Assembly (NCBI GenBank): GCA_050084515.1
Contig: CM114271.1
Location: forward strand, 11,780,001-11,844,000
Direction of reading: 5' to 3'
DNA: 64,000 nucleotides
Origin: Blasia pusilla
Taxonomy: Eukaryota
Shown here: piece by piece, positions 1 through 64,000 of the stretch
Layout of the letters: the number at the start of each line of letters is the position of its first letter
How positions within the stretch are numbered: the first letter of the stretch is position 1
The notes under the pieces: model-generated
What the model was told of the DNA's origin: nothing
Database searches by the model: none
The model's input: only the letters and a program-made list of their open reading frames with translations
Program-made: the position numbers and the translations under genes

Positions 1-915
1 CTCCATCCAAGATTTTGTGTCGACATGCATAATTGATTGCTTCCATTCGTGATTCAGAAAGTCCCTAAACAGTTTCGTTTTTGCTGTGTCCTGAATCCTG
101 GCCATGAAATGGTTTCAAAGAATAAACAGGCACAAATTTTAAATCTTCTGTCTTGTGTTCAACTATTCTCTAGTCTGCTCACCTTGAAAGATCAGAGGTT
201 TGGAAGCCAATTCTTCTATGTCTAAGGAGGTTTCTTTGTCCTGGTTGGGCTTTCTTGACGTTGGTTGTTCTCATTAATAATGGATGAAACGTAATTAAAA
301 TTTTCCAATAACAGGAGTAGACTCACTACGGGCAGGTCATATGCTTGTCAGGTGATGTTTAAATCTCTGAAATCAATATCTAAGCTGTTGAAAGTTTTTT
401 TCGCTAGGGAGTATTGCACATAGAAAACAGGAGAACCAATCTGTGGATCCAATATTGATTTTGATGTGATTTTGCAGAATGAGAACGATGGGTGTGAATA
501 CAATCATAACATTCCGGGAGTAACGCGGTCTGGGTAAGCAGCTTCCTTCTCTACTCAAGGTGGGTAGATAAGACAGTTGTGTGGTGTCAGTTCTGGGTTT
601 GCTGGCTGAGGTTCATGTTGTGTGGAATGCTGCTTAGCTTTTTATTCAATACACAGGAACTTTTACACCTGTGGAACTACAGGTAGGAGAATATTGTAAA
701 GAGTATAAATGTAGGGACTTGTTGGTGATAGTCTTGTACATTTAGTTAGCCTCCCCTACAAACAAGCTGCATGTCTGCCGTCTTTTACCTTCAATGTTGT
801 TCATTCAGGATTAAATTTCTGAGTTGGGATGTATGTGCAAGCTGCGTTTAGTAAGATAAACTTAACTTTTAAATGTATTCTGATTTTTTTGGGGCCATGT
901 TTCACATCCTCATAG

Positions 916-3900
916 GCCACCTACTCCAACCAGTGTTGGTGCTGCCAGCTCTGCACCATCCACATGGACTGCTTCTTCAAGTCGTGCTGGGGTGTCTTCA
1001 ACTCCAGGCACAGCTGGTAAATTGCGAGCTTCTTGTTTCTTTCTACAGTCGATGCTTCATTGGCTCGATGCCTGGTGCTCCTATGTGATCAATCACGATT
1101 ATTTTGCATGATTTCTGCTCATAGTTTTGTATTTGTTGTTCTTTCCTCACAGCAGCTGCAGCTATTCGAAATAAAGGTCTTCCTGTCACTGCCCCAGCGT
1201 TTGTACCAGCGGCAGTAGCTGCTGCCCAGAGGGCATCTCTGACTGCATGGGGTGGTTTAACCCCTGGTGGAGGAAGTATCTTGACTAGTGTGAATGCACC
1301 AGCTGCTTATGTCACATCGACAAGTCTGACTGTGTCCAGTAGTACATCTCAAAATAATGGTGTGTTGTCAAATACGGGTGCAATTCCTGGCAACAATCTG
1401 AGCACACCCACGCCTCTTGGAATTGTGGGGCGATCACTTGAAGTCGAGCCTGGTGCCTCCTCTGAAGGTCTATCTGGTCCAACATTTGTGAGTGGCACTC
1501 TTCCAGCAAGTTTGAATGCCCAACCATTTGTGCCTAGTAGTTTACTGTCCAGCAGTTCTGTAAATGGGAGTAATTCTACGACAACGAGTTCCATTGCAAG
1601 TAGCAGCATCGGAAATGCAAATGCTGCTCCTTATGTACCTTCTGGTGTGGCTTCAGCGATTGGTGCAGCTCCATATGTACCAAAATCGAAGCAACACTTG
1701 CTTAGCGGTGCAGTGGGTGCAGGTCGACCTTTGGCCGACCAGTCACATCTTGGGATTGGAGGTCCATCTCAGCAGATGCAAATTCGTCAACAGATGTCTC
1801 AGTTTCAGCAGCACCATCAAGCTGCCCATATGCTGGCAGTTGCCGCCCGGGGGAATGCTATGAACAGCCCTTACATGAACATGGATGTTCCAATGGTCAT
1901 GCCTCCTTTCAGGTTACCTGATGGGGATGATCCAGCACTGGGCATGACTGCGATGTCACCACCCAATCCTGCGTTTGTTCTTCCTCTAACTCGTGGGACG
2001 AATGGAAGCCTTCCAGTGCTCCCTGCTCCGGAAACCTTGGCAAGTATGGGGATAGTTGGTGATGGTTCTGGGGGTTTGCAGGTTGGAGGTAGCTATCCAT
2101 CGCCACTAAATTATGCATCAAGTATGCAATCTCAATCATCGGCAAGGGTACAACATATTCAACAACATATGCATAAGCTTCAAATGCACCACCATCCACC
2201 ACCCTTGCAGTTGCCTGGTCAGACAAATCCATTTTCATTGAGGTCAGCACAGATGGTAGAGACCTCAAAGCTGCAGTATGGAGCGGTAACAGCAGATAAG
2301 CAGCAGATCCTAAAGCTTGCCTCTGAGCTGACTACTGGAAATGATAGCAGAATCCCAGGGCCGTCCCCATCTACAACACCAACTCTATATACCTGTGACT
2401 CTCAGACAGCAGACCACCTTCCGTTACTGCCAGCAGAATTGGACTCACAACAACCCACAGTAACAGAGTCTTCTAATGTTCAACAACAGCAGCAGCAACA
2501 GGCTTCCCAGCAGCAGCAACCATCTCCTTCACAACAGCATCAGCACTTGCAACCGGGACAACAGCGTCAACAGCAGATACAACAACAACAACAATTGTTA
2601 CAGCACCAACAGAACATTCAACTGATTCAACAGAGACCACAGCCAGCAAGCCAAAGAGCTGTAACATCACCTTTGCAGCACCAACAACGTATTCCATTTC
2701 GATCACCTTCTCCAGTGCCCAATGTAGCTGCAGTTACAGCTGGTGGGGCAACATACTTTCTTGGTCCTGGTCAAGGCATAAGCAACTTGCCTCATGTTTC
2801 ACAGGGTGGGCCTTTTAGTGGATCCGCAGGACGTGTTGAAGGGCGGCTCAGGGGACAGTCAAATGTTGGAGTTGTGCCACTTGGGCCACAGTTCATGTCA
2901 GATCAACTACGTGAAGAACTTCGTCGTCGGCATGCTCTCATCCATGCACAGGTATACCTGATTTGACTCGCGTTACAGATGTAGGGAAATGATTGTGGAA
3001 TCAAAGGATATGTTTGACAAGATAGGGATCACTAGGTGGTTTGAATTTGATGGTTTTACTGCATGCTACAATGTTCTTGGAGTTATTTTCCATTGAAACC
3101 CTAATTAGGTTTGGGATTGAACTACTGTAACGCTCTTCTGACGGTCAAAACTACAATGGATTGCAGCTGGATACAGACCAAAATCTTGTCAATTTACCAG
3201 AAATAGTGCAACGGTTCCATACGCTATATCCTTTGGAAGATGTCAATAGAGAAGATGAATCCCCAAGCTGTGCCTTTGGTGTCCGTTCAATGATCTTGAA
3301 GGGTATTTCATCTTCAGATGGACAGGCATATGCTATCCGACGAATTGACAGTCGGCAGGTTGACCAAATTCTCGTACATCTGGTGCTCATGTGGATGACT
3401 TCCATTCCATAATCTGGTTCAGTGAAACTCTGATGCTGGTGACTTCCATTTCATATGGCAGTTCTGATTAGTGTTGGTATTTAGTGGAATGGGCTATGTA
3501 GACCATTTATGTTAGGATCCCTTCTAAAACTTCTGCAGTTTTGTGTGCAAGTAGAGGTAACCATGAACTCCAACACTGATATCATTTTCCCTGTTTGTGT
3601 CCCACACCGGCTTCACAGGTTATCCCTACTGCAGAGCTGTCTGCTAGTGCTGCAGAGGTGATTGAAAGGTGGTCCCCTCTCTCTAGACATCCGCATATTG
3701 TGGCTATCAGAGATTCCTTCGTGAGTAGAGAGATAGAGGATTCTCCTTCTCTGTTCTTTGTACATGACTATTATCCTGGTGCTGTCACTTTGGAAGCCAT
3801 GCACTTGCATCAAGAACAAGGAGGAGGAGTTGCTCCTATGATGGTGAGCTATTCTTCTCTCAAGGTTAACCCTACTTCTTTCATCTATATTCATTTTTGG

Positions 3901-6246
3901 ATGAAACTATCAAATTTGAAATACACAAGTCGCCTCAAGTGCAGGGAAGTATGGTGCTACTGTCACAGGGGTCAAGGCCCTTACTACTGCTTAACTTATA
4001 GTGCATGGACTTTTATGTGAAATCTAGCTGGCACCTCTTCAACCTTGTCCGCTTGTGCATCTCTGGTTCCTTGGTCTGCCAAATGGATTGTTTGGACTGG
4101 TGACTTGAAGTTGTGAGACCCAACAACGGCCTAGGTGATGGACTATTCCAGGAAGTCAAGATGTCAAGACTACTTAGTTGATCAGGCTCTTAAGTAAGCC
4201 GTACCAATGGTAACCTTCCAACTTGCATGCGATTAGGTGATTGACAATCATGGACTCTACTTCTTGCTTGCAATGCTTGAGCCAATAATAGCTTTAAGAA
4301 AGGTATTTCCCTTTAAGCAGAAACACAGTTCCATCTGCACATATGATTCTGCAGATCCAGTCAGTGAAAGGCAACCCAATTTTGGATCCGATCTACCAAA
4401 TTAATTATATTGTATTTTTGTCAGGTGAGTGAAGATCAACTATGGAGCTACATGGTGCAATTGGCTGGAGCTCTCCGAGCAGCACACTCTGCTGGGCTAT
4501 TCTTCCGACCAGGGGGGTTACATCCTTCCAAAGTGGTTATTCCTACAAGGGGCCGCTTACGCATAAGCAGTGCAGGGATTCTGGATGTATTGAATGGAGA
4601 TTCTACTGATGACCCTAGGTTCTTCCAGGTATGTTTTAGGGTCCACTACTGCCCTGAAGAAAGATGGCTGCATGGACTTATCAATCCTTGACCAATTAAG
4701 TCAAATGTATTCAATCAGGTTCAAGAGCAGCATGCATTGTTGAGAAGTCAAAAGCACTATTTCTGTGTATGCATTGTTAGCATGTATGCTAAGGTTCTGG
4801 GTCTGAATCATATCTTAACTGGACCATGCTCAGAGAGAAGATCTTGCCGGCTTTGGGCGCCTCATACTATCACTGGCGTGCGGATCAATGGTGAATGCTT
4901 CACTTGATTTAATGGCTGCACACTACTCATCAGAAGTTGTGCATGTCACTCAAGCATTGCTGGCTTCATCTTTAGATAAGACAGATGGAGTAGGCATCAG
5001 CAATATTCGGCAGTTGTGTCATGTATTAACTGAGCGAATGTTTGGAGAGGTGAGTTTTGACAACTTTGGTGCCTTCTTGAGTTGGCAAATAACTTGCATT
5101 TTCGGACTCAGTGACCGGAGATCAATGGCTATAGGGAATTTTTTCTGGTGGCCATGAATTTAGGAAAGGACCATCTTTTATAAAATTGACGTCTTTTCTC
5201 CCTTCACTGATAACAGATTGAGCAATTACATCTCCAAAATGATGAATTAATGTCGGAGCTGAGTAAGGAGACGGAGAATGGACGCCTCTTGCGAATTTTG
5301 ATAAAGTTAGGCATGACAAATGAGCGACCAGAAGATGATGTGGAACCTGGTTGGTCTGAGACTGGCGATCGCTATTTGCTGAAGCTTTTTCGTGACTTTG
5401 TCTTTCACCAGGTAGTGTTTCTGAAGGTCCTAAGCCTGTAGATACTGTCATTCATGGAAGGCTTGACTGAGTAATGAGCTATTATCTTTAAGAGGTGAGA
5501 AGTGGTATCAGATGGAGAAAACTAGGCAATGCAAGGATCCAGTTGTGGCCTTAAATTATTTAGGTTCTGGTGTAGGGTCCTTGGGTTATTCATGATCTGC
5601 CTTGTCCACTACCACCAGTAATGCATCTGCATCTGGAAACGAGACCATGTGTTCTGTATTGTTAGGCGTCACTGTTTTTTACTTCGAGTTTGTGGATATG
5701 GTTTCCCCTTCCTCTCAGGTTTACAAGATCTTACTTGTGTGACTGGTGGGTCTAGCTGTCTCCTTTCAAGTCCTTCAAACAATTTCTCTTACAAGACCTG
5801 TATTATACATACCAGGAAAGTAAAAAATCTGGGCATTGCATCAGTTTTAATGGTATGATTGAGTTGTTTGCATGTTAATGCAGACAACTGAGGAAGGGGC
5901 GCCTCTGATTGACTGGACCCATGTCATCGATTCATTGAATAAGGTAAATATATCAGCTTGGTTTCTACCAAAGAAAGGAAAAAGATGCCACTGTCAAGAG
6001 TATGGGAATTAGGGTTTCAAATGCTTCACACAGATGTGAATAATTTTGGCAGGTTACTTATGTGTGCTGTGGAATCAGCATGGAGAACTAATTCTTGACC
6101 ATTTTCTTTACAAGCAGTTGGATGCAGGGGTACCTGAAAAAATGATACTGCTGAGTCGTGATGAGAGATCAATGCTCTTTGCATCTTATGGGGACTTGAA
6201 GCGCTGTCTTGAGAGTGCTTATCAAGAACTAATGAACAGGGTATAG
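916..6246 (+). CDS. PAN3: PAN2-PAN3 deadenylation complex subunit PAN3 (pseudokinase plus C-terminal knob), 5'-partial. Predicted exons: 916-1016, 1153-2951, 3167-3358, 3619-3843, 4425-4628, 4834-5049, 5217-5411, 5884-5943, 6118-6246
   Basis: GT-AG introns join the exons in frame. PAN3 motifs: [127 protein letters not shown]. The N-terminal region is low-complexity and Gln-rich with PAM2-like motifs. No start codon was located; it is probably upstream of the window. Confidence 0.93.
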
Positions 6247-7806
6247 CGCCTTTACCTTGTAGTGAATGTTTGATTCATGAGCAGCTTATCTAGATTAGAA
6301 GTTTTTGTTTTAAGATCGACACATTATGCTCGTCAATATTCACCAATAATCATCCAAGTTTATATTATTCGTCATGGTGATTAAATTGCGTGAAGCCTCT
6401 TTCCTTTGCAGGGATCCGGAGACAAAGGAAGGTCAGTTCTGGTGGGAGTTCAAACAACTTTGGCTCATAACTCAAGATTGAAGCCAAGACAAGCCACATA
6501 GAGCTCTTTGTTTCTGGAGAGCAGTTTTTTTTGCTTTGGTGCTCCATAGTTGGATCCCTTGTAGTAGCATTCACAAAGAATTAACTTTGTGTTTTGCTTA
6601 CTGATGAGAAGTTGAGGGGGCCAATTATTGAGTGGGGCCTTACTTTACAAGGTTCGAATCTAAATTTACTGTCTTCTTCGATTTTTTGAGGGGGGTGGAT
6701 CTGCGTCTAAATGATTCTCGTCACGGCAATATATGTGGATGAGTGAAGCAGCTAGCGGCCTGAGAGCTTGCTATTCTTGAGTTTTCTCAAATCTGGCCCA
6801 TATTTTTATGAGTACGACTCGCCCTGTATATATGAAGTATTTTTTCTCCTTAATGATTGCCAAAATGAGATTGTTTAAGCAAGTAACCTTTCCAGGTACA
6901 ATTTTTTAAATCAGATGGTAAAATGCTTGTCACGGCTGCCCTCAATCACTGGTGGAATCGACTCATCTGGGTGAATTCTGCGAGTCAAATGTATCTAGAA
7001 TCAGATTCATGAGCTTCTAAAAGTCAAACGAGGTTACTAGACTTCCTATGCCTAGAACTCCTGGCGCCGGAAAGCAGATAGATCCACACACCGGATCACA
7101 TCATGATGAAATTTGTAAATGGGAATTGATGTGGTATCTAGAATAAGACTCAGTCGAGTAATCATCAAGTGCCATGGTAGATTTACTAGGCATAAATCAG
7201 GATGGTGTGCCAGTTAAACGGTACATTTGCCACTATCCTAAATCAAAAGATTAAGGGTTGTTTCAGTCCAACAGAAAGTTCTATTAGTCCCATAATAATA
7301 ATAAAAATATCCTAGTACGTATAATTTCCACCATAGGAAAATTAAGCCTGGTGTTAATAAGCGGTTAAGTTTAAGGAAGTCTGATTTTTTACAGTCTAGT
7401 TTAAGAAACTTACAGAATTGGTTAGGGTAGAAAATTATGTTGCAATTCTTCCCCAAATGACATTAGAAGAAGTACCAAATTGAAAGACAGTCCTTTGGAC
7501 CTTCCACTTGATTGTTCAATGCTCCGAGGTTGAGTTCGGTGAACAACTTCAAAGATGACACCCGCGAGTAGACAATTACAGTACGTAAGTGAGAACGATG
7601 CATTGGAACGAACCTTCCTTGTTCTTCTATTTAATAACACCATTATTTTAAATCTTAGGTCCATTAAAATGTTTTTTTAACAGTTTTGTCACTCTATGAA
7701 GTTCCTATGTCTCTAAAATCTATTATGTATTTCCTTTACTCTTGAGATATTGAGGTTCTAGTATTAGTAGAAATTTGCATGGACATTAGAGGAGGTCAAA
7801 TTCATA

Positions 7807-8435
7807 TGATCTTAGCATCAAAAATATTATGAAAGATCCTCTTTTGCTAGACAATGTTTGCATTTCTTCAAACCTAGATTGAATTTGGATTATCTATGGT
7901 TAAAGATATATGAACATTGTTGAACATTTGGTGTGAATATATATGGAATTGTGCCATATTATCTTAAATTTATTAATTACATGTTTGTTTGTGATAATGA
8001 TCCATGTTGTTTGATGATTAAAGGCACATATTAAGTAAGGGTGAGAACTTCTAACGAATTTTTTTTTCAAAGTAGAGAAAATAAATATTAAACAATGGGA
8101 AAATTGGTTTGTAATTTTTCTAAAATACAAATGCACTTTAATCTCAAGTTCATATGTTCATGCACATACAAAATCCACTTTAATCTTAGCACGAAGAAGC
8201 ATTTGTATTTTAGAAAAATTACAAACCAATTTTAAATTGTTTAATACTTATTTTTCTCTACTTTGAAATATTTTTTTTTTAGATATTCTCACAATTGCAT
8301 ATAAACTCACACCAATTGTTCAACAATGTTTATATCTCTTTAACATAGATAATCCAAATCCAATCTAGGGTTGAAGAAATGTAACCATTGCATAGCAAAA
8401 GAGGATCTTTCATAATATTTTTGATGTTAAGATCA
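7807..8435. repeat. AT-rich long inverted repeat (foldback/MITE-like)
   Basis: 7807-7952 is the approximate reverse complement of 8290-8435, and 8043-8134 of 8200-8290. The spacer is about 65 bp and the left arm carries about 90 extra bp. No TSD seen. Confidence 0.85.
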
Positions 8436-8621
8436 AAAGGATAAGTACTTTATTGTCCCATTATTGGTATTGTGAATAGCTAAGTCTATGGTATCCATGA
8501 TAGCGGAGACTTGGAAAGTAAATCAGGATGCCGAGTCCAAGAAGGAGACCTTGGTGTGAACTACCAAAGTTGGAACCTAGACTAGCTAGTTGCGAGACTA
8601 GTAAGGGCAATGAAACTAGTT

Positions 8622-8662
8622 GCATGCCCTTCTTGATTTAACGCTAGTCAAGAAGGGCATGC
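8622..8662. repeat. Perfect 15-bp stem hairpin
   Basis: GCATGCCCTTCTTGA - 11 nt loop - TCAAGAAGGGCATGC. Confidence 0.9.
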
Positions 8663-8787
8663 GTCTTGAGACCAACCTTAGGTGAGAAAGGGTGTAGCCA
8701 CTCACAAGGATCAAAGCAAGGCACGAAAGGTGTAAGAACCTTGAGTCAAGTTTTAAGTCAAGGGCGAGTAAGAAGGAGTAAGAAAGT

Positions 8788-9647
8788 TGTCGTGTGCATA
8801 CACATCACTGATCACATGCACACCACACAACATCGATCTTCCCAACATACGGGTAGATCCACACATATACAAGAAATAAACTCATGCATGTATATCGGGA
8901 CCGCACAACAAAATCTCACACGGCCAACTCCACTCTCGAATCTACATCGGCATATTGAGCCACATCCACCCTCCGCTATGAGGGAATCCCAACACTAGCA
9001 CCCTAGTTCCTACACACATCCATGCAACAGAGGTGCTCCAAAAGCTCAACATGAGAAATATGGCTTGGGAAAGCCATCTCTCCCCTCTTACAACCTTGGA
9101 AGGAGCCAAAAGGTTGGATGCCTAAATGTCTAGGCGATAATGATAGTATCTCTTACCTAAACCGGTGGCTAACTTTTTCTTAGGAATGGGAAAGAGGACT
9201 AAAATGGCCTCCATCCGGTGACTTTCGTGCACGGGTTATCGGATGATCATTGACTCGGTCAACGGGTCATCTGGATGACAATGACCAAATAATGAAATCT
9301 TTAGAAACGATGTTCCCAACGCAATGGACCTTTCGCCAACCTCATCGGGCACCTCAAGACCAAGTTACACCCAAAAGCCCGCTGACCCTCTATGTTCTTG
9401 CCACGAAAAAACTCTACTTGTTGTCTAACTAAGATGTGACAACTGTCGTGTGCATACACATTATTACACAATACACATGGTTGGTCATATCTGCACCACA
9501 CAACACTGATCTTCCCAACGTACGGGTAGATTCACACAATACAAGAAATGAACTCATGCATGTACATCAAGACCGTACAACCGCTCCCCTAGTTGGCAGT
9601 TGGGTCTCCCTAACTCAAGATAGCGCACGTTATATCTATCTGACATG
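8788..9647 (-). mobile_element. 3' end of older DNMT/PHD gypsy element (family 2): PPT about 9582-9590, B1 9444-9581, A2 8910-9441, B2 8788-8909
   Basis: 8788-8909 and 9444-9581 are direct repeats. On the minus strand the layout is AGGGGAGCG-GTTGTACGG...CACGACA-GT-TGTCACA...B2 ending CACGACA, as in the younger copies. The element continues after 21560. Confidence 0.8.
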
Positions 9648-10014
9648 TGTCATGACCATATGGATTATGTCGTAGAGTATAGTGTGCTAGTAGAGGCCAT
9701 ACCTTATGTAGGACCATAGTGGCTAGGTAGAGATGCGGTTTCATACATAGGGTTGGGGATTACTCAGTTGGGATGACTTTCCCAGTAGGACCCACTCTTA
9801 GGTTGGAGGATATAGTGTGGAGTGTACCCAAAGAAGAGTCAGTTCTTTGAGTTGAGCCTGTTGCGTTGGGAGTTAGCCTTGGTAGTGAGAAGAGCTCTTG
9901 GCTATGGTGTTTCCCGCAAGCTTCCACCTAGATTCTCCCATCGTGGTGTGGGTTTGGCTCGATTGTATGTGATTCTATACGTATTTTATGACAGTAGGTC
10001 TTTCACGGATTTCA
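9648..10014 (+). repeat. Terminal repeat A1 of copy 1 (367 bp, TG...CA)
   Basis: Direct repeat of 21084-21450, 18822-19100, 46041-46408 and 53688-54055. TATA-like TATAG at 9811 and initiator-like TCAGTT around 9841. Confidence 0.92.
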
Positions 10015-10025
10015 CTCAAAGAATT
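10015..10025 (+). promoter_or_regulatory. Putative self-priming primer-binding site (copy 1)
   Basis: CTCAAAGAATT directly follows A1 and is complementary (one G-U pair) to AGTTCTTTGAG at 9841-9851. No tRNA-type TGG PBS adjoins the repeat. Confidence 0.75.
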
Positions 10026-11512
10026 GGAGTAGATCGATTGTAGCTTCGATTGTGGATCAAGGATCTGGTTAGGGCTGATTGTGTACTCAGCCGTGGATGT
10101 TCGTGGCTTATGGCCTATGTTGTAGGTAAGAATCTGGTGCGTGGTTGGTTGGGAAAGAAGCGCCTTGCTGAGAGCTTTCCAACGTGCTTTAGATCGCCGG
10201 ATTTCGTCAAGGGAGTTGGAAGTTATCAAGGATTGAAGATTCTGGTTCGTGTTCGACGGTTTTCTGATGTGGAGAGCTTGGAGTGCAAAAGCTCTGTTGA
10301 AGTTCATCCAGATCGGGTAAGAGGTTCCTATTGCTACTTGTATTGTGATCTCATGTGAATCTATCTGCTCGAGTGTGTGGAGCGTTGTGGATTTCTGCGT
10401 GCATGAAATCTGGGGAGCGGCTGCTGGATTTGCGATTCGGAGGTGTATGGACAGCAAGTTTGTTTGATTTTTAGCTCGGAGTACAGAGCTCGGTTGTAGC
10501 TGATTTTTTGTGGAGAGATAGCTATGGTGGTCAATTGAATTCTGGTTGAAATAGATTTAATTTTGGTTTAGGATTTGTGGAGTAAGTTCAGATCGAAATT
10601 TTGTGGACTAGCTCAAGGTTTGGCTATGGTGGACAACGGATCGGAGGGGCTGGTTGGTTGGTGACTCGTTCATTGTTGGAGATGCCTATCCCATTGGGGG
10701 CGCCCTGATTGGGCCTCTCTCCATAGCGAAGCATGGCGATAGGGGCATGTCTCGACGTTTCGAGGCTTCGAGGCAACTCGTGGTAGCTCGGGGCGAGTGG
10801 GCGTGAGAGGCGGAGTAAGGAGCAAGGAGCAAGCAAGCAAGCTTGCTTACTTGGGCGTGAGGCAGTTTTTGCAGGATTTGTGATTTGAGTGTTGCATAAC
10901 TGGTCACCCATCTTTGGGCTATTCTGCCTGGAAGACCCTTAACTGTTGAGTTCTTAACTAAGCTAGTGTACACACTGGTGTAGCTCATTTGGTGCTGTTT
11001 GGAGAGGTGTTAGGCGCTTTATGCATCTCAGGTTTTTGGTTGATGGACCTCAAGCGTATAGTACGGTGTAGCCTCTCCATGCAGGTGATATTTTCAGGTG
11101 CTGCGAGTCCGACAAGCACGTCATCGACCCGCGGCGGAGTAGCTATTGCGTTAGAATTTTGTGGTGGGTTCTGTGGATTCAGGGGGTGCCACGTTTGGTG
11201 GATTTTGTTACCTTGATTTCCATTTGCGATTGGAGGGTTGTTGTTGGACTTCATATGTTTGGATCCCCTCCATCGTTGCTTCTTGCTTGCGCGCCCATTG
11301 TTAGGGTTGACGCTGATTTCCAGAGTAGTGTTACTCCTGTGTGCTACCGATAGTGAGGCTGGAGTGATGACCAGTAGACTGTGGGAGGCTTCTTGTGGTG
11401 ATGACAAGTTAGGTTGCGTACACCCATAGCTAGTAGAGCTAGAATATTATAGCGACATCGACGTCACTTGGTTATTTGGTGGTGGTAATTTGGTGGTGGT
11501 GCGGCATCGGCG

Positions 11513-13010
11513 TTGGTCATCACGGAGCTGTCGGGAGGTCTGGTTGGGGACCGTGGTGCGGACAGTGGTGGTTTCACACGGAGTGGATTTAGGTATCGGC
11601 TACCTTTTCCACTTCCGACGGTTGATGAAGAGGAGGACGAGGGTGTTCCAAACACCGAGTCTTCTACGTTGTTATCGAGTGTTGCAGCTCCATTGATTTG
11701 GGATATGGACGGTGGATATGGGGCCATGAAGGGCCCACGACGATACTTGGGTGCAGTGGGCACCATTGAGTTGGAGGACTTCATGCAGGAGTTTGATACG
11801 TGGTGTGATATGCAGATGTTGCGGAACGCCACGTTGTTTACACCCTTCTTGGCTTGGAAGGGGTTGTTTCAGCACTTCGAGGGACCACCCATGGATGATT
11901 ACCATGAGTTTAGGAAGAACCATGTTGTTGAGATTGAGGCGTGGAGACAATATTGGTCTCCAGGCTATGTGTCTATCACCCATGGTGGTATTCGTAGTAG
12001 TGCTCCTACTATGCCATCCAGCCTGACGTTGAGTGGTACGAGTACGAGCCGGAGTGGGAGTACCAGTGGAGGTACCCATGGAGGTACCAGTGGGGGTACT
12101 AGTGGAGGTACTAGTGCCCCACCATCGTTCAGCCCGGTTGCAGAGTTCTTCAAGAGGTTGAAGAAGAACTATCACGGAGTGAAGACAGAGAAGTTGAGGA
12201 GTCTTCAGGAATTTGAGCGAAAGACTGGTAAGAGTCTTCGTGAGGCATATACTCCTATGCGACGCTTGATTTGATTACCTGGGTGTGACCGAGGCTCAGC
12301 GATCGATTTTGGTATGGGATCTTGGACGGAGAGTTGCGCCGCAGGGTACGTGATGCTACTCTTATGAGTGATGATTTACCCATATTGATCCATGTGTTTG
12401 CTCTATCTGAGAAGATTGAGCTTAACATGGTGAAGAAGAGAGTGGTGACATCCGCATTCAGTAGGGATACAACTACTACTTCTCGTGTTCAGCAGCCCAC
12501 CTTATAGTCTCGTAGTAGTGGTGGTGGTAGTAGTAGTGGGAGTCATGAGGGGTACACACGACCTCAGTCAGGTCCTAGAGGGACACTTGCGCAGAGACCA
12601 TTGCCTTCATTTGCTGCCCCGCAGCAAGGACAATCATGTTGGACATGTGGAGGTGATCATGTTAGGAAGTTTTGTCCCCAAGAGGATGGGAGACGGACTT
12701 TGGAGGATGGGCCTCAGTCGGCCCCAACTCAGTGTGATCATTGCGGGAGACCAGGTCATCCTCGAGAGCGTTGCTTTGATCTTCATCCAGAGTTGAGATC
12801 AGGCCGCGGCCGTGGTGGAGTAGCTCCGAGAGGCCGAGGTGGTAGAAGTGGTAGGGGTGGTAGAGGTGGACCAGTGGTTGGAGAGCCTACGGTGGCTACC
12901 CATACCACTACGACAGAGTCAGCTATGGCTGCCAGGATTGAGCAGTTGGAGCAGAAGTTGGCTACAATGGCTCGTATCCTGCATAGATCAGGTTCGGGAG
13001 CAGGGGCTTC
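11513..13010 (+). pseudogene. gag with two zinc knuckles (copy 1)
   Basis: CWTCGGDHVRKFC and CDHCGRPGHPRERC followed by an RGG-rich tract. 12-bp GGTS repeats near 12055-12115. Frameshifted. Confidence 0.85.
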
Positions 13011-13489
13011 CCCATTCATTCTTGTTGTCTGAGGTGCTTAGGACTCCATCCATGGTTCCTACGCAGCCTATTGAGCCGAAAGTGGGGACTGAGGCATCTA
13101 CATCGCGTGTAGTAGACACGGATGCAAAGATCAATGCAGATGTGCGGATGGCAACTTCAGTGTTGGGATCCCCATTATTTTCGGCCACGGAGCTGATGGC
13201 TTTAGGAGTTGACTTAGCTCATGTATTTCAGCTAGCAGTCACGTTGTGTGAACGTGGGGGTGTTACTGCTACACGTGCTAAGGTGGATGAGGGTATTTCC
13301 GTGGAGCGACCCCCTATGTCAGGTGTAGCATTGAGTACCTATGCTACTTGGCAGGCAGTAGCGGCGAAGATGGATGCATTACCAGCCCGGCCAGCCATTG
13401 ATCGTGAGAGGCTTACACCTGGTGTATGTATGTTGGACAAACGGAGTGGGATATTTCGACTGGTGAGTCCTACATGACAGGTGTATAGA

Positions 13490-13790
13490 CCAGATAGAGT
13501 CTTGTTAGACTTTGGTGCCCAACCTTTGATGTTGGGAAAGGCGGCATGTATTGGTTTGGCTATTCGAAGGTAAGAGCTTGAGCCTTGCCCATTCTAGATT
13601 CAAACATCACTTGGAGGTGCCAATGATAGGTCTCAATTCATGACACGGGAGAAGTTCTCTGTACAGTTGAGACCAGATCATGCGATTGATAGCTCTCGGT
13701 TCGGAGTACCCGCAATGGTCACATCAGCCGAGTCGTATGATGTACTAGTTGGAGGAGCAGTATTATACCCGATGGGTTTTCAGTTGGATT
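13490..13790 (+). pseudogene. Retroviral-type aspartic protease (copy 1)
   Basis: RVLLDFGAQPLMLG (LDSGGQPLML in the older relative near 58950) and C-terminal YDVLVGGAVL. Confidence 0.75.
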
Positions 13791-14212
13791 ATTGGACTGA
13801 GACAACGTCTTATAGACCTGGTTGGCAGTCTGGGGATGGACGTATGAGCCAAGTTCCTATGAGATTTATTTATGAGGCTCGACCAGGAGGGTCTTCCCCA
13901 ACGGTGTTAGCATCTGTGGCTGGTTTTAGTGGAGTAGTCACTTGGCTAGGAGACTTTTTGGAGGGTAATGTTTCTGCTATGGATTCTCTTGTGCACGAGG
14001 AGGTAGAGGAGGTCCCTAGTTTTGCAGCAATGGCATCCTCATCGTTGGATGTGCCACTTTGGAGTTCAGGCGGTGCACTACGGCAGGAGGCTTGGTGTGA
14101 GGCTGTTATACCTCACGAGGAAGAGGAGGCCCCACTGCGGACTCCTACTTTTGGTCTAGTTGGGTTATCCCCTTTGGATACTACACCCATTGTATGGCAG
14201 TATCCGCCGGAG

Positions 14213-15180
14213 GGCATTTGTGTGTTAGATCTCTTTGGTGGGATTTGCACTGGTTTGGCTGCAGTGTTGCAGGTCGGTATTCCTTTGCGGAGATACGTGG
14301 ATGTGGAGCGAGATGAGACGGCCCAGAGAGTCTCATCCCGACATATTGGTCAGTTGATGCGGAGATATCCTGAGTTGTTTCCGCCATCAGCTATTCGTGG
14401 GTACCAGCGTGCTTTGCCGTCACACATTGCATTGTTGGGGGCGTAGGACCTTGAGAGGGTTGGTCCTGTGGATTTGGTGATTGCAGGATGGCCATGTCAG
14501 GGTCATACGCGTGCTGGTCGTGGTGAGGGATTACACGACCCTAGGTCTTGATTGTTTTGGGAGATATTACGGGTGTTACGACATCTTCAGGTTCATCAGG
14601 CACGTGGTCCAGCTTACATTCTGAAGAATGTTCCATTGTTGGATGACACTCGGACCCGGATGATGGCGAGTGTTCATGAGGTGCGGTCTTGGATTGGACC
14701 AGCGGTGTTGTTGGATATAGCGCGAGTTGGCTCGCGTGCACATCGTCCACGCTTGTGGTGGACAAACTTGTTGCCTAGGGAGGTTCTACGTCGAGCATAT
14801 GATGCAGTGCAGCGGGATCCTTGCCTTACAGTGGATAGTGTCTTGGATACTGGGCGACTTTCTCAGGTGGTGAGGGTTATTGATCGGTCATCCATGGTAG
14901 TGGTGAACCGTGTGGGCCAGCCTAGGATGGCACTACCCACATTTGTGAGTTTTCCATCGTTACATGCCTACAGGGAAGGTGGTCACGGGCTTGTATGGGA
15001 TTCTCATGTGCGACAGTTGATGGAGACTAACACTGATGAGAGAGAGAGCGTGCGATGGGATTTGCTACTGGTGTGAAAGTGGTTACTTCCATTTCCGAGG
15101 CTTCACGACGTCATGTGTTGGATCAGGCCATGGACCTAAATTGTTTGACTTGGATTTTGAGTCTTGGTTTGGCCGAGCAG
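14213..15180 (+). pseudogene. DNMT3-like C5 cytosine DNA methyltransferase domain within the polyprotein (copy 1)
   Basis: Motif I VLDLFGGICTG, II VERD, IV DLVIAGWPCQG, VI YILKNVP (ENV in copy 2), VIII AHRPRLWWTNL, IX-X ERE..MGFATG...SRRHVLDQAMD. Confidence 0.92.
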
Positions 15181-15449
15181 CGTTGACTTTGGACTATGTC
15201 TGTGGGTCTTCCCCTTGTGATGAGCTCGATGGCTACCGGGATGGTAGAGGCATCGGCTGGGGGCGAGGAGAGTAGTATTTTGCATCCTTGGAGTAAATGG
15301 GACGTAATGGCTGGGCATGTGGAGTTGGTTGCTCATGCTAGTGGAGGAGTTATTTGCTCAGATGATGGTGTAGGTAAGGGTGTACCATCTTGTGAGGGGG
15401 TTGCGTAGTAGCCAATGGCATCGTCCTCTCCCTCTAGTGTGCCAATGGA

Positions 15450-18300
15450 GGAGACTTGGGAGCCATTACTAGGGCCCAAGCTTACGGGAGGTGAGAAACG
15501 ACGCTTGACACAGTTCCTACGTGCTTATAGGAGTTGTTTTGCCTTTAGCATGAAGGAGTTGGGTGCTCTGGTTGGACCCGGTATACGGATTGATTTGGCT
15601 AGTGATACGCCAATCTTTTGTCGTCCCTACCAATATAGTGATATGGAGAGGGAACTGATTTAGAGTAGGACGTTTGACCTTTTGGAGGCTGGATTAGTGG
15701 AATTGTCGCATGGAGAGTATGCATCAGCCAGTGTCATGCCTGCTAAAAAGGATATGCATGGCAACTACACGGATAGGCGGATGTGTGGAGATTACCGTCC
15801 TATCAATCGGCAAACCAAGGCCGATAGGTATGCCATGCCTACACCTAAGGAGATCTTTGATGTGGTGGGACAAGAAAAGATTTTCAGTACTTTGGATCTT
15901 TGGGCAAGATACCATCAATTGCCGATTCAGGAGAGTGACAAGGCCAAGACAACATTTTGGGGTGTCAACTCTCATGGCCAGGATTGTTTGTACCAGTGGA
16001 AATTCTTACCCTTTGGGTTGAAGAATGCACATGCCGAGTTTCAGAGAGTGATGGACAGGATCCTAGCAGGGTTGGATTTTGTTCGGTGTTACATTGATGA
16101 TATCTTGGTGTTGTGTAACACGGTGGAGGAGCATCAGATACATTTGCAGATTATTTTTGAGTTGTTGAAAGCTCATGGTCTAGGTTTGCATCCAGGAAAG
16201 TGTAAGTTCTTCCATGAGGATGTTGAGTACTTGAGTCATGTGATCTATCCAGGTGGTTTGGGAGTTCAGCAAGCAAAGGTGGAGGCTATTGCACTTATTC
16301 CGCGTCCGCTAGATGTGAGTAGAGTTCGGGCATTCATGGGATTGGCGAACTACTATCGGAGGTATGTGAAGGGATTTAGTGTTATGGCAAAGCCTTTGAA
16401 CCAATTGCTGAAATTAGATCAAAAGTGGCACTGGGGAGATGATCAGGAGAGAGCTTTTGTGGAGCTCAAGGCCTTGTTGGTGGCGGCGCCTATCTTGAGG
16501 AGACCTATCAGAGGGCGCCCATTTCAGTTACACACTGATCGGAGTAGGTTGAGACTTGGAGCGGTGTTGACACAACATGATGATGAGCATATGGAGTTTG
16601 TGGTGGCCTATGCAAGTCGTTCCAATAATGTAACGGAGTCGCGCTATAGTTCATATGAGGGAGAGTGCTTGGCAGTAGTGTGGGCTATGGCACACTTTAA
16701 GTGTTACTTGTTTTGCACACCGTTTACCCTTGTTACTGATCACCAGCCGCTCAAGTGGTTGATAGAGTCTGACAAGCTTACAGGGAAGCTTGCACGGTGG
16801 GCTCTTATCTTACACGAGTATGACTTCCAGGTGGTACATAGATCTGGAGTTGCCAACCTTGATGCTGAGGGGGTTAGTAGGAACCCATGTACTAGCCAAG
16901 AGGATGCAACTGGGTCTAGATGGCATGGCGAGGTTGATGAGGAGATGGTGCCAGGTTGGCATGCATCCGCCTTTTTATGTTGGTTAGGGGTGGACTCTAG
17001 TATGGACGACCACATGACATCTTACTCTAGTCAAAGGGTAGATGGCCAACCTTCAGATCATAAGGTTGGAGATGGTGGTACAGATCAGCGTGATATTCAT
17101 GATGATGCGTTGGTGTTGGAATTCCTACGGACCAGTAGGGTGCCAAGCATAGTGAGTGCCAAGGAGCGAGACCCTGTTCTTCAATGTGCTAAGAGGTATC
17201 AATTGGAGGGAACACATATTCTCCGTGTGTGGGAGGATGGTAGAGTACGAGTAGTGCCGCATTTGGCTCAGAGAGAGCGCATTGTGCAACATGCCCATGA
17301 GGAGTTGGGACATTTTGGGGTAAAGCGTACGTATAGCTTACTCCTTGGTCAGTATTGGTGGCGTGGCATGCATACTCAAGTGCAGCAGTTGGTGTCACGT
17401 TGTATGGTTTGTGACCAGGTGAGGGCATCATTCAATGCCCCTACACCACAGTTACACCCCTTGCCTATTATGGGGTTGGATTACAGTTAGAGTGTGGACT
17501 TTTGGACCGTTACGTTGACCGTTGGTATGCGACATCATCGATATGTGTTGGTGATGGTGGAGCACTTCTCCAAGTAAATTGAGTTGGTGGCATTATCTGA
17601 CAAGGCAAGTGAGGGAACGACATATGCGTTTCTTGATAGAGTGCTTACTCATTTTGGTGCACCAGCTAAAGTGCTGACCAACCAGAGTACAGAGTTTCAG
17701 GGTGAGTTTCAGGTCTTGTGTGACAAGGCGTTGATTGATCATCGGACCACGTCTCGAGATCATCCAGAGGCGGATGGTTTGGCTGAGCGTGTGGTTCAGA
17801 CGGTAAAGAGGGCATTGCGCAAGTATGGCCTACAGAAGGGGCATCTTGGAGATTGGGATATTCAGTTGCCATGGTTAGCCATGGGATATAGGTTCAATCT
17901 CCAAGCATCCTTGGCTTCCTTCTCACCTTATTTTCTGTTATATAGTCGAGATCCAGACTTGCCAACATCAATTCGTCGGGAGTCTAGTGAGGTGGTGAAC
18001 CTTGATGACCCAAAGATGTGGATGAGAGTGTGTTTTCAACGGGCAGAGCTCTTTTGGGAGAGTTATGCCAACAACCTTTGAGAACCTTGCCATTACTCAA
18101 CACAGGGATACGTTGGGGTATGCAACCATTCAGGGTGGAGGTTATCGACCATCGATTCGTAGGTTCCATGTGGGGGACTATGTCTATTTGCAGCAGATTG
18201 CACCGACAACGTTGGATGTGTCGGCAGGCCGCACTATTTTACGAGTGGGCGAGATGTTAGCTTATGGAGTTCTCATGTTGGAGGGTTGTGATGGAGTTGT
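15450..18300 (+). pseudogene. Reverse transcriptase, RNase H and DDE integrase (copy 1)
   Basis: RT: RMCGDYRPIN, LPFGLKNA, YIDDIL. RNase H: FQLHTD, YEGECLAVVWA, TDHQPLKWL. Integrase: HHCC finger HEELGH...CMVC, SVDF, VLTNQSTEF, HPEADGLAERVVQTVK. Gypsy order RT-RH-INT. Confidence 0.95.
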
Positions 18301-18397
18301 TTGGAAGGACCATGTGCGTAATTGTGCGCCATGTCATCTTCCAAATGTGGATGGTACTGTTGACCCAAGCTTAGCCATGATACGTGCTAGTTTGAGG

Positions 18398-18538
18398 TGC
18401 ATGTTGTGTGGATCTGCTGGTAACGCAATCCGTATATTGGTGTGTGATCGGTGTTCTAGGGGTTGGCACATGATGTGTTTGACTCCACATATGGATGTTG
18501 TTCCTATTGGAAGGTGGGCTTGTCCTCGATGTACTTAG
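18398..18538 (+). other. PHD finger (C4HC3) at the integrase C-terminus (copy 1)
   Basis: CMLCGSAGNAIRILVCDRCSRGWHMMCLTPHMDVVPIGRWACPRC*. Confidence 0.92.
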
Positions 18539-18713
18539 GAGAGGTAGATGACTTGATCTTTGCGTGATATGGATTACAGATAGGCGACTAACGATGGGGC
18601 AACCTAGCAACCGGCCTTATGATTCGTGCACCCAAGAAGGTGTATAGCATGTAATAGATATATATAGGGCTACCTAGGAGTTAGAGGGACCTAACCGCCA
18701 GTTAGGGGGGCGA

Positions 18714-19206
18714 GTTGTGGTACACTTGTGTTTGTGTATGCTCTCGTCTATATTATGTATGTATGTGACTATGGTATGTCAGCGATGTATGCTGTATGAC
18801 GATGTGGATTTGCACGACAGCAGTCATGACCATACGGATTATGTCGTAGAGTATAGTGTGCTAGTAGAGGCCATACCTTACGTAGGACCGTAGTGTCTAG
18901 GTAGAGATGCGGTTTCATACATAGGGTTAGGGGTTACTCAATGAGGGTGACTTTTCCAGTAGGGCCCGCTCTTAGGTTGGAGGATATAGTATGGAGTGCA
19001 CTCAAAGAACTGTTAGTTCTTTGAGTTGAGCCTGTTGCCTTGGGAGTTAGCCTTGGTAGTGAGTAGAGGTCTTGGTTGTGTTATGACTGTAGGTCTTTTA
19101 GTTATGGTACACTTGTGTATGTGTATGCTCTCGTCTATATTATGTATGCATGTGAGTATGGTATGTCAGCGATGTATGTTGTATGACAATGTGGATTCGC
19201 ACAACA
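18714..19206 (+). repeat. Internal B-A-B block: B 18714-18819, GC, A 18822-19100 (internally deleted), B 19101-19206
   Basis: Preceded by PPT AGGGGGGCGA. The sequence variant differs from A1 of this copy. Confidence 0.9.
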
Positions 19207-20213
19207 TTCTCCCTTTCAATAAGGAGTGCTGCTCTTTGCTTGGTGGTTAGATCTGGGAAGATACGGATAGCAGAATTTTTGAGGACTACTTTACTTTGGA
19301 GGATGACCAACCTCATTTCCATCGCTGGTCCGCGTTGTGAGGGATCAAATTGTACCAACATTGGCGTTGGTCGGTCCCCTATTCCTTTCCCAAGTCTGAT
19401 CCGTGTGAAGGTGACTGTTGGTGTGACCTTGAGAGTTGTGAAGACTTTCTCTTGCAAAACTGAATTATAGTCTTCTTCCTTGGAAAAGTGTAGTCCCATG
19501 ATAACTAAATTGAGTTCTTTGGTTTTCCTATCTTGGATTTCTAGGACCCTATCTGCTTCCTCTTTTGCTACCTCTTTGGCTACCTGTGTTGCAACCTCCG
19601 TGATTTGTGTTGAGGTAGTGTGCTTGCCCAGTACTTCAGTCCAGGCTCTAAGAGGATTTGCAGGGCTATTCCTTGTTAAACAATACTCTTGCATTGCTTT
19701 CCCAAGCTCAGTGTTATCCTCTTTGAAGCAGGCATCCAAGTCCTTCTTCAATTGCATGTTTTCAGCCCTCAAAGCGATCAACTCTAATTCCAGAGTTGTC
19801 TTATGAGCCGTCCATTCGAGGAGATTTGATTCCTCGGTGGACATCCATCTACCCTGCTCTTCTTTTGATGCCTGCATCATTGTATTCCATGCCAACATCT
19901 GGTTGGCCTGAAAGCTTTCCCATTTTCCTTCTAGTTCAGAGAACCTTCTAGTCATGGATGCCACTTCCAGATATGGTATAACCTCTGTTGAATGTGTGAC
20001 AGATGCATGGAGTCATTCCTTGTCACAGTGCCTCATTTTTTTCCCGACATAGTGGCGAGAGTTTGGGGCGATCAATCTCCGTGAGCCATTTGATCTCACG
20101 GATCGTCCATTGTCTCTACTCTTCATTTGCTTGTGGGAAAGATCCTTGACACAGGTCGTGTCTTGGACCTCCTCCGGTGAGGTTTCTAACGCTGGTTGTT
20201 CTGTGGTAGTCAT
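19207..20213 (-). pseudogene. LINE ORF1-like fragment (coiled coil plus RRM-like domain), 3'-truncated
   Basis: Coiled-coil stretch followed by KELNLVIMGL...RIRLGK...RPTPMLVQF...KVVLKNSAIRIFPDLT, the pattern of L1/CR1-type ORF1 proteins. Confidence 0.7.
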
Positions 20214-20515
20214 GGGTGCAGTGTTTACTCGATGTAGTGGTCGATGTGCTCAAGCAGTGGGAATGGGGAAAACAATTAGATAGGGTGTGCTTTACTCCAT
20301 AGAAACCATAGTCCCATGTATGGAGTCAGAGGGAGGTCAGAGCTTGAGAATCGTCTCAACATCACTGGCTTTTGCCCGTTCCATGGTTAGGCAGGATCGT
20401 CCAGGGAGGTGCAGCCCGATTTTGCTGGGAGTTCCTGGTCCGTGAGTAGAGAGAAGGGTATAAAGTAGGGAGACTCTGAAAACGGGGTTGGAATTTGACA
20501 GAAAAGTTGGACCAT

Positions 20516-20688
<173 letters not shown>

Positions 20689-20692
20689 TTGA

Positions 20693-21556
20693 TGTCTATG
20701 TTGGTGTGTGATCGATGTTCTAGGGGTTGGCACATGATGTGTTTGACTTCACGTATGGATGTTGTTCCTAGTGGAAGGTGGGTATGTCCTCGATGTATTT
20801 AAGAGAGGTAGATGACTTGATCTTTGCATGATATGGATTACAGATGTGCGACTAACGATGGGGCAACCTAGCACCCGACCTTCTGATTCGTGCATCCACG
20901 AAGGTGTATAGCATGTAGTAGATGTATAGGGCTACCACAGGAGTTAGAGGACCTAACCGCCGATTAGGCCTGAGAGTTGTGGTACACTTATGTTTGTGGA
21001 TGCTCTCGTCTATGTTATGTATGTATGTGAGTATGGTATGTCAGCGATGTATGTTGTATGACGATGTGGATTCGCACGACAGCTGTCATGACCATACGGA
21101 TTATGTCGTAGAATATAGTGTGCTAGTAGAGGCCATACCTTATGTAGGACCGTAGTGGCTAGGTAGAGATACGGTTTCATACATACGGTTGGGGGTTACT
21201 CAGTTGGGATGACTTTCCCAGTAGGGCCCGCTCTTAGGTTGGAGGATATAGTGTGGAGTGCACCCAAAGAACAGTTAGTTCTTTGAGTTGAGCCTGTTGC
21301 GTTGGGAGTTAGTCTTGGTAGTGAGTAGAGCTCTTGGCTATGGTGTTTCCCGCAAGCTTCGACCTAGATTCTCCCATCATGGAGTGGGTTTGGCTCGATT
21401 GTATGTGATTCTATACGTGTTTTATGACAGTAGCTCTTTCACGGATTTTAGTTGTGGTACACTTATGTTTGTGGATGCTCTCGTCTATGTTATGTATGTA
21501 TGTGAGTATGGTATGTCAGGGATGTATGTTGTATGACGATGTGGATTCGCACGACA
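20693..21556 (+). repeat. Second 3' end of copy 1: half PHD, 3' UTR, B1 20976-21081, GC, A2 21084-21450, B2 21451-21556
   Basis: Repeats about 18433-19206. A2 shares diagnostic bases with A1 (TTGGGATGACTTTCCC, TATAGTGTGG, CCCAAAG). Followed by the TSD. Confidence 0.92.
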
Positions 21557-23425
21557 CATGACCTACTATCCTTTGGACATCTAGGACATAGCCATTATCT
21601 CGTGGGAACTGCGGCTAGAGGGAGGGTCAGACACGACATATGTCACCCTCAAGAACAACCATCACACACCAACATGGTGTGGGCACCCCTTGCAGATCCA
21701 CACAACATACACCTCAAGCCCGCAAGTACTATTTCCAAGCTAGGATCCATTTTCGGGTCCATGTTTGGAAGATGACATGGCGCACATGATCCTTCCAAAC
21801 CATACCATATCATCCCTTCCCTCCAGCAAGAGGACTCCAATCAGTAACGCCTCATGTCTACGCAAAATCATACACCCTCCAATGACATCTCGTATCATGG
21901 GTGCCGCCTATTGTAAATACACATAATCTCTAGGATGAAACCTCCTAATCCCCTGGACGATAACCTCCTCCACGAATGATTGCGTACCTCAATGTATCCT
22001 TATGGTGAGCAACCGGTAAGTTCTCAAATGCCATGGGCATAAGTCTATGAAAAATCTCTGCCCTTTAAGAACATGCTTGCAACCACACATCCAGGTCATC
22101 AAGATCCAACACCACCGCCATGTCACTTTGAATGGTCGCTAGTAAATCCTGCTCTCTCCCATAGAACAAAATATACGTGAAAATGAGGCCAAGGATGCCA
22201 ACTGAAGCGATATTCCATAGCCAACCAAGGAAATTGTAGGTCTACTCCCTCAAGTGTACATTCTACAAGCCATACTTGCGCAACCCTCTCTTACTTATAC
22301 TTATGTCCGGTTGGCACGCATATACCTTTCTTTATTATCTGACATAGTCAACTAATAAAGAAAGGTAGATACGTGCCAACCGGACATAATCTCCTCATCA
22401 CTCTCTTCGTGCCATTGAGCTCTTGTGTTCTCTCTAACTCGGGCATGGATTGCGATTCAACCCATCTGCATCTTGATTCAACCAAACTCTCCTATGAACC
22501 ATCTCAAACTCATACTCCTATAGTAATAGAGTCCACTTGGCAAGCTTCCTCATAAGCTTATCGGACTCCATCAACCACCTTAACGGCTGATGATCACAGA
22601 TAAGTGGGGGAAATGATTTTCAAATAGATAGCACCTGAAATGTGCCACATCCCACATTACAACCAAACAATCTCCCTCGTAGGAATTGTATTTTGCCTCT
22701 ACAATATTGTTCGATTGGCTTGCATAAGCCATAACGAACTCCCTCTTCTCTTCATCTCTTTAAGTGAACAATCCTCCTAGACCCAACATGCTCCAATCTG
22801 TATGTATCTGGAAAAGAAGACACGTAACCGGTCTCTGTAAAATGGTTGAGGATATCAACCTATCCTTGAGCTCTTGAAATGCTTGCTCCTTATCATCTAC
22901 CCAATGCCAAACCTAATCAAGTCTCGTCTTCAAGGTCAAAGACTTTGCGATCGCACTAAAACTCTTAACATATAGTCGATAGAAGTTCGCTAGTCGTAGA
23001 AATGCTCGTACTCAACTCACATTCATAGGGGATGCAATCTAGGAAATTCCCTCCACCTTAATTTACTAACACCTAACCCACCCAGGTAGATGGTGTGTCC
23101 CAAATACTGGATCCGCTCTTGAAAGAACCTGCACTTGCCTAGATGCAACTTCCGTCCAAGTAACTGCAATCGCCGAAACACCTCCTCGAAGTGTCGCTCA
23201 TACTTCTCAACCGTGGAATTGCTGATAAGGATATCATCTATGTTACACCGTGCAAAATCCAAGCCAACTGGACTTCTATCCATCACTCTTTGGAACTCCG
23301 CAAGGGCGTTCTTCAACCCAAATGGTAAGAACCACCATTGGTACAAACAATCTCTCCCAAACCGATCTGTCACCAAAATTGATGTCTTCTCCCTTTTCTC
23401 CATCCAGATAGGAAGTTGATGATCC

Positions 23426-26400
23426 CCAGAAATGGCGCCAAAATGTCATAGCAAGTAATACATGGCCAGCACACAACCCAAGTGAAAATATTGCTATTTC
23501 CACCAGTTCGGTCCCATGTAAGAGCTTAGGGCCAGGCCAAAAGATCAGAACTCTATGATGTACTCCTTAATAGCTGTAAACCCCACCTCTTTACCTTAAG
23601 AGGCTGGAGAAACAATCTCCACTTCAGTATCACAATCCTATCCTCACCACACTAACCAAAACTCCTTCCATTCTCTTGAATGCTTTGAGTGGAGTGGCCA
23701 GTGGAACCCAACAAGCACACTCTACTTAGAAATCACAATCAAGAATGACCAGGGCAGCATAAGGTCCTCCAATGTGCTCCCTTGGACTAGTTGAATGTAC
23801 CAAGGAAATCCTCTAAAGCACACACAACTCCTAACTGATCAAGTAGTGCAATCACCTTTTGATCCTCACCGAGTATCTAGTAAGAGCTTGGATGTAGTTT
23901 TTAGTCCTTAGATAGAGTGTCCAGTGGCAATCCAACCAACACACCTACTCAAGGCTCACAACTAGAGACTACTAAAACAACATAAGGCCATCCAATACGC
24001 TGTCTAGTATAATCATCCACCCCCAGGGTAGCCTAAAAGGGATGCAACTCTCTATTTGCTCAAACCAACACCCACATCCCTTCTTCTTCTCCTCTTACCT
24101 TGCTGGTCCTTTGTTCTCCCTCCTTGTTCAGGTAGTAGGAGACTTAACAGGCTGAGCCCATGGTCTTCTACCTCTAGTGAAGCTCAAGCATGACCATCTT
24201 TCTCCACTCACTAATCTCTTATCACTTAGCAGACCTGGAAGTCCAGGTTGTCACATCCTAGAAGTAATCAATGATTGGTGTCAAAGGCCATACTCAGGTG
24301 GGCACAACAACAAGCTTTCAAAGCACACCTTGGAGGAGTACAATCTTGGAACCTAAGCTTGCCTCCTCTATTGGTATAGCCTCTTGTCCACTCACTACAC
24401 TTTTGAATGATTAGTTGAACTAGCTCCAAGAATCTCACTTCATCAAGCCCTCCAACTCATCACTCAATCATGCACAAACTCAAATACAGGGTAGTGGAGT
24501 GAAATCATTCCAAAGGGGCTACTTTATGTATATCACAAAGCCATCTAGTACATGGGAGACCTTCTTAGTCTCAGCCCCTTCAAGCACACTACACACTACC
24601 TAGATCTGGGAGCACATACTCTGCTGGTTAGCTTGGCTGAAGAGATCAAGTGTCTGCATGTATGCCCCCCTTTACTAAACCAAGCTGAGCACTTATAAGT
24701 GAAGCTGAGAGCCCTCTACCTACTTGAGCTTCTCTGGTATTCTTGTCTTCTACCTTCCTATAAATCTACCTCCCCCTAAGCATCTACTCCAAGGCATCTA
24801 CTGCCTGAAATTTCTACCTCATCTACTTCTGAACCTGCCCTAACTAAAGCCTCTTGAGCAGCATTGATGGCATAGGCTCGACTTGTCTCTTGGACATGCT
24901 TGAAGGTAAGATATACCTCTATATTCTTCCCATGCTTGCTTCTTCTCAAGCTGGTTCAAGCCCTGCCCTCAGTTCACACCTCCACTTAGCTCCACCTGCA
25001 CAAATCTTCAAGAAATCTCTCCTTGGATCCTCTCAGCTCCATAGATCTCTCCCTTGGATTCTCAAGCTTTCTGGCCTTCAAATGAGGTCCTCTAGGCTTC
25101 CATGAGTAACCTTCTAGCCCACAAGAGTCCAAGCATTTGAGCTCAGCCTCCATTGACCTCTTCTTAGCCCCTTATTCTTCATTTCTCGGCCCTAACAATC
25201 AGATCCACCTCCTTGGTTCGAACCCTCCTCTACAACAGCAATCAAGCACTCTATCTCCTTCATTGGATACCCTGGATACTCCCTAGTGCCTAGACCATCT
25301 CCCTTGGATCCTCTAGGCTCAAGGTCAATGGAGTGACCTGGCTGCATTATCACTTTGTACAATCTTCTTGACTTGTTCTCGGACAGCCTGCTGCAGGGCC
25401 CTTCTCTTGCACCACCTCCCTGTATTCCAGCCTCCCCTCCAGCCTCCCCTCGAGCATCCTATGTGCCCAACCAATCCTTGATAAGCTTGATTCAAGAGCA
25501 CAAACATATTAAGAGTCCAAGGGCAAAGATATGCCACCACTCCTCTCAAGCATTGGTCCATCCAAGCCCTTGAAATCACCCTACCTAGTTGTCCACTTTT
25601 CTGTCACCATAGCTTCCCAAGCTCAGCCCTCGTGGAGTATCCTATGCTCCTCATTACTTGCTGAAAATTCTTGTGGGTGACCTCCATAGTTGAGAGCATC
25701 TCAAGGCAAATCCATACCATCAATCATATCAAGATTTGGCTCACTAGTGCTCTAGGTAGCAGCCCTCGGATAGCCTGCCCTCCTATTTTCCAAAAATCCA
25801 GATTCCTTGCCTTTCTAATCTACCTTGAGAATTCTAGCCTAGCATCCAATGTCTTGATTCAAATGTATCATCTTGAAGAGCATCCAAAGACCTTTCTAAC
25901 GAGCCTATTCAATCACCAAACCGATCAGCCAAGCTCTAGCCATCAACATTTGATTCTCCCCTCTATGCTGGCCACCATAGCTCCAAGCTTTGTCATGTGC
26001 CCGTCGAACTTCAGGCCTAGACACTTTCCTATTGACACTATTCTAACCTCACTCTACTGGCTAGTAAGTCCCCTCTAAAACTTCCCCTAACTTAGCCACC
26101 GCTTTAGTCGACCTACCAGTTTAGAGTGGCCTTATAACTCCACTAAAAACCTTCCCTAAGTCAAGCCTTCCTAGTAGAATTTGATAAGTGCTATGGAGAG
26201 GTGTCCCATTCATCAATCACTTTCTTAACACTGATTATCTTGGCCATTGGCTAACCCTACATACACTCAATCCAACCAAGGTTGACTTAACTACAGCTAA
26301 AGTAACTACGGTTATTCTAACTAGGGTTAATTTAACTCTTGTTAGTCTAACTACAGCTAACCTATCCCCTCGTTAGACTTAAGAGCAGAGTGCTCACCAG

Positions 26401-26618
26401 GTTGCCTCACTATACCCTTGTTTTCTCTATCTAGGTTACCCTGGTTAAAGAGTACCTTGAGTTAAGAGCATAGGGTAACCCCAACTAACTACTTCTATCA
26501 CCTAACTCACCCATTTAAATTGTAGACTGTTGTTCTAGCTCCTTCCACTCACCTAACTAGAGACCCAAAAGTATCTAACACACATGGGAGCCACTTATGA
26601 AGGGGCGCACAGCCAACA
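23426..26618 (-). mobile_element. About 3.2-kb insertion in the RT of family 2; possibly a long LTR with an Athila/Tat-like PBS
   Basis: Splits RT between STLDLH and HQLPI. The minus strand starts TGTTGG, ends TGACA at 23444, and is followed by TTT-TGGCGCCATTTCTGGGGA. Confidence 0.45.
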
Positions 26619-28019
26619 TGGAGATCTAAAGTACTGAAGATCTTTGCATGCCCTACCGTATCAAAGATCTCCTTAGGAGTAGGAATGGCATATCGATCTG
26701 ACCTCATCTCTCGATTGCTAGGACGGTAATCTCCACACATCCACCTATCTATCAAGTTGCCAAACATATCCTTCTTTGCCAGCGTGATTGTGGTAGATGC
26801 ATACTCACCATGCGATAACTCCATCAGTCTTGCCTCCCACAAGTCATGATACCTACAATGAATCAAGGTTCTTTCCAAATCACAATACCTATAGGGGCGA
26901 AGAAAGGTCAGTGTATCACTAACCAAATCTATTTGTATCCTCATACCCTTCAAAGTACCCAAGTCTCTCATACTCAAGGAAAAAACTATGTATCCACTGT
27001 CTCTCTCCTTTTTTCAAGTGGAGAACTATCATAAGCCCCCAAGTCTCTATTGTGACCTCACTCGAAGAAGACACAACCTCCGACTTTGGTTGTTATGTAG
27101 CAACCCTAGCCACCTCCACTACGACCACCCCACTCTAACCTTCCACATCATGCTTCACACCGGAAAATGAACATATGCTACTCTAGCCGTCTACGCACTC
27201 TCTGCTCAGAAAACGTCCCAAGAAGTCCATGTGTGCATATCTCTCCTCGTCTCGCCCCTAGGCAATCCCTCTATAGACCTTGTAGGAAATGCAACAACTT
27301 GTAGACGTGACGACATGAATGACACTCGCATATGCCTTTGCTCAGTCAAACCTAGATTGACTATCCATGTGAGACACTTGAGGTCCATTGTATGCCCCAA
27401 CACTTCTCTCCGTGATGCCTCTGTCACATTTGGCATTTCCATAGTACCCATAGTGAACCTCATGGCGCACTCGCGCTCATTAACTTTGGGCTCCTCCAAT
27501 GCTCGGGTCTCTTCAGCCCATATCATGCATGGCCCTTCCTGATGATAGGCATGGGATGCGGGAAAGCTCATCAATGTAGATAAGGCCGCCCTCGACTCCC
27601 CCACCCTATTGGCTATTGCCAATGGTGGTCTATCATATATCCTACCTCACCACTTGAGACCGACGCGGTGGACCCAGGATAGCATCCACTATCAAGTGTG
27701 GTACTCTCTCAACTCCATCATGAGCTTGCCTCAATACCTTTGATGGTTGAAGGTTGGTCCACCACAACCGTACCGTAGACAGAGAGCATGCAATCCAACT
27801 CTTGTTGCATCCAAAAATACGGAAGGTCCCAATCAAAACCTCACTTCATGCACACTTTTCATCACCCGTGCACGAGTGTCTCCCAACAATGGCTCGTTCT
27901 CCAAAATGAAGGCTGGAGAACATGTCTAACTCTAATGTAAGTGTCTTAATACTCAGAGCTTCTCCCAAAAGATCCCTAACCTTGGATTCCTCAATCCAAA
28001 CCCTTAGACAGCCGATGAA

Positions 28020-29400
28020 TAACTTTGACTGCACTATGAAAAAATAGAAGCGGGACACGCTCTAACATAGAAAGAGGAGGCTTGACAATGAGGACATCGA
28101 TGGCGACTTGATAGTATGGTTGCACGGACTGCCTAAGGAGTCTCTACATTTTTGGGGGGAATTGTGAGACATTGACATCTCCGTTCAGTTCTAGGAAAGG
28201 GCAACCATGACTTGTACACTACAAGGCTCCAACAAATTAATGGAGAGATAAAATCCATGGACCAACAGGGATGGAAGCACTCATCCGCTGCAGTCTGCAC
28301 CATTGATGACAGTCAAATTTTTGGTCCATACCCTCCAAGCATCCTCCATCTTTCTTCTTAGCAAGACCAACAAGTGGAGGCAACTCAAAAATATAGTTTC
28401 CATCATAAGTGTTGGAAACTCATCCACAAAAATTTGCTTGAACATTTTCAAGGGGAGAGACGAAAGCAAACTATTCCCTGAAACTTGCAACAGGAATGTG
28501 TATGCAAATGTTGGGTCTAATTTGTTTCCAACAGCTCCCGTGAGGTCGATGACATCTAGAATGTCTTTCTCTTGAACCACACTATCATGAATTCGTGAGT
28601 ATGGAGTCAAAGCTAGATATATAGAGGCAGGGGTGGAAAACGTGAAACCGAAAGCACTCGTAGGTTATAGATTGCCGAGATCAGACAGAGTGGGCTTTAG
28701 AGGCAAGCCATAGATTCTATATTGTGCATTAGAGTAAGGTAAGAGATTCCATACTCCGTAGTCTCCAATCTGGAGAAGAAATTGGAGTGATAGCAAATAT
28801 TCTTCAACTAGTGCATGAGCATCGCGAGGTTGCGCCCGAATTATCTTCGATTGAGGAAGGGCTACTAGATGACTACCACATGTGAGTTTCACATAATTTT
28901 CCATCTTGATATGATAACAAAGTTGATTCCACCAAAAAGAACGTGAATGAGAATAATGAATTTATAGTGAACAATGTTCAAGTGTATTTTAACAAAAGTT
29001 GTCTAATATGCAGTTGGTAGTTAGGTTGAACCATTTCCAGCTGACTGGACCAAGCAATCAGGAATATTCTTGCAGTAGATCCTTGGGTATGCAACCTGTT
29101 GGAGTCCCACGGTTTTTCTTCGATGAGGAAATGTAATCCGTTGAACTCCAATGGATTGCAGGGATGACATTCGTCAACCCATCGGATTCCGACAAGTAGC
29201 ATTTTGACCAATCATTGGGCTTATCTCAGTTGGATAGAAAAGTGTAAGGCAATCTATCGGATTCCGACCAGTTACTTTTAAGCCCATGGAATGGCACTTG
29301 GGACAAAAGAAAGGAGAGGGGCGAGGTGGTATTTGTTTAACTCATCTAGTTTTGATAGGTTGTAGTTGGTCCAAAGTGGGGTTGGGGGGTCTTTGGGATG
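28020..29400 (-). other. About 1.4-kb unrelated insert with short coding-like segments, placed just after the GWPC motif of the family-2 methyltransferase
   Basis: DNMT homology stops near 29400 and resumes near 28010 (NPRLGIFWE). Between them lie minus-strand ORFs 28281-28610, 28665-28904 and 28978-29211 that I do not recognise. Confidence 0.5.
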
Positions 29401-30513
29401 TACATGGCCATCCAAAAATCACCAAATGAATGGTGCCAAATTTATCTAGGTCCTAAGCTCCCAACAACAAAAATTTGGCGGGTAGTGTATATTGGTATCA
29501 CCATACTGCAAATACCGGCAATAAATCAAAATATCTCTGGACCAACCTGATGCAATGAGACTCGTTGTGCAATCTCATCTCTCTCCAGATAATGGTATTG
29601 ATGCACCCGTATGCATGCTTGTAACACCACCGCCGATCGCATGCTGATCCCTCCAAAGAGATCTAACACCCAGATAGCCTCCTTTGGACATTGCCACACA
29701 ATGGATGTGGTATGCACTTGTATCAACGTCTCCACTCCAAGAAAAAGGCACAATTATACGCGTGCCTCATGAGGTTCCATGCACTCTTGTGCAAATCACA
29801 AGTCATATCCCATAATGGTGAGGAGATCTCAACAACATGGGAAGAGACACTCACCATGTAATTATTGAAGACTGAGATACAATCAAGCTCATCAGGCATC
29901 CGAATTGCTATATTTGATACTCACACGAAGTAAGGAAGCTTAATCTTGATTAGTTAGTTAAGGGCAATGATCTTAACTTGGGTTAGTTAATCATAATTAG
30001 TCTAACTCGAGACTATGGTTAAGATTATGGTTAGGTTTGATTGTACATACCCTATATAATTGAGAAGGGGACCAGCCTCCATTCGTTCTCTCATTCCAAA
30101 ATTTTATTTTCCATGGTGGTGTATGAGTGAGAGTTGTTTCCCACCAATTATGCTTATTTAGTAGTTTTTAAGAGTTCTTGATCAATTTAACCATATGAGT
30201 CCGCATTGTTCAGAAAGAGGCCCAAATCTGGTTTTAATTTTCTTAAAGAGCTCGTCGAGAGCTTTCCAATGCATAAAAAATTTCTTGATGCTCACATTCA
30301 AAGCTCCCGCAATAGCAATTTCAGTGTAGGAAAGTGCAATTAGTGAAGAAAAGTTATATAGTTTGCTCTCTACAGGCCAATTTCGAGTAGTTCTTTCATA
30401 GAGTAGATCAATTTTGGAAAATTTCATGTCGATCTCTATTTTGGAGTGGTCTATGCTTCAATTGAAATAGTGGAAAGCCTAAAATTACGTCTTTGTGAGT
30501 AAAATTGTTTGTC

Positions 30514-33500
30514 ATGGAGTATTCCTCAGCAGCAATCACAAGCGAGAAGCTAGATAAGCAGAATTACAATGTCTGGAAGTCTCGCATGAAACAATTTCTC
30601 GTGGGTCAAGAACTATGAGACCTTGTTACATGTGATGAAGCCAAGCTAGAAGATGCCTCAATAGACTAGAATGTTCACGCTTGGAACAAATGCGCATACA
30701 AGTAATCCACTACATTTCAATAACGATGAGTTTGCCAATGATAGATCACATTCAAGATGTTGGTATTCCGAAGGAGGCTTGAGATGCTTTGAAAATTTTG
30801 TTCCAAACATCTACAAAGGCTAGAAAACTTCAATTAAAACATCAATTGAACGAAGTGAGGAAAGAATCCTAGAGCATCAATGAATATATTTTGAATATCA
30901 AACATATTGTTGATCAGTTGAATAACATTAGAGTGACAGTAGAAGATGATGATCTGATTTTGTTCACTCTTCAAGGCCTTCCAAAGGATTACGAGTCCTT
31001 TGAGACCTTTATTTCTCTTAAAGAGAAGTATCCAACCTTTCAAGAGTTAGTCCCACTATTAATTAGTGAAGAGATGCACCTAGTAGGCAACGATAGCTCA
31101 TCTGGTCTGCAAGAAAGTGCGCTATTTGTAGGTAATGGATCAAACAGAGGCACAGTTTGTGGTAGAAGATTGCGTTATTATGGTCGATATCAAGCATATG
31201 GAGGAAGAGACACTCAATATAATGTCACTCAATCAACTACGAATCAATACCAAACATAATCAGATGGTGGTGAGGTGGAAACCATTAGGGTCAAGGTCAA
31301 TAGTAGAGGGTCCTTGGATCTTGCAAGTACTGTGGGATAAAGGGTCGTTATGCAAAGTTTTGCTTCAAGAAGAAGGCAAATATGAGAAGAAGAGTCTTAC
31401 AACAAAAAACTATGTAGAGCAACAATACCAAAGGCAGTATCAAGAACAATAACATTTACAAACTAAGCACCTCTTAGTTATAACTCATCATATGGGAGCA
31501 ATAGTCAAGAAAGACTTGACAGCAGATGGGTAGATCGACTCAGGTGCTTCAAATCACATGACCTCACAAGCTAAATGGTTCAGTAGTATGGAGTCGGTGA
31601 GAGATCCTGTAATAGTGCTCACAAGAGATGACACTCAACATCATATCACACATATCGGTAAAGTTCCAATAGCATCAGATGGTCTTTGTGCTATTGGAAA
31701 TGTTCTCTATATTCCTACCATTGCAAGAAACTTCATCTGTGTCAGACAGATAGTAGAACAGAGTTATGAAGTGAAGTTTAAAATAGATGGTTGTTTCATT
31801 GAAACAAAGGATGACCAAATTACGATAGTCAAAGGAACTAGATCTGGAAAAATGTTCAAATTAGATATTTCTATGCTAGGGATTCAAACAAAAATATATG
31901 GTCAAATTGGCCAACAAGTCACATATCTAAATGCGTGGCATAAGAGAATTGGACATATAAATCTTTAAAGATTACAAAGTCTTTCATCATCTAATCTAGT
32001 AATAGGATTTCCTAAATTAGCGAGTCATGCTACGTTAGAGGTATGTCATGCTTGCCAATTTGGAAAACAAGCTAGATTTTCATTTCCAAAGCAAGGTAGA
32101 AGGACATCCAAGATATTAGAGTTGAATCCCAATGATGTGTGGACAACATCACAACATAGCCTTAGTATTTGCCAATAATTTATTTCATTTATTGATGACT
32201 TCTCTAGGTATATATGGATATACTTTCTGAAAGCCAAGTCAAAGATATTCTCAATATTCCAAACATTGAGAGTTCTAGTAGAGAAGCAGATTGGAGAGCA
32301 TATTCTGAAATTACGTTGTGATGGAGGAAGAGAGTATCTTTCAACAGAGTTTCATAACTACTTATGTCAAAATGACATCCAATATCAAGTGACTTGCCGT
32401 TACACTCCACAATAAAATGGAGTGGTTGAGAGGAAAAATCGACATATTGCTGAGGTGGCACGAGCTATGCTGAATGAGAAGAACATACCTAAGGTGTATT
32501 GGGCAGAGATTGTAGCGTGTTCAATCTTCTTAATCAACCAAACCCCAATAGCAAGAGTTCATGATAAGTCTCCATTCGAAGTCTTCATAGGAATTAAACC
32601 CGATTTTCCTTCTTGAAAGTATTTGGCTGTATTTGTTATGCTCATGTTCCTTCTAAAAGGCGTCAAAAATTAGATCCCAAGTCTGAAAGATATATCTGCA
32701 TTGTCTACGCTAATAGAACTAAGGGATATAAGTGCTACATTCCATCCTCTAACCAGCTTATTATTAGTCGCGATGTTTGATGAGCTAAAGTTATGGTACG
32801 CTCTATCTGAGCCTATTCCACCTCTAAACTTGTTTGTTGAGGAGGAGAATATGACTATCATCCGACAGATATTGCCTACGAATTCCCCAAGTACTAGTGT
32901 AGGATTAGGAGAGGTCCTAGATTCGTCTGTTAAATTTTGTGAGTCCATGGACGGGAAGAATACGTATTCAGTCTGTTGACACTAGTCAAAGCTTGAGTCA
33001 GGTGTTAGAGGCTTCCACCTCTGAACAATAACTTCGTAGATCAAGTAGAGTCACACATCTTGTTCATAGATTCATAAATGAAGGATTCCTTATGACACAT
33101 TATGCATATATGATGACTACCCTTCGAGGACAAGAGCCAAGTTGTTTTGAAGAAGCTTCAAGTAAGGTAGAATGGATTGAAGTTATGGATGAATAACATG
33201 TTGTAGTAAGACATCAACAGACCTGAGAGCTAGTTGATATACCTTATGGTAAGGAAGCTATTGGTTGCAAATGGGTTTACAAAATCAAGCACAATCAAGA
33301 TGATACAGTTAATACATACAAAGCAAGATTGGTGGCTAAGGGCTATGCACAACAATATGGCATCGATTTTGAGGAGATGTTTAGCCTTGTTGCAAAGATG
33401 GCGACTAAAAGAATAGTGGTTGCACTTGTAGTAAGTAAGAAGTAAAGATTACATCACATGGCTGTCAAGAATATCTTTTTGAATGAATATCTATATGAGG

Positions 33501-34030
33501 AGGTATATATGACTCAACCACCTCGATATGAGCATCCCAAGTTTCCATTTCGCGTATGCAGGTTGAAGAAAGCTTTATAAGGGCTCAAACAAGCTCCAAG
33601 AGCTTGGTATGGCAAGATTACATACGTCTTACAAGAGTTGGGCTTTTGAGTATGTGATTGTGACTCCTCATTATATGTCTTAAGAGGATAAGATGATAAG
33701 GTTCTCATTGTGTTGTATGTTGACGACATCTTGATTACTGGGAGTACTGAGGATATGATACAACAAGTCAATCTAAAGTTACAAGCATAATTTGATATGA
33801 AGGACTTAGCAGAACTAAAGTACTTCCTTGGTGTTGAGGATTTATAGATTCTCATTGGGCAGGAAGCGTGTCTGTTAGACACTCCACATCTAGTTATTCA
33901 TTTAACTCGGGAAGTGGAGCTATGAGTTGGGCTTCAAAGAAGCAACCTACAATTGCTTTATCTTCAACAGATGTTGAATACAGAGGAGAAACCAATGTAG
34001 CATATGAGGCGGTATGGCTTCATCGATTAC
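30514..34030 (+). mobile_element. Degenerate Ty1/copia retrotransposon internal region
   Basis: gag EKLDKQNYNVWK, knuckle CKYCG, protease DSGASNHMT, WHKRIGHIN, integrase NGVVERKNRHIAEVARAML, RT IGCKWVYKIK...YKARLVAKGYAQQYGIDF and LYVDDIL, RNase H SWASKKQPTIALSST. Copia order INT-RT-RH; many stops; LTRs not defined. Confidence 0.92.
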
Positions 34031-34234
34031 TTGTTGAGAACTTGCTAATGTTGAATGGTCTTTGCAGATTGGTCCCACGTCAGCTGAGTTTCAATCTCTG
34101 GGATGAGCATTTCCTATCCAGATAAAACCTGGCCTAAGTCTGACATGAGTGGTGAGGAAGAAAGAATCAAAAGCTGTAGTGGTGAGTGTGCGAGTTAATG
34201 GTTGAAGGACCTCAAAAGTTTGATGCTAAATTTG

Positions 34235-34580
34235 AGAGCGCACATCTACAGCAAGCGTCCGCCCTGGGAACTCATGGACGATTCTCTCCAATGGGCGCTC
34301 GATGTGGCAAGTTCGGCGGAGATGGAGTGGAGAAGAGAATTCAGATGGCAAGCTCGACCGAAATTGAGTGAAACTTCCCGAGGTCCTCTCTCTCAAGCGC
34401 TGCACTTCCGAAGCTCCTCTGCAGGCTGCCGTCATTGATAGAGAAGAGGAGGAGGAGGAAGATGCCTTTCATCATCGTGCGCATCTACAGCGAGTGGGAA
34501 TTCATTGATGATTCTCTCCTATGAGCGCATGATGTGGCAAGCTCGACGGAGATGGAGTTGGGAGAGAAAATTCAGAGAGA
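34235..34580. repeat. Diverged direct repeat of about 105-115 bp (34235-34350 and 34477-34580)
   Basis: Shared CATCTACAGC...GATTCTCTCC...GATGTGGCAAG...CGGAGATGGAGT...AATTCAGA. Confidence 0.75.
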
Positions 34581-36080
34581 ATGAAAAAAATCAGAGAGAG
34601 AGTGAAAAAATTCTAGAGGTTCACAGAGTGGACAAACGACCGAAAACTCATGGGCAACGAGAGCAGTAAAAAATCTCAAGAAAGTACCTTTGAAAAGTCT
34701 CGCTCCCGGCCTCTGATAAGAGCTTACTGCCACCCTACTCGGCTAGTAGCTGTAATCGAGTTTCTAGCCACCCTCCTCGGTTGGGGATGTTCTAGATGCA
34801 ATTTCCACTGCAATTCCTCCTCCACCCACTGCAATTCCAAGACCTCCCTCTCGAAGGCCCAATTTGGCAGATACAAGATACAAGTGTCCCAAGAAAGTAA
34901 AATAAAATCACCCGACCAATCTAACCAAGGCACGGTTTTGCACAAGTCCGAAATAGAGTCCCATAGCGCTTACGATTTTTTTTTAAAAGGGTGGGCTTCA
35001 CTTCTTATAGAGAGTGGAATTCTAACTCTTTTCCGAACATAGTAACCCCCCACGTCTTAGTAATAGTATAGATACACTGTAGACAAACGACCGCATACTA
35101 GTTACGGCAACCATTTGCAGTTTTTCTTTCTCTTCATCTACTCTTGTGTAATAGGTAATTCCCTCCCCACTCCCTCTCAAAGGGCCGCAAAGTGGTTGGC
35201 GTAAGTCAACTGATCGTATCATATACGCGCACATACTGTCGGATGAGAGTAAGATTGGTGACGTTTTCCTCGTCGGACATGAAGCACGCAACGCCCGAGG
35301 TATCGCGCGGGCGTTGTTGTTGGTGATGTGGTTTCGTTTCGTGCGTGGGACGGACGCGGAGCAGCTTGAAGCGCAGGAAAACGAGGAGATCCGGAGGGCG
35401 CTGTGCACTAATGATCGATCAGGTTCGTGGAGGGACGCGCCGCTGCAGCCCTGTGATGCTCTTCTTCCAATCAGTGGCCTATCGCGGAAAGATTGAGCCG
35501 TCGAGTGAAGTCCAAGAAGTTGACCGTAATTGAGAAGCACAGATAGGGGATGGGACAATACTTGGAATGGGAGGGCAGAAAGAATCGTCAGCTTGAAAAA
35601 GTGTTGGAGGAGAATCGTCCGCTAGAATGTTCACAGTCCTGAGCGTTAGTTCTGTTGAGAAAGTGGAGCGGATTGGAATGACTACCACTGTCGCAAGCCT
35701 AGTTAGGGCAATACTTGGAGAGGATGGGAATGACTATCGTCATCTCAAGCTTAGATAGGACAGTACTTGAAGTAGAAACTTACACATTCAACGAATAGCA
35801 GGGTCTTACAGATGTAAGCTTGCGAGTAACTATGCACTCCTTGAAGAGAGTTGAGTAAGTCAGCTGATCCCGATGCGACGCGAAAGAGTTCGTGTCTTGT
35901 ATCTGATTGGGAACTCGAATGGGGCTGAGATGTCGCAGGCAGTCAAATAATCGCATATCCTTAAAGGTCACAAATAAAGCTGTATAAGACACGCATCTAC
36001 ATGTCTTTTTTTTTCCAAAGCTGATTTCAACCTGCTCTTGAATGTGGGTTGGCGTGGGTTTGCAGCTTGAGGCATTGGTG

Positions 36081-39000
36081 ATGGGGATGGAGATATCCGG
36101 CGTCCTAGCCTTGCTCGACAAATTTGATTCCCATTCCCTGATCCGCGATTTGGAGGATGTCCCATGCCAACGCCGCCGATGTAAATTATTAGCAAACTGT
36201 ATAAAGTCGCTAGTGTCCCTTCTCAAAGAGATGAAAGCGAGCCACACACAACTCTTCTTGTCTACCATGGAAGCCTTCCTGGCTTTAGAGCCTGCATTGG
36301 TGGACGCCCGGAGGTATTCTTCTTCGTTGCTTTTGTCATTTAGTCTTACAAACCATGGTCTCAAGAATAAGGATTTCGAGGAGCATAACGTGTAATTTTC
36401 CTTGGGAGTGATTTTCATAGGCGATTTAACCTGAGATTACCTTACTTTCTCGGATCATGGATTCTTCATACATGCACATATAATGATTATAATTGCCTCT
36501 TGACGAAATTTCTTGATCCATGTATTATAAGTTTTGTATATTCGAAATGGATTGGGCGTAGTCCTCCCGATTCCCACGAAAAATTTACGCATAGAGCAGA
36601 ATTTGAAGAGGGCTGTCGGACTTATCTCATGTGTCACAAGAGACATTTATCCAAAAGAAACCAGGACCAACGAAGTGTTTCGTGAAATGGGGATAGAGAT
36701 GAAGCTAAACCGGGTTTGGGGATCATTGAATTCTGACAATGACATAGATTACCGTCCACCTGGTACTCCCAGTCCCACATATCATAAGATTTTTCAAATT
36801 ATCAGCTTGTCAAGAAACCATCTGGATGTAATGGGTAGAAATAATTTGAGTAAAAATGCTGCCTATTCTGTTAAATTGATGAGTGAGCACATTGTCTCAA
36901 TCTTCTCCTGTTGCCTCCTTTTTTATGGATTCTCCTTGACACTGTCCTGCTCCCTCTTGGTCTGCTTGTTTGAATATTGAATGCTGGATGATAGAATGAG
37001 GATAGAAGTCTCGTAACTGTGATGCAGTGAGCTTGTACTATACGTTTTACAATGAGCTGACTTCTTCTACAGCTGTTCTTGACGCAATTTAGTGGGCATT
37101 GTCAAGAGATTTGGCAGTGTTGTTATCCAAACTGATGATCCTGCAGTGCCCTAATTTGACTGGGCATGGCTTTTAGTTTGTCACATACTCTGCTATGTTG
37201 ACTGGAAAGAAGAGTTAACCAAAGTCCTATCAGCAAGCCCAAAAGATCAAAGTAAGTAGGCAGCTGCACGTGACATATATATGTCCAACATTGTAGTCTG
37301 TATCCATTGACTAGTGACTTGCAGAGTTAATTCAATCCAGACTTCAACAACAAACTTTCAAATGCTTGACTAGATTGTTGATGGATCACATACTCATGGC
37401 AGTGGGTCTTCTATGTTATCAACGAGCCAACTCATCTGCTTTGACTCCACATTTCTGTTGCTCCAAACTTGGACATGCTTTGATTTGTTTGATTGATGAT
37501 TTGTTGAGAGATTTTCTGTGGAAGTTTAAATGAGCAGGAAGAACTGTAACACCCATGAGCTCCTTGGAAGTAGCTTTCTAAATCACCTAGCATCTTCAAC
37601 ACCTAAGTTCCTTCTTATTGGTTGGCTTCCAAGAGGGGATTGGTACAGTATCTGAATATCTTGACATCCTAGAAAGGGATCTGCCTTCTTGTTACTTCTG
37701 CAATCTTGAATTGACTTAAGGATGGTTATTTGTTGAAAACCTAGAGGGTAAGATTCGCCTTGCTGAAAGTAGAACTTACCTGGAAGATACAAAGGAACTT
37801 TGCAAAATCAGAATAAAAGGAAATACCAGTATCCACTTCTGATCTTCTTTTTGCTTTTCAACACTCCTCATGTCTTTTTGCACTGACTGGATATCATGAT
37901 TCAGTTTGCAGAAAGCAGTTGGTGACAGTCCTTGATGATTCAAAGTCTGAAAGCCTGTATTGAGATTCCGGGCTGCTCTAACTTGGGAATGCTTGGATGT
38001 TTCAGATGGGTGGAAAAGGTTCAACAATATGGGAATCTCAGGCTTTTATTCTTGCATGCTCCACTTAGTCAAGAGTTTAGAAAGATCTCATCTCAAATCC
38101 TTGAAAGCCTGCATTCTCTCCCGATGGATCAGTTACAAACATCAACACAGATGGAGGAAGAGATTCGGAAATTCAAATCGAATGTGGAGAAACTTCTGGA
38201 AGAACTCAAGGATATTAGCGATGACAAACACAAGGAAATGCAAAATTTTTTAGCAAAGGTAACAACCTGTGAGGAAATTAATGGCCACTTGGAAAAATTG
38301 AAGGCTTTCCCTCAACTTTGGAACATGAAGGTGTCTTTTTCCAGTGAAATAAAGGTTATACAGAGCTTGTTGTGAAAAATCAGTACAGAAGAAGTTTCAG
38401 CTTTTTGGAATAAGTTGCCTCTTATTGAGAAAATATTGTCAGAGAGGTATTTTCAGTGCCTTGCAATCCACGATTCTGATTTTTTACTCAAGTCGCAGCC
38501 ATGTTTTTCTCGTTGAATCATTCCTCTCCATATGTATTTTACAGGATTGGTTAAAATCTAGTTGAAATGATTTTGCAGTTTAAGTTCATCCTCCAAAAAT
38601 TAGAATAATTTCCAAGAAAGGATTCAATTCTTGCGCTATAATAGGGCTTTCTGGAAAGAGCATTTCGTGAACTTCAATTTTTATTGAATCTGGTTGTGTG
38701 AAGGAAATGGAATATTGAATTACAGTGTTCCATCCAGAAGATTTTTGTTTTTGGCCTCAGAGATATTTAGTTCATCTATTCCAGGAGACGCAATTTAGCT
38801 TAAGGACAATAATAGTGTGCTTTGTGGCTGACAAATGCATCTGTTTCTTGGTTGTGTTATGAAGCTTTCAGGTGTGCTGAGGTCTCATAACCTGGGAGGG
38901 GCAATGCCAGGAGGAGGTAGAGTTGTGGATCAAGTATTGAAGTGGCTTGCAGATCAGTTTCAGGCGGATGTTGAAATAATGCTATCAGAGTGGGATAACA

Positions 39001-42000
39001 TAAAAGAGGAAATCTGTGGTCGTAGAACTCCTATAGAATATACCACCGAGACTAAGCGTCTACCTGAGTATGATTTCTTACTGCAAGCCATGGTATTCAT
39101 TGATTTGCAGCAACCTAATGGAGCTGATCCTGTGGATCCTGCCTCTACTTCGTCAGAGTTCACCTGCCCAATATGCCATGACCAACTTAAGGATCCAGTG
39201 GTGAATGAATCAGGGTCTACATTTTGTAAATCCTGTATTACTAAATGGTATGCAAAAAAGGACATGTGTCCTCTGACACAGAAACCCACAAAGAAGATCC
39301 TGATTGACAACATAGCACTGCGAAATCATATGGAGAGGTGAGTATCATCTGTCTCTGCTTTTCCAATGGTGCTCAAGGTCAAGGGACCCATTTTGAGCTT
39401 TAACCATCTAGAACTTTGTGGGTCCGAAGTCAAAACTCCTGTTGGATGTGATCTATTTTAAGAGTTGAGAGTCTGTGGAAGTGAAAGTCAGTCTCCTATG
39501 ATTGTGCACGTGTAGGAGTGAAAATCTGCTTTATTCTCTGACTGCTCTTCCTGATGGGGCAACCAGTCTCCTCTACTACGCAATCCCACCTTATGTAAGG
39601 CCCATTAACAGGTTATGTAGTATTCCTCAATGCAAGATCAAAGTTAATTATGTGATAACATATCTGATTTGGCTTTTGGTTAGGTGTCTGAGGACATCTG
39701 AGACTGCAGCATCCACACCAAGTGGTGTATCCTTGCCCCCAGCATCGCCTGAACATTACCAGCCTCCAGTCTCCCTGCCATCAAAGGGATCTTCTGTTCG
39801 AACACTCATATCAGATCTAAAATCCAATCTTTCAATGAAGGTGAGTACCACTGGACACATCTCTTCCAAAAAAAAATGTTGAATGAACAGTGGAGTCAAA
39901 CACAGAGCATCAGGACAGGCCTCACAAATGCAAACAGATTGCACATACATGTACAAAAGTAAAAATTTGTTGACAAACTGTAAACAGATTTTGAATGCAA
40001 GAGTATGGCTATTTAAGGCTCTAATAATTACTTCTTTGCAGGTCTTGCAAAGTTTGAAGGACCTGGAAACGATTGCTGGTGGGAGTGAGGGTAAAGTCCA
40101 GATTTATGAGAGTGCAGGGATTCCCGCTCTTGCAGAGCTTCTGAAATCAGAGGATGTGCAATGTATGGAGAAGGCTGCAGTTGTGCTTGAGGCTCTCACT
40201 TTTGAGAGGAAAGATGAAGAACTTGTGCCGGAATTCAGGGAGAAAGTCTGGGGAGCAGTGGTAGATGATTGTCTTGATCCACTCATCTCACTCATGCAAT
40301 CTGGTACCAAGATAGCTCGACTGAAGGCAGCAGAGACTGTGGTACACCTGCTTGAGGATGGTGATATCCGGGGACAGATTAACCTTTGCAATGGGGTGGT
40401 GTCAGCATTTAATGGATTGACTAACATTGAGGATGGATTTATCTTCACAAATGTCCGGAATGAGGGAAAAGATCTATGTATCAGGGGTTTGTCTCTACTG
40501 AGTGGGGAAAAACCAACAGTGTCCATGGACGATGTAGCCCTTGTAACAGCCTTATTGCAGCTGACCTCATCTCGGATTGGATCAACTTCCACTGTGGCAG
40601 AGGAGTCTTTGTTAGCTCTGAGTGTACTTGTGGAGATGGGTGGCCAGACTATACGGAATATTTTGTGTGGGAGGCCTAAGGCAATGCAATACCTCGCCCG
40701 GTGGATTTCTAGACCTCTCAGTGAAAAAGGGAAAGTTGAATTACTGAAGATTTTGTATTGTATGTCTTCAGCCAAAGGCATGCCTGCAGCTATCATGGAG
40801 TGGGGGCTAGTAAATAACCTTCTTCCAAGTCTGACCAATGAATTGCCTGGAGATGACTTCATCGAACATTCTATCAAACTTCTTTGTACATGTTTGTTGA
40901 CACGTGGTGTGAGATTAGAGCCCACTCTTTTCCTCAGTGGAATGAGGGGTTTTGTAAATATACTATCAAGACCGACATCTGAGCAGTGTAAAGTGAATCT
41001 TTTGTTAATTTTAGAACATCTTTGCGAGAATGATGAAGCCCTCAGGAAGTCCTTCCTGAGTATCGGTGGGATGGCTGCCTTGAGAGATTTGACCAAGTCT
41101 TCATCAGATGAAAAAACTCGAGAAAGAGTTGCACTACTAGTCAGAATTCTCTGTGCAATTCCAGATTGTCATGAAGACATGGGCAGAGAAGATACCATGG
41201 AGTTGCTTTATCTTCTCTTGAGCGTTGGCTCTCAATGCTGCGGCAACGCTTTGGTTGCAGCAGAAAGTTTGATCAAATCAAAGGGATGGCCCATGGCATT
41301 CAAGGATCTATCCTTGGATAGGATAGTTGACAGTCTCCGCCCCACAAATCCCACTGAGTTTCGAGAAGCAGCAATAGGGATCTTATCAGTGGTCACTCTC
41401 AAAAATCACCCACAAATAGAGTGGAATAGGGCCTCCATGGAATTTCTTCTGGATGTGATCCGCCAGTGCCCGCACACTGCACGTGTAAGGGCTGCAGAAT
41501 TGTTGATGGCTATCGTAAAACACAATAAGAAGCTTTGCTTTGTTTTTGTGGAGGAAGATGTGTTAAGTCTCTTCAAAGAGATGAATGAGGGGCTGGGAAA
41601 GGAGTTCCGAAGAAGATATGTACAGCTACTCACCATTTTGTGCAGGCAAGATGATGACTGCAGGGAGGCTGTTGTGTCTGTGGAAGGTGTGGAAACTCTC
41701 TTAGATGTGCTAGAGAGGGGAAGGATGAAGAATGACGTAGCTAATGGCCTCAAGTATCTTGTGAACAGTTTACCATCCAGAGCAGCAGTGGTGAAGTGTG
41801 GGTTTATCGATAAGGCAGCCGCATGTATTCATATGTTTCCAACATCTCAGTGCAGTTTTGAGCTCCTTGAAGCTCTAAGTACCTTACTGGAAAGCAGAGC
41901 CATTGCTGGAGAGTTAAGAAAAGCTGAAGGGGTCCAAGCCCTCATTCGGGTGCTGCGTTCAAAAGATATTGAAGGGAAGAAACTATCAGCGACTGTTCTT

Positions 42001-43047
42001 GCAAAGTTGATGAGACTGGACCCTGAATCAGCTATGTTCTTTGAGCAGGAAGAAGGGATCTACCTGTTGATGGATCTACTGAGCCTTCAGATGGCTCAAC
42101 CTTCAGAAATATTTGCTGATGTGCAAGTGCTGGAGGCTTTACAAGCGGCAGCCCAGTACCCAAATAACAAGATGCAGATTTATGAACATGGTAGAATTTC
42201 TGAACTCCTAAGGCTGTTGACCCAAGAGGCCGCGGTGCCCAGAGTACAGGAGCTGGTCCTTGAAATATTGTTAGAGCTGAGCCGAGGGAATGACAAAAAA
42301 TCTTTAAAGCCTGATCTTTGTTTGGTATTACAGAACTCTGGTATAGTGAAACCCTTGATAGCAGTTGTAAACCGGAGGACTAATTTGTGCAACAGATCAG
42401 TTGAGAATGCTATTCGAATAATCCGGAATATTAGTATTAATAGTGTAAGTTTCAGGAGGATGTTGTTGGACGAAGGAGTCTTGAACTTGCTGTTGGAAAG
42501 GATCAACCACCATGAAGGACCCGCAGATATTGTCCAATTGGCTGTAGTTGCCCTAGAGAGATTCATGTATGAAAGCAGGGGCAGAGTGGGAATAATCGAA
42601 GCGGGAGGAATATCCCCTATAGTCTCAGTAGTCAAACATCCTATAGGACTTTCTGACCAAGGTAGAGGCTTTGCTATCAAGATTCTGGTCACAGTAGTAT
42701 CAGATCATGAGCATTCCAAGAGTGTCTGTGATTCTATCTTCAAGGAAGGCATCATACCTGGCCTTAGGGACATCTTGGAGTTCGGACCAAGCTGGGAATG
42801 CAAAACAGAAGCATTAGTGCTCCTAAAATATTTGATCACTTCTGGTCCCCAGGCAGCTGTTTGTAAGGCCATACGAGCAGAAAAATGTATTCCCATGCTG
42901 CTAGAGTTGAGGAAGTTGAATTCATCCTGTGAGAAACCTGTGAACGAAACTCTTGATTTGCTAAAGAAACATGACAGAGAGTGTAAGAAATTGATCAATG
43001 AGCTAGATAACTACTCCATGATCAGGGCTCTAAAACCTCAAGCATAG
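36081..43047 (+). CDS. Plant U-box (PUB)-type E3 ubiquitin ligase with N-terminal helical domain, U-box/RING-like domain and a long ARM-repeat region. Predicted exons: 36081-36313, 38006-38330, about 38865-39337, 39684-39840, 40042-43047
   Basis: Helical N-terminal domain (CQRRRCKLLANCIKSL...ALVDARR/WVEKVQQYGNLRLLFL...FRKIS..ILESLHSLP). EFTCPICHDQLKDPVVNESGSTFCKSCITKW...CPLT...LIDNIALR. About 1000 aa of ARM repeats (AGIPALAELL, GGMAALRDL, EGVQALIRVL, GGISPIVSVV). Splice phases are consistent except that the exon 2/3 junction and the start codon are uncertain. Confidence 0.85.
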
Positions 43048-44559
43048 ATATTACCATGTACAGTCTTTCTCTCATTTGTTATATTAACTACACCTCTGTA
43101 TGAATCAGAAAGTGGAGCTCCATTTTGGACCCTAACTAGTCTGGAATTGTTTGTTTAAATCAAGCACTGACTTGTGGGTTCTGCCCATACGTCAGTAATG
43201 TCTCTTAACAAGTAGACAGGAGGTAATTAGGCTTAAATCAGGACCCCAAGTCTGCAGAGGTTTCAGTGATTCACATGGACCAAAGATCAGTACCTTGTTT
43301 CATAGTTTCACAAACTCAGGATGTTATGCAGTACTGATCAAGAGAAATGGGGAATTTTTCCCCATTTTCACAAAGAAGCTGTTTTCTGTTGAAAATCCAA
43401 AGAATTGAGGAGACTATGGTGGAGATACAGGGAGCTTTAGCCTACACAGTTCCCAGAGTGTCAACTTTCAGCCAGTGGTCGGAGTGTTGAGGTTGTGACT
43501 GCATGATTCCACAACCTCCCATGAACTACAAAATACACAGTCGGGATGCGTAGTTGCAGTACAGGCTTGAAGTTCATACGCAGGAGACGGAAGGGAAAGC
43601 GTGTGACATTCGAGATGTTTCCCAATGGAGAGAATTAGAAGCAACAACGTGGAAATAAATACACTGAAAGAGAAGGGAAGAGGTAAATGTGGATGCAAGC
43701 TGCTACAAAGAAGATAGGAATTCATTCGAAAAAAAAATCCATTCATTTATATGCATCTTCTCTCCTATACTAGGGCCAATTTCTATCAGTGGTTATAGTC
43801 CATTGTTATTCAACATAATAACATTGTCTGACTTTTGTGATTCTGAATAATCAGCTCGCTCCAATTTCCAAGCAAAAGCCTACTGTGTAGATCTGTCATG
43901 TTTGAGTTCATGTCATGCCTGGAACGATCATCAACAATCATATCATCAGTGGGCCAATTCCTAATCCAGCTCTTTCCTATTTCGTTTCTTAATGAAGTTG
44001 AGTTATATGCCATTGTGTCTCATCTTTGGTGAATGTTGCCCACGTTATCCTCTTTGATAACATGTGGTCTAGCTGGTCGTGACAAACTTCTCCAATGTAT
44101 CTTCTCAATTAGGTGAACTCCTTGGTGGCATGTGTCGGGCCACATATCCAAAAAAACTCCACATAAGAGAAAAAAAATAAAATGAGCGTATGCCTTGTCC
44201 TCTAGATCTCCATCCAAAAGTGCAAATGAATATTTGGCTTAAATGCTTGCATAATTTCTATTGCCACTTGTTAGTTTCTAAGTACTCTATTATGTGCAAT
44301 TCTATATGGAGAGTAGGGATTATGCACGATATTTCATAAACAATGTCGCTATATTTGTGTTTCAAATCGTAGGCTACACTTGGGAAAGATATTGATGGAT
44401 GGAGGAAGAATGGGGCAGAGGGACGGATGCGGTAAATAGATGGAGTAAGACTGGACAAATGGAATTAATTGATGAATGGAAGGTGGGAGGGATCTCGAGG
44501 GAGGATGCGGCACATGGACAAAACTAACGGAATGGGGTACATAGTTAAATTTTTTTGGG

Positions 44560-44800
44560 GTCATTTAGTCTATGTCATCAAATCACTTGTTATTTCATCT
44601 ATATGACAAGACAATCATGATGATATGACTCATATTTTCATGTTATGTCAACAAGTTACGCTAGTCACTTATTCGTTGACAGACAAAAACCACATCAAAT
44701 CTTCCATATAATTCGAGTGACTAGTGTTATTCACTCTAGTCATTGATGGTGATATATGATTCATATGAGTCATAAAATGAAGGAGTTCTTCAAGTGAAAT
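44560..44800. repeat. AT-rich tract with dense TGAC/GTCA and ATGACTCAT motifs, like 60320-62960
   Basis: The same short motifs occur on both sides of the 44830-60310 retroelement cluster, suggesting one interrupted DNA-transposon-like sequence. Confidence 0.5.
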
Positions 44801-44834
44801 AAACCAAAACAAGGCAGAAAACTTCTCTCTAAAG

Positions 44835-45270
44835 TTACCCATGATCTTAATAGGTCATCCTTGACCTCTTACGATTGTCCTCCCATCTCCTCAAAGTCAC
44901 CCAACGGATACTCACCAATCCATCCTAAAAGATGTGACATGCTCTTATTGAGAGCTAGACCCAATACTTGGTTAAGACAAGACTAGTCCAGATGTCACAT
45001 TTAGAATATGCATCTGCCACAATCATACTTGCCAAGTAGGATTTGCATAGCAAATGGACGGATAGGCAAATATGTGGAGATTACCGACATACCAATTAGT
45101 AGAAAAAATCCAATGGATAGGGCATGACCACTCTTGAGGAGATCTTTGATAATATTGGGCACGCAAAGGACTTCAATTTTATAGGCCTCTTAGCCACATA
45201 TTATTAGTGCCTATTAGAATGGAGGATATACAAAAGACGACATTTTGGGACATCGATCCTCACGATATTG
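44835..45270. mobile_element. Fragments of the same gypsy lineage: A-like repeat (44835-44939, minus) and RT relic (about 44950-45270, plus)
   Basis: 44835-44939 resembles 45390-45496. EYASATIILAK...WTDRQICGDYR at about 45004-45088. Confidence 0.65.
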
Positions 45271-45339
45271 ATTAGTTGTATTATAAGCTATGAAAGTCAA
45301 CGATGCCACAAATGATAACTTACAATAAATAGTAAGTTC

Positions 45340-46036
45340 CTCAATATGGCTCCAAATGAGCTGAAACGCTCGAGAAATCTGCTATGACAAGTTACCCGTG
45401 GTCTCAGCATATCATCCTTGACCTCTTGAGGTTGTCCTCTAGTATCTCCGAAGGCGCTCTACTAGATCTCGCCGATCGATCCTAAAAGACGTGATAGTTA
45501 TTGTGCGCATACACATCGCTACACAACATACATCGCTGTCACCGAACATACACAGAAACACGCACGATCTCAAGCTAACTCATGGAATATACACAATGAG
45601 ACGAGAAGTACCAAAATATCTCCAATCGTCCCTCTAGCTGGTGGTTAGGTCCCTCTAACTCTAGATATCCATCTATCCCTACCTACCATGACATACATCT
45701 CTCAGACGCTAAGAGCGAAAAGGCCGGGTGCTCATGTGGCTCCATCGTTAGTCGTCTTCTTGTCATCCATGTCACAAACATAAATCAGAATCTAGAACTA
45801 TCTTCCCTATGTACATCAGAGACACATCCATCGTCCCAAAGGAACCCTAATGAGATGTGGCGTCAAACATGCCATATGCCATCCTCTCGAACATCCATCA
45901 TATACTAGCATAGTGGTTGCACCACGAGCGAAACCACACAACATATATCGCAAGCCTGCAAGAACTATTGCTAGGCTCAGATCAACTATACCGTCAATGT
46001 TAGGAAGGTGACATGGCGCATAGTTACGCATATGGT
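45340..46036 (-). mobile_element. 3' part of older family-3 element (PHD, 3' UTR, PPT about 45627-45636, B about 45499-45626, start of A from 45496)
   Basis: DHMRNYAPCHLPN...YMLCGFARGATTMLVYDGCSRGWHMACL...WMCL. Conserved GAGTTAGAGGGACCTAACC before the PPT. Decayed junction CACAATA-AC-TATCAC. Confidence 0.8.
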
Positions 46037-46408
46037 CCTTTGTCATGACCATACGGATTATGTCGTAGAGTATAGTGTGCTAGTAGAGGCCATTCTTTAT
46101 GTAGGACCGTAGTGGCTTGGTAGAGATGCGGTTTCATACATAGGGTTGGGGGTTACTCAGTTGGAGGTGACTTTTCGAGTAGGGCCCGCTCTTAGGTTGG
46201 AGGATATAAGGTGGAGTGCACTCAAAGAACAGTTAGTTCTTTGAGTTGAGCCTGTTGCGTTGGGAGTTAGCCTTGGTACTGAGTAGAGCTCTTGGCTATG
46301 GTGTTTCCCGCAAGCTTCGACCTAGATTCTCCCATCGTGGAGTGGGTTTGGCTCGATTGTATGTGATTGTATACGTGCTTTATGACAGTAGGTCTTTCAC
46401 GGATTTCA

Positions 46409-46419
46409 CTCAAAGAACT
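46409..46419 (+). promoter_or_regulatory. Putative self-priming primer-binding site (copy 2)
   Basis: CTCAAAGAACT is the exact reverse complement of AGTTCTTTGAG at 46235-46245, which starts 30 nt after TATAAG (46205). Confidence 0.8.
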
Positions 46420-47889
46420 GGAGTAGATCGATGGTAGCTTCGATTGTAGATCAGTAGGATCTGGTTAGGGCAAATTGTGTACTCAGCCGTGGATGTTCGT
46501 GGCTTGCGGCCTATGTTGGAGGTGTGAATCTGGTGTGTGGTTGATTGGAAAAGAAGCGCCTTGCTGAGAGCTTTCCAACGTGCTTTAGATCGCCAGATTT
46601 CGTCAAGGGAGTTGGAAGTTATCAAGGATTGAAGATTCTGGTTCGTGTTCGACGGTTTTCTGATGTGCAGAGCTTGGAGTGCGGAAGCTCTGTTGAAGTT
46701 GATCCAGATCGGGTGAGAGGTTCCTGCTGCTACTTGTATTGTGATCTCATGTGAAGCTATCTGCTCGAGTGTGTGGAGCGTTGCGGATTTCTGCGTGCAT
46801 GAAACTTGGCGGAAGTGATGTCGGATTTACGATTCTGGAGGTGTATGGACAGCAAGTTTGTCTGATTTTTAGCTCGGAGTAAAGAGCTTGGTTGTAGCTG
46901 ATTTTTTGTGGAGAGATAGCTATGGTGGTCAATTGAATTTTGGTCGAAACAAAGTTGATTTCGGTCACGGATTTGTGAAGTAATTGCTGATCGAAATTTC
47001 GCAGACTAGCTCAAGGTCTGGCTATGGTGGACAACGGATCGGAGGGTCTGGTTGGTTGGTGACTTGTTCATTGTTGGAGACGCCTATCCCATTGGGGGCG
47101 CCCTGGTTGGGCCTCTCTCCATAGCGAAGCATGGTGAGGCTTCGAGGCAACTCGTGGTAGCTCGGGCGAGTGGGCGAGTGGGCGTGAGAGACGGAGTAAG
47201 GAGCAAGGAGCAAGCAAGCAAGCTTGCTTGCTTGGGCATGAAGCAATTTTTGCAGGATTTGTGATTTGAGTGTTGCATAACTGGTCACCCATCTTTGGGC
47301 TATTCTGCCTGGAGGACGCTTATCTGCTGAGTTCTTAACTATGCCAATGTACACACTGTTGTAGCTCATTTGGTGCTGTCCGGAGATGTGTTAGGCGCTT
47401 TATGCATCTCAGGTTTTTGGTTGATGTACCTCTAGCGCATAGTACGGTGTAACCTCTCCATGCAGGTGATATTTTCAGGTGCTACGAGTTCGACTAGCAC
47501 GTCATCGACCCGCGGCGGAGTAGCTATTGCGTTAGAATTGTGTGGTGGGTTTTATGGAGTCAGGGGGCACCACGTTTGGTGGATTGTGTTACCTTGATTT
47601 CCATTTGCGATTGGAGGGTTGTCGTTGGACTTCTTGTGTTTGGATCCCCTCCATCGTTGCTTCTTGCTTGCGCGCCCATTGTTAGGGTTGACGCTGATTT
47701 CCAGAGTAGTGTTACTCCTGTGTGCTACCGATAGTGAGGCTGGAGTGATGAGCAGTAGACTGTGGGAGGCTTCCTGTGGTGATGACAAGTTAGGTTGCGT
47801 ACACCCATAGCTAGTAGAGCTAGAATATTATAGCGACATCGACGTCACTTGGTTATTTGGTGGTGGTAATTTGGTGGTGGTGCGGCATC

Positions 47890-50280
47890 GGCGTTGGTCA
47901 TCACGGAGTCATTTGTCGGGTGGTGGTTGGGGACCGTGGTGCGGACAGTGGTGGTTTTACACGGAGTGGATTTAGGTATCGGCTACCTTTTCCACTTCCG
48001 ACAGTTGATGAAGAGGAGGACGAGGGTGTTCCAAACACCGAGTCTTCTACGTTGTTATCGAGTGTTGCAGCTCCATTGATTTGGGATATGGACGGTGGAT
48101 ATGGGGCCATGAAGGGCCCACGACGATACTCGGGTGCAGTGGGCACCATTGAGTTGGAGGACTTCATGCAGGAGTTTGATACGTGGTGTGATATGCAGAT
48201 GTTGCAGAACGCCATGTTGTTTACACCCTTCTTGGCTTGGAAGGGGTTGTTTATGCTCTTGGAAGGACCACCCATGGATGATTACCATGAATTTAGGAAG
48301 GACCATGTTGCTGAGATTGAGGAGTGGAGACAATATTGGTCTCTGGGCTATGTGTCTATCACCCATGGTGGTATTGGTAGTAGTGCTCCTACTATGCCAG
48401 CCAGCCCGACGTTGAGTGGTACGAGTACGAGCCGGAGTGGGGGTATCAGTGGAGGTACTAGTGCCCCACCATCGTTCGGCCCGGTTGCAGAGTTCTTCAA
48501 GAGGTTGAAGAAGAACTATCAGGGAGTGAAGACGGAGAAGTTGAGGAGTCTTCAGGAATTTGAGCGAAAGACTGGTGAGAGTCTTCGTGAGGCATACACT
48601 CGTATGCGAGGCTTGTTTTCGGTTACCCAGGATGTGACTGAGGATCAGGCACTCCAATTTTGGTATGGGATCTTGGAGAGAGATTTGCGCCGTAGGGTAC
48701 GTGATGCTACTCTTATGAGTGATGATTCACCCACATTGACCCGTGTGTTTGCTCTATCTGAGAAGATTGAGCTTAACATGGTGAAGGAGAGAGTGGTGAC
48801 ATCCGCATTTAGTAGGGATACAACTACTACTTCTTGTGTTCAGCAGCCCACCTCACAGTCTCGTAGTAGTGGTGGTGGTAGTAGTAGTGGAAGTCGTGGG
48901 GGGTACACACGACCTCAGTCAGGTCCTAGAGGGACACTTGCGTAGAGACCATTGCCTTCATTTGCTGCCCCGGCAGGGCGATCATGTTGGACATGTGGAG
49001 GTGATCATGTTAGGAAGTTTTGTCCCCAAGAGGATGGGAGACGGACTTTGGAGGATGGGCCTCAGTCGGCCCCGACTCAGTGTGATCATTGCGGGAGACC
49101 AGGTCATCCTCTAGAGCGTTGCTTTGATCTTCATCCAGAGTTGAGATCAGGCCGCGGCCGTGGTGGAGTAGCTCCGAGAAGCCGAGGTGGTAGAAATGGT
49201 AGGGGTGGTAGAGGTGGACCAGTGGTTGGAGAGCCTACGGTGGCTACCCATACCACTACGACAGAGTCAGCTATGGTTGCCTGGATTGAGCAGTTGGAGC
49301 AGAAGTCGGCTACAATGGCTCGTATCCAGCATAGATCAGGTTCGGAAGCAGGGGCTTCCACCTCTTATGGAGGGGATGATCTCTCTTATATGGCGAGTGC
49401 AAAGACAGTTGAGTTGAGGCATCAGTGCGATTCTGAGAGGAGCCACTCGAGCGTCAAAGCCATGTGGTGCTACTGTGGAGTTGGACCCACAGAGGGGTGA
49501 GGCTGGGAGGCAGGCTAGGCTTCCCCATTCATTCTTGTTGTCAGAGGTGCTTAGGACTCCATCCATGGTTCCTACGCAGCCTATTGAGCCGACAGTGGGG
49601 ACTAAGGCATCTACATCGCGTGTAGTAGACACGGATGCAGCATCCAATGCAGTATTGCGGATGGCAACTTCAGTGTTGGGATCCCCATTATTTTCGGCCA
49701 CGGAGCTGATGGCTTTAGGAGTTGACTTAGATCTTGTATTTCAACTAGCAGCCACGTTGTGTGAACGTGGGGGTGTTACTGCTACAGGTGTTGAGGTGGA
49801 TGAGGGTGTTGCGGTGGAGCCACCCTCTATGTCAGGTGTAGCATTGAGTACCTGTGCTACTTGGCAGGCAGCAGCGGCGAAGATGGATGCATTACTAGCC
49901 CGGCCAGACATTGATTGTGAGAGGCTTACACCTGGTGTATGTATGTTGGACAACCGGAGTGGGATCTTCCGATTGGTGAGTCCTACAAGACAGGTGTATA
50001 GACCAGATAGAGTCTTGTTAGACTTTGGTGCCCAACCTTTGATGTTGGGAAAGGCGGCATGTATTGGTTTGGGTATTCGGAGGTAAGAGCTTGAGCCTTG
50101 CCCATTCCAGATTCAAACATCACTTGGAGGAGCCAATGATAGGTCTCAATTCATGACACGGGAGAAGTTTTCTGTACAGTTGAGACCAGATCATGCGATT
50201 GATAGCTCCCGGTTGGGAGTATCTGCGGTAGTCACATCAGCCGAGTCGTATGATGTACTAGTTGGAGGAGCGATGTGTAC
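47890..50280 (+). pseudogene. gag and protease (copy 2)
   Basis: Near-identical to copy 1: two zinc knuckles, RGG tract, RVLLDFGAQPLMLG. Confidence 0.85.
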
Positions 50281-50741
50281 CCGATGGGTTTTGGTTGGAT
50301 TATCGAGAGACAGCGTCTTATAGACCTGGTTGGAAATCCGGGGATGGACGTATGAGCCAAGTTCCTATGAGATTTATTTATGGGGCTCGACTAGGAGAGT
50401 CTTCCCCAATAGTGTTAGCATCTGTGGCTGGTTTTAGTGGAGTAGTCACTTGGCCATGAGACTTTTTGGAGGGTAATGTTTCTGCTATGGATTCTTATGC
50501 GCATGAGGAGGTAGAGGAGGTCCCTGTTTTTGCAGTCGTGGCATCCTCATTGTTAGATGTGCCACTTTGGAGTTCAGGCGGTGCACTACGGCAGGAGGCT
50601 GATCGCCTAGTGCAGGAGGCTTGGTGTGAGGCTATTATACCTCACGAGGAAGAGGAGGCCCCACAGCGGACTCCTACTTCTGGTCCAGTTGGGTTATCCC
50701 CTTTGAATACTACACGCATTGTATGGCAATATCCGCTGGAG

Positions 50742-51715
50742 GGCATTTGTGTGTTAGATCTCTTTGGTGGCATTAGCACTGGTTTGGCTGTAGTGTTGCA
50801 GGCCCGTATTCCTGTGCGGAGATACGTGTATGTGGAGCGAGATGAGACGGCCCAAAGAGTCTCATCCTGACATATTGGTCAGTTGATGTGGAGATATCCT
50901 GAGTTGTTTCCGCCATCAACTATTCGTGGGTACCAACGTGCTTTTCCGTCACACATTGCATTGTTGGGGGCGTAGGACCTTGAGAGGGTTGGTCCTGTGG
51001 ATTTGGTGATTGTTGGATGGCCATGTCACGGTCATACACGTGCTGCTCGTGGTGAGGGATTACATGACCCTAGGTCTCGATTGTTTTGGGAGATGTTACG
51101 GGTGTTACGACATCTTCAGGTTCATCAGGCACGTGCTCAAGTTGACATTCTGGAGAATGTTCCATTGTTGGGTGACACTCGAACCCGGATGATGGCGAGT
51201 GTTCATGAGGTGCGGTCTTGGATTGGACCAGCGGTGTTGTTGGATACAGCGCGAGTTGGCTCGCGTGCACATCGTTTACGCTTGTGGTGGACAAACTTGT
51301 TGCCTAGGGAGGTTCTACGTCGAGCATATGATGCAGTGCAGCGGGATCCTTGCCTTACAGTGGATAGTATCTTGGATACTGGGCGACTTTCTCAAGTGGT
51401 GAGGGTTATTGATCGGTCACCCATGGCAGTGGTGAACCGTGTGGGCCAGCCTAGGATGGCACTACCCACATTTGTGAGTTTTTCCTCGTCACATGCCTAC
51501 AGAGAAGGTGGTCCGGGGCTTGTATGGGATTCTCATGTGCGACAGTTGGTGGAGCCTAACGCTGATGAGAGAGAGCGTGCGATGGGATTTGCTCTTTGGT
51601 GTGGCGTTGTTGCTTCTATTTCTCACGCTTCACGACGTCATGTGTTGGGTCAGGCCATGGACCTGAATTTTTTGACTTGGATTTTGAGTTTTGGTATGGC
51701 CGAGCAGCGTCGACT
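50742..51715 (+). pseudogene. DNMT3-like C5 methyltransferase domain (copy 2)
   Basis: VLDLFGGISTG, YVERD, DLVIVGWPCHG, ILENVP, AHRLRLWWTNL, ERERAMGF, SRRHVLGQAMD. Confidence 0.93.
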
Positions 51716-53265
51716 CCGAACTATGTCTATGGGTCTTCCACCCCTTGTAATGAGCTCGATGGCGACCGGGACGGTAGAGGCATCGGCTGGGGGCGAGGAG
51801 AGTAGTATTTTGCATCCTTGGAGTAAATGGGATGTAATGGTGGGCATGTGGAGTTGGTTGCTCATCTTTGGTGGAGGAGTTATTTGCTCAGATGATGGTG
51901 TAGGTAAGGGTGTACCATCTTGTGAGGGGGTTACGTAGCAGCCAATGGCATCGTCCTCTCCCTCTAGTGTGCCAATGGAGGAGACTTGGGAGCCATTTCT
52001 TGGGCCCAAGCTTACGGGAGGTGAGAAACGACGCTTGACACAGTTCCTACGTGCTTATAGGAGTTGTTTTGCCTTTAGCATGAAGGAGTTGGGTTCTCTA
52101 GTTGGACGCGGTATACGGATTGATTTGGCTAGTGATACGCCAATCTTTCGTCGTCCCTACCGATATAGTGATATGGAGAGGGACCTGATTCAGAGTAGGA
52201 CGTTGGACCTTTTGGAGGCTAGATTAGTGGAGTTGTCGCATGGAGAGTATGCATCAGCCACTGTCATGCCTGCTAAAAAGGATATGTATGGCAACTACAC
52301 GAATAGGCAGATGTGTGGAGATTACCATTCTATCAATCGGCAAACCAAGGCCGATAGGTATGCCATGCCTACACCTGAGGAGAACTTTGATGTGGTGGGA
52401 TAGGCAAAGATTTTCGGTACTTTGGATCTTCGGGCAGGATACATAGACCTGGAGTTGCCAACCTTGATGCCGATGGGTTGAGTAGGAACCCATGTACTAG
52501 CCAAGAGGATACAACTGGGGATAGATGGCATGGCGAGGTTGATGAGGAGATGGTGTCAGGTTGGCATGCATCCGCCTTTTTATGTTGGTTAGGGGTGGAC
52601 TCTAGTATGGAGGATCACATGATATCTTACTCTAGTCAGAGGGTAGATGGCCAGCCTTCAGATCCTAAGGTTGGAGATGGTGGTACGGATCAGCGTGATA
52701 TTCATGATGATTCGTTGGTGTTGGAGTTCCTACGGACCAGTAGTGTGCCAAGCATAGTGAGTGCCAAGGAGCGAGACCGTGTTCTTCAACGTGCTAAGAG
52801 GTATCGAGTGGAGGGAACACATATTCTCCGCGTGTGGGAGGATGGTAGAGTACGAGTAGTGCCACATTTGGCTCAGAGAGAGCGCATTGTGCGACATGCC
52901 TAGGAGGAGTTGGGATATTTTGGGGTAAAGCGTACATTTAGCTTACTCCTTGGCCAGTATTGGTGGCGTGGCATGCATACTCATGTGCTGCAGTTGGTGT
53001 CACGTTGTATGGTTTGTGACCGGGTGAGTCGTGTGGTTCAGACTCATGTTGGAGGGTCTAGAATCTAACACCTCGTGCACTTGTACAATAGTGTGGTTCA
53101 GACGGTGAAGAAGGCATTGCGCAAGTATCACACGTCTGACTCATGTTGGAGGGTCGTGATGGAGTTGTTTGGAAGGACGATGTGCATAATTGTGCGCCAT
53201 GTCATCTTCCAAATGTGGATGGTACTGTTGACCCAAGCTTAGCCATGATACGTGCTAGCTTGAGG

Positions 53266-53406
53266 TGCATGTTGTGTGGGTCTGCTGGTAACGCAGCCCG
53301 TATGTTGGTGTGTGATTGGTGTCCTAGGGGTTGGCACATGATGTGTTTGAATCCACGTATGGATGTTGTTCCTACTGGAAGGTGGGTTTGTCCTCGATGT
53401 TCTTAG
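53266..53406 (+). other. PHD finger (copy 2)
   Basis: CMLCGSAGNAARMLVCDWCPRGWHMMCLNPRMDVVPTGRWVCPRC. Confidence 0.92.
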
Positions 53407-54165
53407 GAGAGGTAGATGACTTGATCTTTGCATGATATGGATTACAGATGTGCGACTAACGATGGGGCAACCTAGCACCCGGCCTTCTGATTCGGGCACC
53501 CAAGAAGGTGTATAGCATTTAGTAGATGTATAGGGCTACCTGGGAGTTAGAGGGACCTAACCGCCTGTTAGGGGGGCGAGTTGTGGTACACTTGTGTTTG
53601 TGGATGCTCTCGTCTATGTTATGTATGTATGTGAGTATGGTATGTCAGCGATGTATGTTGTATGACGATGTGGATTCGCACGACAGCTGTCATGACCATA
53701 CGGATTATGTCGTAGAGTATAGTGTGCTAGTAGAGGCCATTCCTTATGTAGGACCGTAGTGGCTTGGTAGAGATGCGGTTTCATACATAGGGTTGGGGGT
53801 TACTCAGTTGGAGGTGACTTTCCGAGTAGGGCCCGCTCTTAGGTTGGAGTATATAAGGTGGAGTGCACTCAAAGAACAGTCAGATCTTTGAGTTGAGCCT
53901 ATTGCGTTGGGAGTTAGCCTTGGTACTGAGTAGAGCTCTTGGCTATGGTGTTTCCCGCAAGCTTTGACCTAGATTCTCCCATCGTGGAGTGGGTTTGGCT
54001 CGATTGTATGTGATTGTATACGTGTTTTATCACAGTAGGTCTTTCACGGATTTCAGTTGTGGTACACTTGTGTTTGTGGATGCTCTCGTCTATGTTATGT
54101 ATGTATGTGAGTATGGTATGTCAGCGATGTATGTTGTATGACGATGTGGATTCGCACGACACCTT

Positions 54166-57100
54166 CCAAACCATACCATCGCGTCCCTCCAATAAGAGAA
54201 CATCAGATGGCAAAACCTCACGCACTCTCAAGATAGTGCGCCCTGTAATCACATCCAATATTGTGGGTGCCGTATGTTCCAAGTAGACATAGTCTCCCTG
54301 ATGAAACCTCCAGATAGTTGGTCGATAACCACCTCCCAGAATAGTCGCATACCTCAACGTATCCCGATGTTGCGTAGTCGCCAAGTTCTCAAACGCCATG
54401 GACATCACTCTCCGAAACAACTCAGCCCGCTTAGAACATGCTCGCATCCATACATCAGGGTCATCAATATGCAACACCTCACCAACATCTCGACGAATGG
54501 CCGCAAGTAAATCTGGCTTGCGGCCATAAAGCAGCAAGTACGGTGAGAAAGACGCTAAGGGTGCGTGCTTGGTGAATCTGTATCCCATCGCCAATCACGG
54601 AAATTGAAGGTCCCAATCTCCTAGGTGACCTCTTTGTAAGCCAAACTTGCGCAATCCTCTCGTCACCGTCTGCACAATCCTCTCCGCTTGTCCATCCGCC
54701 TCAGGATCATCTCGTGAAGTGGTGATGTGGTCGATCAGCGCCTGATCACATAAGCTAGGCCTGAAACTCCCCATGAAACTCCATACCCTGGTCTGTCAAC
54801 ACCTCAGCTGGTGCGCCAAAATGACTCAGCACTCGATTTAGGAAGGCATACGCTACTTCCTCACTTGCTTTTTCAGGCAATGTAACCAACTCTATCCACT
54901 TTGAGAAGTATTCGACCATCACCAACACATAACGACTATGGCACTCCGTCAAAGGTAAAGGTCCTGCAAAATCCAAATTCCATCTTTAACCTAAATCCAT
55001 GATCGGAAGTGGATGCAACTGTGGAGTCGGAGCATTCAACGATGCTCGAACCCGATCACACACCATGCACATGGCAACAAACTGCTGAACGTCAGTTTGT
55101 ATGCCTCGCCACCAATACTATATCTGGAGCAAGTTTTACGTCCACTTCACTCCAAAATGACCCAACTCGTCGTGGGCATGACGCACTAAACGTGCTCTCT
55201 ATGAAAGATGAGGAACTACACATACTCTACCATCCTCCCAAACTCGCAACACATGTGTCCCCTCCCACTTGAACCGTCTAGCTCGTTGTAGGATCCGATC
55301 CCGCTCTCTAGCATCCATTGTCCTTGCCACACTGCAAGTACGCACGTACTCCAAGACTTCTCCATCGTTGTGAATATCTCGGCCACCTCTCGTCCGCTTA
55401 CTCGCGTCTGGATCTAAGGACTCTCCATCAGACCTGTCCATCAAAGTCTCAGCAATCCGGCTCTCCATAGCCAACAAGCCTAAATAGGCTGACGCGTGCC
55501 ATTGTGGCACCAACTCCTCATCACTCTCACCATGCCAACGACCTGGAGTCGCATCCTGCTGACTCGGGCATGGGTTACGACTCAAACCATCTGCATCTTG
55601 GTTGAGCATCCCATGTCTATGCACCAGATGGAAATCATTCTCTTGCAACAAGAGAGCCCATCTTGCAAGGTTCCTTGTAAGCTTGTCGGACTCCATCAAC
55701 CACTCAAGTGGCTGATGATCAGTAATAATGGTAAAGGGGTTGCCGAATAGATAACACCGGAGATGTGCAACAACCCACACTGCAGCCAAGCACTCACCTC
55801 ATATGAGCTGCACTTCGCCTATGCATCGTTGTTCGAGCAACTAGCATAAGCCACCATGAATTCTCTACCCTCATCATCATGCTGGGTGAGCACGGCTCCA
55901 AGCCCCAACATGCTCCAATCGGTATGCAACTAGAAAGGATGCCCCCTTATTGATCTCCTCAATATGGGCACGGACGTCAATCAATCATTGAGTGGTTGAA
56001 ATGTTCTCTTCTGCTCATCCCCCCAGTGCCATTCCTGATCCACCTTGGGCAGCAAGGTTAGCGTTTGCAATCAAACTGAAATCCTTGAGGTACCTTCGAT
56101 AGAAGTTCGCCAACCCCATGAATGCACGAACTCGACCCACATCTGTAGGGTGTGGAATGCGTGAAATAGCCGATACCTTCATCTTCTGCAAACCAAGGCC
56201 ACCTGGTTATATCGCATGACCCAGGTACTCAATCTGATCGTAGAAGAACTTGCACTTGCCTGGATATAGCTTCAACCCATGTAATTGCAATTGTCAAAAT
56301 ACCTCCTTTAGATGTCGCTCATGCTCCTCAATTGTGGTGCTAAAGACTACGATGTCATCAATATAACACCTAGCAAAATCCAGACATGCCAAGATCCTAT
56401 CCATGATCCTCTTAAACTCAATCGGGGAATTGTTTAACCCAAATGGTAAGAACCGCCACTGGTACAAACAATCCTTCCCATGAGGATCGATGCCCCAAAA
56501 TGCCGTCTTTTGCTTGTCCTCCAATCTGATAGGCAGCTGATGGTATCCAGCTTGAAGATCTAATGAACTGAAGATCTGTGTATGCTCAATAGCATCAAAG
56601 ATCTCCTTAGGAGTGGGCATAGCATACCTTTGTCTGCGGATTGATAGGTCGGTAATCTCCACACATCCGCCTATCTGTCCAATTACCATGCACATCCTTC
56701 TTGGTGAGCATGACAGTGGCAAATACATACTCTCTGTGCAACATCTCCACTAGTCTTGCTCCAAGAAAGTTCTGGCTCCTACTCTCAATCAAAGCCCTCT
56801 CCATATCACTGTACTTGTAGGATTGTCGAAAGATCGATGTGTCGCTCGAAAACTCAATGCAGATCCCTAGACCCTTTAGTGTACCCAAATCATGCATGCT
56901 AAATGCAAAACAACTCCTATAACTCCTAAGGAACTGAGGTATCCGTCGCCGCTCTCCTTTTGTCAACTTAGGGCCCATATTTGGCTCCCAAGTCTCCATC
57001 GTGACTCCGGTAGGACTCTATGGCGAGGGTGTTGGTGGTTGCTATGGTGCAATCCCGTCTCGGACAGTAGAACTCGACTGCTCCCCTGTAGCCAACTGCC

Positions 57101-60100
57101 AAATCTGATCTCCTCCACGTGTAGTACCCGGAACCACGCTCGATGTTGTGGCTATCATCTCTGGGCGTACCTGAAAAACATCTGAAGAAGTCCAAGGGTG
57201 TCTCTCCTGATCATCCTTGGTGTGTCAATCTCCTTGGGTCTCGCCCCAACCACTGCCTCAACCGTCTCGATAGGCATGGGGCTCACCAAGCAACAGCTAT
57301 AACCTGTCGTAATCTCAAACGACGTTGCTCAGCAACTCCTAAGCTGAAAATCCATGTCAAGCAGTTCAAGTCTATCGCCTGACCCAAGACATGACATCGT
57401 ACTGCCTTTGATAGTGACGATGCTGCCATCACCCTTGTGGAAAATCATATTGCTCGCTCTCGCTCAATGGCGTTGGGCTCCGCCAACTGCTATATCTAGT
57501 CATCCCAAACCAAACCAAGTCCGGCCTCCTTGAATGCATAGAAAGCGGGAAAAATCACAAATGTGGGAAAGGCTGCCCATGGCATGCCAATCCTGTTGAC
57601 CACAGTCAACGGAGATCGATTATGGTGCCGTACTACCTGTGACCGACAACCTGGATCTAGAATAGAATCCACCAACAAATGGAAGGGGCGCTCCACTCTC
57701 GCATACGCCCTCCGCAACACCTCATGTGGCACCAAGTTGGTCCACCAAAGACGCGGGTGATGTGCTTATGAACCTACAATTTCTGCATCCAACAATACTG
57801 CCGTGCCAATTCATGGGCGCACCTAATGTGCACTTGTCACCACGCGGGACCTCGAATCACCCAAAATCGGCATTTTCTCGAGAATGTATGTTGGAGAACG
57901 GGACTGATGCTCTTGCAAGTATCGCAAGATCTGCATCATCTCCCAGAACAACCTAGACCGAGAGTTAGCTAACCCGCTACTTTTTCCAACACTCGATCGG
58001 CAGTAACATGACCAATCTGTGCAATGACCAAATCTATGGTCCCTACCCACTCCAAGTCTTGCGCCCCCAACAAAGAAATGCCTTACAATAGGGAACTCTG
58101 GTAACCTTGGATGGAGGACGCAGACAACAAGTCGGGAAATCAAAGGCGTAATTGCGCCACATGGTGAAGTGAAGCGCGCCTCGCAAAGTACAAGTACTGT
58201 TGCATGCGCACTCTTGCTTGCAAAACAACATCCAACACATAAATACCCTCCTCTGGGATGCACCACACAATCGGGGTGGTGTCCCAAGGGGTTATAGTAG
58301 CAATCCTGGCTACCTCGGGTTCCTCTGACCTGTCATGCTCTGGTGCAAACACCTCACTCCAGGCCGTTTGCACGTGCGTTGGAGCTCCTCACTCAAGCCC
58401 CACAGCGGCACCTCTCTTCCACGGAACGGTGCGGCTACCATATCACTCCTCTCCCTAGAAATTTTAGACGCCGAGTTATCCTCTGCATGGATATGCTCCT
58501 CAATCAACTCAAAAGGCCACGTGATGGCGCTGCTAAATGCTGCTAAAGTCGCCATCTCTCATGGCCGTCGCTCAATCACTCCACTTGTGAATCAAACGGG
58601 TAATGAAAAAATTCGTCCATCACCGGACCGCCATCTTGGTGCGTTGGATGCTGACTCCTCCAAGTAATCCAGGGAAAATCCCATCATGTACAACACTGCT
58701 CCACCAACCAAGATACCATAGGACCGTACATCGATCACTATTGCCTTCGCTCGCACCACGGACTCATGTGTAGGATGTCTTGGGCAAATCCTCACCACAA
58801 CCTTCTCTCCGATGATAAATTGTGTGGTACTTGCTCCACCCAAGGCTGTGTGTATCCGAAATGGAAAACGTTCAACATCGGCCCTTGTCAGGCCCAACCC
58901 TATAAACACGGCTTTCCTCAACATCAGGGGTTGCCCTCCTGAATCTAACAAGAAACGTTGTGGAAAAAATAATCTACCTCATGGACTCACCAACTGGAAG
59001 ATCTCTCCCCGGTTATCCAGCAACACAACACCTGGAGCAACCATGGCTCGCTCTATCATGTGTCTAGCAGGCATCTCCGCCATCCTAGTAGCTGCAACCT
59101 ACCATGAATCTAAGGTGGACGGCCCAAGCATCGGCTCCAAGGGCAGGTCCATCATCTCCTCTACAATCACATCTGAACGTGATGCAGAAACACCATCTCC
59201 ACACTCACATAGCGTAGCGGCCAACCAGAAAACCTCGGCGGGCGTACCTCCCAACGTCATAACATCAAAAGTAGAAAATATCAGAGCACGGTACACCATT
59301 GTGGCTACCCCCAACATCATACTTGACACATGGTCCTCCCGAGCATCAGCAATAGGAGTCATCGCACTCACTTCTCCCATCCCCCTCCGTGCTTGTACAC
59401 CAACAACATCAACTCTCCGGGAACCCTGATTAGGACCCATCGATGGGATCCTCATTGCCTTGGACAACGTAAAGACTCAGGAAGCTTGGTCAATTTCATG
59501 GCTTCTCCTCTTTGTGGATTCACCTCTGCGGAGGCTCCACGTGTAAGAGCAGTGGCTGCCTCTAACTGCACAGTCGCGCACATCCAGCGAGGATCCTCCA
59601 TATCTCTGGCTGCTCCATAAGACGTCGATGCCACGGCTCCGAGAGTGGGTAACCTCAATGCCACAGCAAAAATATGATGTTGTAGCTGCTGTATCTGAGC
59701 AGCCATCCCAGCCTCATGCCCGACGTCTCCCTCGACGCATCTAGGTGGTGGGACTCTACCTCCTCCACGGGCAACTCCACCATCCCCTCGAGAAAATCTA
59801 GCTCCTGGTCCCCTATTGGGACCACCTAGTGCACGACCTCTAGGCCCACCCGGACCGGAAACTCGCTCTGGTGCCCTCCCTGGTCCTTGGTCCAGACGTA
59901 ACTCAGGGTGTAAGCTGAAAAATAGCGTACGTGTATGACCATACCTGTGACAATAGTCACATTGATTAACTCGTGGTGTAGCACCATCTCCTCCTCTATG
60001 ATGAGGTACGCGCCCATGACCCTGACGAGTGCAATCGCACTGGTGATGGGCTCCACCACATGCCCAACAAATAATCACAGCCTGCTGCTGTTGAGTTGCA

Positions 60101-60310
60101 CATTGAAGGTGCAGATCTCTATGGCACGGCCTCCTGGTATCCTCTCTCAGCTTGTGGTGCCACAGACCTATCTCGGAATCCACGTTGCTGCATTGGTGGT
60201 GCAGGCAAGCGTGATTTCTCTCGCCTAGAACCCATGGTGGCTACACTCTCCTCTGCCATGTTGCGCTTAATGTTCTTGACGGTCGTAAAAACATCTCTCA
60301 ACGTAGGTGA
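54166..60310 (-). mobile_element. Body of older family-3 element: gag (5'-truncated), PR, DNMT (about 57300-58260), RT, RH, INT
   Basis: CWACGGAHHQCDC and CDYCHRYGH, LDSGGQPLML, DLVIA, RSRLFWEM..YILEKMP, YIDDIV, DFAGPLP, VLTDQGMEF. Confidence 0.9.
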
Positions 60311-61318
60311 CACTAGAAGAATAAGGTGACTTTCATGACTTGAAAATATGACTCCATAGAGTCACATTTTACAAACCATGACTAAATATGACCCATGACT
60401 CCACCACTCTTAAAAGACAAGTCATATTTGTCATGACTATAGTCATTTAATTTAATCAAGTCATATATAAATGACTCATGACTGAGTATGTATAATATAT
60501 AACATGGAGAAAAGACAAAAATTTTAGATGATTACACGTCATCAGTCCGATGTGGAGTACCACGTCACTTGTACGGAATAGATAATAAGATAAACGACTT
60601 AAATTTCTGAAAAATTATCATAGGCCCTTAATGACTCATAGTGATGTGCGAGTGTGACTCATAGAGTTATTTCATGACTCCCCAAAACAATTTGATTTAC
60701 TCACAAAGTCATGTCATGATTCAATGATGACTTATGATATTACTCATTGAGTCTCTTCAATTAGTCATGTAGTCATTTATTTGTTGGTGAATAGCATATG
60801 TATGACTCATAGGTACAATAAATGACTCAAGCGATGACTTGGAGAGTAATTCATTGACTAAAGAGTTGTACCATATATGGCACAATGAGTCATCATTTGA
60901 CTAGATTATAATCACTTTGGGAGGGCATTGCAACCATAATGACTCTTGAGTGTTTTCTTAAAGGAAAAACCTATGAACTATTGATTCAAGTGGACTGGGT
61001 ATTTTTTATGGTTTGACAAGTAGGTGTTGGTAGATCTTCATTTGCTTCTATGTCAATTTAAACCCCATTTAATGAGTGATTGAAAAAAGGAGTTCCATTG
61101 AAATTTTAAATGTAAATAGCCAAGAACAGAAATTTAACACCTCAAAGGAGAAGACAAAATTTAATGGATTGTCAAGTGGTGTTTTTCACAACTTCTCTTC
61201 TGAATTCTGTCAAGTTTGAACCAAAAACAGGGTTCAAATTCCCTTGTAGGGTCTAGAGAAGAGTTAAACAGAAACATAAAGTACAAATCTGAACACCCAG
61301 TCCAATAGAAGTAGATTA

Positions 61319-61591
61319 CTATACTCTCTTTTTCAGATTTTTTTCAAGCCAGAGTACAACTGATCGTAGAGCATCATCCAACACATATTGTGGTGTCTCA
61401 TCTTCCTCATTTGCTTTCCATAACTTGAAACTAGGCTCAATGGCCTCAATCAAGCAACAAGAGAGTGTCCCTATTGGGATTTCCTTCCCATAGATCCGAT
61501 CTTTCCCTGGAAGACCACTGACCACCCCATGATTGATAACATGTCGTGTATTCCTCGGTTCAGTAAAATCAACCTTGTCTCCAACTTGCAA
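61319..61591 (-). pseudogene. Terminal exon resembling the CACTA TNP1/TnpA C-terminal domain
   Basis: LQVGDKVDF...INHGVVSG...IYGKEIP...PQYVLDDALRSVVLWLEKNL*. Preceded by an acceptor and a Lys-rich upstream exon (about 61800-62020). Confidence 0.55.
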
Positions 61592-62479
61592 CTGATATGA
61601 AAAAAGAAGAATAAATACCTTTGCCAACAATCATCAACAATTGGATAAAGTCCACGATTGTAATGTCACAAACATTGTACCTTTTTGTAAGACCAGCCAT
61701 TAAGTGGGAACATCCCTCTGAACTTGACTTCATCCATGTTTAAAATCTGCCAAGAACAATATCTGAAATGTCAATTATATTGCAAGGAAAATATAGAAAT
61801 GGGGATTTAGGAAGTACTCTTGTTTTCTTCCTCCCGCCATCTGACTTTGGTTTGCTCTCATTTCCATCACTAACAACATCAGATTTCACCTTAGTTGCCT
61901 TCAACTTTTTCTTCATTGGAGAAGAAAGTAATGATTGGATGCCAACTTCAAAAGGTTGATTCCCTGGTTGAGCACCTTGCTCTAGCGCCAATTCTTTCCT
62001 TGACACATGAGAAGACTATAAACCTGAGAAGAAAATTTACGAACAAAAGAATTTCAAAGCACTTGTCCTCAAGGCATGAAAGAATCCCATTTCAACAAAT
62101 CAGGAGTGACTAATATGACGCCTATTTGATTCACTCACACTAGAACAAATCATGGTTTTAATAATTGGCTCATATGACTCATTTTAGTCATATATAACCA
62201 TAAATGACTGGCCATGACTTGTGACTCATGAAGTCACAAAAGCCTATTCATGTACCATATCATGATTGGAGTCATTTAGAGATGACTCATGGAGTCATTT
62301 TGTTATATGACTAACAGGTCATCAAGCCATTGCACGTGTGAAACCATAGTCATATAGTATGATTGCTATGTCATCATGTGACGTGGCAACTACATAAAGT
62401 GAACGAGGTATGTATGGACACGTGCTTATGAAGTTTTATGACTAAGTCATATTCATAAATTAACTTATGTATATGAATG

Positions 62480-62960
62480 AGTCATGAAGCATGACTTAGT
62501 CATATTGATCATTGTGACTTGATTAAATAAATGGATATGATTGAGTCATACCATACAATTCAGTCATATTGATCAATTTAAATTGTCAAAATTACGTGAG
62601 ATTATTGAATCAGAAGATTCTACTGAGTCATATTGATCACCTTAATTTATCTAAATGACTTGAGATTATTGAATCATAAGTTTATATTGAGTAATATTGA
62701 TCACCTTAAGTTGTCTTAATGATTGGAGATTATTGGGGAAAAATTTTATACCGAGTCATAATGATCACTCTAGTTTGTCTAAATGACTAAATGTGGATGA
62801 GTCATAGAGTATGACCAAATCATATTGATGAGTTTGGCATGGATAAATAAATGTATATACGAGTCATAAAATATGACCAAGTCATAATGATGAGTTTGCA
62901 ATACTTAAATGACTGATTGACATTAGTCATAAAATATGGACGAATCATACTGATGGAGTT
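62480..62960. repeat. Degenerate tandem repeat, unit about 62-65 bp, about 7 copies
   Basis: Recurrent AGTCATATTGATCA...AAATGA...GAGATTATTG. Confidence 0.8.
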
Positions 62961-63504
62961 GTTGCATTCAAATGGCTATATTTGCTTTAGTTGATTCTTG
63001 TTAATGGTGTTTTGAGCTTTAGTGTCAAAAAGAGCTTTTTTTATAGTATGTTTGAATTGTAGTGATTTTTTTTTAAAGATTTAGAAGATAGGAGTTGTCC
63101 CACTAACAAGCTAGTCTTACAATAATTTAGATTGAGCTATAATAAATAATGTTGTAGCATGTAGCATGAATAAGTCTAATCTGAAATATTGAGAAAGTGC
63201 TAACATAACACTAAAATCTCGAAAATGCATCAGTAAGCTTTTGTTTTCATAGTTTAGCCCTTTGAAAAGGTTAATCCCCTTCAAAATTGCTTGTGAAACA
63301 TCAATCATGAAGAGAAGTTGCAACAATAGGAAAAAAACCAATAGATCAGATAGAAAGTGGAAGAAAGAAAGTGCAAGCACAAACCATTTTCATTATTGTA
63401 ACCAAGTGATGTAAAGAGTAAAGCACTTTCAAAATCGAATGTCCAGAAAGAGACACATAATAAATATCAACAATAGAAGTTGGGTTTAGAATGAACCAAG
63501 ATAT

Positions 63505-63773
63505 CTATCGTACAACTTTCTTCAAGTTCACTTCATGCCAAAGCATACTACTCCCAAGAGCATCACCTAAGGTGTATTGGGGCGGCATGTCTGCTTCTTC
63601 ATAGTTTATGATCGAGATAAGCCAATTGAACAAACTTCAAGTCTACTCGCACCCATCCGAGGGGGATTTCACTCCCATGGCTCAAGTCCACTCAAGCCCG
63701 TCACCACACCATTGCCCAAAATGGTCTTGCTGAGCTTAGGTTTGGTGAGTTGAACCTCATCTCCCACTCGCAG
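63505..63773 (-). pseudogene. Second, frameshifted paralog of the 61319-61591 exon
   Basis: LRVGDEVQLTKPK...NGVVTGLSG...HGSEIPLGWVRV...PPQYTLGDALGSSMLWHEVNLKKVVR*, with the acceptor at the same position. Confidence 0.65.
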
Positions 63774-64000
63774 CTGCAAACAACCCCGAAAAGCGAGTCA
63801 TCTTAGCCAACAAAAGCAAATAGATCATAGATTGACAAGTAAATACCAACTATTCTTTACCTTGGTAAAAGACCAACCCTCGGAAGGTAGTGATCTTGAA
63901 AACTTTATATAATTTATTAGTGTTGACGTTTTTTTTTTATGCTATGCTTTGAAGAAAGTTAAAAAAAAAGCTCCCACATGACATAAAAAGTCAGTTATTG

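What the first reader, a model, noticed from the sequence alone, without database searches (positions are those of the whole stretch)
14213..15180. DNMT3-like methyltransferase placed between protease and RT
Seen: motifs I, II, IV, VI, VIII, IX and X in unpermuted order, including the catalytic PC and ENV (copy 2). Known: VLDLFGGISTG, AHRPRLWWTNL and ERERAMGF...SRRHVLG parallel DNMT3 (VLSLFDGIATG, AHRARYFWGNL, EMERVFGF...ARQRLLG), whereas plant DRM enzymes are circularly permuted. The domain is retained in three diverged families, implying selection. Inference: it is released by the protease and packaged with RT.
Basis: partly seen in the sequence, partly recalled or inferred. Interest (0 to 1): 0.8.

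Follow-up and report, generated by a model that had tools for sequence, protein, structure and literature searches.

The report
Decayed retrotransposon copies carrying DNMT3
The window holds four decayed copies of a plant jumping gene that carries its own DNA-methylating enzyme, a rare kind already published for a green alga, seen here in a probably bryophyte genome with the enzyme placed just ahead of a leaky-looking stop codon.

Summary
At 14213-15180 there is an unpermuted DNMT3-type cytosine-C5 methyltransferase domain. Read with X at its stops it scores 34.1 bits against PF00145 (cut-off 22). 29 of 30 PDB sequence hits and all listed fold matches are DNMT3A/B/C.

It lies between protease and RT in four Ty3/Gypsy-type elements of three diverged families. 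All four copies are pseudogenes.

Between families, dN/dS of the domain is 0.11-0.31, like RT-RNase H. Two intact relatives give 0.12.

The kind is known. KnitGypsy-Dnmt3 of Klebsormidium (de Mendoza 2018) also combines a DNMT3 domain in a Gypsy element with the odd A-coding-B-A-B repeats found here.

Three things go beyond what I could find in print:
- The closest named relatives are liverwort and moss proteins.
- The wider family has two architectures, RT-RH-DNMT-IN-PHD and gag-PR-DNMT-RT, which split cleanly on the DNMT tree.
- One in-frame stop with a TMV-like context (TAG CAR CCA) separates DNMT from RT in all three families. It is also there in 19 clean metagenome loci, one of them fully intact.

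So DNMT is probably the C-terminal domain of a Gag-PR-DNMT product, and RT-IN-PHD is probably made by readthrough. Function is inferred, not shown.

The parts
9648..21556 (+). Copy 1, whole element. TG...CA ends, flanked by CATG at 9644-9647 and 21557-21560. Holds an internal anomaly at 18433-20696.
   Evidence: repeat mapping and ends; tblastn order gag-PR-DNMT-RT-RH-IN-PHD
9648..10012 (+). 5' repeat A of copy 1 (about 365 bp), 95.1% identical to A2 at 21084-21448
11705..12972 (+). gag-like region with two CCHC knuckles (CWTCGGDHVRKFC, CDHCGRPGHPRERC)
   Evidence: translation; 62-66% identity to residues 1-413 of P0002. No Pfam hit.
13052..13900 (+). Protease region. The active-site motif reads LLDFGA (13502-13519), where intact relatives have LLDSGA. 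Three stops.
   Evidence: Relatives carry PF13650/PF13975. L028 ORF1 scores 22.4 bits against Asp_protease_2, below the 24.3 cut-off.
14213..15180 (+). The finding: DNMT3-type C5 methyltransferase domain of copy 1. Stops at 14444 and 14549, frameshift near 15040-15048, ENV changed to KNV.
15406..15414 (+). Boundary stop between DNMT and RT in copy 1: TAG TAG CCA. The second TAG stands where the other copies have CAR.
15457..18081 (+). RT (RVT_1), RNase H and integrase (H2C2 zinc finger, rve core) of copy 1
   Evidence: RVT_1 93 bits, RT_RNaseH 114 bits, Integrase_H2C2 57.6 bits; rve only 18.3 bits, below its cut-off
18398..18532 (+). PHD finger at the C-terminal end of the integrase ORF
   Evidence: PF00628, 37.3 bits, cut-off 24
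18433..20696 (+). Anomaly inside copy 1. A first 3' end (B 18713-18819, shortened A 18823-19075, B 19100-19206) is followed by about 1.5 kb of unrelated DNA with a (GA)n run and a 290-aa minus-strand ORF.
20975..21556 (+). 3' terminal repeats of copy 1: B1 (20975-21081), A2 (21084-21448), B2 (21450-21556). The B1-A2 junction reads ...CGACA GC TGTCATG..., that is the 3' end of the element, two bases, then its 5' end.
46041..54161 (+). Copy 2, same family as copy 1 (94% nucleotide identity). Flanked by CCTT at 46037-46040 and 54162-54165. Lies nested inside copy 4. Most of RT-RH-IN is deleted.
50745..51680 (+). DNMT domain of copy 2: one frame, two stops (50868, 50973), PCH, ENV, ERERAMGF, SRRHVLGQAMD
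51936..51944 (+). Boundary stop of copy 2: TAG CAG CCA. The RT ORF follows in the same frame with no further stop.
21568..29747 (-). Copy 3, a diverged and heavily decayed family. DNMT pieces at 29747-29402 and 28027-27212 are separated by about 1.4 kb. RT at 26983-22437, PHD at 21789-21568.
27087..27095 (-). Boundary stop of copy 3: TAA CAA CCA
54162..60069 (-). Copy 4, a third diverged family. gag 60069-59470, PR 59335-58364, DNMT 58373-57142 (motif I partly deleted, many stops), RT-RH-IN 56990-54130. Continues beyond the copy 2 insertion at 46040-45626.
57036..57044 (-). Boundary stop of copy 4: TAG CAA CCA

Best explanation
What it is. These are four dead genomic copies, from three diverged families, of a Ty3/Gypsy-type LTR retrotransposon lineage of green plants. 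The lineage carries a captured DNMT3-type cytosine-C5 DNA methyltransferase and a PHD finger after its integrase.

Shown:
- The domain order is gag(CCHC)-protease-DNMT | stop | RT-RNase H-integrase-PHD.
- The ends are TG...CA with 4-bp target duplications.
- The repeats are arranged A-coding-B-A-B.
- The DNMT evolved under purifying selection about as strong as that on RT.
- Intact relatives exist elsewhere.

Inferred, about 0.7: the single in-frame stop after DNMT (TAG/TAA followed by CAR CCA) is a programmed leaky stop of the tobacco-mosaic-virus type. The main product would be Gag-PR-DNMT. A minority of ribosomes would read on to make Gag-PR-DNMT-RT-RH-IN-PHD. DNMT would then enter the particle with every Gag molecule, far in excess of RT and integrase, whether or not the protease frees it.

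Inferred, about 0.4: in active elements the enzyme methylates the element's own newly made cDNA, before or at integration, as de Mendoza et al. proposed for DNMT-bearing retrotransposons. The PHD finger would tie integrase to chromatin.

The copies in this window do nothing now. They decayed largely by CpG-type transitions.
For: Identity of the domain:
- PF00145 above cut-off.
- 29 of 30 PDB sequence hits are DNMT3A/B/C, aligned collinearly.
- AlphaFold2 pLDDT 95.8, and all 31 rows listed by Foldseek are DNMT3A/B/C.

Place in the element:
- tblastn with intact relatives gives the same order in all four copies.
- Pfam finds RVT_1, RNase H, Integrase_H2C2 and PHD above their cut-offs.
- TG...CA ends and 4-bp duplications; copy 2 sits precisely nested in copy 4.

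Known kind:
- The Fig. 4c legend of PMC5890265 says KnitGypsy-Dnmt3 has DIRS-like repeats with Gypsy domains, and that paper defines DIRS-like as A-coding-B-A-B. I find exactly this arrangement here.

Selection:
- DNMT dN/dS between families is 0.11-0.31, against 0.21-0.29 for RT-RH. It is 0.95 between the sister copies 1 and 2.
- Two loci with unbroken DNMT give 0.12 over 322 codons at dS 0.26.
- PCQ, ENV, HRxR and EREREAMGF-type motifs (ERERAMGF) are invariant in 10 aligned relatives.

Leaky stop:
- The stop with CAR CCA sits at the same place in three of the four window copies, one per family. In copy 1 the CAR codon reads TAG.
- Of 58 metagenome loci with a stop after DNMT, 19 have TAR CAR YYN as the first stop, with RT in the same frame 52-73 nt on and no other stop. 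5 more have the context but end before RT. 2 more have it in decayed form.
- L028 is fully intact: ORF1 of 1369 aa (PR, DNMT), then TAG CAG TTA, then ORF2 of 1047 aa (RT, RH, IN, PHD).
- 20 of the 22 nearest database proteins end 17-183 residues after DNMT without any RT.
- CAR YYA 3' of UAG is the tested tobamovirus signal. UAA and UGA in that context still leak, and changing the C after the stop abolishes readthrough (passages of PMC2754532).

Decay:
- The private stops of copies 1 and 2 are CGA to TGA changes.
- 58 of 371 mismatches between the two copies are CpG-type transitions.
Against: - No copy in the window is intact, so nothing can be said about activity in this genome.
- No activity has been shown for any Gypsy-borne DNMT3. 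The K. nitens domain gave no methylation in yeast, which the authors call inconclusive because human DNMT3B also failed.
- Readthrough is inferred from sequence only.
- In 13 of the 19 clean loci the third codon is CCC, and in 1 it is CCT, so 14 of 19 miss the strict YYA. 7 of the 19 use TAA.
- Many of these loci are decayed copies of one family and are not independent. By eye there are about 7 distinct lineages.
- 32 of the 58 loci do not show the pattern as the first stop. Most look decayed, 4 have RT in another, overlapping frame, and 1 has no stop before RT.
- Some more distant relatives with DNMT before RT are one continuous ORF (P0059, P0202).
- Many relatives have ECQ instead of PCQ at the catalytic motif.
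- No conserved RNA structure follows the stop. That is expected for a TMV-type signal but removes a second line of support.
Confidence: 0.6

Rival explanations
1. The domain is not a DNA methyltransferase in the element's life cycle. It is either a pseudo-enzyme kept as a nucleic-acid-binding or structural module of Gag-PR, or an RNA m5C methyltransferase acting on the genomic RNA or the primer.
For: - The K. nitens domain gave no DNA methylation in yeast.
- Many relatives carry ECQ instead of PCQ (56 of 165 on the RT-RH-DNMT-IN side and 16 of 55 on the other side read GWECQ).
- de Mendoza et al. raise RNA methylation for the LINE-borne DNMT.
Against: - The catalytic Cys, ENV Glu, HRxR and motif I glycines are invariant in the 10 nearest relatives and dominant across the 220 database domains examined.
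- The fold and the best sequence matches are to DNMT3 DNA enzymes, not to DNMT2.
- The yeast result was declared inconclusive by its authors.
Confidence: 0.2
2. The stop after DNMT is a true terminator. RT-RH-IN-PHD is made separately, by reinitiation at a nearby ATG, from a spliced or subgenomic RNA, or by frameshifting. DNMT is then never fused to RT.
For: - An ATG lies two codons after the stop in copies 1 and 2 and in the commonest metagenome family (TAG CAA CCC ATG).
- 4 loci have RT in another, overlapping frame.
- The third codon is often CCC, outside strict YYA.
Against: - The ATG is absent in copy 3, copy 4, L007, L019, L028, L029, L038 and L053, while CAR YY is kept in all of them.
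- RT is in the same frame with no other stop in 19 loci.
- The C right after the stop, whose change abolishes TMV readthrough, is invariant in the 10 sequences aligned.
Confidence: 0.2
3. The enzyme works on chromosomal DNA, not on the cDNA. It methylates the new insertion and its surroundings, or rival elements. This would act as self-restraint or copy-number control, or as a way to blend into heterochromatin, with the PHD finger choosing the chromatin.
For: - PHD fingers follow the integrase in both architectures.
- Copy 2 landed inside an older relative.
- In K. nitens the copies are CHG/CHH-methylated and silent.
Against: - Nothing here separates this from cDNA methylation.
- The host's own machinery explains methylated silent copies.
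- There is only one confirmed nested insertion.
Confidence: 0.2
4. Chance or artefact: a fragment of a host DNMT3 gene lying next to a retrotransposon, or an assembly chimera.
For: None found.
Against: - The same position between PR and RT is seen in four copies of three families in this window.
- Among 271 database proteins with the domain, 163 carry RT or integrase beside it.
- An intact two-ORF element has the same order.
Confidence: 0.01

Closest known systems
KnitGypsy-Dnmt3 of Klebsormidium nitens (de Mendoza et al. 2018, PMC5890265; sections 9 and 10, passages and one supplementary table read)
   Same: - An unpermuted DNMT3-type domain inside the coding region of an LTR Gypsy element.
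- Repeats arranged as in DIRS elements (A-coding-B-A-B) but with Gypsy domains.
- Purifying selection on the domain (their Ka/Ks < 0.2; here 0.11-0.31, and 0.12 in intact relatives).
   Different: - The host here is not Klebsormidium. All 20 named proteins among the 49 closest are from liverworts and mosses.
- I could not see their Fig. 4c or any K. nitens sequence. Whether their DNMT sits before RT or between RNase H and integrase, and whether a stop follows it, is open.
- Their survey list held no Marchantia or Sphagnum.
Green-algal Gypsy elements with RT-RNase H-DNMT-integrase-PHD (for example pol of Scenedesmus sp. PABB004, and proteins of Monoraphidium neglectum and Cymbomonas tetramitiformis)
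   Same: A related DNMT domain (30-40% identity), the same RT, RNase H and integrase types, and the same PHD finger after integrase.
   Different: The DNMT lies between RNase H and integrase. On the DNMT tree this architecture is one side of a branch (SH-aLRT 99; one change of state among 154 rows).
SymbioDIRS-Dnmt3 of Symbiodinium (PMC5890265)
   Same: A DNMT3-type domain in Pol, A-coding-B-A-B repeats, and two domain orders coexisting.
   Different: It is a DIRS element with a tyrosine recombinase. The elements here have a DDE integrase, TG...CA ends and 4-bp target duplications. CG methylation in yeast was shown for that domain and for no Gypsy-borne one.
Cellular DNMT3A/3B/3C catalytic domain
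   Same: Fold, motif order I-X, PC, ENV, and AHRxR(Y/L)(F/W)W(G/T)NL.
   Different: About 20-23% identity. There is no PWWP or ADD domain. The stretch between motifs VIII and IX is about 20 residues longer. It is encoded in a polyprotein.
Plant DRM methyltransferases
   Same: A DNMT3-related catalytic core.
   Different: DRM is circularly permuted. The single DRM-type PDB hit (4onj; that it is tobacco DRM is recalled) matched query residues 14-138 to chain residues 229-347, that is out of order. This domain is not permuted.
Tobamovirus replicase leaky stop (UAG CAR YYA), and gag-pol readthrough of gammaretroviruses (the latter recalled)
   Same: An in-frame stop separates an abundant upstream product from the polymerase, and the same two downstream codons follow the stop.
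   Different: Here the signal lies after protease and DNMT, not after gag. No experiment has been done. The third codon is often CCC.

Membership tests
C5 cytosine DNA methyltransferase (PF00145) | Score above Pfam's gathering cut-off | tested here: met
   Copy 1 read with X at stops scores 34.1 bits and copy 2 scores 26.3-26.8 bits, against a cut-off of 22. Only motifs IV-VI are matched. The fragments of copies 3 and 4 gave no hit.
C5 cytosine DNA methyltransferase (PF00145) | Catalytic motifs I, IV (PC), VI (ENV), VIII, IX and X present | tested here: inconclusive
   All are present across copies 1 and 2 taken together, but no single copy has them all intact. Copy 1 has KNV, copy 2 has PCH. 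They are intact in relatives.
C5 cytosine DNA methyltransferase (PF00145) | Open reading frame able to make the enzyme | tested here: not met
   Copy 1 has two stops and a frameshift, copy 2 has two stops, and copies 3 and 4 have many.
DNMT3 family | Closest solved relatives by sequence and by fold are DNMT3 enzymes, with collinear motif order | tested here: met
   29 of 30 PDB sequence hits. All 31 rows listed by Foldseek are DNMT3A/B/C, over 321-345 alignment columns.
DNMT3 family | Placement inside the DNMT3 clade on a tree with DNMT1, DNMT2, DNMT5 and DRM | not tested
DRM (permuted DNMT3 relatives of plants) | Motifs VI-X precede motifs I-IV | tested here: not met
   The order here is I, IV, VI, VIII, IX, X.
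Gypsy-DNMT3 retrotransposons (KnitGypsy-Dnmt3 kind) | A DNMT3-type domain inside the coding region of an element with Gypsy-type RT, RNase H and DDE integrase | tested here: met
Gypsy-DNMT3 retrotransposons (KnitGypsy-Dnmt3 kind) | DIRS-like repeat layout A-coding-B-A-B | tested here: met
   Seen in copies 1 and 2 and in a spare 3' end. The feature is stated for KnitGypsy-Dnmt3 in the Fig. 4c legend.
Gypsy-DNMT3 retrotransposons (KnitGypsy-Dnmt3 kind) | Sequence kinship with the K. nitens copies | not testable with these tools
   No K. nitens protein appeared by name. The paper's figures and PDF supplements are not readable here.
Ty3/Gypsy LTR retrotransposon | RT-RNase H-integrase order, TG...CA ends and a short target duplication | tested here: met
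   (CCTT for copy 2, CATG for copy 1)
Ty3/Gypsy LTR retrotransposon | Two equal long terminal repeats | tested here: not met
   The 5' end has A only and the 3' end has B-A-B.
Type I (tobamovirus-like) programmed stop-codon readthrough | UAG followed by CAR YYA, with the downstream ORF in the same frame | tested here: met
   Copy 2 has TAG CAG CCA, copy 4 has TAG CAA CCA, copy 3 has TAA CAA CCA, and copy 1 is mutated to TAG TAG CCA. 5 of the 19 clean loci fit strict YYA and all 19 fit YYN.
Type I (tobamovirus-like) programmed stop-codon readthrough | Measured readthrough | not testable with these tools
   Needs a reporter assay or proteomics.

The most novel reading that the evidence does not exclude
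Bryophyte Gypsy-DNMT3 elements are a distinct architectural branch of a pan-green-plant lineage of DNMT- and PHD-bearing retrotransposons. In this branch the methyltransferase has been moved, or was captured, upstream of RT into the Gag-protease reading frame, ahead of a tobamovirus-type leaky stop. Every capsid subunit would then deliver one DNMT, so the particle is loaded with methyltransferase in large excess over RT and integrase. The cDNA would be methylated inside the particle, and the element would enter the genome already carrying the host's silencing mark.
Probability: 0.3. Interest if true: 0.7.

Novelty: new member of a known kind. Interest (0 to 1): 0.45.

Why it matters
Cytosine methylation is the host's main weapon against transposons, so a transposon that carries its own de novo methyltransferase is a paradox. 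Only the Klebsormidium and Symbiodinium cases are described in the papers I could search.

If the reading here holds, three things follow:
- Such elements are widespread in green plants. They include relatives in the model liverwort Marchantia, where their function could be tested genetically.
- The domain has taken two different places in the polyprotein.
- In the bryophyte branch the domain is expressed with Gag rather than with RT. That fixes its dose and points to action inside the particle.

The open question of what a transposon-borne DNMT is for then becomes testable with reporter, proteomic and methylome experiments.

For this window alone the find is ordinary: four dead copies.

Tried and rejected
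- Whole-genome search of the window's own assembly: no genome is held.
- Earlier notes of this scan: nothing by place or by sequence. A word search gave one unchecked lead on a diatom element.
- Finding K. nitens sequences or their domain order. No K. nitens name appeared. The text of PMC5890265 gives no order, and its figure and PDF supplements cannot be read. The Atlas search gave only generic DNA-methylase clusters.
- Host identity from the U-box/ARM gene: one hit, Calypogeia fissa at 41% identity. That is too weak to name a host. I thought of Sphagnum after reading P0017, but tblastn gave only 57-58%.
- RNA structure after the stop: consensus energy -2.5 kcal/mol, with 0 of 5 predicted pairs showing a compensatory change. 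I rejected it as a stimulator.
- Search for the rest of copy 3 upstream of copy 1, to test whether copy 1 is also nested: nothing found.
- Direct repeats in the intact locus L028: none. The contig probably lacks the terminal repeats.
- Pfam on the gag and protease ORFs of the window: no hits.
- Tree root: no cellular DNMT3 outgroup was available, so the direction of the change between the two architectures is unknown.
Full report
**What is at the coordinates**

Translating 13931-15420 in one frame gives ICVLDLFGGICTG, GWPCQG, ILKNV and AHRPRLWWTNL. After a frameshift near 15040-15048 it gives ERERAMGF and SRRHVLDQAMD. This copy has in-frame stops at 14444 and 14549. Its ENV glutamate is changed to lysine.

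That copy is in one frame but has stops at 50868 and 50973, and reads PCH for PCQ.

The match is far beyond chance:
- PF00145 scores 34.1 bits for copy 1 read with X at the stops and 26.3-26.8 bits for copy 2. The cut-off is 22.
- Of 30 distinct PDB sequences hit at E<=0.01, 29 are DNMT3A, 3B or 3C, aligned collinearly from motif I to motif X.
- The thirtieth, 4onj (recalled to be tobacco DRM), matches out of order, as a permuted enzyme should.
- An AlphaFold2 model of the copy 2 domain, built on 45 aligned relatives, has mean pLDDT 95.8.
- All 31 rows listed by Foldseek are DNMT3A/B/C chains or complexes holding them. TM-score by target is 0.79-0.83 for targets the size of the catalytic domain and 0.41-0.56 for longer chains; best E is 1e-18.

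**The elements**

tblastn with intact relatives shows four elements, each in the order gag, protease, DNMT, RT, RNase H, integrase.

| Copy | Strand | Span | Notes |
|---|---|---|---|
| 1 | + | 9648-21556 | holds the finding |
| 2 | + | 46041-54161 | 94% identical to copy 1 over 6160 aligned bases; most of RT-IN deleted |
| 3 | - | about 29747-21568 | diverged, heavily decayed |
| 4 | - | 60069-54162, continuing at 46040-45626 | diverged; interrupted by copy 2 |

Copies 3 and 4 are 42-56% identical in DNMT protein sequence to copies 1 and 2 and to each other, and are riddled with stops. So three families are present, and none is intact.

In copy 1, Pfam confirms RVT_1, RNase H, the integrase zinc finger and a PHD finger after integrase. 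The rve core scores below its cut-off.

Copy 2 starts TGTCATG and ends CGACA, and is flanked by CCTT on both sides. The sequences either side of it are adjacent parts of copy 4, so it is a clean nested insertion with a 4-bp duplication. Copy 1 is flanked by CATG.

**Repeat layout**

The repeats are unusual. The 5' end has one repeat A of about 365 bp. The 3' end has B (107 bp), then A, then B. The internal B-A junction reads as the element's 3' end, two bases, then its 5' end.

**Comparison with print**

de Mendoza et al. 2018 (PMC5890265; sections 9 and 10 and passages read) described KnitGypsy-Dnmt3 of Klebsormidium nitens. It has these features:
- unpermuted DNMT3-type domains inside the Pol ORF of an LTR Gypsy element;
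- Ka/Ks below 0.2;
- a repeat structure 'the same as that of a DIRS retrotransposon' with Gypsy domains.

The same paper defines the DIRS layout as A-coding-B-A-B. The window's elements meet each of these stated features. Two later texts refer to 'streptophytes (Gypsy-DNMT3)' as known (passages). The kind is therefore known.

Their survey list contains Physcomitrella and Klebsormidium but no Marchantia or Sphagnum (supplementary table). Five searches found no paper describing such elements in liverworts or mosses. Subscription journals and the paper's PDF supplements were out of reach.

**Relatives**

Among 49 longer proteins matching the domain, 20 carry organism names, and all 20 are bryophytes: 17 Marchantia polymorpha, 1 Calypogeia fissa and 2 Sphagnum. 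The best identity is 73%.

A full HMMER scan of 1.84 billion cluster representatives found 1952 proteins at E<=1e-3 and 194 at E<=1e-30, so the family is large.

**Two architectures**

Pfam on 26 long relatives gave:
- 22 with RT-RNase H before the DNMT and/or integrase (mostly with PHD) after it;
- 2 with DNMT before RT (P0059, P0066);
- 2 with DNMT only.

With home-made profiles, 271 of the 275 proteins then held have the domain:
- 141 show the first order;
- 22 show the second;
- 108 show DNMT alone.

Named members of the first order are chlorophytes: Scenedesmus, Monoraphidium and Cymbomonas.

On a FastTree of 223 DNMT domains the two orders need only one change of state. On an IQ-TREE of 61 rows, the 29 rows of the first order form one side of a branch with SH-aLRT 99. 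I picked those 61 from 223: all rows with DNMT before RT, 15 named or near rows, 26 random rows of the first order, and named ones.

The window's copies sit with the Marchantia and Calypogeia proteins in a starred set of 11 rows. The tree is unrooted, so the direction of the change is unknown.

I could not learn which order the K. nitens element has.

**Selection**

I mapped codons of each copy to reference proteins by tblastn, dropped stop codons and unaligned positions, and used Nei-Gojobori.

| Comparison | Region | dN/dS |
|---|---|---|
| between families | DNMT (277-298 codons) | 0.11-0.31 |
| between families | RT-RNase H | 0.21-0.29 |
| copy 1 vs copy 2 | DNMT | 0.95 |
| copy 1 vs copy 2 | gag | 0.94 |

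dS between families exceeds 1, and alignment through protein favours low dN, so these values are rough.

A cleaner case is two metagenome loci with unbroken DNMT. L028 against L029 gives dN 0.031, dS 0.261 and dN/dS 0.12 over 322 codons.

**Decay of copies 1 and 2**

- Their private stops are CGA to TGA changes.
- 242 of 371 mismatches between them are transitions, 58 of them CpG-type.
- They share a TAG at the same codon (14444 and 50973) and share DFG for DSG in the protease.
- The shared defects hint that their common source was already defective, or that these sites mutate recurrently.

**The stop between DNMT and RT**

In all four copies, the DNMT frame ends about 80-100 codons after motif X at an in-frame stop followed by the same two codons:

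| Copy | Position | Reading |
|---|---|---|
| 2 | 51936 | TAG CAG CCA |
| 4 | 57044, minus strand | TAG CAA CCA |
| 3 | 27095, minus strand | TAA CAA CCA |
| 1 | 15406 | TAG TAG CCA |

In copies 1 and 2 the RT reading frame follows in the same frame.

I fetched 80 related metagenome loci and walked from the DNMT to the first stop. 61 loci had the DNMT C-terminal half, and 58 of these had a stop before the locus end.
- In 19, the first stop is TAG (12) or TAA (7), then CAA (17) or CAG (2), then CCC (13), CCA (1), CCT (1), TTA (2) or TCA (2). RT follows in the same frame 52-73 nt on, with no other stop.
- 5 more have the context, but the locus ends before RT.
- 2 have it in decayed form.
- The other 32 have an earlier stop (mostly decayed copies), or RT in another, overlapping frame (4), or no stop before RT (1), or the other architecture (1).

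Many of these loci belong to one family. By their flanks I count about 7 lineages that keep stop-CAR-YY while the neighbouring codons differ.

Locus L028 is fully intact. ORF1 has 1369 aa with protease and DNMT, then comes TAG CAG TTA, then ORF2 of 1047 aa with RT, RNase H, integrase and PHD.

20 of the 22 nearest database proteins end 17-183 residues after the DNMT with no RT.

CAR YYA after UAG is the tested leaky-stop signal of tobamoviruses. UAA and UGA in that context still leak, and changing the C after the stop abolishes leakage (passages of PMC2754532). No conserved RNA structure follows the stop, as expected for that type.

**How it most likely works**

Shown are the anatomy, the selection and the conserved stop context.

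Inferred at about 0.7: the primary product is Gag-PR-DNMT, and RT-RH-IN-PHD is made as a readthrough extension. DNMT would then be packaged with every Gag, whether or not the protease frees it.

Inferred at about 0.4, following de Mendoza et al.: it methylates the element's cDNA.

Against these inferences:
- No Gypsy-borne DNMT3 has shown activity, and the yeast test was inconclusive.
- Many relatives have ECQ for PCQ.
- Strict YYA is met in only 5 of the 19 clean loci.

**Host**

A U-box plus ARM-repeat gene lies at 38832-43047. Its only named relative is from the liverwort Calypogeia, at 41% identity. The host is a streptophyte and probably a bryophyte. I cannot say more.

**Verdict**

It belongs to a published kind and is dead in this window. 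The bryophyte distribution, the two architectures and the leaky-stop placement are the parts worth following up.

Noticed in passing
window 46037-46040 and 54162-54165; 54162-54467 and 45626-46040: Copy 2 is inserted, in the opposite orientation, into the integrase/PHD region of the older copy 4, with a 4-bp duplication CCTT. The two flanks are adjacent in copy 1 coordinates (18305-18308).
   Followed up: yes
window 18433-20696: Copy 1 carries a second, partly deleted 3' end (B-A-B at 18713-19206). This is followed by about 1.5 kb of foreign DNA with a long (GA)n run (about 20500-20700) and a 290-aa minus-strand ORF (19140-20012) that has no convincing Pfam match (ACBP4_C 16.6 bits, below cut-off).
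   Followed up: partly
window 14444 and 50973; 13511 and 50024: Copies 1 and 2, which are separate insertions, share a TAG stop at the same DNMT codon. Copy 3 also has a stop there, while relatives have P or Q. They also share DFG for DSG at the protease active site. Either a defective master copy was mobilised in trans or these sites mutate recurrently.
   Followed up: partly
window 20975-21081 against 21450-21556; 53579-53685 against 54055-54161: Within a copy the two B repeats are 99-100% alike, while the two A repeats are only 95.1% (copy 1) and 97.5% (copy 2). A G-rich run (GGGGGGCGAG) lies just upstream of B1 in copies 1 and 2. How an element with A-coding-B-A-B repeats replicates while using a DDE integrase is unexplained.
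   Followed up: no
relatives P0051-P0275 (alignment made): Motif IV reads GWECQ instead of GWPCQ in 56 of 165 domains on the RT-RH-DNMT-IN side and in 16 of 55 on the other side. The proline before the catalytic cysteine is replaced by glutamate.
   Followed up: no
window 28028-29401 (minus-strand copy 3): About 1.4 kb separates the motif I-IV half from the motif VI-X half of copy 3's DNMT. It is probably a later insertion. Not examined.
   Followed up: no
window 38832-39341 and 39883-43047: A host gene on the plus strand: a RING/U-box ORF, then a 1054-aa ORF with armadillo repeats of the plant U-box type. Its only named relative is Calypogeia fissa at 41% identity.
   Followed up: partly
window 1125-2966: A 613-aa open frame on the plus strand with no Pfam family at E<=0.01.
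   Followed up: no
window 44941-45280 and 44816-44937 / 45373-45494: A short plus-strand RT fragment lies between two 122-bp direct repeats (72% alike), in the region where the 3' end of copy 4 is expected. The layout is not resolved.
   Followed up: no
loci L022, L030, L031, L040: In these relatives the RT frame overlaps the end of the DNMT frame by 9 nt in another frame (context TGA TAG GGC CCA). This may be a frameshift variant or decay.
   Followed up: no

Follow-up and report, generated by a model that had tools for sequence, protein, structure and literature searches.

Putative Tf1-like self-priming in a Ty3/gypsy-type retrotransposon with split repeats from Blasia pusilla

Known self-priming and split-repeat retrotransposons

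[quoted passage not shown] Self-priming has also been predicted for Tj1 and the Tf1/sushi group (for Tj1, in the passages concerned of PMC4600332) and, among plant lineages, for the Tcn1 clade (mosses and clubmosses) and the TAR lineage of Ty1/copia, as given in the relevant part of PMC6317226. Being established for Tf1 and predicted for several lineages, the self-priming mechanism itself is not new.

Split direct repeats in the order A1-internal-B1-A2-B2 are found in DIRS, Ngaro, and PAT-like elements (PMC7192593, Fig. 1 legend), and a passage of the same source states that the primer of DIRS-1 is unknown. Our search of the literature on split direct repeats and circle-junction integration found no account of a mechanism. 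KnitGypsy-Dnmt3 of Klebsormidium nitens is a Gypsy-type element with a DNMT in pol and DIRS-like repeats in the order A-coding-B-A-B (de Mendoza et al. 2018, Fig. 4c legend, PMC5890265). This was the only literature on KnitGypsy that our search found, and its passages on the element give the repeat order only as "the same as DIRS." The same passages hold no account of priming, target duplications, or a palindromic junction for KnitGypsy-Dnmt3, and the term "primer binding" is absent from the main text of PMC5890265.

The element described here is present as two copies in the 64-kb stretch of Blasia pusilla DNA that we analyzed, hereafter called the window. Like Tf1 and the predicted self-primers, it has, directly past the 5′ repeat, a site able to pair with about 11 nt at its own predicted RNA start, it has no site for a tRNA 3′ end, and it encodes a Ty3/gypsy-type polyprotein with RNase H. 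Unlike the Tf1-type elements, its integrase ends in a PHD finger rather than a chromodomain, its pol contains a piece of a cytosine methyltransferase, and its repeats are split (A...B-A-B), so that the repeat ending at the site makes up only part of the terminal repeat in an integrated copy. With KnitGypsy-Dnmt3, as that element is described in the passages cited above, it shares the Gypsy-type domain set, the DNMT in pol, and the DIRS-like repeats, and Klebsormidium proteins are among its homologues; it differs in coming from another host group and in having its best protein matches in liverworts. The split direct repeats are also those of DIRS, Ngaro, and PAT-like elements; in contrast to these tyrosine recombinase elements, the window element has a DDE integrase and 4-bp target duplications.

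Repeat layout and domain content of the window copies

Copy 2 occupies positions 46041 to 54161 and copy 1 positions 9648 to 21556 of the window. Both show the order A1, internal part, G-rich tract, B1, GC, A2, B2, both start with TGTCATG and end with CACGACA, and both are flanked by a 4-bp target duplication. The whole repeat is not the same at the two ends, the left end being A alone and the right end B-A-B. The limits of A1 were set without use of any complementarity, by aligning the copies of A in the window, four of them full and one partial.

In copy 2, the left target duplication CCTT (46037 to 46040) recurs at 54162 to 54165, and the flanks of an older element continue across the insertion. 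This older element lies on the opposite strand, is about 70% identical, and resumes with a 4-nt overlap. No recognizable 5′ repeat was found in the related older elements that lie on the minus strand of the window (45626 to 46040 and 54162 to 59600). Repeat A1 (46041 to 46408, plus strand, TGTCATGA...GGATTTCA), delimited by BLAST and alignment, carries the promoter and the predicted R-U5. At the right end, a polypurine-tract-like run, AGGGGGGCGA (53570 to 53579, plus strand), is followed at its end by B1 (53580 to 53685, plus strand, GTTGTGG...GCACGACA), a GC spacer (53686 to 53687, plus strand) that sits in the palindromic B/A junction CACGACA-GC-TGTCATG, A2 (53688 to 54055, plus strand), and B2 (54056 to 54161, plus strand), the end of which (...CACGACA) is the end of the element. 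In copy 1, on the same strand, A1 spans 9648 to 10014 and the right end spans 20976 to 21556, made up of B1 (20976 to 21081), the GC spacer, A2 (21084 to 21450), and B2 (21451 to 21556); its target duplication CATG is at 9644 to 9647 and 21557 to 21560.

Pfam placed RVT_1, RT_RNaseH, and Integrase_H2C2 within a single 608-amino-acid frame (15664 to 17490), and the piece after this frame gave a weak rve match with a PHD finger downstream. The PHD finger (PF00628) stands at the integrase C terminus, with E values of 2.8e-9 and 1.1e-10, and PF00628 is also found in full-length relatives; no chromodomain was found by Pfam in that place. A cytosine methyltransferase (PF00145, DNA_methylase) was matched in copy 2 at 50976 to 51938 with an E value of 6.3e-6, above the curated cut-off, and three relatives (P0009, P0098, and P0105) have the same domain. 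Stops and frameshifts break both window copies. Intact relatives of about 1,000 to 1,060 amino acids contain RT, RNase H, a zinc finger, rve (PF00665), and PHD, with PF00145 in some. The nearest proteins come first from liverworts (Calypogeia, Marchantia, and Riccia) and then from Klebsormidium and Closterium.

The A-B-A-B repeats had at first led us to suspect an Ngaro/DIRS element, that is, one with a tyrosine recombinase. We dropped this identity because Pfam identified a DDE integrase, no tyrosine recombinase family was found by Pfam in the 51 open reading frame translations (15 plus 36), and target duplications are present. To our knowledge, DIRS, Ngaro, and PAT-like elements make no target duplication. 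Based on the Pfam domains, the repeat layout, and the closest proteins, the element is an RT-RNase H-DDE integrase-PHD retrotransposon of Ty3/gypsy type with a DIRS/Ngaro-like repeat order.

Pairing of the repeat with the site after A1

The first-pass annotation of this DNA had proposed that the predicted first 11 nt of the RNA pair with the position of the primer-binding site, and the underlying coordinates proved exact by direct reading and by script. The putative TATA box TATAAG begins at 46205 (46205 to 46210, plus strand), the motif AGTTCTTTGAG follows 30 nt on (46235 to 46245, plus strand) as the proposed self-primer and predicted start of the RNA, and its exact complement CTCAAAGAACT, the putative primer-binding site, lies at 46409 to 46419 (plus strand), from the first base past A1. 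The spacing given for copy 1 (9811, 9841, and 10015) was likewise borne out; there, the hexamer at 9811 is TATAGT rather than TATAAG, the motif AGTTCTTTGAG is at 9841 to 9851, and the putative primer-binding site CTCAAAGAATT (10015 to 10025, plus strand) pairs with it through 10 Watson-Crick pairs and one G-U pair. In A2 of copy 2, the motif carries a private change (AGATCTTTGAG, 53882 to 53892).

A second, upstream copy able to fold over the motif had also been reported, and it is present as ACTCAAAGAAC at 46220 to 46230 (plus strand), the left arm of an 11-bp local hairpin with 46236 to 46246. This arm is kept in the close relatives L002, L012, and L014 and is absent from the second family described below. 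In any RNA begun further upstream, the arm could lock the motif in a local hairpin.

Pairing by chance is unlikely. With up to one mismatch allowed, the window contains 12 occurrences of the 11-mer where 1.89 would be expected, a count reached in 0 of 100 shuffles. An exact run of at least 11 nt starting from the first base after A1 arose in 21 of 20,000 dinucleotide shuffles of A, a frequency that leaves chance some room, as do the 368-nt length of A and its low complexity in places. Against chance stands the recurrence of the arrangement in a second family with different letters, where the 12-nt run arose in 1 of 20,000 dinucleotide shuffles, at the same distance from the TATA box and at the repeat boundary. 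That the complementarity reflects chance, or an inverted repeat acting only at the DNA level, is in our estimate extremely improbable.

The second family was found by searching metagenome contigs with the aligned RT-integrase frame, a search that gave 79 loci. This family is AT-rich, shares 41 to 47% protein identity with the window element over RT-RNase H-integrase, and includes complete elements with the same plan: an A of about 291 nt that starts with TGTCATGCC, a G-run before B1, the junction CACGACA-NN-TGTCATG, and B repeated past A2. Across the loci, B reappears beyond A2 in 16 of the entries whose B/A junction lies downstream of the RT match. In the second family, L037 (GGTC), L062 (CCAC), and L064 (TGAC) have exact 4-bp duplications at their flanks; in L031, three of four positions agree, and L070 is ambiguous. 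Within A of this family, TATAAAAG is followed 32 nt later by AGTTTTTCTAGA, and a 12-nt sequence, TCTAGAAAAACT, stands at offset 0 past A1, with a perfect 12-nt match in L037, L051, and L062.

We collected 15 distinct A1 ends, 4 from the window family (copies 1 and 2, L014, and L025) and 11 from the second family. The metagenome copies are not independent lineages, and L063 and L064, one region assembled twice, were counted once. At least 10 of 12 standard pairs form in register at offset 0 in 12 of the 15; the exceptions are L025, in which the motif is deleted, and L048 and L070, each with one extra A in the site. L014 and L025, with about 77% protein identity to the window element, keep CTCAAAGAACT, and their leader past CTCAAAGAACT differs.

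Other families had been proposed in the first-pass annotation as a place to look for compensatory changes, and such changes appear at three paired positions, pairs 5, 8, and 9, where both partners are changed from one family to the other. For pairs 5 and 8, the count was made on a joint alignment limited to the outer 8 pairs; pair 9 was identified by reading the sequences. Over the outer 8 pairs of this alignment, 97.9% of cells pair, compared with 50 to 75% when the partner is slid by 1 to 3 columns. Within either family, no change was found to be compensated on both sides, the variants being mostly transitions to G-U, otherwise plain mismatches, and the covariation is thus one contrast between two families. 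A de novo scan of the loci and the window for a TATA box with 9- to 10-nt inverted complements returned the known cases and otherwise AT-rich chance pairs, without a third family. A viral collection likewise gave no third family, yielding mostly pararetrovirus-sized contigs and no usable 5′ ends. What the two families have in common, as far as these sequences go, is the pairing of motif and site and not the hairpin arm.

The same comparison bears on whether the site binds a host tRNA or half-tRNA, with the complement in A as a by-product. Half-tRNA priming has a precedent in plant Ty1/copia lineages, as given in the relevant part of PMC6317226. For the present element, CTCAAAGAACT and TCTAGAAAAACT would each need a tRNA piece of their own, and both have an exact complement at the same place in their own repeat, and neither starts with TGG. 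In L037 and L062, the 40 nt that follow A1 contain no TGG, and in the window family TGG stands at differing distances past A1 (in the window, L014, and L025). A tRNA scan of the 64-kb window found none; the 79 metagenome loci plus the window, which are not the tRNA set of the host, yielded one doubtful tRNA, and this matches the two sites at only 7 of 11 and 8 of 12 positions. We therefore consider a tRNA primer very unlikely.

Folding of the predicted RNAs is consistent with the pairing. Whether the minimum-energy or the centroid structure is taken, an RNA starting at 46235 has its nucleotides 1 to 12 paired with the site and the end of A; the z score is weak, at -1.55. The 5′ end of the L037 RNA likewise lies on its site in both structures, within a 15-bp terminal helix (z score of -3.08), and RNAalifold gave the same 15-bp terminal helix for nine second-family copies. 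Such a helix might serve RNA structure instead, in packaging, dimerization, or the control of translation or strand transfer, while another primer, for example an internal tRNA fragment, is used. Long-range 5′ pairings exist in other retroelements, and the helix does reach past the repeat boundary into A, by 1 bp in the window family and 3 bp in the second family, which priming alone does not need. In both families, nevertheless, the helix meets the repeat boundary, where the cDNA would start, at the same point, and no other candidate site was seen: the second family lacks TGG near A1, and Rfam gave no match in 45900 to 47900. A purely structural role thus appears quite unlikely to us.

The sequence after A1 is probably the primer-binding site of a Tf1-like self-priming retrotransposon. 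The suggestion of Tf1-like, tRNA-independent priming gains support from the distant second family, in which the same pairing is made with other letters. Since the site is complementary to the sequence with which the element's own RNA is predicted to begin, priming without a tRNA, as in Tf1, is the most likely mode.

Predicted transcription start and cDNA ends, and the permuted copy

We mapped raw reads from three RNA-seq runs labeled with the same species, X8 and X10 among them, on 53640 to 54280. Transcription was on the sense strand, with a depth of 40 to 230 for pairs with the first mate on the minus strand and less than 14 for the other pairs. Reads running from A into CTCAAAGAACT... numbered 26 in X8 and 14 in X10, with one contig in X1. 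At 53884, within the A2 motif that has the private change, reads carried T in 77 of 78, 124 of 124, and 85 of 85 cases. Depth falls from about 140 to 230 to about 36 to 44, indicating that most transcripts entering A2 from B1 stop short of B2.

No 5′-end pile-up was listed at 53882, the A2 equivalent of 46235, or elsewhere; at 53882, depth rises by only 3 to 9 reads against a falling trend. The part of A upstream of the predicted start is also covered, mostly by B1-A2 read-through, and 13 to 16 reads per run enter A from varied flanks. A pile-up at 53849 (27 molecules in X8 and 24 in X10) was first taken for a possible start, 33 nt before the predicted position, and then rejected. It is most likely read clipping at the right ends of molecules, because coverage drops over this position and a cluster of differences (53850, 53862, 53863, and 53867) begins immediately to its right.

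In both families, the TATA box lies 30 to 32 nt upstream of the motif, with T at -1 and A at +1. From this conserved spacing and the bases at -1 and +1, we infer a start at the motif, and on balance we favor the motif as the exact 5′ end of the RNA.

The duplex could be real and the primer a different molecule, either the motif copy in A2 (of the same or a co-packaged RNA) or a longer RNA begun upstream of the TATA box and cut past the motif. This would still be self-priming, only not by the first 11 nt. The RNA-seq, with its reads upstream in A and no sharp 5′ end at the motif, points in this direction, as does one copy, L012. There, A is followed by CTCAAAGAACT and then by the reverse complement of A running backwards from the motif, a joint exactly as would be expected from extension of the motif's 3′ end on the site and, in that respect, a point in favor of self-priming through this duplex. 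Because the reverse complement of the part of A before the predicted start follows the site, the strand that primed L012 would have included that part. L012 is, however, a single copy, and template switching at an inverted repeat during DNA replication could explain it. The conserved TATA distance with T at -1 and A at +1 in both families also speaks against another primer, and in the window family the hairpin arm would mask the motif in A2. Taken together, we regard a primer other than the RNA's own first 11 nt as unlikely.

With the RNA's 5′ end as the primer, transcription would start in A about 30 nt past the TATA box, giving an RNA that begins AGUUCUUUGAG. This end would fold back on CUCAAAGAACU, about 174 nt downstream, and the element's RNase H would cut past nucleotide 11 (nucleotide 12 in the second family). 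The freed 3′ OH would then be extended through the end of A to yield minus-strand strong-stop DNA, which would transfer to the same stretch in A2. The G-rich tract before B1 would prime the plus strand, and canonical reverse transcription would give a linear cDNA of the form B-A...B-A.

Both predicted ends of this cDNA can be placed on the integrated copies. The earlier proposal that the site fixes the right end of the cDNA at the end of A fits, as the pairing begins where A ends in both families. At the other end, the G-rich tract stops exactly at the start of B1 in both families (6 to 8 G in the second), and this run is a likely, polypurine-tract-like primer of the plus strand. A and B meet bluntly at the A2/B2 joint, the end of A running straight into the beginning of B, which reads TTTCA|GTTGTGG in the window family and TTCAAT|ATACATG in the second family. 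Since the pairing starts at the end of A and the G-rich tract ends at B1, the joint corresponds to the two predicted cDNA ends abutted. The integrated termini, TGTCATG...CACGACA, are the two halves of the palindromic B/A junction, which the DDE integrase presumably cuts inside the B-A repeat. Because the predicted cDNA ends meet at A2/B2 and the termini are the halves of the B/A junction, the integrated copy is, on the evidence of sequence, a circular permutation of the predicted linear cDNA.

How the permuted copy could arise is a matter on which we offer a tentative account, held at somewhat less than even confidence: the B-A long terminal repeats (LTRs) would be made canonically, and the DDE integrase would cut the internal palindrome CACGACA-NN-TGTCATG after the cDNA ends have been joined or bridged. 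The ends could meet in a circle junction, or a template jump could bridge them end to end. A simple 2-LTR-circle model with random cutting of the junctions predicts the isomer A-B-A-internal-B equally often, and we kept it only as one of two options. This isomer was not seen: in none of the 17 upstream entries listed does B follow an A end lying upstream of the RT match. The other option is an end-to-end template jump at the right end, after which cutting by the integrase at the outermost junctions would yield only the observed form.

The A2/B2 joint varies among copies. In the second family, it is shorter by 2 nt in L064 and by 1 nt in L042 and longer by 1 nt in L069, while B2 is truncated in L062 and missing in L076. 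The joint also varies in L024, a close relative of the window family. This variation fits a joint that would be made anew in each cycle.

Two aspects are new: putative self-priming with covariation in a PHD/DNMT-bearing Gypsy lineage of liverworts and charophytes, on which the supplements of PMC5890265 and PMC6317226 may bear, and the implication of the predicted priming sites that the cDNA is a linear B-A form of which the integrated copy is a permutation. If the tentative account of integration is true, every integrated copy would be a fixed circular permutation, A-internal-B-A-B, and integration of this retroelement would proceed from an att-like palindrome internal to its repeat, which would explain mechanistically how split direct repeats arise. 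Because the priming sites define where the predicted linear cDNA begins and stops, an unexplained architecture would become testable: the cDNA should terminate at the first base of B and the last base of A, the A/B joint should be new in each cycle, and the integrase should cleave at the B/A palindrome. The priming sites may also point to where the unknown primer of split-direct-repeat elements could be sought.

Joints at the 3' end and predicted folds near the proposed primer-binding site

The 3' end is rearranged in L012, a metagenome locus closely related to the window's family. Over L012:3361-3878, B2 is replaced: CTCAAAGAACT comes after A2 (3361-3699), and the next stretch, 3703-3878, is an inverted A segment covering positions 1 to roughly 190 of A in reverse complement. 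CATGACA forms the terminus of this copy. Judged by its sequence, the joint is a match to the product that would be expected if the 3' end of the motif, the proposed 11-nt self-primer within A, were extended on the site, its complement directly after A1. Alternatively, the joint could have arisen by a template switch at an inverted repeat.

The A2|B2 joint itself is variable. Several copies carry small insertions, deletions or truncations precisely there, with well-conserved sequence on either side, both in a close relative (L024:9326) and in the second family (L064:10920, L069:4879, L042:13283, L062:13296 and L076:13282). Both families also have a predicted short hairpin no more than about 10 nt 3' of the putative primer-binding site (window 46425-46447; L037:4468-4490).

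In RNA-seq runs labeled as the same species, molecules share an end at 53849, which lies 3 nt upstream of the A2 TATA box (27 molecules in X8 and 24 in X10). This shared end probably reflects read clipping next to a cluster of differences, though it may be a genuine RNA 3' end.

Internal content of the copies

A cytosine-5 DNA methyltransferase piece is present in copy 2 (50976-51938; PF00145, E 6.3e-6) and in copy 1 (14447-15402). As in KnitGypsy-Dnmt3, a Klebsormidium nitens Gypsy-type element, it lies upstream of the reverse transcriptase. Pfam gave no matches over about 5 kb of the element's 5' half.

Within 18713-20696, copy 1 carries an extra B, a partial A (positions 2-255) and another B (18713-19206), followed by about 1.5 kb of unrelated sequence; a 290-aa frame runs on the minus strand at 19140-20012. 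From 20697 onward, the end of the internal part occurs again.

Insertion setting

At 39883-43047, a 1054-aa open frame encodes plant U-box-type armadillo repeats (PF25598, PF00514); located between the transposon nests, it is presumably a gene of the host. Both copies are hosted by older related elements in the opposite orientation (about 60-70% identity; 21557-29741, and 45626-46040 with 54162-59600), and RNA-seq showed sense-strand transcription of this older family. Each copy is inserted close to the end of the older element's PHD-coding part. These nested positions may reflect an insertion preference for such elements or their chromatin.

Follow-up and report, generated by a model that had tools for sequence, protein, structure and literature searches.

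A decayed Gypsy-DNMT3-type Ty3/gypsy retrotransposon with permuted terminal repeats in Blasia pusilla

The region at 46041-54161 of a 64-kb stretch of Blasia pusilla DNA (contig CM114271.1; the whole stretch is termed the window) is a dead, decayed copy of a Ty3/gypsy retrotransposon of the streptophyte 'Gypsy-DNMT3' type whose terminal repeats are permuted. Two repeats, A and B, are arranged in this element (copy 2) in the order A1(368)...PPT-B1(106)-GC-A2(368)-B2(106) with CCTT on both flanks, as had been proposed in a sequence-only reading and as was borne out by repeat search, blastn and the sequence itself.

All features of copy 2 lie on the plus strand. The left CCTT (46037-46040) is followed directly by A1 (46041-46408), the 5' repeat, which opens with the integrase end (ggtCCTT|TGTCATGACC) and closes with ..GGATTTCA. 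A1 contains a TATA box at A positions 165-169 (46205-46209), read from the sequence and with a presumed function, and 30 nt past it, at A position 195, the putative transcript start and self-primer AGTTCTTTGAGT (46235-46246), a 12-nt exact complement to the putative PBS ACTCAAAGAACT at the A1 end (46408-46419); RNA and DNA reads cross the A end into CTCAAAGAACTAGAG.. at this site. The decayed internal region (46420-53542; gag-protease-Dnmt3-RT..., from its ORFs and comparison with copy 1, a second member of the family in the window) is missing roughly 0.9 kb of the RT/RNase H sequence and roughly 0.85 kb of the integrase sequence present in copy 1, and its ORF 50976-51938 holds a weak C5-methylase remnant. 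A conserved block (53543-53579) then closes in the PPT aggggggcga (53570-53579); only 53543-53576 is common to other families, with loose ends on both sides. B1 (53580-53685), which opens the reverse-transcription LTR (U3 start), is transcribed at full depth and closes with the integrase end ..CGCACGACA, and is separated by the 2-nt spacer GC (53686-53687) from A2 (53688-54055), the second A copy, which holds the rest of U3, R and U5 and within which transcripts stop. The B end, the spacer and the A start together form the palindrome GACAGCTGTC (53682-53691), a proposed integrase cleavage site. B2 (54056-54161), almost untranscribed, is fused straight to the A end and bears the right integrase end, next to the right CCTT (54162-54165). 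A1 and A2 are 97.55% identical over 368 positions, and B1 and B2 100% identical over 107, or 106 nt without counting the A shared with the A end. The 3' end of copy 2 reads aggggggcga|GTTGTGG..CGCACGACA-GC-TGTCATG..GGATTTCA|GTTGTGG..CGCACGACA|CCTTcc, and the TSD thus adjoins B2 and not A2.

Copy 2 sits within M2, a related minus-strand element, whose sequence is recovered on either side of the insertion by alignment to copy 1 (15450-18308 of copy 1 matching 56997-54162, and 18305-18713 matching 46040-45626). Uninterrupted M2 paralogues read ...ACGCACATGGT|CCTTCC with one CCTT only (55 and 44 RNA reads; 29 and 22 contigs), which is independent proof of the ends of copy 2. The 3' part of M2 (45501-46040) comprises the pol end, the PPT block, a B1 closing with GCGCACAATA and the spacer ac; its A start TATCACG lies below 45499 and the remainder of M2 extends from 54162 to about 58080. 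The ends had previously been fixed by the TSD and by restoration of a host reading frame; the ends stand, but the frame belongs to another retrotransposon, M2. The host of copy 1, M1, is a minus-strand element of another family with the same layout at its 3' end (8788-9581), where a PPT is followed by B1 (9581-9444), the spacer gt, A2 (9441-8910), B2 (8909-8788) and then ACTT.

Copy 1 (9648-21556, plus strand) has the same ends as copy 2, as also reported in the sequence-only reading, with the TSD CATG at 9644-9647 and 21557-21560 (CATG|TGTCATG... and ...CGCACGACA|CATG). Its repeats are A1 9648-10014, B1 20975-21081, A2 21084-21448 and B2 21450-21556, and its coding remains comprise an ORF for RT, RNase H and the integrase zinc finger (15664-17490), an rve remnant (17578-18081) and a PHD region (18026-18538), in agreement with the DDE integrase first noted there. 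The earlier description of copy 1, correct for its ends, had missed a second 3' terminus inside the element followed by foreign DNA (18713-20696, plus strand), which sequence comparison resolved into B-GC-A'(truncated)-B at 18713-19206 and 1.49 kb of unrelated DNA closing in (GA)n. The inner and outer termini are 91.6% identical, a divergence equal to that of separate copies.

The coding capacity of the lineage was examined in the near-intact locus L009, with Pfam matches to aspartyl protease, DNA_methylase, RVT_1, RT_RNaseH, Integrase_H2C2, rve and PHD. Among solved structures Ty3 Gag-Pol (7q5b, E 4e-98) is the best relative, and the DDE triad (D, D, E) aligns with the catalytic residues of PFV integrase. 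Residues 940-1086 of L009 ORF1 match PF00145 with DNMT3A/B/C as best solved relatives and form a putative methylase. A tyrosine recombinase (PF00589) was matched neither by any ORF of at least 90 aa on both L009 strands nor by the 17 ORFs scanned in the window, consistent with the earlier impression that no such domain was present. The pol order of protease, RT, RNase H and integrase with H2C2 zinc finger and DDE core (Pfam on L009 and copy 1), the fixed short TSD (4 bp), and a PPT before the 3' repeat with a putative primer site after the 5' repeat are those of Ty3/gypsy elements, whereas identical LTRs with the integrase ends (TG...CA) outermost are lacking, since TG opens A and CA closes B. 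DIRS-order elements carry a tyrosine recombinase and insert without TSD; the present elements share with them the split repeats A1...B1A2B2 but neither the recombinase nor the TSD-free insertion. A Dnmt3-like C5 methylase in pol upstream of RT and DIRS-like repeats combined with Gypsy domains, both features of Gypsy-DNMT3 elements, were found.

The split layout is a lineage trait, as established by comparison with 80 metagenome loci of related elements, 40-83% identical in RT. The arrangement PPT-B-xx-A|B was found in 22 independent 3' termini, a count that takes in L054, in which B2 is internally deleted, and B was beside none of the 24 mapped 5' A copies. The pattern B-A...B-A, named in the sequence-only reading as one that would speak against its proposal, was not encountered at the 5' ends of these ~20 loci, and an LTR consisting of A alone, or of A+B with the PBS after B, is ruled out because the TSD adjoins B2 and B is at no 5' end. 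A B-A-B arrangement at L042 13199-13948 (also in L043 and L046) is an unrelated 155-bp direct repeat without element features and was left out of the counts. Integrated copies start at the A start, stop at the B end and have a 4-bp TSD, which was perfect in 11 of 13 elements with both ends and extended to 5 bp in none of the 13, compared with perfect 4-bp matches in 4 of 728 shifted control windows. These 13 elements occupy separate loci with different flanks and display 10 distinct TSD sequences, and at least three families (RT 40-83% alike) have the layout in common. The B-A spacer was 2 nt in every junction examined (GC, AC, GT or AT, with the single exception of TC in L053; the same locus reads GC as L055), and a G-run directly precedes B1 in nearly all termini examined.

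The nearest neighbor of an A1 was its own A2 partner, or the reverse, in 15 of 18 A sequences, in line with the copy-specific variants that A1 and A2 had been seen to share, and the A1s did not group apart from the A2s in this comparison. The B pairs were more alike than the A pairs in 10 of 10 elements; this was rejected as a sign of separate templating, as B is also better conserved between different copies.

Families 1 and 2 have, about 30 nt past the TATA box, 12-15 nt exactly complementary to the A1-end bases, and the same A1-end pairing could be read by eye in L009, with letters that differ among all three families. Inspection by eye directly after A1 revealed no TGG-start match of a tRNA-type PBS. 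In two stranded RNA runs deposited under the same species label, sense depth was 95-200 across the internal 3' end, the PPT, B1 and the first half of A2; close to the A end it was 40-50, and in B2 about 2 (~1% of depth). Reads that continue past the A end into the PBS numbered 26. The sole pile of read starts (53849, in one run) is at the TATA box and not at the predicted start. Since the PPT adjoins B1 and a Tf1-like self-priming site adjoins A1, reverse transcription should build B-GC-A LTRs, and the PPT, the self-priming PBS, the RNA coverage and the homogenized A1/A2 fit ordinary LTR-type reverse transcription with such an LTR. A distinct replication and integration route had been proposed from the sequence; the replication part is not supported as stated. 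It is the location of the integrase ends that is out of the ordinary, and with it the integration substrate. Moreover, because B1 and A2 are covered by RNA and B2 almost never is, the A2|B2 joint, in which the U5 end is fused to the U3 start, must be remade in each cycle.

The best reading of these observations, to which we give slightly better than even chances, is that end-joined (circular or concatemeric) cDNA is formed and opened at the internal palindrome. From the anatomy of the element, transcription would begin about 30 nt past the TATA box of A1, and the RNA would pair by its first ~12 bases with the site beside the A1 end to prime the minus strand in the fashion of Tf1; plus-strand synthesis would be primed by the G-rich tract where B1 begins. 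The product would be a linear cDNA with B-GC-A LTRs, in each of which the integrase recognition ends TGTCATG... and ...CACGACA would stand back to back in the palindrome GACA-GC-TGTC (GACAGCTGTC). The A end (U5 end) would then be joined to the B start (U3 start), either by ligation to a two-LTR circle or by a plus-strand template jump, and integrase would nick after CA on both strands at the PBS-side palindrome. Such opening would yield A-PBS...PPT-B-GC-A|B with 2-nt 5' overhangs, and its insertion would involve target cuts staggered by 4 bp.

In its variability among copies whose B1 is constant, the A|B joint resembles a freshly made circle junction. Its variants include CA|GTTGTGG, CA|ATTGTGG, C|GA|ATTGTGG and a 17-nt filler plus PPT-derived CGA, and in family 2 TTCA followed by AT, T or nothing and then ATACATG; in the tree of the 3' internal region on which joint type was compared with phylogeny, 9 of 13 inner branches are open. 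Several observations count against this reading, among them the pile of read starts at the TATA box and the ~1% of RNA depth in B2. A two-LTR circle is symmetric and contains the palindrome twice; if integrase chose between the two at random, the mirror form A|B-GC-A...B would be expected as well, yet it was seen at 0 of ~20 5' ends, and an unexplained asymmetry or a rapid collapse of mirror forms is needed. If both palindromes of a linear cDNA were cut, A...B elements should result, and 12 termini with a single B were found, L013 and L062 with perfect TSDs, although all 12 come from short-read metagenome contigs in which B1/B2 collapse or B1xB2 recombination would mimic them. L016 and L018, 99.4% alike over 2.7 kb, differ precisely by an A...B versus a full 3' end.

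Integration might instead proceed via ordinary linear cDNA, with B2 supplied by minor read-through RNA or by post-integration host repair or recombination; L013 and L062 could then be primary products, made by cleavage of such a cDNA at its two palindromes. We consider this improbable, even with about 1% of the sense RNA depth running on into B2, because in the standard model LTR-type reverse transcription does not copy a 3' tail past R, the A|B joint varies among copies of equal B1, against faithful copying, and repair would not add exactly one B closing with ..CACGACA at the TSD in 22 independent cases. Replication resembling that of DIRS/Ngaro elements, for which a circle model is reportedly due to Goodwin and Poulter, but with the recombinase swapped for a DDE integrase, appears very improbable; full-length single-stranded cDNA would be circularized over the B1-A2 bridge, with B2 and A1 inherited separately from the parent. 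The order A1...B1-A2-B2 is indeed the DIRS-order layout as depicted in the legends of Figs. 1e and 4c of PMC5890265, but the near absence of B2 from RNA, hence not copied from a parental B2, the conserved PPT at B1, the covarying self-priming site at A1, the A1/A2 homogenization within elements without separation of A1s from A2s, the 4-bp TSDs and the lack of a tyrosine recombinase in the ORFs scanned all oppose it. That the layout is no transposition product, but stems from misassembly or from segmental duplication of a rearranged LTR, has next to no chance and is already contradicted, the secondary rearrangement in copy 1 notwithstanding, by the 13 elements at distinct loci, the three or more families, the paralogous empty sites in reads and a divergence of 0-14% within B1/B2 and A1/A2, repeats that assemblers would not have made.

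Parts of this arrangement have parallels in other systems. In Tf1/sushi-type self-priming, reportedly from Levin's work, the transcript start is complementary to a site just past the 5' repeat, and the two LTRs of Tf1 are of the usual identical kind, bounded by the integrase ends. The self-complementary arrangement recurs here in three families with different letters, but the integrase ends are inside the B-GC-A LTR. Bacterial insertion sequences of the IS3/IS911 type use a DDE enzyme on abutted ends with a few-base gap in a circular intermediate; being DNA elements without reverse transcription, they provide an analogy only. DIRS-order elements (PAT-like, Ngaro, and TOC1, termed a non-autonomous DIRS element in PMC9940879) resemble the present ones in the repeat order A1 - coding - B1 A2 B2 but differ in the Dam-like adenine methylase of DIRS, compared with a C5 Dnmt3-like one here, and in the DDE integrase, 4-bp TSDs, PPT, putative PBS and almost untranscribed B2 of the present elements. 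Integrase cleavage of LTR-LTR palindromes has been reported for PFV and HIV-1 (PMC1180852, PMC1905944; see also PMC4372172). Retroviral two-LTR circles resemble the present case in their palindromic ...CA-nn-TG... U5/U3 junction, an integrase substrate, and in joints that vary by PPT- or PBS-derived extra bases. The retroviral circle is a by-product with a palindrome that arises by ligation, whereas here the palindrome is inherited within the LTR and it is the ligation-type A|B joint that ends up inside the integrated element.

The most similar element in print is KnitGypsy-Dnmt3 of Klebsormidium nitens (de Mendoza et al. 2018, PMC5890265), presented in the Fig. 4c legend as having DIRS-element repeats and Gypsy domains, with a Gypsy-type pol and internal Dnmt3-like methylase as here; the name 'streptophytes (Gypsy-DNMT3)' is used in bioRxiv 10.64898/2026.05.21.726589. 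K. nitens proteins are 42-44% identical to the window RT-integrase, and the present elements differ in coming from a liverwort-like host and from moss- or liverwort-like metagenome contigs. The passages that describe KnitGypsy-Dnmt3 there contain no TSDs, integrase ends, PPT/PBS positions or mechanism, and the supplements may hold more. The layout is already in print once, without explanation in those passages, and the present element adds another member, for which we propose a mechanism.

By pairing A1 with A2, LTR finders would drop B2 and find neither a TSD nor a PPT by the 'LTR', so that the family would be mis-delimited, as anticipated in the sequence-only reading, or discarded, even though it is abundant and transcribed in bryophyte-like genomes. 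DIRS-like split repeats are possible without a tyrosine recombinase. The puzzle is that an ordinary Ty3-like integrase and LTR-type priming are combined with internal-palindrome ends and one joint that must be remade every cycle, and the old question of LTR-LTR junctions as true integration substrates becomes testable. End-joined cDNA, opened at an inherited 10-bp LTR palindrome, may be the normal integration substrate of a whole streptophyte lineage of DDE-integrase elements, a proposal that we rate somewhat short of an even chance; if true, it would give the first case of a retroelement whose 'two-LTR circle' lies on-pathway instead of being a dead end, and would link LTR and DIRS architectures mechanistically.

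In the element at 46041-54161 (copy 2), self-comparison aligned the A1 repeat (46041-46408) with A2 (53688-54055) at 97.55% identity over 368 nt and B1 with B2 at 100% over 107 nt (B being 106 nt long, or 107 counting one ambiguous A), bearing out the repeat positions of the sequence-only reading. With joints marked by slashes, the 5' flank and start read ggtCCTT/TGTCATGACC and the 3' end reads aggggggcga/GTTGTGG...CGCACGACA-GC-TGTCATG...GGATTTCA/GTTGTGG...CGCACGACA/CCTTcc, giving terminal bases TGTC...GACA. Because CCTT directly follows the second CGCACGACA, the target site duplication (TSD) adjoins B2 and not A2, as that reading had placed it. CATG flanks copy 1, a member of the same family at 9648-21556, at both ends. 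Copy 2 splits M2, a related minus-strand element whose homology to copy 1 runs from 56997 to 54162 and resumes at 46040-45626, and in paralogues of M2 that were not interrupted the sequence is ...ACGCACATGGT/CCTTCC, with CCTT present once (55 and 44 RNA reads; 29 and 22 DNA contigs); the ends of copy 2 are thus set by two independent lines of evidence, the homology break and these paralogues. B1/B2 identity exceeded A1/A2 identity in 10/10 full elements, and B is also better kept between separate copies (B 99% and A 95% for copies 1 and 2), which suggests that B is constrained or mutates more slowly, rather than being templated separately.

Copy 1 contains, at 18713-20696, a second 3' terminus (B-GC-A', partly deleted, then B), 1.49 kb of unrelated DNA and a closing (GA)n, its own sequence picking up again at 20697. 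The inner and outer termini share 91.6% identity, equal to the distance between separate copies, and the segment resembles the product of an ectopic conversion that brought in another copy's terminus together with its flank. Copies 1 (9648) and 2 (46041) and the metagenome locus L043 (~3387) are nested antisense in related elements, ~35-600 bp from the host's pol end or polypurine tract (PPT), and L058 and L048 too are found inside or next to such elements; nesting in ~5/24 insertions with examined flanks may be a target preference or merely reflect TE-rich DNA. The coding strand is strongly enriched in G and T (GC skew +0.2 to +0.3 with a negative AT skew, at 10001-22000 and 46001-54000), a skew mirrored at 22001-28000 and 54001-60000, so that orientation is readable by skew alone. 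Just past the end of M1, the minus-strand host of copy 1, inverted repeats of ~100-160 nt with 88% complementarity (7800-8442) may be part of a small foldback or MITE-like element.

The split layout is a trait of the lineage. Metagenome contigs scanned with an RT-integrase alignment gave 437 candidate stretches, 346 of them encoding relatives, and the best 80 of these 346 (RT identity 40-83%) were examined by self-comparison, mapping with an A/B library and junction prints, with duplicates removed by flank and one unrelated repeat excluded from counts. PPT-B-xx-A/B, xx being a 2-nt spacer, was found at 21 independent 3' termini, including three inside the window; L054 adds one further terminus, with an internal deletion in its B2, and M1 has this layout too. 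All 24 mapped 5' A copies (~20 loci by eye, without formal deduplication) read flank/A-PBS, and neither a B next to the 5' A nor the mirror form A/B-xx-A occurred in any of the 24. A perfect 4-bp TSD bounded 11/13 elements with both ends, extending to 5 bp in 0/13, with shifted control windows matching in 4/728; the TSD of L043 matches at 3/4 bases, and L058 is without one and has pol of a related element in its downstream flank. These counts agree with the end configuration and TSD length first claimed. The spacer from ...ACA to TGT... was 2 nt in each junction printed, and reads GC, AC, GT or AT except in L053 (TC; its duplicate locus L055 reads GC). As these letters are GC or its transitions, the ancestral junction is the palindrome GACAGCTGTC.

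The domains of copy 1 are RVT_1, RT_RNaseH, Integrase_H2C2, a PHD finger and a weak rve match; in copy 2 most of these are gone and a weak C5-methylase match remains. Among named proteins the nearest are those of liverworts (Calypogeia fissa, 77%, next Marchantia polymorpha and Riccia sorocarpa), followed by those of Klebsormidium nitens and Closterium at ~40-45% identity. L009, a near-intact relative (RT identity 59%), has two long ORFs with a stop between them that jointly encode an aspartyl protease, DNA_methylase, RT, RNase H, H2C2, rve and PHD; its top solved relative was Ty3 Gag-Pol (7q5b, E 4e-98), its methylase is closest to DNMT3A/B/C, and its integrase D, D, E triad aligns with that of PFV integrase. 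The remaining L009 ORFs of >=90 aa on both strands gave no recombinase match, in keeping with the proposed DDE integrase without a tyrosine recombinase. The assembled contig of L009 (1-9317) is permuted (internal-PPT-B-gt-A-PBS-5'UTR), an assembler outcome for identical A1 and A2 that alone is no evidence for a circle.

A G-run, a candidate plus-strand primer, adjoins B1 in almost all printed termini. The A1-end bases are exactly complementary to a stretch ~30 nt past the TATA box in A, with family-specific letters, which we take to be the signature of Tf1-type self-priming: ACTCAAAGAACT with AGTTCTTTGAGT is the putative minus-strand pair in family 1, with counterparts AATTCTAGAAAAACT in family 2 and, by eye, CTTGACAAGAATG in L009. 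Under standard LTR-type synthesis both primers would yield LTRs of B-GC-A; the split layout, 4-bp TSDs and DDE integrase of the sequence-only reading stand, and its distinct replication route is not supported as worded. In two concordant stranded RNA runs under the same species label, sense depth was 95-200 from the internal 3' end through PPT, B1 and GC to the middle of A2, dropped to 40-50 close to the A end and was ~2 in B2; 26 reads crossed from the end of A into the PBS. The drop to ~2 places B2 outside the main RNA. A1 and A2 were mutual nearest neighbours in 15/18 sequences, as expected if both are remade jointly every cycle.

In the RNA, 54005 is joined to 53717 by 3 reads in one run and 7 in the other, going back 289 nt from A position 318 to 30; these reads could stem from template switching or from a variant copy whose A is partly duplicated in tandem. 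A 34-nt block at 53543-53576 (GAGTTAGAGGGACCTAACCGCCTGTTAGGGGGG), comprising a small hairpin and a G-run, recurs in other families, where neither flank matches (46-73 and 25-47 loose-end reads). Both runs also showed minus-strand transcription of the M2 family at 54134-54500 (depth 25-85); at least two families of the lineage are therefore expressed.

The integrase ends lie inside the LTR of the predicted cDNA, not at the cDNA ends, and B2 lies beyond the U5 end. Since B2 is untranscribed, the A2/B2 joint, a U5 end fused to a U3 start, must be newly formed in each transposition. In keeping with this, the joint varies among copies with an identical B1 start (CA/GTTGTGG, CA/ATTGTGG, C/GA/ATTGTGG, or filler plus a PPT-derived CGA), and in family 2 contains 0-2 inserted PBS-like bases; a two-LTR circle junction has just this anatomy. 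On the simplest reading, end-joined cDNA is opened at an internal palindrome and then integrated. If both strands were nicked after CA, in a stagger, at the PBS-side palindrome, the product would be A...B-GC-A/B with 2-nt overhangs, and its insertion would use a 4-bp stagger. For PFV and HIV-1, integrase is reported to cleave LTR-LTR palindromes (PMC1180852, PMC1905944).

A symmetric circle would carry two identical palindromes, yet the mirror product was seen 0 times. One possibility is an asymmetric join, as through a jump of the right-end plus strand onto the finished left end, in which case the only discontinuity would lie at the PBS-side palindrome; another is that mirror forms collapse rapidly. 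A second form, A...PPT-B/flank, was found at 12 termini, all from short-read metagenome contigs, two of them with a perfect TSD (L013, TGTT; L062, CCAA). It could derive from linear cDNA cut at both palindromes, from B1xB2 deletion or from assembler collapse of B. Loci L016 (1-2713) and L018 (38-2750) are 99.4% alike over 2.7 kb and split exactly past the B end plus 'AC', continuing into A2-B2 in one and unrelated DNA in the other.

A figure legend (Fig. 4c, PMC5890265) describes KnitGypsy-Dnmt3 as having DIRS-element repeats and Gypsy domains, as in the window element, which by that legend belongs to a kind already in print, its architecture not being new. A 2026 preprint (bioRxiv 10.64898/2026.05.21.726589) includes the wording 'streptophytes (Gypsy-DNMT3)' and uses neither 'split direct' nor 'target site duplication', and the portions of the literature searched held no description of TSDs, integrase ends or mechanism for split-repeat elements of this type. 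What is new is a TSD of 4 bp, an internal integrase site that is palindromic, a signature of self-priming, a B2 left untranscribed and an A/B joint that varies. The architecture poses a sharp, testable question, namely how an internal junction of LTR-LTR type is processed by a DDE integrase.

Follow-up and report, generated by a model that had tools for sequence, protein, structure and literature searches.

Permuted terminal repeats in a methyltransferase-bearing Ty3/gypsy-type retrotransposon of Blasia pusilla point to integration at a site inside the reverse-transcription LTR

In LTR retrotransposons and retroviruses, the ends of the linear cDNA are the ends that become integrated, and circular forms are regarded as by-products. 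The window analysed here, a stretch of 64,000 nucleotides of Blasia pusilla DNA, contains at positions 46041-54161 (+ strand) a Ty3/gypsy-type element (copy 1) for which direct reading and a repeat search gave the arrangement A…PPT-B-A-B, i.e. one repeat of one kind at the 5' end, and a polypurine tract (PPT) followed by three repeats of two kinds at the 3' end. The question raised by this locus is how a copy with such an arrangement came to be inserted, and through which ends. The preliminary description of this DNA had proposed integration from a 2-LTR circle that is opened at a palindromic site inside the LTR, with loss of a dinucleotide.

Copy 1 starts with its sole 5' repeat, A1 (46041..46408), which begins with TGTCATG, is preceded by ...GGTCCTT and followed by CTCAAAGAACT, and in which sequence reading revealed a TATA-like box (GGATATAA; 46202-46209), a hairpin (CTCAAAGAAC/GTTCTTTGAG) and a putative self-primer (AGTTCTTTGAGT; 46235-46246). 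A putative primer binding site (PBS; ACTCAAAGAACT, 46408..46419), the exact complement of 46235-46246, leads into the internal region (46420..53569), as recognized by Pfam matches and by comparison with a second copy in the window (copy 2). The PPT (AGGGGGGCGAG, aggggggcgag; 53570..53580) lies directly 5' of B1 (TTGTGG...CACGACA; 53581..53685), with which the reverse-transcription LTR begins (105 bp; start of U3). B1 is followed by a GC spacer (53686..53687), by A2 (TGTCATG...GGATTTCA; 53688..54055), which comprises the remaining U3 with the promoter and then R and U5, by a single G as the U5/U3 joint (54056), and by B2 (54057..54161), which ends with CACGACA at the chromosome junction and was delimited by sequence reading and RNA depth; all of these features are on the + strand. 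A1 and A2 are 97.6% identical over 368 nt, and B1 and B2, spaced 476 apart, show one difference over 107 positions. Within each of the two window copies, the B1/B2 pair is more similar than the A1/A2 pair.

The element is enclosed by a 4-bp target-site duplication, CCTT (46037..46040, from reading of the terminus; 54162..54165, from the terminus and from reads), with the junctions ...GGTCCTT/TGTCATG on the left and CACGACA/CCTTCC on the right. The empty target site with a single CCTT is represented by reads from uninterrupted paralogues of the flank, which run from ...ACGCACATGGT straight into CCTTCC. The B/A junction of copy 1 is CACGACA-GC-TGTCATG, and its two halves match the integrated ends exactly, apart from the GC, which separates the juxtaposed integration ends (ACA-GC-TGT) and is missing from the integrated termini. 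The A/B junction is TTTCA-G-TTGTGG, the same letters as TTTCA-GT-TGTGG in the preliminary description, whose A…B-A-B layout and junction sequences were borne out to the base. The palindrome that it had placed at the B/A junction is present in copy 1 (GACAGCTGTC); the perfect 10-bp form is not conserved in relatives, in which the spacer may be GT, AT or AC.

The PPT before the first B and the priming site after A, from which the course of reverse transcription had been deduced earlier, hold up. Starting from the last base of A1, 12 nt form an exact complement to a sequence about 33 nt downstream of the TATA-like box, and in the predicted fold both the minimum-energy and the centroid structure pair the putative RNA 5' region with the PBS (z = -2.24, a modest value); copy 2 retains this pairing by way of a G-U pair. 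Self-priming has been characterized by at least 10 nt, starting 0-5 bp past the 5' repeat, that are complementary to a stretch within the repeat (PMC6317226), and the 12-nt complement of copy 1 falls within this definition. The complement and the predicted fold suggest that the element is self-primed in the manner of Tf1. The PPT before the first B is conserved in every relative, as CTAGGGGGGCGAG. Together, the PPT and the putatively self-priming PBS define the reverse-transcription LTR as B-A.

The extent of the transcript was examined with two stranded RNA runs labelled as this species, mapped on 53100-54400. Sense RNA reached a depth of 93-230 over the tail, the PPT, B1 and the start of A2; B1 was covered at a depth of 93-174, compared to 0.55-2.9 for B2, and within A2 the depth dropped from about 147-194 in a bin near its start (53716-53759) to 27/18 in its final bin. 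At the end of A, both RNA and DNA reads continue into the PBS (CTCAAAGAACT...), and among the loose ends listed, 26 reads in run X22 continue from the end of A as CTCAAAGAACTAGAGTAGATCG, which is the leader that follows A1. Reads that run into the start of A from its upstream side differ from one another (agreement about 0.5), as is expected for many different chromosomal flanks. The sole flagged cluster of RNA starts (27 molecules at 53849, in one run) is located about 33 nt upstream of the position predicted from self-priming. Since the RNA covers B1 and A2 and hardly B2, R lies within A, the RNA ends in A2 and B2 is not templated from RNA; each new copy therefore has to obtain its B2 from the LTR that reverse transcription generates, and the A/B joint has to be a U5-U3 joint that is formed anew in each cycle.

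Self-comparison of the window revealed copy 2 (9648..21556, + strand), a member of the same family that is about 92-94% identical to copy 1. It comprises a 5' A (9648-10014), a first B (20977-21081) followed by the spacer GC, a 3' A (21084-21449) and a last B (21452-21556), all on the + strand, and is enclosed by the target duplication CATG (9644-9647 and 21557-21560). Copy 2 is interrupted by an extra tail-B-A'-B block (18433-19206, + strand), which contains a third B-A'-B end (18715-19206) finishing with ...CACAACA at 19206 and is followed by 1.5 kb of foreign DNA (19207-20696); a (GA)n run accompanies the extra block and the unrelated DNA before the true 3' end of copy 2, and a 290-aa minus-strand ORF within the foreign insert had no above-cut-off Pfam match. 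Copy 2 is itself inserted into a diverged relative (R1), of which the 3' end is located on the minus strand (8798..9590, read 9590-8798) and consists of the PPT AGGGGAGCGG, B, the junction CACGACA-GT-TGTCACA, A, and a B that ends ...GCACACGACA; a search of the window for the 5' A of R1 at word size 7 found none. In total, the window contains four 3' ends, all of which are B-A-B, and two 5' ends, both of which are A alone.

For a wider census of ends, the 170-aa integrase tail of copy 2 was used as the query, and the best 80 of 172 metagenome relatives were analysed. Many of the metagenome loci are one locus assembled repeatedly; reference pieces of A and B were mapped and the loci were clustered by their flanks, two of them (L059 and L066) being merged for a common flank, and 17 loci that represent a contig end or a truncated copy are outside the classification. 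The metagenome copies examined are all degenerate, with 383 aa as the longest ORF through the tail. Among these best 80 of 172, the main family provided 41 distinct 3' ends after flank clustering. The commonest type, with 27 of the 41, is the tail, the PPT and a single B that runs into unrelated flanks and ends at the ACA of B (BLAST match within 2 nt of the final ACA in 23 cases, 5 nt short in four), followed by B-A-B/flank in eight; the others are a deletion derivative ending A-B/flank (one), ends with an inverted A (two; B-A, hairpin, reverse complement of A 1-180, ...CATGACA, with different flanks) and ends interrupted by other insertions (three). The LTR ends as defined by reverse transcription (A/flank or flank/B) served as integration ends in 0 of the 41. 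Canonical flank/B or A/flank ends, as well as A-B-A...B and solo A-B forms, were also sought wherever A or B matched in the window and in the 80 loci, and none were found. Elsewhere in the Blasia genome, canonical ends may occur at low frequency. Across independent assemblies, the metagenome relatives contain 12 distinct B-A-B ends.

Two 5' ends from these loci and the two in the window are all flank/A-PBS (4/4). The preliminary description had predicted two alternative forms, A-B-A...B and A...B. The former was seen at 0 of the 4 available 5' ends, a sample with very little power; the latter was found together with its duplication in a complete, internally deleted A...B element (L009; ACTA/ACTA), and its 3' end is of the commonest type. 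A further internally deleted A...B element (L006) has GGTT/TGTT at its ends. The target duplications of the four elements for which both ends are available are thus perfect in three (CCTT, CATG, ACTA), and match in 3 of 4 bases in the fourth (GGTT/TGTT).

Four loci of diverged families provided three B-A-B ends and one single-B end, with the B/A junctions CACGACA-GT-TGTCATG, CACGACA-AT-TGTTAAG and CACAACA-AC-TATCAAG; besides R1, three further diverged families keep B-A-B and CACRACA-NN-TRTC. Among distinct main-family loci, the B/A spacer is GC in eight, AC in three and AT in one, and it is GT, AT and AC in the diverged families. What is conserved at B/A is ...CACRACA, two bases and TGTC..., and not the palindrome itself. 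The A/B joint in independent copies is TTT(C/T)A-(G/A)-TTGTGG, with one extra base in L019 as the sole exception, and the DNA contigs contained no indel variant at the joint at the 10% listing threshold. Such uniformity agrees with a precise joining of U5 to U3.

The internal region of copy 1 encodes gag, a C5 DNA methyltransferase (Dnmt), the start of the reverse transcriptase (RT), a remnant of the RNase H and integrase zinc finger, and a C-terminal PHD finger; it carries deletions and frame breaks, and the stretches matching copy 2 15912-16835 and 17423-18272 are gone. Gag has two CCHC knuckles (CX2CX4HX4C; read by eye), and the methyltransferase (PF00145), which is located upstream of RT, and the PHD finger (PF00628) were identified by Pfam profile search. 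In copy 2, one intact ORF contains RVT_1 (PF00078), RNase H (PF17917/PF17919) and Integrase_H2C2 (PF17921), in that order; copy 2, too, has a C-terminal PHD finger. The window's own integrase core is broken by a frame break and provided a half-domain rve match under the cut-off (E = 0.003); the rve core (PF00665) is above the cut-off in the relatives L069 and L015 and in P0017 and P0041. In L069, a single ORF immediately 5' of a B-A-B end contains both rve and PHD, and a 1991-aa environmental relative combines RT, RNase H, Dnmt, H2C2, rve and PHD in a single protein. No tyrosine recombinase (PF00589) was predicted in any of the 14 ORFs scanned in the two window copies. The closest named proteins are from Marchantia, Calypogeia and Sphagnum (liverworts, peat mosses), with 59-71% identity over the Dnmt part; no Klebsormidium nitens sequence was among the 45 matches of the Dnmt-part search, and a protein search with the Dnmt-region ORF returned no usable match.

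The order RT, RNase H and integrase with an H2C2 finger, the DDE integrase core (via the relatives), and the TG...CA termini (TGTCATG...CACGACA) with a 4-bp target duplication are all features of Ty3/gypsy elements. Equal full LTRs at both ends, abutted by PBS and PPT, are not found: the 5' end is A only, the 3' end is B-A-B or a single B, and the PBS and PPT abut the end of A and the start of B, and not the integrated termini. The element is probably a Ty3/gypsy-type LTR retrotransposon with two kinds of 'LTR' that are out of register with each other, a Dnmt-like methyltransferase, a DDE integrase and a PHD finger.

This assignment shares one probability, which we estimate at roughly 60%, with the explanation as a whole, i.e. 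that the element inserts via the internal B/A site and that end-joined cDNA is the productive intermediate of the lineage. Canonical reverse transcription, self-primed just after A and with the PPT just before B and R in A, would generate a cDNA with B-A at both ends. The ends recognized by the integrase would be the start of A (TGTCATG...) and the end of B (...CACGACA), which are positioned head to head, as ACA-NN-TGT, 105 bp inside each LTR. As suggested by the known chemistry of retroviral-type integrases and by the termini, the integrase would nick 3' of each CA on opposite strands and leave the 2-base spacer as a 5' overhang that is then lost, and the processed ends would be joined to the target at positions staggered by 4 bp; such nicks on either side of the spacer in ACA-NN-TGT would account for the missing dinucleotide as well as for the 4-bp duplication. 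That the integrase would use a site inside the reverse-transcription LTR, and not the LTR ends, is well supported by the terminal sequences: the insertion at the B/A site with loss of a dinucleotide, as proposed earlier, agrees with the exact ends and with the 4-bp duplications.

Cutting at both B/A sites of the linear cDNA, or at the single site of a 1-LTR circle, would generate A...B; since this form is obtainable from linear cDNA (left A start and right B end) or from a 1-LTR circle, it requires no 2-LTR circle, and since it is without a 3' R, it could not be reverse-transcribed further. A...B-A-B is the sole permutation that keeps promoter-R-U5-PBS at the 5' side and PPT-U3-R at the 3' side, and it needs a connection between the end of U5 and the start of U3, for which a 2-LTR circle opened at the B/A site of one LTR would offer the simplest solution. 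The 2-LTR circle is accordingly a putative intermediate, deduced only from the need for a U5-U3 joint. Its opening at random predicts A-B-A...B to be as frequent as A...B-A-B, for which the lack of A-B-A at the four 5' ends is a very weak test; a solo A-B unit, another by-product predicted by the circle model, occurred neither in the window nor in the loci. The inverted-A ends may have originated from plus-strand snapback on the R hairpin and subsequent cutting at the inverted B/A site, and their presence at two loci suggests that the enzyme recognizes its site anywhere within longer DNA. Of the earlier model, the layout, the reverse-transcription logic and the use of an internal site therefore stand, and the circle keeps its putative status. 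It was overstated in that integrase cutting of palindromic 2-LTR junctions is already documented for foamy virus and HIV-1 (PMC1180852, PMC1905944) and an A-coding-B-A-B layout of a Gypsy-Dnmt element is in print (a figure legend of PMC5890265).

Integration at the internal site could also make use of a U5-U3 joint that does not derive from circle ligation, i.e. from an end-to-end template switch of RT, which would occur as strand displacement finishes with the two cDNA ends together, or from a head-to-tail cDNA concatemer, from which the integrase would excise one unit plus one LTR. An RT-made joint is favoured by the high uniformity of the A/B joint, in which TTTCA and TTGTGG are separated by one base, G or A, in all independent copies but one, and by the lack of indel variants in the DNA contigs, as end-joining repair is expected to leave more ragged joints. 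However, precise joints are frequent in retroviral 2-LTR circles too, and the sample of joints, though unbiased by selection, is small; we consider this origin of the joint improbable. Rather less improbable, but still doubtful, is that all new insertions are A...B-A-B and that single-B copies arise later by B x B recombination or slippage, as solo LTRs do. The B repeats (105-113 bp) are only about 340-370 bp apart, and the window copies, which are young (B1/B2 99%), have B-A-B at four of four 3' ends, whereas the metagenome copies, with B1/B2 identities of 91-98%, are mostly single-B. In a comparison of terminal branches that omits L076 (first B partial), the median length was 0.051 for 26 single-B ends and 0.040 for eight B-A-B ends (Mann-Whitney p = 0.54), and the four shortest branches of both classes were all single-B, which leans against a late deletion; the ages of the two classes by distance to the majority sequence also showed no significant difference (p = 0.34). 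Late deletion would in any case concern the A...B form only and leave the origin of B-A-B unaffected.

Two explanations would dispense with integrase action at an internal site altogether, and both appear very remote. The A-coding-B-A-B arrangement of split direct repeats is a hallmark of DIRS, Ngaro and PAT elements (figure legends of de Mendoza et al. 2018, PMC5890265), for which an RT-templated circle would be integrated by a tyrosine recombinase. This reading was rejected for the lack of a tyrosine recombinase in the 14 ORFs and the presence of a DDE integrase with an H2C2 finger, and it is also at odds with the 4-bp duplications, the TG...CA ends, the canonical PBS and PPT, and the untranscribed B2. 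A secondary accident at an ordinary B-A...B-A element, such as a nested or tandem insertion, an unequal crossover or an assembly error, might be suspected in a region that is a nest of retroelements and in which copy 2 is visibly rearranged. It was rejected by recurrence: the two window copies have base-exact ends with duplications of their own, the layout is found in 12 distinct metagenome loci and in four diverged families, and an ordinary B-A...B-A end was nowhere seen.

The integrated copies of this family record a rule other than that of canonical elements, with internal, templated ends, no use of the ends defined by reverse transcription at any of the 41 main-family 3' ends, and a sole heritable permutation, which includes the U5-U3 joint. 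Even more broadly, there may be a lineage of DDE-integrase LTR elements, from streptophyte algae to liverworts and mosses, that replicates obligatorily via end-joined cDNA (2-LTR circles) and a restriction-like cut at a templated att-att site in U3; for this wider claim, taken as a whole, we see the balance as even. If it is true, the circle that retrovirology treats as a 'dead end' would be the sole productive intermediate of this lineage, and split repeats as in the tyrosine-recombinase elements would have evolved here independently, under the same topological constraint. The element represents a natural and currently expressed system in which it may be tested whether end-joined retroelement DNA is an on-pathway substrate of a DDE integrase. 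The permuted layout also explains why a Gypsy element would resemble a DIRS element to annotation software, and LTR finders that expect two equal LTRs would mis-delimit or overlook such copies, of which the majority form, A...B, has no terminal repeats. Furthermore, the family bears a cytosine methyltransferase and a PHD finger of its own in bryophyte genomes, whereas transposon-borne Dnmts have been described as missing from land plants, tracheophytes among them (PMC6338049).

The closest parallel in layout is KnitGypsy-Dnmt3 of Klebsormidium nitens, for which one figure legend gives a DIRS-like repeat arrangement with Gypsy domains (Fig. 4c; de Mendoza et al. 2018, Nat Commun 9:1341, PMC5890265). 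Like the Blasia element, it is a Gypsy LTR retrotransposon whose Pol includes a Dnmt domain and whose repeats follow the order A-coding-B-A-B, and the combination of Gypsy domains, a C5-Dnmt in Pol and this order, as drawn from the legend, is found in the Blasia element as well. The two are likened by description and not by sequence, however, and the main text of that paper, as far as at hand, gives no termini, duplications, PBS or PPT positions or mechanism. In the literature as available to us, in part as excerpts, this legend is the sole mention of the layout; no DDE-integrase LTR element that integrates in permuted form was found described therein, nor a mechanism for the Klebsormidium layout, and the supplements of the 2018 paper may hold termini and duplications.

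Elements of the DIRS order (Ngaro, PAT; SymbioDIRS-Dnmt3) share with the Blasia element the split direct repeats A1-internal-B1-A2-B2, of which the simplest reading is a whole circle opened inside the repeat. They differ in that they have a tyrosine recombinase and no target duplication, whereas the Blasia element has a DDE integrase, TG...CA ends, 4-bp duplications, a canonical PBS and PPT, and a B2 that is not transcribed. In priming, the Blasia element is similar to the Tf1/sushi/Tcn1-type elements, which have no tRNA-type PBS and in which at least 10 nt beside the 5' repeat are complementary to a stretch within the repeat (Neumann et al. 2019, PMC6317226); those elements have ordinary LTRs and chromodomains, in contrast to the permuted repeats, PHD finger and Dnmt of the Blasia element.

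For the predicted cut, precedents are found among retroviruses: the integrases of foamy virus (PFV; Delelis 2005, PMC1180852) and of HIV-1 (Delelis 2007, PMC1905944) cut the palindromic LTR-LTR junction of 2-LTR circles. As predicted for the Blasia element, a DDE integrase there cuts internally, in the manner of a restriction enzyme, where inverted CA...TG ends are juxtaposed, and thereby generates 3'-processed ends. In PFV and HIV-1, however, the palindrome is the ligated U5/U3 joint itself, and cutting it regenerates the usual linear DNA and a provirus that is not permuted, whereas in the Blasia element the cut would take place at a templated site in U3 with a 2-bp spacer, and the ligated joint would be left uncut and carried along in a circularly permuted insert.

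Within both full copies of the element, copy 1 (46041-54161, plus strand) and copy 2 (9648-21556, plus strand), the two B repeats of the 3' end are nearly identical: across 107 positions, B1 and B2 show a single difference in copy 1 (53581-53685 against 54057-54161) and likewise a single one in copy 2 (20977-21081 against 21452-21556). Between A1 and A2 there are 9 differences over 368 positions in copy 1 and approximately 20 over 366 in copy 2. The low divergence between B1 and B2 may reflect homogenisation of these closely spaced repeats, or B may decay more slowly.

In metagenome loci carrying relatives of the element, B-A is followed by CTCAAAGAACTATGTTCTTTGAG and then by the reverse complement of A 1-180 (L002/L004, 3246-3878; L003, 1168-1798). 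At two loci these ends terminate at the start of the inverted A and the flanks differ between the loci; they look like integrated products of snapback cDNA. In the RNA data, reads (3 + 7) link position 318 of A backwards to its position 30 (53717/54005), a junction not present among the DNA contigs, and 27 RNA molecules start at 53849, in one run only.

Copies 1 and 2 (junctions 46040/54162 and 9647/21557) were each inserted in the 3' tail of a diverged relative, in opposite orientation to it; copy 1 lies immediately ahead of the PHD finger of the relative R2, and copy 2 immediately past the stop codon of the relative R1. This shared placement may be due to chance within a nest of elements or may indicate a target preference. 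At the decayed 3' end of R2, a 120-bp sequence resembling the start of A occurs twice (72% identical), once on either side of a plus-strand RT fragment (44816-45494).

Copy 2 also contains a second tail-B-A'-B block with unrelated DNA and a (GA)n run (18433-20696). The A' repeat of this block has a deletion of about 110 bp. After the block come 1.3 kb of unrelated DNA with a minus-strand ORF of 290 aa (19143-20012), for which a Pfam search gave nothing above cut-off, and the (GA)n run (approximately 170 bp). The entire arrangement looks like a repair copied from a different locus.

In independent metagenome loci, the B repeat is broken by an identical foreign end, GTCGCAACCCCACTTTGG..., at B position 56 (L014) and at the start of B2 (L019/L021); this is another mobile element, with at least two landings in the same short region of B. 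Unrelated to the element, a tandem array of units of about 62-64 bp (75-81% matches) lies within AT-rich sequence (62467-62977).

Upstream of RT, the element encodes a C5 cytosine DNA methyltransferase (Dnmt) domain (copy 1, 50460-51938; copy 2, 13598-15076), whose closest named homologues, from Marchantia, Calypogeia and Sphagnum, are labelled as host 'hypothetical proteins'. In P0041, a distant environmental relative of 1991 aa, the Dnmt domain is instead located between RNase H and integrase; its position in Pol thus varies among lineages.
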